Assembly: GCA_964446295.1 (NCBI GenBank)
Contig: CAYUNR010000003.1
Location: forward strand, 1 to 48,475
DNA length: 48,475 nucleotides
DNA from: an uncultured Candidatus Finniella sp.
GTDB lineage: Bacteria > Pseudomonadota > Alphaproteobacteria > Paracaedibacterales > CAITNM01
Direction: 5' to 3'
Below the pieces are notes generated by a model, which was not told the origin of the DNA, did not search any database, and was given only the letters and a program-made list of their open reading frames with translations. How positions within the stretch are numbered: position 1 is the first letter of the stretch; every line of letters begins with the position of its first letter. Below are positions 1 to 48,475 of this stretch, in pieces. Both the position numbers and the translations under genes were made by a program.

Positions 1-61
1 ATGTAATCATGAATGTCCAGCTAAAGGCGCTTGCAATTAATGGAAATGCCATGGCTCCCCC

Positions 62-502
62 TTACAGTTTATAAAATATATGATGCCCAATTGTTGTGGT
101 GGGCGTTTGTCCCTTGGCCCAATAAGGTGCCGTAATTCTAGTGCTGTGGTAGTGGTTCGCCCCATTTGTACAATCAATCGTGCTATCAAACAGCACATTT
201 GTTGCCGCCAAAAAACACGCTCTATACACCTTGTCCTCAAAGCTTGTTTCCAATAGTGTTTTTCTGTTTGGATCATTCATATTCCAACAGGAAAACTGCC
301 ATGGTTGCATGCAAACTTTATGAATATAAGGGCTGAATTGCGCCATTTTTGTGCGGTTTTTAACCACCCAAGCAACTGCGTGCAAACTTTGCATTCCACC
401 TGCAGGGTGATTCAACTCTCCTCGTGCTTCCCCATAAATGGTGCGTGCCAAAATGTCTAAATCCCGTTCATGAATTTTAAGCATCAGTTCGTCTTCCATC
501 AA
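62..502 (-). CDS. Cell-wall hydrolase, SleB/CwlJ (Hydrolase_2) family; phage-type endolysin candidate
   Basis: 146-aa ORF. Motifs ARTIYGEARGE, AVAWVVKNR, WQFSCWN and ANHYHS..PYWA are those I associate with SleB-type cell-wall hydrolases. It overlaps the upstream ORF by 26 nt, suggesting an operon with two phage-like ORFs. Confidence 0.8.
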   Translation of the reverse strand: MMEDELMLKIHERDLDILARTIYGEARGELNHPAGGMQSLHAVAWVVKNRTKMAQFSPYIHKVCMQPWQFSCWNMNDPNRKTLLETSFEDKVYRACFLAATNVLFDSTIDCTNGANHYHSTRITAPYWAKGQTPTTTIGHHIFYKL

Positions 503-842
503 AAATTAAGGTCCAAAATATTGGTTCAAAAGTTTCACCGCTGGTGTGTAAAATCTGACATCCATAAAGTGCTTGGTTAAAATGCACCCAAGCCCCTTTT
601 TGGTATGGTGTATCTTTCTTCCATTCTCCTTTTAAAAGTGGTTGAAATTTTGGCAGCACAACGTGCGAAATCACCTCGCCATCTACTTTGAAAATCAGCA
701 CATCTTCTTGTTGTTCAACTGCAAGTACGGGCTTAATTGGCTGATCTTCCATCGTACTTATTCGCTGTTCAAGTTCACGAAAATTGGTATCAATTTCTAA
801 AATGCTAAGGGGCGCTCCCTTTTCAAGTCGGTAGGTAATCAT
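477..842 (-). CDS. Hypothetical phage-associated protein (possible tail-fibre or receptor-binding fragment)
   Basis: 121-aa ORF. ATGA stop/start overlap with 839..1549, and overlap with the hydrolase gene. The C-terminal W/Y/G-rich stretch (KGEWKKDTPYQKGAWVHFNQALYGC) is reminiscent of small carbohydrate-binding modules. No family recognised with certainty. Confidence 0.45.
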   Translation of the reverse strand: MITYRLEKGAPLSILEIDTNFRELEQRISTMEDQPIKPVLAVEQQEDVLIFKVDGEVISHVVLPKFQPLLKGEWKKDTPYQKGAWVHFNQALYGCQILHTSGETFEPIFWTLIFDGRRTDA

Positions 843-1549
843 AGGTCGTTCCTTTCACATAAAATGTCGATGAAATTTAAACTATCAGTGGCTTCAGCCC
901 GGCAACTAGAAAAGCAAAACTGCATGCCTTGCTGTTCTATAACCCATGAAAATTTACCGGTACTAAGTGCGCTAATTAAAGATGGTGCATTCACCAATGG
1001 AGGTTCAAAAACAACCTCATCACCATCCACCAAATGCTTTTTCCACGTGCTTAAACTGTTTACAAAAATGTCATTTTCATCATCAGCCACTTGTGCAAAT
1101 AATTGTTCAATTTCCAAAACATTCCCCACCAATGCGCCACATGGCCACAAATGAATGCCTTCATTTTTTCCATATAAAGTAGGGGCCACGGCAAAGCGGT
1201 GTTCATAAGCTTTCTGTTCTTTTAATAGGGTCCAGCATTTATCAATTTCATAGTCTTTTTGGGCGTATAAAATTTGTGTGCTTTCAAGTTTCACCGCTTG
1301 GCACCGACCCTGGCCTGACCAAATAAAATTATTCGTCCCGTGAAATACAGGCGTATCTACGCACGGTTCAAAATGAACCTTTGCCCTAATCCACAAGTGC
1401 TTTGGGGGCAGGGGCACATCTTCAAATACCGGCGTTATCAAATCAAAGCCGCCAATTGAAAAGTGCCCCATGTCAGAATTAACGTTGGAAGGCGTTACTA
1501 CCATCGCTTGGTTGAACGAATCTTGCCCTAATATTTTTGAACGAAACAT
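839..1549 (-). CDS. Hypothetical protein, first gene of a three-gene phage-like operon
   Basis: 236-aa ORF with no signal peptide. GGAGAGAAGCACC precedes the ATG as a Shine-Dalgarno (SD). Translationally coupled to the next ORF. No motif recognised. Confidence 0.5.
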   Translation of the reverse strand: MFRSKILGQDSFNQAMVVTPSNVNSDMGHFSIGGFDLITPVFEDVPLPPKHLWIRAKVHFEPCVDTPVFHGTNNFIWSGQGRCQAVKLESTQILYAQKDYEIDKCWTLLKEQKAYEHRFAVAPTLYGKNEGIHLWPCGALVGNVLEIEQLFAQVADDENDIFVNSLSTWKKHLVDGDEVVFEPPLVNAPSLISALSTGKFSWVIEQQGMQFCFSSCRAEATDSLNFIDILCERNDL

Positions 1550-1610
1550 GGTGCTTCTCTCCTGTTGTTACTGATTAAAAAAATTGGTGATTGGGGTTTC
1601 ATCTTCCTCC

Positions 1611-1768
1611 CTAGTTTTCCTATGGCTTGGACCTTGGATTCAGTCCTATACCATCCGGAAATTACTCATCTGGACCCTACGATCAAGTCGTAGGGAAACT
1701 GGAGAGAGGGTTGACGCCGACCCCGCAAAACCGTCATCGCGAAGCCTGAAAGGCTGTGGCGGTCCTGT
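1611..1768. repeat. Cluster of dispersed hairpin repeats (degenerate forward unit, inverted unit 1661-1700, GTCAT-box unit 1729-1761)
   Basis: 1675-1695 is the hairpin CCCTACGA-TCAAG-TCGTAGGG, also found at 43518-43538. 1729-1761 is an exact 33-nt inverted copy of 43686-43718. The 69-aa ORF 1584..1793 is read through these repeats. Confidence 0.85.
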
Positions 1769-1902
1769 GAATAATTCCAAACGTTTTAAATAAAAAATGA
1801 TTTAATAATTAATATATATTTAATAAACATTTAACTAAAATTTAATGCCCCCCCTGTAATATAAAACTTGCTATTCACATTTTTTAGTACAGGAAAATAC
1901 TC

Positions 1903-4599
1903 ATGAAAAAAAACACCATATTTAAGTACTGCGCATTCTTGGCTTTTGGGTTGGCGTTGTCTTCTAACCTTTGTGCTAGTTACGATGTGACAACCGTTGC
2001 CGGGAGTGCCATTTCATTTTCCGGTGATGGAGGCATTTCCACTGCTGCCAGGTTAAATAATCCCTTTGGGGTTTTTGTGCATAGCTCTGGCGATGTCTAT
2101 TTTTCAGACACTGCCAATAACCGTATTCGAAAAATTACAGCAAGTACCGGGTTTATTTCAACCATTGCAGGTACTGGAACAGCTGGTTTTAGTGGTGACG
2201 GTGCAGCTGCCACTGATGCTAACTTAAATAACCCTCAGAGCGTTTTTGTTGATAATTTAAACAATGTCTATTTCGCTGATACTAGCAATAATCGTATTCG
2301 AATGCTTATTGGTACTGCAGGTACTTATTTTGGTAGCTCTAGAACAGCCAATTTCATTTATACCATTGCTGGTATTGGAACAGCTGGTTCCACTGGTGAC
2401 AGTGCACTTGCAACAGCTGCTAGATTAAATAGTCCTCGTGGTGTTTTCGTTGATAGTTTAAACAACCTGTACATTGCAGATACTACCAATAATCGCATTC
2501 GAATGGTTGTTGGTACTGCAGGTACTTATTTTGGTAGTAGCCGAACAGCTAATTTCATTTATACTATCGCAGGAGGAAGTGTTACAACCGCAGGTTTTGC
2601 AGGTGATGGCGCGTCAGCCACTGCTGCTGCTGTTAGATTAAATAGCCCTCAGGGTGTTTTTGTTGATAGCTCAAACAACGTGTACATTGCAGATTCTACC
2701 AATAATCGTGTTCGAATGGTTGTTGGTACTGCAGGTACTTATTTTGGTAGTAGCCGAACAGCTAATTTCATTTACACCATTGCAGGTACTGGAACAGCTG
2801 GCTTCTTGGACGGCTCTGCAACATCAACAGCTATGTTAAGTGCCCCTCAAGGCGTTTCTGTTAATAGTACTGGCGATGTTTATATTGCTGATGGAAGCAA
2901 CGACCGTATTCGCATGCTTACTGCAAGTTCAAATGGTATATCAACCATTGCAGGAAGTGCTCTCAGAAGTTCAGCGTACGCTGATGGAGTTGGTTCTGCA
3001 GCACGCTTTAAAAGCCCAGGCATGATGTCAATTGATCTTTCTTCGGGCAATTTATTAGAACCAGATTCAGATAAGAATGTTCGAAAAATTACAACAGCTG
3101 GTGGAGTGTATACAGCATCTACTCTGTTTAATTACAACGTTGGGTCACCACCCGTGCAAGCCGTTTGTGTATACATAACAAGCAGTGGTGTATCTAGTGT
3201 GATAACCACTGATAATTACAGCCATCTCTATCAATGGATACAGTCGGGGGGGACCTATGTTAACAACTCATCGCTAGATGCCGTTTCTGGCCCAGCTTAC
3301 GATGGATACGGTCTTGTCGTTGATAGTAGCAATAATATTTTTATGACTGACTCAACGAAGCACATTATTTACAAGATACAACCTTCTGGAACGTATTCAG
3401 TATTTGCTGGAACCTATGGCACCTCTGGTGCTACAAACGGCACTCAAACAGGAGCTGGATCAAATTCAACTGCTGGTTCAGGAAGCACATTCAATGGTAT
3501 TTCCGGTGTTACTATTGATAGCTCTGGAAACCTTTATGTGTCAGATACTGGTAACAATACTATTCGCAAAATCACCTCTGCAGGTGTTGTAACCACTATT
3601 GCAGGAACAGCTGGAACATCTGGCTTTACTGATGCTGCAGGTTCTTCAGCACGATTCAATAGCCCTTGGGATATTGATATTGATGCAGCAGGTAACCTTT
3701 ACGTAGCAGACCGCGGTAACAACTTGATTCGTAAACTTACCAACAATAGTGGCACCTATACCGTATCAACCATTGCAGGTACTGCAGGATCATCTGGCTC
3801 TGCCGATGGCACAGGTGCAGCCGCTCGCTTTAATGCCCCTACTGGCCTTGCTGTTGATGCATTCGGGTATGTGTTTGTAACAGATACTGGAAACAATACT
3901 ATCCGCCGACTTGCCCCACCTTCTATGAGTATAGAAATAGAAGGTGCTGATAGCGCAACCGTATCCGCTCCAATTGCAAACGATGTGCACAAAACCGGAA
4001 CAGGTACCAGTGTATTATCTGGTGATAATTCTTCTTTGTTAAATTTATCTGTAGATGCTGGACTTGTGAAAGTAAGTGCGACTAATCATATGGGTAAATC
4101 AGTTTCTTTCAATGGTGGTAATATGGAAGTAACTAGCGGAACTATCGCAATTCCTGTAGTCGATACAAGAAGTGCAGCAACCATTACAACAGATAGTGGG
4201 GCCGCTGTTTCTTCAATTGCAGCACCTTATGGTACATCTTTGCTCACGATAGCTGGGCCTGGCGTAGTTACTGCTGGTAATATGAGTGCAAGCGCTACTC
4301 CACTTTCTATTCCTGGCGTTATGCATGTTGGGGCATCAAGTTCCAGCAAAATGCCTACAGGTGTTGCAACTGTACCAAGTGGTGGATTAGTAAAAATTAT
4401 GGGCAATACTGCATCTAGCGTTCCAGGCGACACTGAACTAGAAAGTGGTGCTGTTCTAGAAGTAGCTGACAGCGTTACAGTTCCTGCTCATACAGGCGCT
4501 GACATTTTCGGCACCTTGAAGTTTGATTCTGGTGCTTCGTTAAAACTAGGTGCTAGCTCAACTTGGGCACGTAATATATCAGTTGGTACTGCACTGTAG
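1903..4599 (+). CDS. Secreted NHL-repeat protein with autotransporter-passenger-like C-terminal region
   Basis: 898 aa with Sec-type leader MKKNTIFKYCAFLAFGLALSSNLCA. It has many copies of the NHL-type blade motif (SP.GVFVDS..N.Y.AD..NNRIR). The C-terminal ~270 aa are G/S/T/A/V-rich with beta-strand repeats (HKTGTGTSVLSGDNSSLLNLSVDAGLVKV). No beta-barrel domain is evident. Confidence 0.85.
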   Translation: MKKNTIFKYCAFLAFGLALSSNLCASYDVTTVAGSAISFSGDGGISTAARLNNPFGVFVHSSGDVYFSDTANNRIRKITASTGFISTIAGTGTAGFSGDGAAATDANLNNPQSVFVDNLNNVYFADTSNNRIRMLIGTAGTYFGSSRTANFIYTIAGIGTAGSTGDSALATAARLNSPRGVFVDSLNNLYIADTTNNRIRMVVGTAGTYFGSSRTANFIYTIAGGSVTTAGFAGDGASATAAAVRLNSPQGVFVDSSNNVYIADSTNNRVRMVVGTAGTYFGSSRTANFIYTIAGTGTAGFLDGSATSTAMLSAPQGVSVNSTGDVYIADGSNDRIRMLTASSNGISTIAGSALRSSAYADGVGSAARFKSPGMMSIDLSSGNLLEPDSDKNVRKITTAGGVYTASTLFNYNVGSPPVQAVCVYITSSGVSSVITTDNYSHLYQWIQSGGTYVNNSSLDAVSGPAYDGYGLVVDSSNNIFMTDSTKHIIYKIQPSGTYSVFAGTYGTSGATNGTQTGAGSNSTAGSGSTFNGISGVTIDSSGNLYVSDTGNNTIRKITSAGVVTTIAGTAGTSGFTDAAGSSARFNSPWDIDIDAAGNLYVADRGNNLIRKLTNNSGTYTVSTIAGTAGSSGSADGTGAAARFNAPTGLAVDAFGYVFVTDTGNNTIRRLAPPSMSIEIEGADSATVSAPIANDVHKTGTGTSVLSGDNSSLLNLSVDAGLVKVSATNHMGKSVSFNGGNMEVTSGTIAIPVVDTRSAATITTDSGAAVSSIAAPYGTSLLTIAGPGVVTAGNMSASATPLSIPGVMHVGASSSSKMPTGVATVPSGGLVKIMGNTASSVPGDTELESGAVLEVADSVTVPAHTGADIFGTLKFDSGASLKLGASSTWARNISVGTAL

Positions 4600-4604
4600 T
4601 ACTT

Positions 4605-4702
4605 ATTAAGTTTGGTTGGTCCCGCGGTCTAGGCCGTGGAATCCATCTACACTCCTTAGTTTCTCTATGGCTTGACCATAGAGTCCAGTCCTATAAAATC
4701 CA
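4605..4702. repeat. Two dispersed repeat units directly 3-prime of the NHL gene
   Basis: 4605-4639 is an exact 35-nt inverted copy of 45481-45515. 4658-4702 is a hairpin-family unit: AGTTT-CTCTATGG-CTTGA-CCATAGAG-TCCAGTCCTAT. Confidence 0.85.
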
Positions 4703-4716
4703 CTGAATAACATCAT

Positions 4717-6258
4717 TTATTTTCCTGGAACCTCAACAACCCCCAAGTTTTTCTCAAACCGCCGCACTAAAGGCCTATCGGTTCGCAAATCTTTCAATTC
4801 AATATGAATACTCGTTGGCACTTCTTGTAAAACAGCGTTCATATTATCGCGCACCGGGTATTGATTTTGTAAAAGGTGCTCTTCCTGTTCTTGCGCTGAA
4901 TTTTTTACAGCTATGTTGGCGATAATATCTTTAGGGTGCAGCTTCGGGTGCGCAATGCCAAGCAAACTATCGGCTGATTGTGTTTCATCATCCATATAAT
5001 TTTGGGGGTATTCACCAGCACTATCTGTTGTGCTATTTGCCAAATCACCACTTTGAATTGCGCAGCCTACCGTCACTTCTACACACCGCTGCAAGCCCTT
5101 AACTACATGGCGCACTTTGGTAATTTTGCCTTCAAATTTACCATCTGCTTTTAGTGAATCATCAACAGTTAAATATCGTCCTAAATTCCAGGGCAGGGTG
5201 CATAAAACATGTATGCATCTGGCTGATGCCCTAAGCTGAGTTTGCGCAATGCGGCTAGCATAATTTATAAATTCCGTACCTTGGCTTGTTTCAAAAAACA
5301 TCGCCTGTTCACTTTTTGGCAGCTCTATTGCAATGGGAATTTTTCGCAATCGGTGGTTTGTGAATCTATGTTGGCAATGGTTCAACTGTCCTTGAATCAC
5401 CATGTTTTCAACCCTGGGTTGGTTATACTGCCACCGAATTTTTAACGTTGTGTTGAAGTAATGAATTTTTGCCCGTATTTGCTTTTCTGCAGGTCCAGCA
5501 CAAATCTGTTTGGTGTGTGATTTTTCAACTCCTGCGGGCGTTCGGAAAATTGTTGAATGCTCAACTCGGTAACCACTTTGGCGCCGACCCAATCCCAGCC
5601 GCTGATCATTACCTGGCCAATGATTTGTCACCGAATTTGGCGTAAGCGTTGCCATGATTTTTTCAGGAAATGCCCGTGCAATATACGGTGATGCATTAAA
5701 TACGCCGCCCAAATGCTGCGTCCAATGTACTTTTAAATCAATAATCACACGCCCCAATGGCATGGAAATTTGCTGAATTTTAAACGATCTTTCAATGTAT
5801 TGACCGCTCACATCAACACACCTGTTTCCTTTAAAATAATCGCTTAAACCAATTTTTCCAGTGACCTTATTCCAATAAAAAAGTGCATTGCAACTTTCTA
5901 AATAATCACTCGGTTTTGGATCTTTCCTTTGAAAAAATACAGGGTTATATTCCAGCGATTTGTCAGCCAAAAGCGTTTTTAAATCCTCTTCAAAAGTGGG
6001 TGAAATTCCTAGCACTTCCACTTTTGTTAATCGTTGATGATGCTCAAATTGCCCTGAAACCACCCCCTGAAACAACAACGTCTCATCATCAAAAATTCCT
6101 AAATACGCACCATCAGGAGGTGCAAAATTCCCAACCACCAAACGTGCACTGGCCACGTGTCCTTCTTGGTGAGTAATGAAAAATTGCACTACATCCCATT
6201 TGCATAAACGGGCATTTGAAAAATCCCCCCAGGCGTTTGTAAAACAAAGTTTAAACAT
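4717..6258 (-). CDS. Hypothetical protein (513 aa), possibly phage-derived
   Basis: Long ORF. The track start is TTG at 6273, but the ATG at 6258 is preceded by AAGGAA 6 nt upstream, so I prefer 6258. No leader and no motif recognised. The phage origin is only a guess from neighbouring phage-like genes. Confidence 0.6.
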   Translation of the reverse strand: MFKLCFTNAWGDFSNARLCKWDVVQFFITHQEGHVASARLVVGNFAPPDGAYLGIFDDETLLFQGVVSGQFEHHQRLTKVEVLGISPTFEEDLKTLLADKSLEYNPVFFQRKDPKPSDYLESCNALFYWNKVTGKIGLSDYFKGNRCVDVSGQYIERSFKIQQISMPLGRVIIDLKVHWTQHLGGVFNASPYIARAFPEKIMATLTPNSVTNHWPGNDQRLGLGRRQSGYRVEHSTIFRTPAGVEKSHTKQICAGPAEKQIRAKIHYFNTTLKIRWQYNQPRVENMVIQGQLNHCQHRFTNHRLRKIPIAIELPKSEQAMFFETSQGTEFINYASRIAQTQLRASARCIHVLCTLPWNLGRYLTVDDSLKADGKFEGKITKVRHVVKGLQRCVEVTVGCAIQSGDLANSTTDSAGEYPQNYMDDETQSADSLLGIAHPKLHPKDIIANIAVKNSAQEQEEHLLQNQYPVRDNMNAVLQEVPTSIHIELKDLRTDRPLVRRFEKNLGVVEVPGK

Positions 6259-6276
6259 GGTTTTTTCCTTCAAATG

Positions 6277-6303
6277 AAAAAAACCGCAGTGAAAATACTG
6301 CGG
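6277..6303 (-). terminator. Rho-independent terminator of the LRR gene
   Basis: On the minus strand: CCGCAGT-ATTTTC-ACTGCGG followed by TTTTTTT, about 55 nt past the stop at 6357. Confidence 0.6.
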
Positions 6304-6356
6304 CTTGGGTTGGCTTCAGAAAAACCGTCATCCAGAGCCCTTTAGGGCGAAGAGAT

Positions 6357-7106
6357 TTAGTCCTGTGGTATATATGTCTTGCCATTCCTTCTGCGACTTG
6401 GGTCTAGGGATCCAGTATTTCGAAAATATTGAGAGATAATAGCCTCAGCATACTGTCTGCTTGGAGATGTACTGCCCTGCATTATTGCTAGCATTTGTTC
6501 ATATGTTAGGCCTAATTTGGGTACGAATTTTGGTTGTATTGCAGCGATCGGTGAAGGCTCAGGAGCTGTCGCGGCCACTGGCATTGCTATTGTTGCGCTT
6601 TCAAAACTAGGATTAACTCCTAAGCTTACTAGTGTTGCGTGCGTCGCAGAATCAGGTGCTGCATATTTTTTCACGCCTTCAGGGCACCCTTTTAAAAAGT
6701 TAGACCTTATAGTACTTATTTCATCCGGTAATCTAACTGATAATAGGTTAGGACAGTTCATCAAGAACTCTCTTTTAATTGTAGTAAGCCTATCCCCAAT
6801 AATATGTACATGTTGAATGTTTTGCAGGCCTTTTCCAAATCTTTCATCAATCTCGGTCGCCGTACCAAAATCTACCAACCATGTAAGCCCAGGGATTGAT
6901 ATAGAAATGGAAGCAATATCCTGTTTGTTATCTTTAAAATCTATTGGTGAAAGGCGAATGACTGTGCTACCTGGTGCACTACTGCCGCCACTTAGCAAAG
7001 ATCTTGCCTCATCAAGTGTTATTTCTGTTCCCACGTCAGTTTTACTATCAGAAGCTGCCGTAATGCCTGCCATTGCTAGCAATGCAATCATCAAAAATTT
7101 TTTCAT
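6357..7106 (-). CDS. Secreted leucine-rich-repeat (BspA-like LRR) protein
   Basis: 249 aa. The leader MKKFLMIALLAMAGITAASDSK resembles the leaders of the 16029-22192 family. The central segment IQHVHIIGDRLTTIKREFLMNCPNLLSVRLPDEISTIRSNFLKGCP fits the BspA-type LRR pattern (L.sv.lP..it.I....F..C). Confidence 0.6.
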   Translation of the reverse strand: MKKFLMIALLAMAGITAASDSKTDVGTEITLDEARSLLSGGSSAPGSTVIRLSPIDFKDNKQDIASISISIPGLTWLVDFGTATEIDERFGKGLQNIQHVHIIGDRLTTIKREFLMNCPNLLSVRLPDEISTIRSNFLKGCPEGVKKYAAPDSATHATLVSLGVNPSFESATIAMPVAATAPEPSPIAAIQPKFVPKLGLTYEQMLAIMQGSTSPSRQYAEAIISQYFRNTGSLDPSRRRNGKTYIPQD

Positions 7107-7256
7107 TTCATTATTCCTTAAAAAATAAATAATTAGTTGTTATAGATCTCATATGTGAATTATTTGTATAAAAGTCAAGTTATAAGTATAAAAATCATGG
7201 CTAATTCCTAAAAATGCCGCTACATTGCCAGTAGATTTTTAATTCACAAGTATAAA

Positions 7257-8174
7257 ATGACAACAACAACTTCTCCTGTTTCCAGTATTCCTATTTTCGG
7301 ATGGTTCGTCCGTCGTGGCTATTTGCAAGGTGTTTTTTGGGCACTAATGATCTGCCTAGTCAGTTCAACGAATGACGTATTAATGCGCTTTTTGGGAGAG
7401 CGTCTTCACGTTGTGCAAATCATGTTTTTCCGCTTTTTGTTTAGCACCATTGCCGTGCTACCACTTATGCTGCGTCATGAAAAAAATCTTTTCAAAACAG
7501 CGCAACCAAAGACACATGCATTACGTGCTATTGTTGGTGCGGTAGCCCTTGGGCTTTGCTGCCTTTCAGTGAACATTATGCCCTTGGCTGAAAATACGGC
7601 AATCATGTTTTGTGAACCATTATTCTTCCTACCAATGGCATACTTTTTACTAAAAGAAAAAGTTGATAAAAATCGCTGGATTGCAACACTTGTAGGTTTC
7701 TTTGGTTTGCTTGTAATTGTGCAACCAGGTATGGAAAGTTTCCGTATAACCGCGTTTGTACCTATGGGTGCGGCTATGTTGTTTGCTTACCTTTGTGTTA
7801 TGGCAAAACGGATGATTTCAACCGAGCACACCCTAACATTGTTGTTTTACTTTGGTTTGGGAACGTCAATTTTTGCTGGGTTGTTCTTACCATTCTTCTG
7901 GACTGCGCCAACCTTGCGCGAACTGGCATTCTTAGTTTTCTTAGGAATTGGTGCAAACCTTATTCAGGTATGCTTGTTCCGCGCCTATGCAGCGACCGAT
8001 GCTTCTGCCTTAGCACCATTCCGTTATACCGAATTTTTGTTTGCAGGAACGTTTGGCTTTTTGTTCTTCGGTCAAATTCCTGACCTTACAATTATTTTAG
8101 GAGCTGGCGTCATCGGCCTTAGCGCCTTTTATATTTCCTACATGGAAACAAAAAAAGAAAACGCTAAAAAGTAA
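7257..8174 (+). CDS. DMT-superfamily (EamA/RhaT) transporter
   Basis: 305 aa with about 10 hydrophobic segments in two similar halves, typical of EamA-domain permeases. Substrate unknown. Confidence 0.8.
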   Translation: MTTTTSPVSSIPIFGWFVRRGYLQGVFWALMICLVSSTNDVLMRFLGERLHVVQIMFFRFLFSTIAVLPLMLRHEKNLFKTAQPKTHALRAIVGAVALGLCCLSVNIMPLAENTAIMFCEPLFFLPMAYFLLKEKVDKNRWIATLVGFFGLLVIVQPGMESFRITAFVPMGAAMLFAYLCVMAKRMISTEHTLTLLFYFGLGTSIFAGLFLPFFWTAPTLRELAFLVFLGIGANLIQVCLFRAYAATDASALAPFRYTEFLFAGTFGFLFFGQIPDLTIILGAGVIGLSAFYISYMETKKENAKK

Positions 8175-8225
8175 TCCGATAAGATCAACTTTAGCGCTTT
8201 TCATTTTCTTTAAGTGAGCTCATCT

Positions 8226-16891: not shown

Positions 16892-17482
16892 TTATTCTAA
16901 GCCTAACCAATCGTCAAACCCATCTAATTTTGCGATTCCTTGTTTGTCAAGAAAAGCTGCCACGTGCGGTGGCACATCGGAAAGCGTGTACAATTTGTCA
17001 TCAAAGTTTTGATAGCAATAGACAGTATATATCACACTTTTATTCCTAGATATAACTTCTTCTATATCATATATCTTAATAGCTTTGTTATCTGAATACA
17101 CTACAACATTAGGGCACATATAATACGTATTTCCTGCGTCTGCAACTGTATAACTTGTTCTTTTATATCTTGGATAGACAAAAATGGTTATGAAATCACG
17201 ATTCCATTCTTGGACTTCGTTCTTCTCAATTTTTGTCTCAAGCCCTACTAGCTGCAACTCCCACAACTCCAACAGTCTTGGGTCCCGGGTAGAATGCTTT
17301 TTTAAAAAAAGCATATCGTCTGGGTCTAGTATGTCACACACTTTTCTGTTCATGCCTAGTCGTAAGCTAGAAGCGGCTTCTACTGGTTTGCCGGTTGCCG
17401 CCCCATTAATCATTGCCGACATGGCAAGCAATATTAAAAGTAGTTTCTGCACTTGTTGGTTCCGATTCTTTATCTGATACAA
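16892..17482 (-). CDS. Secreted protein, leader-cassette family 1 (divergent 5-prime end)
   Basis: 196 aa. The TTG at 17482 sits in the conserved ATAATTG context, but the family-type leader (VQKLLLILLAMSAMINGAATG) begins at a GTG 30 nt downstream (17452). The true start is uncertain. Confidence 0.65.
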   Translation of the reverse strand: MYQIKNRNQQVQKLLLILLAMSAMINGAATGKPVEAASSLRLGMNRKVCDILDPDDMLFLKKHSTRDPRLLELWELQLVGLETKIEKNEVQEWNRDFITIFVYPRYKRTSYTVADAGNTYYMCPNVVVYSDNKAIKIYDIEEVISRNKSVIYTVYCYQNFDDKLYTLSDVPPHVAAFLDKQGIAKLDGFDDWLGLE

Positions 17483-17497
17483 TTATACACAAACTGG

Positions 17498-17546
17498 ATT
17501 CTTTGTCCCTGCGTGGCTCGCAATGACGCTTGGTAACGTCATTACG
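17498..17546. repeat. GTCATTGCGAG-type palindromic repeat
   Basis: Hairpin CGCAATGACG-(8 nt)-CGTCATTACG. The minus strand reads CGTCATTGCGAGCCACGCAGGGACAAAGAATCC, related to the unit at 43722-43756 and 48428-48462. Confidence 0.6.
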
Positions 17547-17566
17547 AGCTTGCAAGGCAGGCGTGC

Positions 17567-18133
17567 TTATTCAGGTAGATCAGGGCTAGCTGCTCTCGTT
17601 GACTCATATATAAAATCGAAATACCTGGCTAAACGCTTATTGTACAGTTCTTCCCGTGTAGGGATTTCAGCGCCTTTTTTAATAAGCGCTTCAAGCTCGG
17701 TAAGCTCTTGGTCATAGAATTCAGGGTCATATAATGCATGCTCACGGGCGCACTTGAGTGCTGTACTTAAAAATATTTTATCCTCTTCAGAAAGATCAAT
17801 AATCCTATCCTGCAGGGCGTATACCGCATCTAGCAACGTAAACGTTTCTTTTTCATATCTACGAACACGTGTCGACTTATCAGCAAAGTATACATTATAC
17901 ATAAAGGATGGTGGGGTAGTCGTAAGATCTAGATTTGGTTCCTTGACGACACGAATCAGATTTTCATGACGTTTTGCTAGAATGATTTGGTGAGCATCTT
18001 GACGCATCTTATATACAGTAGCTCTTGCTAGGACTGCTGCAGCATCTTCTGTTGCTGAAACCGGTATCCCAGTTGCCGCTGCATTAATCATTGTTGACGT
18101 TGCCAACAAGGCCATCAAAAGTATTTTTTTCAA
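17567..18133 (-). CDS. Secreted protein, leader-cassette family 1
   Basis: 188 aa with leader MKKILLMALLATSTMINAAATG. TTG start preceded by AAAGGAGACGATAA. Confidence 0.75.
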   Translation of the reverse strand: MKKILLMALLATSTMINAAATGIPVSATEDAAAVLARATVYKMRQDAHQIILAKRHENLIRVVKEPNLDLTTTPPSFMYNVYFADKSTRVRRYEKETFTLLDAVYALQDRIIDLSEEDKIFLSTALKCAREHALYDPEFYDQELTELEALIKKGAEIPTREELYNKRLARYFDFIYESTRAASPDLPE

Positions 18134-18180
18134 TTATCGTCTCCTTTAAGGACTAAAATATTTAATATGTTGCAGAAAAT

Positions 18181-18198
18181 CACGGGGCATGCCCCGTG
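18181..18198 (-). terminator. Possible terminator hairpin after gene 18303..19463
   Basis: Perfect palindrome CACGGGG-CATG-CCCCGTG, followed on the minus strand by ATTTTCT. The U-tract is weak. Confidence 0.4.
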
Positions 18199-18302
18199 AA
18201 GTATTAGTCTTGATCATCTAGTCAAGTCAGATGGGAAGCAAATGCCCCCCTATTAGTTGTCCTCCTATCAAGTCGGAAGACCTTTTTTGGGAATTGGTCT
18301 AA

Positions 18303-19463
18303 CTAAGGTCGATTTAATATTGCTTTTGCACTTTCATTAATGCCAGAAATCCAATGCGTGTATGCAGTACATTTTTTTTCTGCTTGTGCTCTTCCTTCCT
18401 TAGCTTCTTCTAATTCAGCGAGAAGTTTACCAACTCTATCTACATTATCATTTTGTGTTCTTTGCAGTAATTCTTGAAGTTCAACTCGTAACTTCGTCTC
18501 TTCTAGCTTACCTGCTATCATTTCTGTGTATCGTGTGTGTAGATGCAGTATTTGTTCAGTTTTCTCCGCATGCTCTTTTAGTAGGCTGGCGTATTGCGCA
18601 CTTAATTTTTCCAAAGTACTCTTAGTCGTTTCTAACGAAACCTTATTGATTGCGGCTTGTTCTTCTAAACGTGCCGCTTGTTCTTGTAAATGCGCCGCTA
18701 CTTTTTTCAATTCTAGCACTTCTATTTGGGCATTTTCTCTTTGAGCATTTTCTCTTTGAGCTTGTCGTACTTTTTCCTCTAAAGCGGTAATTTGTGCGTT
18801 TAGCTGAGCCCTATCATCGTTTAATTCAGCGTTATTTTCTACGTACCGTCTAGCAGCTATCCTCATTTTTTCTACAATCTGTTCCTCAGTCCCCCTGAGG
18901 AAACTCCCATAAATGTTTGCACCTGTTACACTCATCAAGATGTCAGCGGCTTCTATTATTGGGGATCTACCGTAAAGTTGATCAATAATTTCTTTTTGAA
19001 TTTCATTTAATTCGACTGAATTTTCTGTCAAGCTCTTAAGTCTAACCTTTGAAAATAATAAATGTACTTTTTTATCCTTAATATCCTCATATAAAGGAAA
19101 TGCTTTTTTTTCACTTGGATTCCTAAAGCCGATTAAACAAGCAAATATACTATTTGAAAAATCTCGAAAATCACCATCTGATAACCCTTCCAGCGTAAAT
19201 TCGAATGATTCTGGTTCAGGTGCTGCTGCTGCTTCTGGGGCAAATAATTCTGCCACAGTAGAAGGAGAAACACGGGTTCCTAATTCTTCAAAGAGGCTGT
19301 CATTGTCTGATACAGATGAGTCGTCTTTAGGTGCGCCTTGTGATGTAACCTCAACTGCACGCTCTTCAGCTATGGGGTCAGGGGTATCAGCCAGGCTTTT
19401 AAGCTCCGCCGCATTAATCATTGCAGACGTTGCCAACAACGTCATCAAAAGTATTTTTTTCAA
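18303..19463 (-). CDS. Secreted coiled-coil protein, leader-cassette family 1
   Basis: 386 aa with leader MKKILLMTLLATSAMINAAELK. TTG start preceded by GGAGACGACAA. The C-terminal ~200 aa are heptad-rich. It shares the IIDQLY..(A/I)IEAAD/IEIAD motif with 20163..21020. Confidence 0.8.
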   Translation of the reverse strand: MKKILLMTLLATSAMINAAELKSLADTPDPIAEERAVEVTSQGAPKDDSSVSDNDSLFEELGTRVSPSTVAELFAPEAAAAPEPESFEFTLEGLSDGDFRDFSNSIFACLIGFRNPSEKKAFPLYEDIKDKKVHLLFSKVRLKSLTENSVELNEIQKEIIDQLYGRSPIIEAADILMSVTGANIYGSFLRGTEEQIVEKMRIAARRYVENNAELNDDRAQLNAQITALEEKVRQAQRENAQRENAQIEVLELKKVAAHLQEQAARLEEQAAINKVSLETTKSTLEKLSAQYASLLKEHAEKTEQILHLHTRYTEMIAGKLEETKLRVELQELLQRTQNDNVDRVGKLLAELEEAKEGRAQAEKKCTAYTHWISGINESAKAILNRP

Positions 19464-19549
19464 TTGTCGTCTCCAAAAAGGGATAAAAATTATTGCAAAA
19501 TCAATATTTGTACTTAAACGTTAATCACATATGCAAATATTGCATAACT

Positions 19550-19579
19550 TATATAGCACATTATTTCATTATGTGTCAA
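19550..19579 (-). promoter_or_regulatory. Sigma70-like promoter of gene 18303..19463
   Basis: Minus strand: TTGACA-18 nt-TATATA, about 90 nt upstream of the TTG start. It lies in a block repeated upstream of 19675..19944 and 16029..16724. Confidence 0.4.
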
Positions 19580-19618
19580 ATTCGTGGTTTTATCTTATTC
19601 TAGCAGCTTTGTGAAATT

Positions 19619-19650
19619 AAAAAAACCAAGGGCGCAGTGCTCTTGGTTTT
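19619..19650 (-). terminator. Terminator of gene 19675..19944 (conserved cassette)
   Basis: A-run / CCAAGGGC-GCAGT-GCTCTTGG / T-run. There is one mismatch when read on the minus strand. Same element as 20105-20137. Confidence 0.5.
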
Positions 19651-19674
19651 CTGGTGATTTTATTTTTTTATAAT

Positions 19675-19944
19675 CTAGCTAGTGCTGAGGAAAGATGAGT
19701 AATGATTTGTTATAGTTGTACTTTTAGTAATATCCATATTTTTTACTTTTCTTGATAACTCATGAATGTCCCCAATGTCCTCGCCCATTATTTCCGATAT
19801 CTCTTCGTCACTATCTACGTCTGTTTGTGGTGATGAGTTTAGGAATTTCCTCTTAGTTATGTCTCTGGGAGATGTATCGTTTGTATTCATCTCCATCGCC
19901 ATTGATGATGCTGTTAACAACGCCATCAAAAGTATCTTTTTCAA
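19675..19944 (-). CDS. Short secreted protein, leader-cassette family 1 (possibly truncated member)
   Basis: 89 aa with leader MKKILLMALLTASSMAMEM. TTG start preceded by AAAGGAGACGATAA. It has its own promoter and terminator cassette. Confidence 0.6.
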   Translation of the reverse strand: MKKILLMALLTASSMAMEMNTNDTSPRDITKRKFLNSSPQTDVDSDEEISEIMGEDIGDIHELSRKVKNMDITKSTTITNHYSSFLSTS

Positions 19945-20005
19945 TTATCGTCTCCTTTAAAGACTAAAAAAATTAATGAATTGATCTGTGGAAAATCACA
20001 TAACT

Positions 20006-20035
20006 TATATAGCGTATTATTTCATTATGTGTAAG
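20006..20035 (-). promoter_or_regulatory. Sigma70-like promoter of gene 19675..19944
   Basis: Minus strand: CTTACA-18 nt-TATATA, homologous to 19550-19579. Confidence 0.35.
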
Positions 20036-20104
20036 ATGTATGTTTTTATCTTATTCAAATAAAAAACTCAGGGTATTTTATTATTCATTCAGCTTTGTGA
20101 AATT

Positions 20105-20137
20105 AAAAAAACCAAGAGTGCAGTGCTCTTGGTTTTT
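20105..20137 (-). terminator. Terminator of gene 20163..21020 (conserved cassette)
   Basis: Minus strand: CCAAGAG-CACTGCA-CTCTTGG followed by TTTTTTT, 25 nt past the stop. Confidence 0.6.
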
Positions 20138-20162
20138 GGTGTTTTGATTTATTCTGCAATTA

Positions 20163-21020
20163 TCATTGAGTTATTGCACCAGCACCGCTGCTATTGAGAA
20201 TAGCCTTAAGCTTAGCATTTTCTCTTTTTGCTTCTGCCAATCTTTCTTTAAGAGCGGCATTTTCTGCATTTTTGGTTTCTATCATACCTATTACTCTGGT
20301 CAATTTCTCTTCTATAGTAGCCGCAGCTTGTGCGGATCGTGCTCTTAGTTCTTCCTGTATTTGACTTAAAGATTTGGTAAATTCTTGTTTCTCTCTAACA
20401 TTTTCTAGTGTCATCAAATTAAATTTTGTTAAATTCTCAAAATATTTTGCCTGCCACTCGTCCCTCTCGCTTTCTCCTTTCTTAAGATCTCTTATAACTT
20501 TTAGTATTACATTTCCCATATTTTTATCGGTGTCTCGGAACTTGAAACTGCAGCTTTTTATACTTAGTTCATCTGCTATCTCAATTAGACGTGCGCGTGA
20601 AGCAGTGCTTGAATAAAGCTGATCAATAATGTTCAAGCGCAGTGATTCTTGCGTTGCGCCAAGCTCAGGAAAATTTTCTGAGCAGTATATAAACTCCATT
20701 ATCGTCTCTTCTGGATGTGGCAGCGTTATAGTTTTATCACTAACATCTTCATCTGAAGAGAGTACGTCTAACGCTTTAGCTCTAATGAACTGGCGCATCA
20801 CCTCTTGTACCTCAACAGCCGATGGAGAAGATGCGCCGAATAGCGTAGCCATCCATTCACAGTGGCTTTTAAGGGTAAAAGTAAATTCACCTTTTGTGGG
20901 TACAGTAACTCCCCATGATAAGCCTATAGCTAGCTCATCAACTGGCGCAAAGCCACTTCCATCTGCTGCACGAATCATTACTGACGTTGCCAGCAACGTC
21001 ATCAAAAGTATTTTTTTCAA
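20163..21020 (-). CDS. Secreted coiled-coil protein, leader-cassette family 1
   Basis: 285 aa with leader MKKILLMTLLATSVMIRAADGSG. TTG start preceded by AAAGGAGACGATAA. The body is paralogous to 18303..19463. Confidence 0.8.
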   Translation of the reverse strand: MKKILLMTLLATSVMIRAADGSGFAPVDELAIGLSWGVTVPTKGEFTFTLKSHCEWMATLFGASSPSAVEVQEVMRQFIRAKALDVLSSDEDVSDKTITLPHPEETIMEFIYCSENFPELGATQESLRLNIIDQLYSSTASRARLIEIADELSIKSCSFKFRDTDKNMGNVILKVIRDLKKGESERDEWQAKYFENLTKFNLMTLENVREKQEFTKSLSQIQEELRARSAQAAATIEEKLTRVIGMIETKNAENAALKERLAEAKRENAKLKAILNSSGAGAITQ

Positions 21021-21077
21021 TTATCGTCTCCTTTATAGCAGGTCAATGAACAAATAATTTGATTGTACTTTCTGGGT

Positions 21078-21180
21078 TCCCGTTTTCACCGGGATGACAG
21101 CGCACTCACTTCTGTCGTTCCTGCACACACTTCTGTCATCCCCGCACTCACTTCTGTCATCCCCGCGTAGGCGGGGATCC
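21078..21180. repeat. Composite repeat: hairpin, 3 x 21-nt tandem repeat, terminal hairpin
   Basis: The first hairpin is TCCCG-TTTTCAC-CGGGA. It is followed by three 21-nt units at 21104-21166 (ACTCACTTCTGTCGTTCCTGC / ACACACTTCTGTCATCCCCGC / ACTCACTTCTGTCATCCCCGC). The last unit forms the hairpin CCCCGC-GTAG-GCGGGG followed by ATCC. Confidence 0.85.
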
Positions 21181-21226
21181 ACCAGATAGTCCAACAAAAT
21201 TAATTTCGGGTCTTGGGGCTTAGGCG

Positions 21227-22192
21227 CTATTGAGGTACGCCCAACCTCATCGTCCGATGATGTCTACGTCCATGTTTCTTTTTGCCCCTTAATGCTTTAT
21301 TCTCTTCTTTCAAAGCATAAATTAACTTGTTTTTTCGTTGGTCATCTTCAGTATTAAGGAATGCTAAATGGTTAATAACTTCGTTGTACTTTTGTACTTC
21401 ATCCTCTAATATTTCGATTTGAAAAAGTAATCTATCTCGCTTTTCCTGTAATTCACTATTCAGCGACTGACTTTCCAAGAACCTATATTCCCAAGAAGCA
21501 AGTTCTTTGGCCAGTCTTGCAACATGTGCTTCTAACTGAGAACTATGACTAGTCAACGTTTCAATCTCATGTGCACTTACTTCATGAAAGTCATTTAAAT
21601 CATGGGCTTGAGCTTCTAATTCAGCTGCTAATCTTGCCTTCTCTTTTTCTATGCTTCTTAATTCCGTTGTTTGCTTTTCTAAAGCAAATTCAGCTCTCTC
21701 TGCTGCCATCTGCAATTCATGCATAACTCCTTCGTGGGTAACTGCTGTTTCTGCTGCTTCTTGTTTAAGCTTTTCCATTGCAGTTTCTAGCGCTGTCTTC
21801 TCTTCTCTTACTCTTAGTAGCGTCTGAACAAGCATATCATTTTCTTGTCTAGATAAAATTAATGTCTCCTCTCTTGCTGTTAACGTACTGGTCAGTTCTT
21901 TATTCTTTGTTAGTAACTGATCGCGTTCAGTTGAAACTGTTCCAATCATACGGCGTGTATTGGTCAGTTTCTCCTGCGATGCTTGAAGTTGAGCTAAATG
22001 TTCTTGCTGCAGCGTTTCAATTTCTCTTAAATGCTGCTGTTTTAAACCGTCTATCGCATCACCACTGATTGCCGCACTACCCGCACGAGCGCGCCTTAAA
22101 ACATTATCCTCCGCTGGTGAAGAACTTCCATCCGCTGCCTCCATCACAATTGACGAACCTGTCAACAACAACACTGCTATTATTTTTTTCAA
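21227..22192 (-). CDS. Secreted long coiled-coil protein, leader-cassette family 1 (divergent)
   Basis: 321 aa with leader MKKIIAVLLLTGSSIVMEAADGSSSP. TTG start preceded by AGGGGATAATAA. Almost the whole body is heptad-like (E/L/Q/A/T-rich), with a basic tail KKKHGRRHHR. Confidence 0.75.
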   Translation of the reverse strand: MKKIIAVLLLTGSSIVMEAADGSSSPAEDNVLRRARAGSAAISGDAIDGLKQQHLREIETLQQEHLAQLQASQEKLTNTRRMIGTVSTERDQLLTKNKELTSTLTAREETLILSRQENDMLVQTLLRVREEKTALETAMEKLKQEAAETAVTHEGVMHELQMAAERAEFALEKQTTELRSIEKEKARLAAELEAQAHDLNDFHEVSAHEIETLTSHSSQLEAHVARLAKELASWEYRFLESQSLNSELQEKRDRLLFQIEILEDEVQKYNEVINHLAFLNTEDDQRKNKLIYALKEENKALRGKKKHGRRHHRTMRLGVPQ

Positions 22193-22386
22193 TTATTATC
22201 CCCTAGATGTAAAAAATTTTAATAAAATTAATTATGAGTAATATCACGTAGTTTGCATAGGCATAATTTCTCTGAATGCCAAATTTATGATTTTATATTG
22301 TCGTGATAAAACTTTAAGAGCACTTTTTGACCAATTCAGAATCTTATGTTGATGTTCTTAGTGCCATTAATCTGGCTTCCAAAGTC

Positions 22387-23121
22387 TTAATTTCTGCTGC
22401 AAAAAAATCTCAGACTAAATCGTGATTTCTTAATTTCTCTAAGCGGTGAAAGTATCTGCAAATGCTTGTTGCCTTTTTTTCTCCATAAACGCTCTATCTT
22501 AGAGGGTTTGCCCACATGATACGCTACCTGCTGGTGATTTTTAGGGATTTCTGTATAAGTGTATTCTCTAAATCCTGGGGCAAATTGCCAGGTAAATTGT
22601 TGTGGCTTGTCTTTAATAGGAACCATGTCTTGCCAGTAAATGGGAGACCAATTTTCTATTATAAGGTTGAAGCCCGATTTTAAAGCATAACGAACATTTT
22701 GCTCAAGCCTAGAACTTCCTTCGTAAAATGTTAGAAGTGCGTCGCTATGTAAATGATATTTTGGGGGTGTTACCCAAATAGTTTTTTCTCCGTAATAAGA
22801 TCCGTTTAGCGAAAGCAGATGCTGTGCTGTCGGGTATTCTGGGGAAACTTTTGCGCAACCATACATTCTTTCATTTAAAGTGCTTCTATTCAGCAGTGGG
22901 ATAACATAAACGCGAATGGTATCTTCTTTAACAGTAACTTTTTTTGGGGACACTTGCTCTTGATTAAGAGGTATTTCGTTATCATAACCCAGAAACATTC
23001 TATCATAAAAAAGATCGTCTTTTGTTTCTTCCCAACCCTTATCAATGGCTGTATCAATAGCTGCTGCTGATAAACGTATTCCCAAAAATAACAAAAAGCT
23101 TAGCAAAAACATTCTTCTCAA
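22387..23121 (-). CDS. Secreted hypothetical protein
   Basis: 244 aa with leader M(RRM)FLLSFLLFLGIRLSAAA. The TTG at 23121 has GGAG 7 nt upstream; an alternative ATG lies at 23112. Not coiled-coil and no motif recognised. Confidence 0.65.
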   Translation of the reverse strand: MRRMFLLSFLLFLGIRLSAAAIDTAIDKGWEETKDDLFYDRMFLGYDNEIPLNQEQVSPKKVTVKEDTIRVYVIPLLNRSTLNERMYGCAKVSPEYPTAQHLLSLNGSYYGEKTIWVTPPKYHLHSDALLTFYEGSSRLEQNVRYALKSGFNLIIENWSPIYWQDMVPIKDKPQQFTWQFAPGFREYTYTEIPKNHQQVAYHVGKPSKIERLWRKKGNKHLQILSPLREIKKSRFSLRFFCSRN

Positions 23122-23265
23122 AGATTTTCTCCAATTATGCGCAATAATAATATTCTATTATGAACATGTTGCTCATATAATTAGTATATTTTGAAATGTC
23201 TATCAATTTCAAGAGATTAGCTTTGACTTCGTTTGGTTGAGGCTGTTTACACAACATCCAAATTT

Positions 23266-23928
23266 CTAGCGGCGTATTGGTCGTTTGCTGTTATAGTTCT
23301 CTATTTGTTCTGCTTTTTCGGCTATGAATAACTTTCCAGAATTTGTGCAACGCCTTATGCATAAGTTCTCTAATTCTGCTTCTCTGCCTAGACTGGAAAA
23401 TAATTCAAAAGCATTGCTTATACAGTCACCCGTACAAGTTATTAATCTGTTTCTTACACTGCCTCTTGAACACCGGTTATATTGCTCTGTTATTTCTTTT
23501 TCTGCTTGAGGTATTAACCATGGCAAAGATTTATGTTTTTGAACTTTAGGTAAATAATGACTCTCTAAAATTTCATCTGTAATACCTTCGAAATATCTTC
23601 TAATTTCGTTTGTTCTTATGCGTTTTTCATTTTCGCTTTCACCGCTAGTTTCACTATCTAGACTTGCTGTGCTATCTGTACTATCGAGACTTGCTGATTT
23701 TTTTACCTTTTCTGGAACTATCGCATTTCTTTTTTGTGAATTTATGTTCCTGCTTTGATCAGTAACCGCCTCTTCTGTTAAAGCAGGCTCTGGTGCTATT
23801 TTGCTTTTCTTTTCTCTTGAATAGAATGGCCAGCTCCCTTTTTCAGGTGCCTTTTCTGCAGGTCTAACAGCAGCACACATTTCGCTAGTTGCTGCTAATA
23901 AAAAAAGCGCAAATAAAAATAGTTTCAT
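23266..23928 (-). CDS. Secreted hypothetical protein, S/E/K-rich
   Basis: 220 aa from the ATG at 23928 (MKLFLFALFLLAATSEMCAA). The track start is GTG at 23943. Contains an internal direct repeat, SASLDSTDSTASLDSETS. Confidence 0.65.
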   Translation of the reverse strand: MKLFLFALFLLAATSEMCAAVRPAEKAPEKGSWPFYSREKKSKIAPEPALTEEAVTDQSRNINSQKRNAIVPEKVKKSASLDSTDSTASLDSETSGESENEKRIRTNEIRRYFEGITDEILESHYLPKVQKHKSLPWLIPQAEKEITEQYNRCSRGSVRNRLITCTGDCISNAFELFSSLGREAELENLCIRRCTNSGKLFIAEKAEQIENYNSKRPIRR

Positions 23929-24144
23929 GGCCGCCACAATCACTTTATATCAATGCAATAAGATTCATCGTAATATAAAAATATTAATTTATTGTTAATG
24001 ATGGCTTTAAATATGAGTGCGCAAACGCCCATTCCTGCTGACTTTTTTGTGGCTCAGAAACTTGTTTATGCACCTAGTAGCCTCAATTTATGTGAACTCG
24101 TACAGGTTTGATAAAATTATAGACAATTAAATAAAATTACAGAT

Positions 24145-26295
24145 ATGATTCATAGTACCTTTTGGCGATATAGCTTTGTTATGAATCTTTCTGTATTTAT
24201 TGTTTTATCTATACTTTTTCCAATATCATGCACTTCTATTAATGCTGTCGATTCTTTAGATAACTACCCATCAGTTTGTGATCACCGAAACTACAAACCT
24301 CCTGCAGGTGGAAAAGAAGTAAAACCTCAAGGTAAGCCGCTAACAGAAAAATCTGAACATCTTATTTTTGGCAAAAGTGGCTTAGACCCTCTTGGTATTG
24401 TAGATGCTGCTACTCCTTGGCGGTATATGGTGACCATGAATTGTAAAAATGGCAGCACTAATCTCGTTGAATTGGTTACTAAATTAGCAAGTCAGCTATT
24501 ACCTCCAGAACAGCGTCATCGGTTAGCCATTCTTATTGGGATTAATGAGAAGCTTGGCTCCTCAGCAGATTTAGATATACCTTTTAATTGGGATGAACTG
24601 GAAACAAAAAGAAACGAACTAGAAGCATTAGGGGTGCCAATTCTTTTTGTATACACTCCATGGTCTACTTATAGAGGTGGTCCCCAAGGAACAACGCCAG
24701 AAAGCATTATTAGAAATATTCGACAGTTAGTTCAATCCTCTCCAGTTGGTCGCGCCAGAGATATTTTAACAAACAGATTAGAAAAAGAAGATAGTGCTCA
24801 TGGCTTCCCTTTTGGAGCAATGCGCACACACTTATTAAACAATGATTTTACAAAGGATTTTATTACAAAGTTTAGCAGGGGTAAGCCGGTCTATTTTCAT
24901 ATTCAAGATTCTGATTTTACAAACCTAAAAACATCGCCGCTATATTACAGCTTTGGTACGCCTTCGGAAGCTCCAATTGTTAGTGACGCTGAAGAATATC
25001 TCTATAAAAAATATGATGGTCTCATAAGCGCTATGTGCAGACGAAATGGACACTACCCGGTCATTATTGGTGGAGCACACGTCTATGATCCAGCTGAAAT
25101 TCTAGATGCCGTAGGTATTAGCGCAAAGCAATGGACACGGTTTTCCAGCGAAATGGGAAATATCATTAAGCACATTTTGGCGGTGTTTCAGCCCTATGGT
25201 GTATATTTTCACGAGCCGAATACCATGTGTCTTGCACCTCAAACAGTTGAATGTTTGTATGGAAAAACTGACGAAACGCCTCCTCTTTTTAGTCGTCTAA
25301 AACATAGCGAAATAACCTTTGGCATAGATAGCGAAGTGCAAGGATTTACACGTTCTCTATTTGAAAATATGGATGATTCTACCTGTAGAAATGGCATGCC
25401 TTTTTCAAGCATTATTGTTTTAGCTACTTCCATGAAGCGAACAGGTCGACCTTTTAATATTCGCTTTAGTGGTGCTTATGATGAACAACTAAAAAAATTT
25501 AAGAATTGGAAAAGTGATGACATTGTAGCTATCCATGGAATGCCTCAAGAAATTTTTAAAGCACTTAGATGGAGTGACAACGTTGCAACTAGTTTTTCTG
25601 ACCACAGAAAGGAAGGTAGACGTACTTTATTGAGTACCCTTTTTAGTGCTTTTGATCCCCATGCATTAACAGGAGCTAGGGCAAAGTATGCAGCTTCAGG
25701 GCTTTATGAAACGCTTGTTGGGTATGATGCAAAAATCACTGAACAAAAACAAACAATCAAAGATACTTTTCAAAATTTGTTAGCTGCTTACGATAAGCTA
25801 GGTCAAGGCAAGCTTACTGCATTTTATATCCTTTCAGCTGCTTGGGAATCAGGACAGGCTATGCGGATTATGTTTTTAGATAACCTTATCGCACCAGTTA
25901 TGCCAGCCAGAAGAATTTTGACTGTTCCTGCGCTTTTGCATGAGAGAAAGCTTTTAGCTGATCGTCTCAATTACCGGGTAGACAGGGGCCATCCGTTTCC
26001 AAACCCATTTATTATCAGCTTACTCGATTTAGATGGTGTTCCAAGACGCATCCCTGCAGGAGATATGCTAGTTATGTTAGTCGAATCCGTGCAAAAATAT
26101 ACAAAAACTAAAAAGGAAATCCAGGAGATTCTTAAGTTATCTGCTCCTGTTATCAAGACCATTTTAGAAACAAAATCTGTTTCTCCGACTACGCGTAATA
26201 AGTTTGTGAGTATATTAGGACAAGCAAATATCAACACAAAATTTCCAGGAATTCCTGCTCCAGCTTTGCAAGAGCTAGCTAGGAAATTATTCTAG
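24145..26295 (+). CDS. Large exported or lipoprotein-like hypothetical protein
   Basis: 716-aa ORF. A second ATG at 24181 gives the leader MNLSVFIVLSILFPISC, similar to the leader of 27777..28931. No family recognised. Contains VYFHIQDSDF (see findings). Confidence 0.75.
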   Translation: MIHSTFWRYSFVMNLSVFIVLSILFPISCTSINAVDSLDNYPSVCDHRNYKPPAGGKEVKPQGKPLTEKSEHLIFGKSGLDPLGIVDAATPWRYMVTMNCKNGSTNLVELVTKLASQLLPPEQRHRLAILIGINEKLGSSADLDIPFNWDELETKRNELEALGVPILFVYTPWSTYRGGPQGTTPESIIRNIRQLVQSSPVGRARDILTNRLEKEDSAHGFPFGAMRTHLLNNDFTKDFITKFSRGKPVYFHIQDSDFTNLKTSPLYYSFGTPSEAPIVSDAEEYLYKKYDGLISAMCRRNGHYPVIIGGAHVYDPAEILDAVGISAKQWTRFSSEMGNIIKHILAVFQPYGVYFHEPNTMCLAPQTVECLYGKTDETPPLFSRLKHSEITFGIDSEVQGFTRSLFENMDDSTCRNGMPFSSIIVLATSMKRTGRPFNIRFSGAYDEQLKKFKNWKSDDIVAIHGMPQEIFKALRWSDNVATSFSDHRKEGRRTLLSTLFSAFDPHALTGARAKYAASGLYETLVGYDAKITEQKQTIKDTFQNLLAAYDKLGQGKLTAFYILSAAWESGQAMRIMFLDNLIAPVMPARRILTVPALLHERKLLADRLNYRVDRGHPFPNPFIISLLDLDGVPRRIPAGDMLVMLVESVQKYTKTKKEIQEILKLSAPVIKTILETKSVSPTTRNKFVSILGQANINTKFPGIPAPALQELARKLF

Positions 26296-26313
26296 TAATC
26301 TTATAATGGTAAA

Positions 26314-27696
26314 TTACTCAGCTTCAGCGCCTTCAGGCAATGGCTTTGGCAAAGTGATTTTCTGCGCCATAAATCCTGGCAAAATCGCTCCAAAACCCAT
26401 CACAGGACCAGTTGCTTCATGGCCAGATGGCACTTTTTCATTTGCACGATCAGGATGTCGCTCACGAACAGGGTGCGCAGGCTTCTTCCCAGCAGCTTTT
26501 GAAGCTTTGTTTTCAGGTATCTTATCTTCGGTTACTTTAATTTCTTGTGCTGGTTTTTCTTGTGTTTTTTTTGCGCGCTTTTCTTCAACGAAAGTTTCAC
26601 TAAACAGGGTTGCGTTCAAATGGGTTTCAATGTTCTTAAGCAGTGTTCGCTCTTTCACATTGACCAACGTAAACGCCAATCCCTTCATATCAGCACGGCC
26701 AGTTCTGCCAATGCGGTGAATGTAGTCTTCAACTTGTAACGGCACGTTAAAGTTAACCACCATTCCAAGGCCTTCAATATCTACGCCGCGTGCCAAAACA
26801 TCGCTTGCAATTAGAATATCAATTTCTCCAGCTTTAAATGCTTGTAAGCTTTTGTTACGCGCCTCTTGGTCCATATCACCATGCATAGCGCCAACAGAAA
26901 ACTTATGGCGTGATAAAGACTGCTTCAATTCGTCAATGTCACGCTTGCGATTACAAAAAACCACAACATTTAGCTTCGGGTGCTCGCGCAAAATTTTACG
27001 CAACGCTTCGCGTTTGTTAATGTCATTAACCAATATCGCCGTTTGTTCGATCGATGCCTTACTTTTTTCGCCCTTAACCTCAACAGTTTTAGGCAGCATC
27101 ATGTATTGTTCAACAAGTTTACGAATATCAGGTGTCATGGTCGCACTAAACAAAAGTGTCTGACGGGTTTTAGGCAAAACTGCCAAAATCTTATCAACAT
27201 CAGGAATGAATCCCATGTCTAACATGCGGTCAGCTTCGTCAATTACCACGTGCTGCACGCCATACATAAGCAACTTCCCGCGATCCATAAAATCTAACAG
27301 TCGTCCTGGTGTTGCAATAATAATGTGATGCGGCTTTTTCAGCGCGCGTTCTTGTATGCCCATTGGGTCACCGCCAATTAGCAATACAGACTTTAAATTC
27401 TCTTCCGGGTCAAATCGCTTTAAGCTTTCCTGCACCTGAAACGCCAACTCTCTGGTGGGCTCTAAAATCAGTATGCTAGGATTTCTCGATTTTTGTGCTT
27501 TATCATTTTGAACATTGATTATCGGCAATAAAAATGCTGCCGTTTTACCCGTGCCTGTTTGCGCCATGCCAATAATATCTTGCCCACGCAATGCAATAGG
27601 AATTGCTTTTTGCTGAATGGGAGTAGGGGTCGTAAAGCCAATTTCAGCTAAGCGCTTAACAAGCACCTCACTTAATCCAGTTTCTTCAAAGGTCAT
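26314..27696 (-). CDS. rhlE: DEAD-box ATP-dependent RNA helicase (RhlE-like)
   Basis: 460 aa with the Q-motif region GFTTPTPIQ. Also motif I AQTGTGKT, motif II VIDEADRMLD, SAT, and motif VI HRIGRTGRA. Basic C-terminal tail. Confidence 0.9.
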   Translation of the reverse strand: MTFEETGLSEVLVKRLAEIGFTTPTPIQQKAIPIALRGQDIIGMAQTGTGKTAAFLLPIINVQNDKAQKSRNPSILILEPTRELAFQVQESLKRFDPEENLKSVLLIGGDPMGIQERALKKPHHIIIATPGRLLDFMDRGKLLMYGVQHVVIDEADRMLDMGFIPDVDKILAVLPKTRQTLLFSATMTPDIRKLVEQYMMLPKTVEVKGEKSKASIEQTAILVNDINKREALRKILREHPKLNVVVFCNRKRDIDELKQSLSRHKFSVGAMHGDMDQEARNKSLQAFKAGEIDILIASDVLARGVDIEGLGMVVNFNVPLQVEDYIHRIGRTGRADMKGLAFTLVNVKERTLLKNIETHLNATLFSETFVEEKRAKKTQEKPAQEIKVTEDKIPENKASKAAGKKPAHPVRERHPDRANEKVPSGHEATGPVMGFGAILPGFMAQKITLPKPLPEGAEAE

Positions 27697-27776
27697 GCGG
27701 TCAATATTCTAGATGATTTTATCAATGTAAGCACTATTTGTAAAAAGTCAAGAAATAGTATTACATTACAGCAATA

Positions 27777-28931
27777 TTATGACGACTGTGTTGATCTCTG
27801 CCTATTACAAAAGTCATGAAGTGTATCATGGTCCGCATAGGACCACATCAAAGCACACCAGCTCTCACGCTTAATGACCACCCTTGCAAAATCAATCAGT
27901 TCATAGGTTGATAGCTCATTCCTACTTAGGAATTTTTGTGCAAGTGCCAATACATCGTTCGCGCACAAAACAGCGTCTGGTGCAAAACCCTGTGCAATTT
28001 GCAACACGAAGTCAGCAGTTTTTTTCAATAAATTTCTATGCTCTTCATGTTCCATAGTGCTTTGTGCAAGAATATTCTTAAAGTCTTCCGCCCTATGGGG
28101 AGCCATTTTTAACAGTTCAATAAACACAAGTCGGCTCCTGACTGAAAAGTGTAAAAATAAATCTATTTCATCAGTTGTAAGTGTATTTTGTCTGCACTTA
28201 ATTGCATCAATCATGTCAGCAGTGATTCTGATATGTCTTGCATGTAATTCTATAATGGTGTCAAACTTTTCCTGTTCAAGAGCAATCAATGTGGCAATAA
28301 CGCTGGGATTATTTCCCGCTATTTGTTTGATTTTTAGGCAATCTTCCAGGGCTAACAAGCCACCCATTGCTCGCATTCTTTCTACTGTTTCCGGAGCGAT
28401 TTTTAAAAAATTTTCTTCTAATATGTGCAACCTAGGTGGGGAGCCTTCTTTGCGTGCAATAGCTCTATTGACGAAAAAATCCCCTTGAATACCTTTGGCA
28501 ATTTTTAAAACCCTGTCTTTTATTGCTTCGCGAATTAGATGGTTATCTGTTGGTATGCCATTTTCATAAAGCATGAAATTTATTGATGCCACAAAATTAT
28601 AAGCAGATTCTCTTGGCTGCTCGTCTTCTTCTTTACGTGGAGTAAATTCTTTCAAAGACTGTCTGCAAATCTCTGTGGTGTTAACATGCTTAGTTTTGAA
28701 AAATTCATCTTCGTCTTGTTCCGTATATTCCGTCATACCAACGGCTACACTTTTCATAAATCCAACCTTTTTTGGAGTTGTCATTCCATTCGCAGGGCTA
28801 GATACACCCATTTTCTTTAAAAGCGCTGCGTCAGGCCACTTACAATCAGTAGATGCTGTGTAAGCAGAGCCCGCAGAACTAATAACTACGAAACCACAAA
28901 AAACAATAAACTTCAAAACAGATAAATTCAT
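27777..28931 (-). CDS. Secreted hypothetical protein (alpha-helical)
   Basis: 384 aa with leader MNLSVLKFIVFCGFVVISSAGSA. No motif recognised. Confidence 0.7.
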   Translation of the reverse strand: MNLSVLKFIVFCGFVVISSAGSAYTASTDCKWPDAALLKKMGVSSPANGMTTPKKVGFMKSVAVGMTEYTEQDEDEFFKTKHVNTTEICRQSLKEFTPRKEEDEQPRESAYNFVASINFMLYENGIPTDNHLIREAIKDRVLKIAKGIQGDFFVNRAIARKEGSPPRLHILEENFLKIAPETVERMRAMGGLLALEDCLKIKQIAGNNPSVIATLIALEQEKFDTIIELHARHIRITADMIDAIKCRQNTLTTDEIDLFLHFSVRSRLVFIELLKMAPHRAEDFKNILAQSTMEHEEHRNLLKKTADFVLQIAQGFAPDAVLCANDVLALAQKFLSRNELSTYELIDFARVVIKRESWCALMWSYADHDTLHDFCNRQRSTQSS

Positions 28932-29059
28932 CTTTGTTATATTATGTCAAATAAAATACAGCCTATAATTCTAAAATTCTTTTTAAGTCCATGTCAAAGT
29001 AATTTTCATCTCTAATGCTGATTGAATTGAATAATTATGGTTGCCTCAAGAAGCCACTT

Positions 29060-29093
29060 CCTACACGGAAACTTTGCTCGCTGAGCCATTAAA
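29060..29093. repeat. Copy of the ~40-nt element that also forms the 3-prime end of the pilin-like gene
   Basis: CCTACACGGAAACTTTGCTCGCTGAGCCATTAAA, compared with 34791-34830 and 32597-32636. Confidence 0.7.
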
Positions 29094-29127
29094 AAAACTC
29101 CACGAGAGTATTCTCCTGCGGAGTTTT
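29091..29127 (-). terminator. Terminator of gene 29136..30170 (conserved family-2 cassette)
   Basis: Minus strand: AACTCCGC...GTGGAGTT (8 bp including one G.U) followed by TTTTTTT. Homologous hairpins occur at 31815-31850 and 32671-32701. Confidence 0.6.
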
Positions 29128-29135
29128 GTTGATTT

Positions 29136-30170
29136 TTATTTAACTGAGTTTAAATTAATTAAATTATAGTACACTCCTTCGGCTTCAGCTTTTTCAATAT
29201 TTGAATACGCCATAATCGCATTAACTGTTTCCTCTTTATTAGGAGCTCGCTTAAACCTTTGAGTGAATTGCTTACAAGCTTCTCCAGCTTCAAAATAAAG
29301 TCGATTGCGACGAGCTTCTGGAGTTTCATTAGCCGCTGCTATTTCGATCGGAGGTGCAGCATGTGGAGGATTGTGTAGTATTGGTGCTTCTGCATTATTA
29401 AAGTATCTTCCTCTTAGGAATATTTCATAAGCTTGTTGCCTATCAGGCCTTTGCTGTTCTTCTGCTCTCTCGCGCATATCTGCTGGGTTCTCTCTATCCC
29501 TTCCGATCGGAGGTGCAGCATGTGGAGGCATTGGTGCTCTAGCTCTAGCATCTTCTGCTTCAATTTGCCTTACGTATGCTTCATCAGCTTCATTTTGTAA
29601 TCGCAGTCTTTCACGCCTTTGCGCCTCTTCCTCTTGAAGTTCTCGCGCTAACCTTTCGTCTGCGGTTTCTTGCCAACGGTCATAGCCATAAGCTGCTGCA
29701 GCTGGTTTTGCCTCATTATATTGTAGCGGATTTTTTATATCACGTTGTGCGCGCAGTGCTTCTTCAGCAGAAGGATATTGTCTTCCATAGCTATTATCTG
29801 CGGGTAGTTTTTGATCACCACTATAGGCCATTGGAGCTGGATAACCATATTCTTCTAAAAGTGCACCTACCCTGTTCTCTTTGAGAGCAACTGCAATTTT
29901 GAGGATCGCAGTAAACCCACCGTCTCTTTTAAAAATATTATTATATGCATGAAAAATTTTATTTTTTGTTATTGTATCTGCTGTTTCAAAATAGGAAAAA
30001 AGATCGAATATCACATAACGAGTCTGACCTTCTGTTGTATCGTTTACACGTTTTTGTATAATGGCTGACAGCTCTTCCACTGACCCAGCGCTATAGCCAT
30101 TACTTGTAAACAGCAGGCAAATAAGTATTAATAGCTTTGAAAAACTGTTGTAAAAAGAAGTCCTATTCAT
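29136..30170 (-). CDS. Secreted protein, family 2 (one DSAIA-type domain, E/R-rich region, PPHAAPPI repeats)
   Basis: 344 aa from the ATG at 30170 (MNRTSFYNSFSKLLILICLLFTSNGYSA), homologous to the leader of 31904..32482. Motifs YVRQIEAEDARA and 2 x PPHAAPPI. Confidence 0.75.
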   Translation of the reverse strand: MNRTSFYNSFSKLLILICLLFTSNGYSAGSVEELSAIIQKRVNDTTEGQTRYVIFDLFSYFETADTITKNKIFHAYNNIFKRDGGFTAILKIAVALKENRVGALLEEYGYPAPMAYSGDQKLPADNSYGRQYPSAEEALRAQRDIKNPLQYNEAKPAAAAYGYDRWQETADERLARELQEEEAQRRERLRLQNEADEAYVRQIEAEDARARAPMPPHAAPPIGRDRENPADMRERAEEQQRPDRQQAYEIFLRGRYFNNAEAPILHNPPHAAPPIEIAAANETPEARRNRLYFEAGEACKQFTQRFKRAPNKEETVNAIMAYSNIEKAEAEGVYYNLINLNSVK

Positions 30171-30313
30171 TGCCATCACCAAAAAATCAAATATTGTATA
30201 ACTATAATGAAGTAATATTTAATAATTTGTTAATATGCTAAATGTATTTATTTTTCAAGGACACTAAATAAGGAAGCCCAAAATTATATGAGCTTCCTTA
30301 TAATAAACTAAAG

Positions 30314-31045
30314 TTAGATGTATCTGCCAATCATAGATGAAAAAAATGGTGGTAATCTTCTTATCACGTTTCCTGTGTCAAGGTTATAATCACTGTTAAG
30401 CCACTCACAAACATATCTTTCTGCCTGTCTTAGTCCTTTCTGAATGGCTGCTTGTTTTTTTGGTGTCGACGCTCGATCCAAAAGGACTTGTCTCTGATTA
30501 TTGTCTAGAAGATTTGCGCCATAGCGAACCAGCATGGTTACACAATCATCGGCGTAGCCATAAGAACTATGGTATAAGATTGTTTCCCCATTGTTTCTTT
30601 CAGCAAATACATTTGCTCCACAATCTAACAGAAATTTTATAATTTCATTTTTACTAAAGTAAACAGCAGTCTCAAGGGGGGTCGTGTAATAGGGGTAATT
30701 AAAACACAAGGCTGAATTAACATCTGCTCCATTTGTTACACAATGCGCTGTCATTTCTAAGTCATTCGCTAAAATTGAGCAGGCTAAAAAGATTCTGCTA
30801 TACGCTGGGTATTGATTGATAATATGTGGATTTTCTTTAAGGATTGCATACATTGTTATCTGATCAGCATGAGAAATCTCTGGGTCCATGCATCTCAAAA
30901 GGTCCTGTAATTGTGCATCACTATTAACTTGAGGCTGTTCAGTTTTGCTTTCGTCAAAATCCTCTGCCTCCATGGCGTTCAACGTAAGTTGCGTATGCGC
31001 AAGCATAAAACTCGCACATAATATCGCTTTAAATATATTTCTCAT
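30314..31045 (-). CDS. Secreted ankyrin-repeat protein
   Basis: 243 aa from the ATG at 31045, preceded by AGGTGG. Leader MRNIFKAILCASFMLAHTQLTLNA. Ankyrin-type strings: TPLETAVYFSKNEIIKFLLDCGANV, ETILYHSSYGYADDCVTMLVRYGANL, IFLACSILANDLEMTAHCVTNGADVN. Confidence 0.8.
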   Translation of the reverse strand: MRNIFKAILCASFMLAHTQLTLNAMEAEDFDESKTEQPQVNSDAQLQDLLRCMDPEISHADQITMYAILKENPHIINQYPAYSRIFLACSILANDLEMTAHCVTNGADVNSALCFNYPYYTTPLETAVYFSKNEIIKFLLDCGANVFAERNNGETILYHSSYGYADDCVTMLVRYGANLLDNNQRQVLLDRASTPKKQAAIQKGLRQAERYVCEWLNSDYNLDTGNVIRRLPPFFSSMIGRYI

Positions 31046-31095
31046 GAGCCCCACCTATTTTAAAGTTAACAACAGCTTTATTGCTGTTATTTGTA

Positions 31096-31123
31096 CATAT
31101 AGTAATCATTATTTTTATGTCAA
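31096..31123 (-). promoter_or_regulatory. Sigma70-like promoter of the ankyrin gene
   Basis: Minus strand: TTGACA-16 nt-TATATG, about 50 nt upstream of the ATG. A degraded copy of the same block precedes the pseudogene start at 31638. Confidence 0.35.
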
Positions 31124-31136
31124 GGTTTTTGGGTGT

Positions 31137-31320
31137 TTAATCGATTGCTAAAAGCACATTAACATTTGCTCCGTTTTCTAAACACTCCTGTGCCATTTCT
31201 AAATCGTTTAGGAGGATCGTGCAGACCACAAAACATGAGCAAGAAATGGATGCATATTTTTTGATAAGTCTATATTCCTTAGAAATAATGATGCTTGCCC
31301 CACTAGCTAGTCTGTGTTGG
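31137..31320 (-). pseudogene. Ankyrin-repeat gene remnant
   Basis: A startless reading frame ends ...KKYASISCSCFVVCTILLNDLEMAQECLENGANVNVLLAID*. This aligns with YSRIFLACSILANDLEMTAHCVTNGADVNSAL of 30314..31045. Confidence 0.55.
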
Positions 31321-31321
31321 T

Positions 31322-31638
31322 TCAGACTCTCAGGATCACAAAAACGTCCTTCCCAAAATCAGTTGCCAAACTATTAATGGCAGAATCACCAGTCAGTCTG
31401 CCTTGCTCACGAAGAACATTATAACGTTGAAAAATCTCAGCTTTTGCAGCAGCGTCTATTTCAAAGAAACTAGCCATGCCAGAAATAAAGGGGTTTAGAT
31501 TGCCAAAAGTATCAAATCTTTTTTTAAAAGCAGACACAGATCTTCTTGTGTTTGTACGCTATCCAAGGCATTTAACGTAGGTTGCGTATGTGCAAGAAGA
31601 AACCCTGCACATAATATTCCTTTAAATATATTTTTCAT
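31322..31638 (-). pseudogene. Chimeric, frameshifted gene: ankyrin-type leader plus family-2 DSAIA domain
   Basis: The ATG at 31638 opens MKNIFKGILCAGFLLAHTQPTLNALDS..., which stops after 47 codons. The DSAIA-type domain (track ORF 31322..31537, GTG start) lies in the -1 (equivalently +2) reading frame relative to the leader. The two frames meet at a poly(A)7 run (31519-31525). Confidence 0.6.
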
Positions 31639-31814
31639 ATGGCCACATTTAAGTTTTCAAAGAACTTTATTATTCTTATTTATATGGTATTGATAAATTT
31701 TTTTCATGTTAAGAACTTTTTGGATATTTTTATATTGAATACTTGTGATGCCATTTAAACTGAGCACAATATTCAGCAAATCTGGTGTTGCCAAAAATAG
31801 CGTAATCTATACGA

Positions 31815-31850
31815 AATAAAAACTCCACGGGAGCATTCTCCTGCAGAGTT
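31815..31850 (-). terminator. Terminator of gene 31904..32482 (family-2 cassette)
   Basis: Minus strand: AACTCTGC...GTGGAGTT (two G.U pairs) followed by TTTTATTT. Confidence 0.45.
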
Positions 31851-31903
31851 TTGTTGATTTTATCTAGTAGAGTTTAAACTTAATTATCTGATTATATTGC
31901 TCA

Positions 31904-32482
31904 TTACACTTCTTCAGCACTTTCTGGTAGTCGTGCATTTAGCCTACCATCTCTGTAATCAGTTGCCATTGTGGCAATGGCAGAATCGCTATCCCTATGC
32001 TGACTATAAAGCTCCTGATAAATACTAAAAAGTCGAGCTCTTGTTCCAGCTTCCCCTTCAAAGAAGTCAGCAAGGCCAGAAAATGTGGGTGATACTTCGC
32101 CAAAGTTATTGATTCTTTTTGCTTCTAAAAGCAAACCTAGTTGCTCTTCCGTCTCCGCAAAAGGTACTTCAGCAGCTGCTCTTTTCACGTCTGCCCGATG
32201 TATTGCCAACTGGCGTGCTTCTTTTGTTCTCCTTCGCACATCTTCTTGATATGCCTGGAATTCCCTATCTTCTGCTTCAATTTGTCTTATTAGTGCTGCG
32301 TTTGCGGCTTCTTCTTGTAATAGTTGTTCTTGAGCGGAAGTCGTAACATATCGTCTTATGCTGCTTCCTTCGTCATCAGAAAAAGAGTCTTTTTCTTCAG
32401 CGCTATAGCCATTGTTTGCAAGTAGCATGCATGTTAGCACTAATGCCTTTGAATAATTGCCATAAAAAGTAAATTTGTTCAT
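31904..32482 (-). CDS. Secreted protein, family 2 (E/R-rich region plus one DSAIA-type domain)
   Basis: 192 aa from the ATG at 32482, with GAGG 6 nt upstream. Leader MNKFTFYGNYSKALVLTCMLLANNGYSA. Motifs LIRQIEAEDREF and FSGLADFFEGEAGTRARLFSIYQELYSQHRDSDSAIATMATDY. Confidence 0.75.
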   Translation of the reverse strand: MNKFTFYGNYSKALVLTCMLLANNGYSAEEKDSFSDDEGSSIRRYVTTSAQEQLLQEEAANAALIRQIEAEDREFQAYQEDVRRRTKEARQLAIHRADVKRAAAEVPFAETEEQLGLLLEAKRINNFGEVSPTFSGLADFFEGEAGTRARLFSIYQELYSQHRDSDSAIATMATDYRDGRLNARLPESAEEV

Positions 32483-32596
32483 TTGGTGCCTCATGAAAAG
32501 TTATTTTCAAGAGTATTGTGACCCGGCAGTTCTTAAAAAATAATTAATCATAAAATATAGATTAATTTTATGGAAAATAAAGGTGATTTAGATTTT

Positions 32597-32636
32597 TAAC
32601 GCCTACAAGGAAACTTCGCCCACTGGGCCATTGAAA
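32597..32636. repeat. Copy of the ~40-nt element that also forms the 3-prime end of the pilin-like gene
   Basis: TTAACGCCTACAAGGAAACTTCGCCCACTGGGCCATTGAA, compared with 34787-34830. Confidence 0.7.
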
Positions 32637-32670
32637 TTTTTGGTTGGTTTGGAAGCCGAGTTTTGCTGTG

Positions 32671-32701
32671 AAACTCCACAAGAGTATTCCCTCGTGGAGT
32701 T
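32671..32701 (-). terminator. Conserved 3-prime hairpin after gene 32719..34608
   Basis: ACTCCAC...GTGGAGT, a perfect 7-bp stem homologous to the other family-2 terminators. The U-tract on the minus strand is short, so function is uncertain. Confidence 0.35.
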
Positions 32702-32718
32702 CAATTGATGACAGTGTA

Positions 32719-34608
32719 TTACCAACCCATCATATCTTGTAAGTAACCCAAGATTTTCCCATAGGAAATATCTTGTCCTTTTGCCAGTATATTCCTCATT
32801 AATACCTGCACACCTTCTGTTTGTGCTTTTAAAACTGGAGTTGCTGCCCGTCCAAATGCTTCAGCATATCTGTCCATGGTTTCAGCAGATGCTTTAACTA
32901 ATTGATCTTTTTCTCTATTGAGATTCACTAACTCTCTTTCACAATCATCAATTTGTGCTTGCGAACCTGGATTTCTCCTTTGCTCATTATCTGCTTTATG
33001 CATGTCTCTCACACGACTTATATGTAAGATAGCTTTTTCCAATTCGTCAATACGAGCGGCATTTTCTTGTTGTAAATCATTCATAATTTGCAGATACGCC
33101 GCTTCAATTATTTGTTGTTCTGGATGGTTAAATTCTTCAAATTTTGTATCAGCTTGAGGAGCTGGTACTGCTGCAAGTGGCCTTACTGGGGCTTTCAAAG
33201 CAGGTGCTGGCGCAGCAACAGGATATTCGTATCCACGGCCATGTGCGTCTCTTGCGACTCCAAAATCCTGACCGAAATCAACATGTGGTGCTCTTCCAAC
33301 TTCTTCTCTTGCTAGAAATTGCTGAAATAATCTGTCATTTTCTTCCTCTGCTATTCTTCTTGCTCTATCAGCTTCTCCTGCTGCTCTAGCTTCTTCTCTT
33401 CTTAAGAATGCCATGCGGTTTGCTGTTCCGCCCATCTCTCTTTCAGCTTCTTCTTCTGCTCGGATTTGCGCTTCTATTTCACAAATTCTACGGAATGCAC
33501 CGGGATATTGATAACGGTCAATCGCTTCTTTTGCAGCGGCGTAATTTCTTCCTAAAATCTCTGCTCTCTCACGTTCTAACTTTTTAATAATAGGATTTTC
33601 AGATTCTATCCCGCGGGTCTGTCTAATGAATTTTCTCATTTGTTGTTCGTCTCGGCAATCATGGGCAATTGAAGTTAGGGCTTCTCGCCTGTCTCTCCTC
33701 TCTTCTTTTACAAACTTTTCAAAAATGCTGACTATACTTTCTTGACTTGCTGGATCTAAACGTTCAAAAGCGCGAATAAAGTCTGTAAATACTCTAGATG
33801 GTTGTCCATCAGGAGTTTGTATGCTTAGTTCATTGGCGTACGCAATCATTCGATCTGCATTAGTCTCTGCTGCTGCGCGAGCAGCTGGATATTGCTGCGC
33901 TGCTACCGCAGGCCTGTGCCAATCTAGACCAGGTGCTGCTACAGGTACTTCGACATCTGAATTATCACGAAGGAATTCATCTAGGCCATTTCTTTTTATA
34001 TCATTTGCCATGCCTGCAATTGCGGAATCAATTCCATCTCTCTCTTTAAGTTTAGTGTATGCCTTAACAATTTTTTCCTTTGTAGCTGGATCTAATCGAC
34101 CATATGTAGCTATAAAAGCATCGATAGTAGCGTTTCTTCCAGTATAAGAGCTGCCCTCGGCTTTTCTGTTTGCAAGGTTTAGCATCTCCTGTTCTACAGC
34201 TGCATTGGGATTGTGTGGAGGATAGTACGGAGCAGCTGCGGGCTTTCTGTGCCAATCTGCATCTGGATGTTCATACGCTCTAGCACCGATAGCTGCCACC
34301 TCAACGCCAAATTTTTTAGCAAATTCGCCGACGTTTTGGCCCCCATACTCAGTTGCAATAGTAGCAATAGCGGAATCATCACCATCTCTTTTTTTAAGTT
34401 TTTCATAAATCTTAACAAGAGTAGCTTTATCGTTGGGTGTTGAATTATCAAAAATTCTGGAGAATCTAATAAACGTTTCGGATGGTCCATACCGACCTAT
34501 CTTCTTTTGCTCTATAAGATTTCGCATTTCTTGCTCTGCGCCGTAGCTTTGACTAATAAATATAGTACCTATAAGCAGTAATGCTCTACATAAAGTAAAC
34601 GTGTTCAT
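32719..34608 (-). CDS. Secreted protein, family 2 (three tandem DSAIA-type modules plus long E/R-rich coiled region)
   Basis: 629 aa with leader MNTFTLCRALLLIGTIFISQSYGA. There are three ~100-125-aa repeats, each holding an F..F....D...K..IV..Y.KLK.RDG.DSAIA..A domain. The first two repeats are followed by DWHR(K)PA..(Y)YP. Confidence 0.8.
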   Translation of the reverse strand: MNTFTLCRALLLIGTIFISQSYGAEQEMRNLIEQKKIGRYGPSETFIRFSRIFDNSTPNDKATLVKIYEKLKKRDGDDSAIATIATEYGGQNVGEFAKKFGVEVAAIGARAYEHPDADWHRKPAAAPYYPPHNPNAAVEQEMLNLANRKAEGSSYTGRNATIDAFIATYGRLDPATKEKIVKAYTKLKERDGIDSAIAGMANDIKRNGLDEFLRDNSDVEVPVAAPGLDWHRPAVAAQQYPAARAAAETNADRMIAYANELSIQTPDGQPSRVFTDFIRAFERLDPASQESIVSIFEKFVKEERRDRREALTSIAHDCRDEQQMRKFIRQTRGIESENPIIKKLERERAEILGRNYAAAKEAIDRYQYPGAFRRICEIEAQIRAEEEAEREMGGTANRMAFLRREEARAAGEADRARRIAEEENDRLFQQFLAREEVGRAPHVDFGQDFGVARDAHGRGYEYPVAAPAPALKAPVRPLAAVPAPQADTKFEEFNHPEQQIIEAAYLQIMNDLQQENAARIDELEKAILHISRVRDMHKADNEQRRNPGSQAQIDDCERELVNLNREKDQLVKASAETMDRYAEAFGRAATPVLKAQTEGVQVLMRNILAKGQDISYGKILGYLQDMMGW

Positions 34609-34785
34609 AAAAGACCTTTCAAATATTTAATAGTGGCCATAGTAAATTCTGAGTCTGAATATTTAATATTTTTAATTGTTGTTATTTTAACATAGGGAAT
34701 ATTAAAAGCAGGTTAATAATATAAAAATCTTAAAATATAGAATTATATATCCTATCTCAATATGTAAATCAAGATTGAAGCGCTT

Positions 34786-35529
34786 TTAACGCCTACACGG
34801 AAACTTTGCCCACTGGGCCATTAAATTATTACGGCTTACATATAATAGAGTGTCGTCAAAAATAGATGGCGCTGTTCGTTGCTGGGTTTTGGTTATGAAA
34901 ACTCCACCTCGGGCGGCATTGTTAATTTTATCAACATCGCCACCATCTACTGGTTGAATACTTCCATTATCAAGGGCGTATCCACCACTGTTTCCATGGG
35001 CAATTAACACCACCGCCACAAAATCTGGCGCCACTACACACGGTTGTTTGTCAGCTGTTTGCACATCCAAATTTCCACCACTGGGTGCTTTGCAAAACAC
35101 CGTTTTAGGGTCAATAGCAAGCGTTGGGTCTGTGTATATAAAACTAATCCGTGACGATGCTAAGTTCGGCTCCACCACATAGGTCATCCAATGATGGTTA
35201 CCATCTTTCGCGGTTTTCTCATCAATCCCTAAGGTTTTATAGGGCACAAAACCGGCCTTTGTATCATTCGTGCAAACTGCCTGCGCTTCACCATTTGCAC
35301 TTAACGCAGGGCAGGGCAATCGCTTGTTCATTAGCACATAGCCCGCTAACGATTCTACAATTTTTTCCTGGTGTGCATGCGTTACTTTCACCTGATGCCA
35401 TTGCTGCAATTTGCCCAACAGCGGCATGCCCATATAGGCAACCACCCCCAATATACTTAGGGCAATTGCCACTTCAAGCAGGGCAAAAGCAGGGATGGTT
35501 TTATACGGTTGCAGCATCGTCTTCCACAT
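34786..35529 (-). CDS. Prepilin-type N-terminal domain protein (type IV pilin / T2SS pseudopilin-like)
   Basis: 247 aa. KTIPA/FALLEVAIALSILGVVAY matches the class III leader plus hydrophobic helix, with Glu at +5 and Ala instead of Gly at -1. An alternative start lies at 35517. The last 11 codons lie in a dispersed repeat. Confidence 0.7.
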   Translation of the reverse strand: MWKTMLQPYKTIPAFALLEVAIALSILGVVAYMGMPLLGKLQQWHQVKVTHAHQEKIVESLAGYVLMNKRLPCPALSANGEAQAVCTNDTKAGFVPYKTLGIDEKTAKDGNHHWMTYVVEPNLASSRISFIYTDPTLAIDPKTVFCKAPSGGNLDVQTADKQPCVVAPDFVAVVLIAHGNSGGYALDNGSIQPVDGGDVDKINNAARGGVFITKTQQRTAPSIFDDTLLYVSRNNLMAQWAKFPCRR

Positions 35530-36358
35530 CAGGATAATATGTGTCAGTAATGTATTTTTCTATGGCAGTTCTATGGGTAGCAAAAAAATCTGCATGTGGT
35601 GCTTCAACATTCTCTAGAACAAACTTAATTGCGCCTTCCCTAGAAGTAACAAGTCGTTTTGCATGAAAATTATTCAACAATTTTAAAAGTTTGGCCTGTG
35701 GTTCAATGATAGCTTCTAAGTTTGCTGCGTAGTCTCTAATCGCTGGAATGTCCTGTCTTAGAATTCGACTTCTCCATTCCATAAATGCAAGTTCTTTTTG
35801 TAAAATTTCATCTGCACGTTCATCGCTAATATATGTACCGCTTTCACTTAGCTCTTGAATCTCATCATAGCAAGCTAGCTGTGTTTGATACTCGCTATGT
35901 TCTGCAGTGAGAGCGTTGTGATGAATTTCTGCTTCATTTCGTTTTTCAGCAATCCATGCAAGTGTTCTTGTTGTTGTTTTATTCTTATGTCTATGAGATT
36001 TTGAAAGGCCAAGAGCAGGCCCAAATCCATGATTTCTGTTTATCTTTACTTTTGTAGTTTTCTCGCAGTGCTCAACATATTCTTTAGCTAATTTCTCAAT
36101 ATGCCTGCTTACATCCCAAGGAAGTGCCTCTATAATTACATTTTGTGGTGAAGTTGTGCTATTCGTAGTTCCTGCAGTTTGCCATGGCCACTCGTCAGCC
36201 TCAGCATTAGAAGTGCTCATATTTCGATCAACTGTGTCATCATCAGATAAATATTCAAATGCTCTCTGCATCATGGGATCATCATCAGCACCAAACACTT
36301 CCGTTTGAAAACTCACAAGAACAATAAATAAAATTGCGAATAACATGACGTTTTGCAC
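35501..36358 (-). CDS. Secreted hypothetical protein
   Basis: 285 aa with GTG start. The leader MQNVMLFAILFIVLVSFQTEVFGA resembles that of 37301..37831 (MQAIMLYVIYFAILSTMGLHA). Overlaps the pilin-like gene start. Confidence 0.7.
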   Translation of the reverse strand: MQNVMLFAILFIVLVSFQTEVFGADDDPMMQRAFEYLSDDDTVDRNMSTSNAEADEWPWQTAGTTNSTTSPQNVIIEALPWDVSRHIEKLAKEYVEHCEKTTKVKINRNHGFGPALGLSKSHRHKNKTTTRTLAWIAEKRNEAEIHHNALTAEHSEYQTQLACYDEIQELSESGTYISDERADEILQKELAFMEWRSRILRQDIPAIRDYAANLEAIIEPQAKLLKLLNNFHAKRLVTSREGAIKFVLENVEAPHADFFATHRTAIEKYITDTYYPDVEDDAATV

Positions 36359-36563
36359 GTTTTAAACCTATGACACAAGTGTAACTAGCATTTAATTAAA
36401 TTTCATTTAAAATTTTTCTGGCCTTCCATGAAGTTTACATTTTTGATGTTTTGGATAAGGTTCTTATAGCATTTGCATTATTGTTTGTTATCATTGATAA
36501 TCACCCGAATATTACATGTTATAATTGCGATGATGGTAACATCTTAACCAATAGGAACCGCGT

Positions 36564-36977
36564 ATGATTCTTGATTTATCATCTTTTCAAAAAGCCATTG
36601 AAACATTAGAAGAAGCTTTGAATGCGTATCAACAAGGCAGTGAAAATGCGTTCATACGCGATGCCTGCATTCAACGTTTTGAATACACCTACGAAATTAC
36701 ACACAAAATGATCCGCAGGTATCTTGAGATGAACGAATCAACAGCAGCTGTTGTTGCTGATCTTAGCTTTCCTGGTCTTATTCGCTTGGCCTATGCGCGG
36801 GGGTTGCTGCACGAGGAATTTGTGCAATGGAAAGCATTCAGAGATGCCCGTAACACCACAAGCCACACCTATAATGAGGAAAAAGCTAAAGATATTTTCG
36901 AAAGCATTCCAAAATTTCTTGCTGAGGCAAAATTTCTTTATCATGAAATTCAACGCAGGCAGGATCTTGAAAAGTGA
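36564..36977 (+). CDS. hepT: HEPN-type toxin, HI0074 / nucleotidyltransferase-substrate-binding family (HepT-like)
   Basis: 137 aa. Typical opening LDLSSFQKAIETLEEAL...RDACIQRFEYTYE and an Rx4HxY HEPN motif (RNTTSHTY). GTGA overlap with the next gene. Confidence 0.8.
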   Translation: MILDLSSFQKAIETLEEALNAYQQGSENAFIRDACIQRFEYTYEITHKMIRRYLEMNESTAAVVADLSFPGLIRLAYARGLLHEEFVQWKAFRDARNTTSHTYNEEKAKDIFESIPKFLAEAKFLYHEIQRRQDLEK

Positions 36978-37288
36978 CATCTCCCATCGATATTCGCTCC
37001 AATGATTTAAAAATTGTGCAGCAAATCTTGACGGATACCTTGTCCACAAATGCTAAGGTATGGGTGTTTGGCTCGCGCGCTACATGGAAAACAAAAAGGT
37101 CCTCTGACCTTGATTTAGCAATTGATGCGGGCAGAACTTTAACACGAAATGAGAATAGCGCTCTAGCCGATGCTTTCGATGAATCAGACCTTCCCTATAA
37201 AGTAGATGTTGTTGATATGCATAAGGTTAGCGATACCTTTAAAGCGATTATTGAGCGACAAATGGTGCCATTGGAATGGCAAAATTGA
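36974..37288 (+). CDS. mntA: Minimal nucleotidyltransferase, HI0073 family (MntA-like antitoxin)
   Basis: 104 aa with GTG start. The GS...DLD catalytic signature (VWVFGSRATWKTKRSSDLDLAID) and YKVDVVD are present. Confidence 0.8.
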   Translation: MTSPIDIRSNDLKIVQQILTDTLSTNAKVWVFGSRATWKTKRSSDLDLAIDAGRTLTRNENSALADAFDESDLPYKVDVVDMHKVSDTFKAIIERQMVPLEWQN

Positions 37289-37300
37289 TAGCAATTTCAC

Positions 37301-37831
37301 TTAAAATTTTTCTGACTCATAAAAAGCATCCAGATGAAAGATCAGCTTTTCAAGTTTCTGTTTTTGCTGTGCTGCTGTTCTCCACTGCCTAACCGTCGCT
37401 AATTTTGAGCGTCTCTCATCGCTTCTAACAGCTTTCTTAATTGAATGCATCGCGTGGTTAATAGCTTTTATTTGTTCTTTCGTAGTTTCAAATGGTTCAA
37501 TCCACACAGTGGCGCTGTATTCTTGCATTTGTGCATCAATTAAGTCAATTTGTGCTCCCAAAATTTCTGCTTGTTGGTGCACCCACGCTAATGATTTATC
37601 GGCATCAGAAGGCAACATACACAATTTGTTGTGCCGCAAAAGCTTCCACAATGCGCTGTCTGTTTTTAAATTCACCAGTATCGTTTCATCGCGAAACTTG
37701 TTGAATTCAACAGATGGTCTTCTAAGTAAGGAGGAGTCTTCATCTGAAGAAATTTCATTAAGTTCAGATGCGTGTAAACCCATGGTGGAAAGAATAGCGA
37801 AGTAAATTACATAAAGCATAATGGCCTGCAT
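37301..37831 (-). CDS. Secreted hypothetical protein
   Basis: 176 aa with leader MQAIMLYVIYFAILSTMGLHA. Weak similarity to 35501..36358 (leader, and SLAWVHQQAEI vs TLAWIAEKRNEAEI). Confidence 0.65.
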   Translation of the reverse strand: MQAIMLYVIYFAILSTMGLHASELNEISSDEDSSLLRRPSVEFNKFRDETILVNLKTDSALWKLLRHNKLCMLPSDADKSLAWVHQQAEILGAQIDLIDAQMQEYSATVWIEPFETTKEQIKAINHAMHSIKKAVRSDERRSKLATVRQWRTAAQQKQKLEKLIFHLDAFYESEKF

Positions 37832-37978
37832 TATTTACGCGTTCCAAAGTTAGTATACGTAATTTTTTGTTAATATCATCTTAAAATCAGGTTTTTTATT
37901 TTTCCTAAAATGACTTGCGACTTTTTCGCATGCGTTACATACTATAAAAGTATAGCTAACCATTTTAAAGGGTAATTA

Positions 37979-39256
37979 ATGAGCAACCTTCCAAAACCTC
38001 CTAAGCATTTATTAGCTGCTCTTATGTGCGGCAACTTGCTTGAGTATTTTGATTTTTTTATTTTTGCTCATTTCAGCTTCTTGTTAGCGCCGAAGTTTTA
38101 TCCATCAATTAGCCCGGTACATGATGCCGTTATTAGCGGCCTCTTTTTTGCCATCGGCTTTTTAGCACGACCACTAGGCGGCTACATTTTTGGACACATG
38201 GCAGATCTTAAAGGCCGCCGGAAAAGCCTAATGTTTTCAGTTCTTGGCATGGCAATTCCAACGTTGTGTATTGGCTTGTTGCCCACCTATACTGAGGTCG
38301 GCATTGTAGCCCCCATTGCGCTTATTGCTTGTCGCATTATTCAGGGTATGTGCATGGGCGGAGAATTCACTAACGGTGGCATTCTTCTTATTGAAAGCTA
38401 CGGATGGAAACGCGCTGGAACTGTTGCCGGACTTTATAATTCCTCAGCAGGCATGGGTAGCTTGCTAGCAATTGCTTGTGTGGCCATTGCAACGCGCCCT
38501 GGAATGCCCGATTGGTCTTGGAGAGCGCCCTTTATAATAGCAGCAGTCCTTGGTGTTATTGCTTTTTATCTGCGTAGCTTCGTCAAAGAAAGCCCTGTCT
38601 TTAGAACTGAACAAGCTATTCGTTCAGCTGAGGATTTTAAACTTCTAAGCTCTGAACATCGTAGGTTTGTTTGTCGCGCCTTTTGTGTAGGCGCTATTGC
38701 TGGGGTATTCATTTGGATTCCCCTTAGCTACACCTCATTTTACATGACCAAAGTTTTGAGCATCCCCCTACACATAGCAGCGAAAATGACTGTATTAGCG
38801 GTTATTGCCCATAACATTTTCACGGCAATATTTGGTTGGTTAAGTGACAAGGTTGGCATGCAACGCACCATGTTTGCTGCATGCATTACACAATTAATAT
38901 GTATTTACCCAGCATTCATGTTATTGCATGAGCAACATTTCGCCCTATTCCAGCTAATCATGGTTTTGCCTGCAGCGCTTGCATACTCTGTAGTTCACCC
39001 CTTAAGTTCACTTAACGTACCTGTGCTTATTAGGGGCAGAGTATCGGGCTTTGCCTTTTCAGCAGGGCTTAGCATTTTTGCTGGCTTAACACCGCTAATC
39101 ACCGGTACTCTTACTCAACTTATGGGCGGTAGTGCAACCGGAGTAATGATCTACACCGCAACTATAGGTTTTTTGGGCGGTATACTGCTTATTTTGTTGT
39201 TGAAAGAGCCCCCAACTGCGCAGAGTAAAAAACCTGATTTGCGCCTGGTTGCTTGA
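37979..39256 (+). CDS. MFS transporter, metabolite:H+ symporter (ProP-like) family
   Basis: 425 aa with about 12 TM segments. The N-terminal NLLEYFDFFIF and LARPLGGYIFGHMADLKGRRKSL are typical of the MHS / ProP-type subfamily, which is expanded in intracellular alphaproteobacteria. Confidence 0.85.
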   Translation: MSNLPKPPKHLLAALMCGNLLEYFDFFIFAHFSFLLAPKFYPSISPVHDAVISGLFFAIGFLARPLGGYIFGHMADLKGRRKSLMFSVLGMAIPTLCIGLLPTYTEVGIVAPIALIACRIIQGMCMGGEFTNGGILLIESYGWKRAGTVAGLYNSSAGMGSLLAIACVAIATRPGMPDWSWRAPFIIAAVLGVIAFYLRSFVKESPVFRTEQAIRSAEDFKLLSSEHRRFVCRAFCVGAIAGVFIWIPLSYTSFYMTKVLSIPLHIAAKMTVLAVIAHNIFTAIFGWLSDKVGMQRTMFAACITQLICIYPAFMLLHEQHFALFQLIMVLPAALAYSVVHPLSSLNVPVLIRGRVSGFAFSAGLSIFAGLTPLITGTLTQLMGGSATGVMIYTATIGFLGGILLILLLKEPPTAQSKKPDLRLVA

Positions 39257-39445
39257 TATTGAATGCATGGATCATGACGTCGCTTGCCCTCCGATGAAAA
39301 AAGCAGTGAGTGCGTCGTAATTTCCGCATACCTTCCCTGTCACCTAGTTACAACATTATATTTAAGTCATTAATTGAATCAATTAACCAATTATTAATCT
39401 CTGCTCTGTATAATGTGCCTATTGGGAGTTTTATTTAGGATATTA

Positions 39446-39661
39446 ATGATGAAAGCATTTAAAAAAATTCTGTCTGGGTTGCTGGTCGCTTCTTTAGTTT
39501 GTGGTGCAGGGTTTGCTGCGGCTGACTCATCTAAGCGTAAGTCTAATCGCTCTGCGAAGCGCGCTGCAAAACGCGCTGCGGTAGCAGCGGCAGCTCCAGC
39601 TCCAGTAATGCATAATGGCAAGCCCGTTCCAGTAATGCATAACGGTAAGCCGGTTGCTTAA
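39446..39661 (+). CDS. Small secreted basic peptide with PVMHNGKPV x2
   Basis: 71 aa from the ATG at 39446, with AGGA 8 nt upstream. Leader MMKAFKKILSGLLVASLVCGAGFAAA, then a K/R/A-rich stretch and a tandem 9-aa repeat. Confidence 0.55.
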   Translation: MMKAFKKILSGLLVASLVCGAGFAAADSSKRKSNRSAKRAAKRAAVAAAAPAPVMHNGKPVPVMHNGKPVA

Positions 39662-39836
39662 CCTATAAAAGCCTGGAATAGGAAATCATGCGAGAGGTCG
39701 TCGAGTGTGCAATCACTGCGATCCCTTGTTATATATAGCTAAGACAATATAATACGATTGCATCAAATGGATCTCCGATCAGGTTGGATATGACGCTCTC
39801 TAACCCCTCAACTTAGTGTCGCCATGGCCCTTCTGC

Positions 39837-39882
39837 AGTTTCACCGCGGCTCAGACCGCGGTGTCCAGTTCTATGCCATCCG
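39837..39882. repeat. Hairpin-family repeat unit
   Basis: AGTTT-CACCGCGG-CTCAGA-CCGCGGTG-TCCAGTTCTAT-GCC-ATCCG. Confidence 0.85.
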
Positions 39883-39984
39883 CTTTTTTCGTCATATTCA
39901 CGAAAACGAGTATCCACCCATTAAGTCTTTTTTAATACAAAAAATATAAACTAAGTATAGTTTTTGAGATTCTAATATTTAATA

Positions 39985-42900
39985 GTGAGCATACTTTTTC
40001 GTCATTATTCCAAGTGTATTCAGGCAGTGCTGGCCATTTTCATGGTCACGCACATTGTTGCTGAACCCATGCCCCTTGCAAACCATAAAGACATTGCCAT
40101 TTTTCGTGAAATGAAGAAGCAAGAAATTGCCACAAAAAAAGCAGAATTCAACACAAAGCTAGATGTTGTGGGAGCATTGGGTGTTTTAGAAAATGATCTT
40201 GCTGTTCACATAATCGACCCAATTACATTTTCTCGTTACGCCTTAGGCATGATGATTGGCAATGGCTACCCTGATGGTGTCACCACAGGCCTAAGAGCAA
40301 ATCCTAATGAGCGTGCATACATAGAGCATATTATCAAAATGGCCTCAGCTCATAGTCGTGCCCTTAATTTTTCACCTGATCAAATATGGTCAGCGAATAA
40401 TGATGCGAGATCGATCCCCGCACTTCGCGAACATATTGCCACTTTAAACAATTTATCACGAATAGCTCCTGCAGAACCTTCTTTTGAATATGCGCCACAA
40501 CTTGGTGAGCGCTACCAAGACCTAGACTCTATGCTTCGTGAAATTTGCGCATCGTTTGCTGGTACTCCAGCAGAAGCGTTGATACGCCAAGCTCAAATAG
40601 ATTTTGCTGATGTCAATACAAAACCTTTTCTTCTTACTTTTATATCGCTGTCTGAATTCGAGCAATCAGAAATTGTTGATGTATTTAATAAATATCAGAC
40701 TGATGATGGCATAGATCTTGTAACCGCTTATCGTATTGTAGCTGCTTCTTGCACTAATAAGGATGAAGCTTGGCGTATTATTGAAAGCCATGTCCTTACC
40801 CCAGTTCAGCCTTTAATAGCTGCAATTCCTGCCGGACCCATCACTATGTTAGATCATACAGGTAGCACCCTTGCACAGCGTGATGCCATCAGGGCTTTTT
40901 TGGGTGCTCTTGAAGATCTTGGGTTTTCTGCGAATAAAAAAGAAATCTGTTTGAACGCTTTGTTCAGAACGCTTAATCTTCCTGCCGCAGCACATGCAAT
41001 AGCGCCACCTATTCAAGCTTTGATTGAAGCAATTCCTTTAATGCCAAAAATTACTGATGTACTGGCAGCAACGCGCTTTACCCTAATACACTATCTCCCA
41101 ATAAAAAACTGCTATGCTGCAATAAATCTGCTTGAACCAATCCAAAGAGACATTCATTATTGTGCACTTATTGAAAAAATAAGACGCATTAACTTTGATA
41201 AAGAAAGTGTGCAAATTAATGTTCTCAATCGTCAAAAAAATGTGATGATCGAAGGACTAATAGCAAGCAGATTAAAAGATTTTACCCCACCGAAAGAATT
41301 AATTTCTCCTGTTCCAGCTATAGCTCCTGTCCCTCCGGAAGTTATTGATTCTGTGCATGCTCTTGCTCCTTTGATTGCAGGTCCAAATCTTCATGAGCAT
41401 ATTGCTGAGTATGGTGAGCCACCAAATGCTGGTTTTCCAGCATCTGATGATTACCGATTTATTGACACCTGTTTGGCTTTCAATAATAGATTAGCCAATT
41501 TTTTAGCACGTCACTGCGTAGTCAATTATATTCCAGCAGCTAGCGATGCCCAAAGACAGCAAATTATACATACTGCTCGGCAAAAACTTGCTCAGCTGGA
41601 CACTCATCATCTAGGAACACTGATTGAAAAGAAATGTGCAAAAATTGCTTTAATAGAAGGGGTTTTACATCAACTTTTAAGTAATCAACCAGCCTTACCT
41701 CCACCTCAATTATTGCTACATCATCAGGACACTGTGGCCAATAGAAACGCCATAGTTCAAGCTTTGGTAATAGATAGACTAGCAGAAATGGGATTAGATT
41801 TGGGTGATGATCCAGATACAGAAGACCAAATAAGACAAGCAGTAGAAGCAGAAATTCCCCAAGTTCTTCCTTTACCTGCTGTTGGACATGACTATAGCAA
41901 CGTTCAAAATGTGATTGCATTAATAGACGCAATTCCTCCTCCAGAAACTCATGTTTTCACGAACATGGAAAAAATTAAAGAGATCCCTTCAGCAAATTGG
42001 GACGATAATTTACAAAATTGTGTTTTTGGTGATCATCCAGCATTACGTAGAAATGCAGCAGAATCAGAGCAAGCTTATTGGGCGCGTATTGGACTGTACT
42101 GTATTGGTGTCTACAATACAAAAATAAAACCGCACATCTTTCCTGATCACTTAGAGGCAACTTTTAATGCAGTTGGTGGTGCATTACCTCAGTTATTGCC
42201 TTTTACCACTCCAATGTTTGATGCACCAAATGACGCTAGTAATGTGTTCTCTTTTCATACCCCCGCTGGAGCACCCATCTTTGATCAAGCAGGGAATCTC
42301 TTAACTCAACAAAACATTCCTGCTGGTATGCAAGACAACGTATATGCACAACAAATATACGAATTTGATCTCACTAGAGCAAATCTAAATGCGGCAATTC
42401 CTCAGTTTAGAACAAATATCGCCAGAGCTTATGAGCGGGTCCATGCTTATGCCATAAAAACTTTAACAGAGCTTTTTGACACAGGCACAGCATTAGTTGA
42501 TCCACAGGCAGGTCAAAATCTTGTACACAATTGGGTATTCCCTCATGGTTTTACACCAGAGAGGATAGAATTATGTAAAAAAACCCTGTTTATCTTTTCA
42601 TACTTTGATCGTCCTGGTGGCAATTACGACGAAGATTATGCAGATATGCAAATGTTGATAGGGCGATTTGCCCATTGTCCTGATGGAAAAAAGACAGGAA
42701 TAGAGAACATCGCATCAAGGGCTTTGACCGCATTAACTGGCCAAGTTTTAGCTGAAGCAGAAGATTTCGCTACTTTTGTAAACAATATAATTTTACGTAC
42801 TTTTAAGAGCAATACTGTAGACGAACTGGCTGCTCATCAACATTATGAAAATGTGAGCATTGAAACCACTATAAAACACAGAAATCAAGCTTTCTGGAAT

Positions 42901-43428
42901 ATTCCTACAGCTATCGTACCTGCTTATATAGAGCATTATTTTGATTCAGATTATGCATTTGCATCTGTTATGCCCCCTGCTGGTCAGCGCCTTAGTCTTG
43001 CGCAAAAAATTGCGAATTATCAAAATATGGACCTACTGCTCCAATATTTTTACCAGCATATATATGTTGGGCCACATGAATTAGTGAATCAAATTTATCA
43101 ATACTTGCATTCAGCTAATCAAGTCACTAGAGAAGAATTCTTTGATCATGTTCGTGCCATGTTAAAAACACGTCGTCCTTTTACTGATTGGAAAGATGAA
43201 GATTCAGAACTAGATTTTATAAGAGAACTAATGCAAGAACGTTATTGTTCTGCTGTTGATCCAGCTATGTTCACCAGAAGAGGCATTGAAATCATTCTAT
43301 TTTATGCAGGGTATTTGGCTTGGAATGGCCCTCATCATGAACATCCGCTTATTGCAGATTGGCAAGAAAACCTAGATTGGTTACGTGCTTCTGATGCTGA
43401 TGCTTACAGCAAAATTTATACCCATTAA
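39985..43428 (+). CDS. Very large hypothetical protein (candidate secreted effector)
   Basis: 1147-aa uninterrupted ORF. GTG start with a possible leader (SKCIQAVLAIFMVTHIVA/EP); an alternative ATG lies 19 codons in. No family recognised. The motif (Q).LI.AIP recurs three times. Confidence 0.75.
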   Translation: MSILFRHYSKCIQAVLAIFMVTHIVAEPMPLANHKDIAIFREMKKQEIATKKAEFNTKLDVVGALGVLENDLAVHIIDPITFSRYALGMMIGNGYPDGVTTGLRANPNERAYIEHIIKMASAHSRALNFSPDQIWSANNDARSIPALREHIATLNNLSRIAPAEPSFEYAPQLGERYQDLDSMLREICASFAGTPAEALIRQAQIDFADVNTKPFLLTFISLSEFEQSEIVDVFNKYQTDDGIDLVTAYRIVAASCTNKDEAWRIIESHVLTPVQPLIAAIPAGPITMLDHTGSTLAQRDAIRAFLGALEDLGFSANKKEICLNALFRTLNLPAAAHAIAPPIQALIEAIPLMPKITDVLAATRFTLIHYLPIKNCYAAINLLEPIQRDIHYCALIEKIRRINFDKESVQINVLNRQKNVMIEGLIASRLKDFTPPKELISPVPAIAPVPPEVIDSVHALAPLIAGPNLHEHIAEYGEPPNAGFPASDDYRFIDTCLAFNNRLANFLARHCVVNYIPAASDAQRQQIIHTARQKLAQLDTHHLGTLIEKKCAKIALIEGVLHQLLSNQPALPPPQLLLHHQDTVANRNAIVQALVIDRLAEMGLDLGDDPDTEDQIRQAVEAEIPQVLPLPAVGHDYSNVQNVIALIDAIPPPETHVFTNMEKIKEIPSANWDDNLQNCVFGDHPALRRNAAESEQAYWARIGLYCIGVYNTKIKPHIFPDHLEATFNAVGGALPQLLPFTTPMFDAPNDASNVFSFHTPAGAPIFDQAGNLLTQQNIPAGMQDNVYAQQIYEFDLTRANLNAAIPQFRTNIARAYERVHAYAIKTLTELFDTGTALVDPQAGQNLVHNWVFPHGFTPERIELCKKTLFIFSYFDRPGGNYDEDYADMQMLIGRFAHCPDGKKTGIENIASRALTALTGQVLAEAEDFATFVNNIILRTFKSNTVDELAAHQHYENVSIETTIKHRNQAFWNIPTAIVPAYIEHYFDSDYAFASVMPPAGQRLSLAQKIANYQNMDLLLQYFYQHIYVGPHELVNQIYQYLHSANQVTREEFFDHVRAMLKTRRPFTDWKDEDSELDFIRELMQERYCSAVDPAMFTRRGIEIILFYAGYLAWNGPHHEHPLIADWQENLDWLRASDADAYSKIYTH

Positions 43429-43510
43429 CCACTACATGGAATTTTGAAAAATTGTGGGGTACAATTTAAGGGAATTGGTTTTGGTTTAATACGGCATGAA
43501 TTCCCCCTTC

Positions 43511-43757
43511 GCAGTTTCCCTACGACTTGATCGTAGGGTCCAGTCCTATGACATCCGGACATTACTCACTGGATTCCGCGATCAAGTCGCGGAAAAACTT
43601 GGTGGTAGTAGGCTCGTGACTCTCTTTCTAGTTTCACCGTGGCTAGACCACGGTGTCCAGTTTTATAATATCCGCAAGTATGGATCGCCACAGCCTTTCA
43701 GGCTTCGCGATGACGGTTCCTTCGTCTTTGCGAGCGCAGCGCGGCAATCCACACTTT
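43511..43757. repeat. Largest cluster of dispersed repeats (five units)
   Basis: The units are: 43513-43557 (hairpin CCCTACGA/TCGTAGGG); 43561-43599 (inverted unit, TTCCGCGA/TCGCGGAA); and 43630-43674 (CACCGTGG/CCACGGTG). Also 43686-43718 (inverse of 1729-1761) and 43722-43756 (identical to 48428-48462). The 101-aa ORF 43496..43801 is an artefact of these units. Confidence 0.9.
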
Positions 43758-43805
43758 TGTATAAATTCTACCCCATCAACCCCTTGACCCAAGGATTATA
43801 AACAT

Positions 43806-45467
43806 ATGTTTCCTCGCTTCTTCGCAGTTTTGATCGCTCTCTCAAGCCTTGCAGCGAACACCGTAAACGTGCAGCTTCTAGCACCTGAAAATCACCAAAA
43901 ACAAAATGTTCCCTTTGTCCTGGTTTTTGACCTGCCCGAACACGCCCACATTTACGCCCCCGATAGCGAAGATTCCCCCACCAATATCGAATGGCATTTA
44001 CCCAAAGGCGTCACCCTTGACCACATAAAATGGCCTCCCCTTCAAACTCTAAGCTTGCATGGCCACAAGTTCCAAGCATACGAGGGCAAAGTCCATGTCC
44101 ACGGAACTTTCACGGCAAATGATTCCACCCATGATCTGAGCGCCATCAAAGCCAACATCAGCTATACTGTTTGTGACAAACTTTGCACTCCAGAAAAAAC
44201 CACCACTGCGGTTAAACTTGTAACGCCTTCCCAATGGAACGCTTTGCCAAAACCCCACACCGAACTAGGCTTTTTTAGCTTTCACATGGCGCTGATGTTT
44301 TTATTCGCGCTAATCGGTGGCTTAATTTTGAACTTAATGCCCTGCGTTTTGCCCATTTTGTCTTTAAAAATCATGACCCTTACTCAACACGCACAGCCCA
44401 AAAAACTAAGGGCAAGCGGCCTATTTTTCACGGCCGGCACCGTTGTTAGTTTTTGGGCGCTGGCGGGATTATTACTAGCCTTTCGTGCCGCCGGACACCA
44501 AGTAGGGTGGGGCTTTCAGCTACAATCTCCAGCCGTTGTCACCGCACTTATTTTTGTATTTTTCGCTTTCGCTTTGAATCTATTTGGCGTGTTTGAAATA
44601 GGCACGTCATTTACTAAGCTATCAAGTAAAGGCGGAGATTCCTCAACCCCAATGGGCAGCTTTTTCCACGGAGTGCTCGCCTGCATTGTCGCCACCCCAT
44701 GTTCAGCACCATTTATGGGCGCATCGGTTGGGTTTGCCTTAACTCAAAGTCCCTTTCACGGCTTTGCCATTTTTACAGGCCTTGCCCTTGGGTTATCCGC
44801 TCCATATTTATTAATCTGCTTAAACCCCAAAACCGCCAAATTCCTGCCAAAACCAGGCGGGTGGATGAACACCTTCAAAACCATTTTGGGCTTTGGCATG
44901 GCCGCGTCTGTACTGTGGCTCATGCATGTGCTGGCCGACCAGGTTTCTATGGCGGTATTTTTAAATGTGCTGGTGGCCCTTCTTGCCCTTAGCATTGCCG
45001 CGTGGATTTATGGATACTGGGGTGGGATTAATCGCGCGCCGTACTTGCGATTATTGGCAACTGTCTCAGCTTTAGCATTGAGTGGTGCTGCCTACCACTA
45101 CGCTACCAAACCAACCAATGCCCTCACAGATCAATGGATTGCCTACAACCATACCATGGTTGAAAATTTACGCAAAAAATCCCCTGTGCTGATTGATTTC
45201 ACAGCCAAATGGTGCATAACCTGCCAGGTTAATAAGCAAATGGTGCTGAACACTTCTAAAGCCCATCAATTGTTTAAAGACAAAAACGTCCAATTGGTCA
45301 AAGCCGACTGGACTACCTATGACGCATCTATCACCAAAGCCCTGGAACAATACGGCCGCAGCAGTGTGCCGTTGTATGTGTTGTTATATCCCAATGGACA
45401 TCACAAAATCCTGCCGGAGCTGTTAACTTTTAGCATTCTAAAAGAAGCCTTGGCTGATTTAGGGTAG
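43806..45467 (+). CDS. dsbD: Thiol:disulfide interchange protein DsbD family (N-terminal domain, TM core, C-terminal thioredoxin)
   Basis: 553 aa with a leader. The N-domain carries YTVCDKLC, the TM core carries LMPCVLPIL and ATPCSAPF, and the C-terminal thioredoxin fold carries FTAKWCITCQ. Confidence 0.85.
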   Translation: MFPRFFAVLIALSSLAANTVNVQLLAPENHQKQNVPFVLVFDLPEHAHIYAPDSEDSPTNIEWHLPKGVTLDHIKWPPLQTLSLHGHKFQAYEGKVHVHGTFTANDSTHDLSAIKANISYTVCDKLCTPEKTTTAVKLVTPSQWNALPKPHTELGFFSFHMALMFLFALIGGLILNLMPCVLPILSLKIMTLTQHAQPKKLRASGLFFTAGTVVSFWALAGLLLAFRAAGHQVGWGFQLQSPAVVTALIFVFFAFALNLFGVFEIGTSFTKLSSKGGDSSTPMGSFFHGVLACIVATPCSAPFMGASVGFALTQSPFHGFAIFTGLALGLSAPYLLICLNPKTAKFLPKPGGWMNTFKTILGFGMAASVLWLMHVLADQVSMAVFLNVLVALLALSIAAWIYGYWGGINRAPYLRLLATVSALALSGAAYHYATKPTNALTDQWIAYNHTMVENLRKKSPVLIDFTAKWCITCQVNKQMVLNTSKAHQLFKDKNVQLVKADWTTYDASITKALEQYGRSSVPLYVLLYPNGHHKILPELLTFSILKEALADLG

Positions 45468-45480
45468 GGGGCTGATTATC

Positions 45481-45515
45481 CCACGGCCTAGACCGCGGGA
45501 CCAACCAAACTTAAT
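45481..45515. repeat. 35-nt exact inverted copy of 4605-4639
   Basis: CCACGGCCTAGACCGCGGGACCAACCAAACTTAAT is the reverse complement of 4605-4639. It contains the imperfect hairpin CCACGG-CCTAGA-CCGCGG. Confidence 0.9.
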
Positions 45516-45584
45516 CAAATTTTCTTAACTGCCACAGCGCTAATTTATGGTAAAATTGGCCAACACCTTTAAGCGCACAATTGT

Positions 45585-46379
45585 ATGAGCAATCACAAAA
45601 ACCATCCCTACCATCTGGTTGACCCCAGCCCATGGCCGTTAGCATCGTCTCTTTCGGTGTTGGTTGTGGCTGTTGGGGCGGTTTTATTTATGCGTCATAT
45701 TGACCATTGGGTGTTTATTGTTGGGCTGCTATTGCTTGCAGGGTGTTTTCTGGGTTGGTGGTTAGATGTTTTAAAAGAAGGCAACACAGCAGGTGTGCAC
45801 ACTCCAGCCGTGCAAAAAGGTTTGAAAATTGGCATGGTGTTGTTCATTGCATCAGAAGTCATGTTATTTGCAGCCTTCTTTTGGGGGTACTTTCATGCCA
45901 GCCTTAATGTGGCAAGCCATGCGGCATTTCAGTGGCCACCAAAGGGCATTGTCCCGTTTGATCCCATGCATTTGCCCTATTTGAACACGCTTATTTTGCT
46001 GCTTTCCGGCACAACCCTTACTTGGGCGCACCATGAATTGTTGCAAGGTCAATTTTCAAAGGTCACCAAAGCCTTATCAATTACAGTTGTGCTAGGGCTA
46101 ATTTTTTCTGTGGTGCAAGGGGTTGAATATGCCCACGCCGCCTTTGGTTTGAAAGACGGCATTTATCCATCGAACTTTTACATGGCAACTGGCTTTCACG
46201 GGGCTCACGTTTTAATTGGCACCATCTTTTTATTCATATGCTTGTTACGTAACATGAAACGTGAATTTCAGCCTGACCATCACGTGGGTTTTGAAGCCGC
46301 TGCATGGTACTGGCATTTTGTAGATGTTGTCTGGTTATTCCTTTTTGTGGCTATTTATTGGTATGGGTATGCAAGCTAG
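45585..46379 (+). CDS. ctaE: Cytochrome c oxidase subunit III
   Basis: 264 aa with the signature opening HPYHLVDPSPWPL, seven TM helices, and GFHGAHVLIGT and WYWHFVDVVWLFLF. Confidence 0.9.
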   Translation: MSNHKNHPYHLVDPSPWPLASSLSVLVVAVGAVLFMRHIDHWVFIVGLLLLAGCFLGWWLDVLKEGNTAGVHTPAVQKGLKIGMVLFIASEVMLFAAFFWGYFHASLNVASHAAFQWPPKGIVPFDPMHLPYLNTLILLLSGTTLTWAHHELLQGQFSKVTKALSITVVLGLIFSVVQGVEYAHAAFGLKDGIYPSNFYMATGFHGAHVLIGTIFLFICLLRNMKREFQPDHHVGFEAAAWYWHFVDVVWLFLFVAIYWYGYAS

Positions 46380-46500
46380 ATTTTTAATAAAGGTTAATTA
46401 AAAATCTTTCTAATCATAAGAATTTCGCCATTTTTACAATAAAAGTGGTAAAAAAGCTGCATATATCGCTATTTTTTCTAGTAAAGCTTCATAAACCCTC

Positions 46501-46530
46501 TTGACCGTCTAATAAAACCGCCATTATCAT
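46501..46530 (+). promoter_or_regulatory. Sigma70-like promoter upstream of hup
   Basis: TTGACC-18 nt-TATCAT, about 40 nt upstream of the start codon. Confidence 0.35.
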
Positions 46531-46570
46531 AAAACTGTAATTAACTTAAATTAGTCTAGGAGTGGGTTTC

Positions 46571-46846
46571 GTGAATAAAAGTGATTTAGTAACAAACGTC
46601 GCAAAAGCATCAGGTCTAACTAAGGCAGATGCAGAGCGCGCAATTGACGCAACTTTTCAAACAATTACAAAGTCTCTTAAAAAAGGTGACGATGTTCGTT
46701 TGATCGGTTTCGGTACATTTGCAACAGCTAACCGCAAAGCTACTGAGGGTCGTAATCCTCGTACTGGTGAGAAAATTAAGATTCCAGCAAAGCGTCTTCC
46801 AAAATTCCGTCCAGGAAAGCAATTGAAAGAAGCAGTTGAAAAATAA
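46571..46846 (+). CDS. hup: DNA-binding protein HU
   Basis: 91 aa from the GTG at 46571, with AGGAG about 9 nt upstream. (M)NKSDLV...GFGTF....R.A..GRNPRTGE.I.IPA...P.F.PGK.LK is the HU/IHF signature. The track start at 46562 abuts the SD. Confidence 0.9.
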   Translation: MNKSDLVTNVAKASGLTKADAERAIDATFQTITKSLKKGDDVRLIGFGTFATANRKATEGRNPRTGEKIKIPAKRLPKFRPGKQLKEAVEK

Positions 46847-46866
46847 ATTTCTTTTTGCTACAAAGA

Positions 46867-46895
46867 GGCATGGCCCAATTGGCCATGCCTTTTTT
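46867..46895 (+). terminator. Rho-independent terminator of hup
   Basis: GGCATGGCC-CAATT-GGCCATGCC (perfect 9 bp) followed by TTTTTT. Confidence 0.8.
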
Positions 46896-46899
46896 AAAT

Positions 46900-46974
46900 G
46901 GGTGATTAGCTCAGCGGTAGAGCGTCTCGTTTACACCGAGAGGGTCGGAGGTTCAATCCCTTCATCACCCACCA
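46900..46974 (+). tRNA. tRNA-Val (anticodon UAC), CCA encoded
   Basis: Manual cloverleaf. Acceptor stem GGGTGAT/ATCACCC and D arm GCTC-AGCGGTA-GAGC. Anticodon arm TCTCG-TTTACAC-CGAGA and T arm GGAGG-TTCAATC-CCTTC. Discriminator A, then CCA. Confidence 0.9.
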
Positions 46975-46991
46975 TTTTCCTTATCATCGCC

Positions 46992-47096
46992 ATGTTGTTC
47001 CTGTCTGCCTGCGGGCGTAAGGGCAAACTTGAACCCGATGACAAAGACTTGTACCCTAGAACATATCCAATTTTCTCAGAAGAAACCTTGAAGTGA
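46992..47096 (+). CDS. Possible small lipoprotein (LptM/YifL-like CGRKG motif)
   Basis: MLFLSACGRKGKLEPDDKDLYPRTYPIFSEETLK has the lipobox LSAC followed by GRKG.LEP, as in small alphaproteobacterial lipoproteins. From this ATG the leader is too short, and the frame upstream runs into the tRNA. Its stop overlaps the next gene's GTG. Confidence 0.3.
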   Translation: MLFLSACGRKGKLEPDDKDLYPRTYPIFSEETLK

Positions 47097-48406
47097 AGCT
47101 TTTCAAACTTTTCGTCTTTTTCTTAAGCCTTAACCTCCACATTTCCGCCGAATTCAAGCAACACAGCATTATTGTTGATGCACGCGCTGAAAAATTAGTC
47201 AGTAGCATTTTAGAGCGCTTGTGCAGATCCAGTAAGCTTTTGTTTGTGCCAAAAATCTATTTCGTTGTTGATAAAAGCATTAACGCCTTTGCAACCGATG
47301 AAGCGAAAATCTTCATTCACACCGGGCTTATTATCAAATTTAAAAATGTGAAGCAGCTAGCCGCCGTGCTTGCCCACGAGTTGGGACATATTACCGGTGG
47401 GCACATGCACCGCATGAACCATGAAATGAAAGGCGCTACAGCCGCTTCTGTCATAGGTACCTTATTAGGTGGTGCAGCAGCATTGGCAGGCGGGGGCATG
47501 GAAGCCCTTATAGGCGGTGCAATGTTGGGGCAGGGCGCTGCCATGGGTACATTTGCTAGCTTTTCCAGAACGCACGAGAAAGAAGCAGACGCAGCAGGCT
47601 TTCGCATGATGCAAGAAGCTGATCTTAGCACTGAAGGCTTTATTGAAACCTTCGAACTATTTAAAAAAATGAATACCTTCGGTGAAATTCCCTATCTGCA
47701 GACGCACCCTAGTGACCAAGACCGTATCAACGCCATTAAAGCATACCGCGAAAAAACCCCTGACCATGGCGCAATTCCCGCTGAATGGGAACAGGAATTC
47801 CAAATGGTTCAAGCTATTTTTATGGCAAATTTGAGCAAACCATCAGAGGTTGAGCGCTTCTACTATCGCAAAGATACCCCCGCCGCAAAGATTGCTAAGG
47901 TTATTATTTGCGCACGTAAAGGCCAATATGACCAGGCCCTTACCAAATTAAACGATCTTATTGAGCAAAGTCCCAATAATCCATATCTCTACGAAATGCG
48001 CGGTCAGTTTGCCTTTGAATCGGGTAATAGCGCTAATGCCGTGCGAGATTTGAAAAAGGCGGTTAGCCTAGCACCCGATGCCCTATCAATTCGCCTGCTC
48101 TGTGCCCAAGCTTTGTTTACAAGCTCATCTGACAATGCCCAAGAAGCATTGGATCAATTAAACCGCATCACCCAAGATGACCCCGATAACGTCATGGCCT
48201 GGCTGCTTAAGGTTGGAGCCCACCGCAAGCTGAATCAAGCAGGCCAAGCTGATCTTGCCCAAGCTGAGGCGGCAATGCGCATGGGCGATGCACGCCTGGC
48301 TGTTAGCCGTGCTAAACGCGCCCAAAAAAGCACCAATCCCAAAGTCAAAGAACAAGCAACAATGCTGTTAGATGATAACCGCTTAAGTGGCAAAGAAGAC
48401 GATTAA
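47093..48406 (+). CDS. M48-family Zn metalloprotease with C-terminal TPR domain (BepA/YfgC-like)
   Basis: 437 aa with leader MKLFKLFVFFLSLNLHISA. HELGHITGGH (HExxH), a downstream EKEADAAG, and THPS..DR. TPR-like C-terminus (NPYLYEMRGQFAFESGNSANAVRDLKKAVSLAPD). Confidence 0.85.
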   Translation: MKLFKLFVFFLSLNLHISAEFKQHSIIVDARAEKLVSSILERLCRSSKLLFVPKIYFVVDKSINAFATDEAKIFIHTGLIIKFKNVKQLAAVLAHELGHITGGHMHRMNHEMKGATAASVIGTLLGGAAALAGGGMEALIGGAMLGQGAAMGTFASFSRTHEKEADAAGFRMMQEADLSTEGFIETFELFKKMNTFGEIPYLQTHPSDQDRINAIKAYREKTPDHGAIPAEWEQEFQMVQAIFMANLSKPSEVERFYYRKDTPAAKIAKVIICARKGQYDQALTKLNDLIEQSPNNPYLYEMRGQFAFESGNSANAVRDLKKAVSLAPDALSIRLLCAQALFTSSSDNAQEALDQLNRITQDDPDNVMAWLLKVGAHRKLNQAGQADLAQAEAAMRMGDARLAVSRAKRAQKSTNPKVKEQATMLLDDNRLSGKEDD

Positions 48407-48427
48407 TTAATGCGTCGTCATATTTTA

Positions 48428-48462
48428 ATCGTCTTTGCGAGCGCAGCGCGGCAATCCACACT
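48428..48462. repeat. GTCTTTGCGAG-type repeat, direct copy of 43722-43756
   Basis: TCGTCTTTGCGAGCGCAGCGCGGCAATCCACACTT is identical over 35 nt to 43722-43756. Confidence 0.9.
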
Positions 48463-48475
48463 TATCCTATGAAAT

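Follow-up and report, generated by a model that had tools for sequence, protein, structure and literature searches.

The window, by which we mean the whole 48,475-nucleotide stretch that was analyzed, is alphaproteobacterial, with a GC content of ~40%. Over orthologous stretches, it is 85–92% identical to Finniella inopinata MAGs. It encodes COX3, DsbD, a GTA-like head module, ankyrin and NHL proteins, and many orphans. It also carries a family of dispersed hairpin repeats, here called units. A mechanical hairpin scan for the flanks GTTT or CCAGT recovers six intact units, four on the forward strand and two on the reverse, all with perfect 8-bp complementary arms (Table 1). Each lies where a preliminary description, made from the sequence alone, had placed it. 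With the arms left unconstrained, the pattern AGTTT-N8-CTNGA-N8-TCCAG matches the window five times, versus 0.00 matches expected from 100 dinucleotide-preserving shuffles; the sixth intact unit has a 6-nt loop and hence falls outside this count.

Table 1. Hairpin units and neighboring repeat modules in the window (CM, covariance model score).
Feature	Coordinates	Strand	Description
Degenerate unit	1613..1657	+	Damaged 3' arm; left half of tail-to-tail composite 1613-1700
Intact unit	1661..1700	-	Arms CCCTACGA/TCGTAGGG; right half of the composite; CM 62.4 bits
Intact solo unit	4658..4702	+	Arms CTCTATGG/CCATAGAG; between convergent genes
Remnant	15673..15716	+	Tag, 5' arm and loop only (AGTTTTCCTATGGCTTGA)
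Head-to-head dimer of canonical TGTC-tagged hairpins	21072..21182		Strict SRM matches at 21072-21099 and 21155-21182
Intact solo unit	39837..39882	+	Arms CACCGCGG/CCGCGGTG; 6-nt loop CTCAGA; conserved in ortholog L036
Decayed CGTC-1-type hairpin	39885..39912	+	Directly behind unit 39837..39882
Intact unit 1	43513..43557	+	AGTTT CCCTACGA CTTGA TCGTAGGG TCCAG, then tail TCCTATGACATCCGGA; CM 61.3 bits
Intact unit 2	43561..43599	-	Arms TTCCGCGA/TCGCGGAA; tail-to-tail with unit 1; CM 53.3 bits
Head-to-head spacer, units 2-3	43600..43629		TGGTGGTAGTAGGCTCGTGACTCTCTTTCT; like the head-to-head spacers of L003 and L007
Intact unit 3	43630..43674	+	Arms CACCGTGG/CCACGGTG; loop CTAGA; tail TCCAGTTTTATAATATCCG; CM 51.3 bits
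CGTC-tagged hairpin module	43680..43718	-	CGTC-AT-CGC..GCG-AT-CCA; different family, same mosaic
High-copy module	43719..43757	+	CCTTCGTCTTTGCGAGCGCAGCGCGGCAATCCACAC; CGTC tag, weak hairpin, TCCA tail

The region at 43511-43757, initially ascribed in full to this family, is a trimer of units (+, -, +) as far as 43674, but 43675-43757 consists of two modules of another, CGTC-type hairpin family. The first of these modules has an inverted copy at 1729-1765, and the second reaches a depth of ~18x the unique depth in run X1. A further CGTC-1-type hairpin, decayed at 39885..39912, is intact in the orthologous contig L036 as CGTC ATACTCGC GAAA GCGGGTAT CCA. For annotation, this means that ORF 43496-43801 and similar ORFs are spurious: they are repeat mosaics and not genes.

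The degenerate copies vary in how much they retain. The copy at 1613-1657 is real, scoring 29.7 bits (E=4e-5) and having a perfect stem in the ortholog L021, where its partner at 1661..1700 is identical. The copy at 15673-15716 has true similarity to the family, but this is confined to the 5' half, with an 18-nt exact match to AGTTTTCCTATGGCTTGA. It is likely to be intergenic, as previously described, lying upstream of a GGAG-ATG that is the probable true portal start. Reading the sequence also confirms that one and the same linker joins the forward and inverted halves of the composites at 1611-1700 and 43511-43599.

Stem complementarity is maintained across the family. We scanned a species-representative genome collection and a JGI metagenome collection with AGTTT-N8-CT-N(1,2)-GA-N8-TCCAGTYYTAT, a pattern that does not constrain the arms. 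In Holosporales-like contigs there were 31 matches with zero to three arm mismatches, 25 of them with none, while 27 matches in unrelated taxa had three to eight, as chance predicts. The contigs with these 31 matches belong to Candidatus Finniella, Candidatus Odyssella and unnamed Alphaproteobacteria, at a GC content of about 0.40–0.44. In the collections scanned, complementary arms occur only in organisms related to that of the window (Candidatus Finniella/Odyssella, Holosporales). Across 30 distinct units, pairing holds in 98.8% of stem cells, versus 33–41% when the partner column is slid, and six of the eight stem pairs show double changes; this set was preselected at ≤3 arm mismatches, and the free-arm scans are the unbiased test. 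A covariance model (R1) run over 177 kb gave a bimodal result: 36 matches above 46 bits, a handful at 20–31 bits, and then noise. Folded as DNA, every unit forms its own hairpin (z = -6.9).

These results bear out the proposal that the stems covary and that the hairpin structure is under selection. Stem changes are indeed compensated, but the stems do not vary freely. They fall into ~11 recurring subtypes of the form YNCYNYGR, in which position 3 (C-G) and position 7 (G-C) hardly vary. L014 and L030 contain hybrid arms. Outside the stem, AGTTT and TCCA are invariant in the 30 units, and the final G is kept in >90%. All 40 real unit variants carry the tag AGTT(T), and of the 41 unit variants found, 37 have a 5-nt loop and the others a 6-nt loop.

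Units occur in four arrangements: solo, tail-to-tail with a linker, head-to-head with a recurrent 25–30 nt spacer, and in alternating arrays (e.g., L025 6857-7116, a tandem duplication of ~143 nt). The 31-mers of the CCCTACGA subtype have depths of 15–50x, versus ~5x for unique sequence. These subtype-specific depths suggest roughly 3–10 copies of that subtype per genome, a figure that uses relative depth alone, as the Logan contigs of runs X1–X4 break at repeats. Two other identities for the units were considered and rejected: attC/integron sites (wrong end motifs, no cassettes) and intrinsic terminators (no T-run abuts the stem).

The preliminary description reported no mobilizing enzyme in the window, and we likewise find no transposase, RAYT or GIY-YIG gene there (Pfam on ORFs; protein and translated searches). 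In relatives, units adjoin a 95-aa ORF with a GIY-YIG domain (Pfam GIY-YIG, 2.3e-12 over 95 aa in L025). We find this gene at five independent loci (L025, L061, L062, L063 and L064) with differing neighbors, including rplM, rpoN and dapD. At all five, an AGTTT unit ends 6–14 nt before the ATG; L063 and L064 retain it intact, and in L025, L061 and L062 it is degenerate. An inverted unit directly follows the stop codon at four of the five loci, and the L064 contig ends 6 nt past the stop. The bracketing units are thus inverted relative to each other, with their TCCAG tails facing the gene.

The same layout extends to more distant homologs. A paralog in L010 (41% identity) is bracketed by inverted CGTC-tagged hairpins, and homologs of 56–64% identity in five further contig sets (four with homologs named as Berkelbacteria, Calditrichia, Thermodesulfobacteriota and Ignavibacteria; the fifth, L069) are likewise bracketed by (C/T)GTC..CCA hairpins. 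Altogether, the bracketing layout is present at 11 of 11 loci (for L064, on the upstream side only), and Y6, Y17 and E64 are invariant, with the same numbering, in all 11 proteins. When the GIY-YIG protein was compared with NCBIfam and PDB, no informative name for its family emerged; WD40 matches in PDB were set aside for want of a qualifying stretch.

A published system corresponds closely to this layout. Chenal et al. (Nat Commun 2025, PMC11893778) describe the Ssn family (cd10448) as single-domain GIY-YIG proteins of ~94 aa, and as the first site-specific endonucleases that act on single-stranded DNA (ssDNA) only, each homolog with its own hairpin. According to the same paper, Ssn binds the NTS/SRM hairpin of one strand and cuts a few bases upstream; the genes are laid out as NTS-ssnA-NTS or SRM-ssn-SRM; Neisseria SsnA and three other homologs were tested; and the C after the palindrome is important. 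Mutation of Y6, Y17 or E64 kills Neisseria SsnA, and in Neisseria, changing the stem while retaining the hairpin abolishes activity. NTS contains the Neisseria repeat dRS3 (PMC11893778), which Di Nocera et al. (2013, PMC3733652) had earlier classed as a CGTC-1 REP. The CGTC-tagged REP superfamily comprises dRS3, Rickettsia RPE-4 and RPE-6, and Wolbachia repeats; its enzyme was unknown in 2013 (PMC3733652).

On sequence grounds, the protein associated with the units in relatives qualifies as a member of the Ssn family: it has a single GIY-YIG domain of 95 aa, carries Y6, Y17 and E64, and is homologous to SRM-flanked proteins. Whether the window's own genome carries an ssn gene is a separate matter. 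In run X1, 93% of the window's sampled words are present at a depth of ~5, and in a 303-nt contig of depth 4.75, a unit is linked to the 3' half of an ssn homolog. This same-sample, same-depth contig only suggests that ssn is present in that genome.

The units themselves share much with SRMs as these appear in the available passages of PMC11893778. They are directional 30-nt hairpins of similar stem length with a conserved, nonpalindromic 5' tag and a C-Y-R-G tail, so that a C follows the palindrome. With their 8-bp stems and DNA folds, they fit the SRM definition of a 20–50 nt inverted repeat that folds as an ssDNA hairpin. In relatives, they stand inverted on both sides of a ~95-aa GIY-YIG gene in which the three residues are conserved, whereas the window is without ssn. 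As described for SRMs, the repeats lie in intergenic mosaics and are enriched in symbionts. They differ in carrying AGTT(T) where SRMs carry HGTC, in having ~11 compensated stem subtypes and an 11-nt conserved tail beyond CCAG, and in their host lineage, Holosporales (Finniella/Odyssella), which is absent from those passages.

Consequently, the published pattern, HGTCWYN(0-2)YYVSBRHN(0-5)WNVSBRGN(0-2)RNCYNB, misses all copies: as written, it matches none of 10 AGTTT subtypes. When the tag GTC is relaxed to GTY, allowing T as the fourth tag base, six of the 10 match. Hairpins flanking three of the distant homologs match the pattern strictly. In the window, the only two strict matches are the hairpins at 21072-21099 and 21155-21182; the window's genome therefore also has the classical repeat type.

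Similar likenesses and differences emerge from comparison with the CGTC REPs (PMC3733652). These have an unpaired CGTC (or TGTC/CCTC) tag, where the units have AGTT(T), and A-T at the first two stem positions, where the units do not. The remaining features agree: the 8-bp stem and 5-nt loop of the units fall within the 8–9 bp and 4–5 nt of CGTC REPs, and both end in a CCA tail. Both form clusters and head-to-head and tail-to-tail dimers, often heterodimers, although tail-to-tail dimers are rare among CGTC REPs and common among the units. Both include in-frame intragenic copies encoding 20–30 residues, have no associated Y1 transposase, and predominate in Alphaproteobacteria and intracellular bacteria.

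A dispersed, tagged hairpin also brings to mind REP/REPIN sequences mobilized by a RAYT (Y1 HUH) enzyme, or the ends of an IS200/IS605 element encoded elsewhere. The mixture of solo units, head-to-head and tail-to-tail pairs, and alternating arrays is the classical REP/BIME picture, and the units also show a conserved 5' tag on a hairpin and a replication-strand bias. Like the REPIN-RAYT systems of Gammaproteobacteria, they are small tagged palindromes that form alternating-orientation arrays with conserved linkers, they flank a cognate nuclease gene as inverted repeats (the REPtron layout), and ssDNA would be the active form. But the partner of the units is a different nuclease, GIY-YIG and not a Y1 HUH enzyme, and the GTAG tag of REPINs is missing: GTAGTTT occurs in just two of 41 copies, by chance. 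No Y1_Tnp domain was found by Pfam in 20 of 33 deduplicated unit-flanking ORF clusters and several more, all of them housekeeping or orphan. The search for RAYT and TnpA(IS200) genes that had been proposed earlier also returned nothing in ~320 kb around units (phmmer and tblastn), with an IS200 TnpA query of limited sensitivity to distant RAYTs. We consider a RAYT or IS200/IS605 origin extremely unlikely. The earlier suggestion of a DNA hairpin recognized by a dedicated enzyme thus holds in its general form, given the GIY-YIG Ssn flanked by units in relatives, but not for the enzymes that were named.

The second candidate raised in the preliminary description was an RNA element. Units could be structured cis RNAs acting on neighboring genes as mRNA 3'-end stabilizers, attenuators or processing sites. 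Covarying stems with conserved flanks would be expected of such elements, and many copies lie just past stop codons or before starts. However, we find no Rfam match to the units, even at E up to 10: with Rfam 15, only a tRNA-Val in the window reaches its gathering score, and a permissive search of 43400-43850 gave nothing better than E ~6. No U-tract follows the stem, and orientation relative to flanking genes is mixed, with solo units antisense in five cases, sense in three and neutral in three. Mismatches within stems, read on the top strand, are G.T in six cases versus A.C in two, which leans toward RNA pairing, but the excess is not significant. Copies also occur in contigs of one metatranscriptome, but these contigs are undirected and of low identity, and may include DNA.

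Variation between close relatives also bears on the RNA reading. In contig L041, the spacer that corresponds to 43511-43757 has flanks that are ~97% identical and a repeat mosaic composed of completely different modules. This difference between close strains indicates recent change, and the replacement of the spacer's repeats argues that they are not cis-acting RNA for the neighboring genes. The orthologs of unit 4658 behave otherwise: the unit and its near flanks are 100% identical over ~75 nt in three genomes, while the adjacent genes are 84–88% identical. Such invariance might be taken to favor an RNA function; either selection or gene conversion could account for it. Other orthologous copies show decay or hybrid arms.

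Copies inside genes provide additional evidence against an RNA element. In both L020 and L028, ccmF contains two units placed head-to-head and in frame. When 27 CcmF homologs are aligned, the 31 residues that this pair encodes are absent from six more distant ones, and others have different inserts, also derived from repeats, in this loop. In P0024, two more units lie elsewhere in the gene, bringing the number of ccmF sites to three. Finally, units form the ends of the cassette that carries the nuclease gene, and the characterized Ssn acts on ssDNA only (PMC11893778). Taken together, these observations make an RNA element very unlikely. Palindromes in frame within genes, here in the ccmF loop, recall the Rickettsia palindromic elements (RPEs) of an obligate intracellular alphaproteobacterium; RPE-1, however, is 100–150 bp long and unrelated in sequence, and only RPE-4 and RPE-6 belong to the CGTC superfamily. 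In the more distant L059, two copies that lie in frame show GACG at the tag position.

We consider it highly probable that the units are SRM (NTS-like) hairpins, the recognition sites of an Ssn-family GIY-YIG nuclease, and that they form an AGTT(T)-tagged, lineage-specific branch of the CGTC REPs. By analogy with the characterized enzymes, the hairpins are probably cut by Ssn. The association of such hairpins with Ssn is already published; the AGTT-tagged family itself is new and is missed by the published pattern. If Neisseria SsnA and the three other tested homologs are a guide, the nuclease would bind the top strand in its folded form, and only as ssDNA; it would recognize stem, loop and tail and cleave a few bases 5' of the tag. 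A requirement for the hairpin would allow only compensated stem variants to persist. The cassette, together with derivatives without the gene (dimers, solo ends and alternating arrays), might spread or reshuffle at the DNA level, which would produce intergenic mosaics and occasional in-frame insertions.

Three points run counter to the Ssn reading. The window lacks an ssn gene. No AGTTT subtype fits the unrelaxed SRM pattern, and in Neisseria the deviating tag base is one of three positions on which cleavage depends (PMC11893778). Lastly, 11 stem subtypes for one enzyme would need explaining, given the effect of stem changes in Neisseria. The subtypes could be reconciled with Ssn if several paralogs are involved, or if recognition relies only on the invariant C18-G35 and G22-C31 pairs.

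The absence of ssn from the window also raises the possibility that the units are inert relics of the cassette, i.e., passive palindromes that are maintained by gene conversion and serve chiefly as hotspots of recombination, with no enzyme active on them in this genome. Degenerate copies (1613 and 15673), the hybrid arms of L014 and L030, the degenerate left-end units beside ssn in L025, L061 and L062, and the modest copy number indicated by the CCCTACGA 31-mer depths would all be consistent with decay. On the other hand, stems are perfect in 30 of 40 real unit+flank variants, one orthologous unit has remained invariant while its flanks diverge by 12–16%, the mosaics of close strains differ, and the sample that contains the window's genome also contains an ssn homolog at matching depth. 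We therefore regard inert relics as quite unlikely.

The composites connect the window to the ssn cassette of its relatives. In cassette orientation, the left unit is followed by TCCAGTGAATAC-ATG, and the gene ends in ..AAATAAT-CCGGATGCTATAGAACTGGA, after which comes the right unit. In the window, the composites have TCCAGTGAGTAATG-TCCGGATGTCATAGGACTGGA, which is the leader plus the trailer without an ORF. At the trimer, the tail of unit 2, TCCAGTGAGTAATG, is the leader that precedes the ssn start codon in relatives, and the tail of unit 1 is the reverse complement of the trailer that follows the stop codon. The tail of solo units, TCCAGTYYTAT-NNN-ATCCG, is likewise the ssn trailer on the opposite strand. 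In sequence, the 90-nt composites thus look like ssn cassettes minus the gene. We saw no deletion intermediate between cassette and composite, and the order could be the reverse, with the gene inserted between pre-existing units.

The preliminary description held that its interpretation would fail if the copies proved to be fragments of a larger element with terminal inverted repeats. The units are indeed the inverted ends of a larger cassette, but this is not a classical IS. Of the features of classical MITEs and ISs, inverted ends and a counterpart with a gene are present in the composites. That gene encodes a nuclease and not a known transposase, and we resolved neither a target duplication nor an exactly bordered empty site around the composites.

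These comparisons suggest that the units are mobile. A stronger version, which we put forward as conceivable if on balance doubtful, is that the SRM-ssn-SRM cassette is still an active mobile element here, with the GIY-YIG Ssn as the mobilizing enzyme, and that it sheds MITE-like dimers and solo ends. Insertion of the shed elements would favor one replication strand and would now and then place them in frame within genes. The AGTT tag and the many stem subtypes would then represent a new cleavage specificity, or a set of coevolving nuclease/hairpin pairs. If the cassette is mobile, the spread of CGTC-type REPs becomes testable and a new ssDNA-cutting specificity is added. The AGTT pair is a candidate for such a specificity, and because the published pattern misses it, current censuses undercount the Ssn family.

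Our comparative data touch on a question open in both the 2013 and 2025 papers, namely, whether and how these repeats move. The relevant observations are the gene-less composites colinear with the cassette, the turnover between close strains, the in-frame copies at three sites in ccmF, and the strand preference of solo units. This preference is seen in 10 of 11 independent loci, where the top strand of the solo unit lies on the C-rich strand; the sample is small (n=11), and GC skew was taken over loci of 2.4–14 kb (most ~8 kb) and the 48-kb window. Between 38 and 48 kb in the window, genes are on the forward strand and the skew is still negative. Thus, the bias of the units follows replication and not transcription.

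Only one place in the window, positions 21072-21182, contains hairpins that strictly match the published pattern of the Ssn-related motif (SRM), the DNA hairpin that flanks genes of the ssDNA nuclease Ssn. Two canonical TGTC-tagged hairpins are arranged there as a head-to-head dimer, one of them reading TGTC ATCCCCGC GTAG GCGGGGAT CCA. This strict match indicates that two hairpin families, the canonical TGTC-tagged type and the AGTTT units, exist side by side in the genome of the window. Beside ssn itself, an array has grown locally: 3' of one ssn copy (L062, 780-1039), a stretch of ~130 nt, consisting of a unit, the spacer GGATCACAGTCAAGCCATAAGAAGACTCAAGAAGATGCCCC and a second unit, is tandemly repeated.

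We also find a 38-nt repeat, ATTAAGTTTGGTTGGTCCCGCGGTCTAGGCCGTGGAAT, that may represent a third unit type. It comprises an AGTTT tag, a 6-nt insert, a hairpin of its own and an ATCC tail. Its stem has an A-T pair in the relative L015, compared with G.T in the window and in L011. In L015 (~7434-7478, corresponding to window 4643-4657), an extra 61-nt module separates the 38-nt repeat from the solo AGTTT unit. This module, which is present in that one relative only, is a presence/absence polymorphism, and the adjoining solo unit is otherwise invariant. Another dispersed intergenic repeat, composed of CCTACAAGGAAACTTCGCCCACTGGGCCATT and the hairpin AAAAACTCCACGAGAGTATTCTCCTGCGGAGTTTT, is unrelated to the AGTTT units.

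Repeat-derived sequence also occurs within coding regions. Within CcmF, in-frame inserts derived from repeats cluster in a single hotspot loop. The composition of these inserts differs from relative to relative, and the peptide (F/V)PRLDRGIQ recurs among them. One CcmF homolog carries units at two sites other than the hotspot loop. The peptide FVFASAARQSTL, encoded by the 101-aa ORF in the window, is also found within a CcmF insert of P0004; this ORF is almost certainly not a gene.

Features in the window and in related loci (L-numbers), with their coordinates
Feature	Location	Remarks
NHL-repeat protein gene family sites	window 1785-2003, 1903-4599; L003, L019, L030, L053	
38-nt repeat	window 4605-4642 and 45478-45515	copies inverted to each other; 97% identity
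GTA-like or prophage head module	window 11452-15608	- strand
Series of paralogous orphan genes	window 16000-23200	- strand
Further dispersed intergenic repeat	window 29052-29136, 31818-31861, 32594-32712, 34784-34830	
101-aa ORF	window 43496-43801	whole length within repeat mosaic
Repeat-derived CcmF inserts/units	L020 6155-6234; L028 3273-3352; L059 10188-10213, 11538-11563	CcmF homolog alignment (A5) columns ~370-500

AGTTT units are frequently located just 5' of NHL-repeat protein genes. The NHL-repeat gene in the window belongs to a large paralog family (16 members among the loci examined), which shares an upstream region of ~200 nt with a C7 run. The 5' end and the region upstream of it are conserved among the orphan paralogs (repeat families D2, D3 and D4), which also share repeated terminator-like hairpin-plus-T elements (19621-19650 and 20108-20137). 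The head module encodes a portal protein, an S78 prohead protease, a major capsid protein, a gp6-like connector and a head completion protein.
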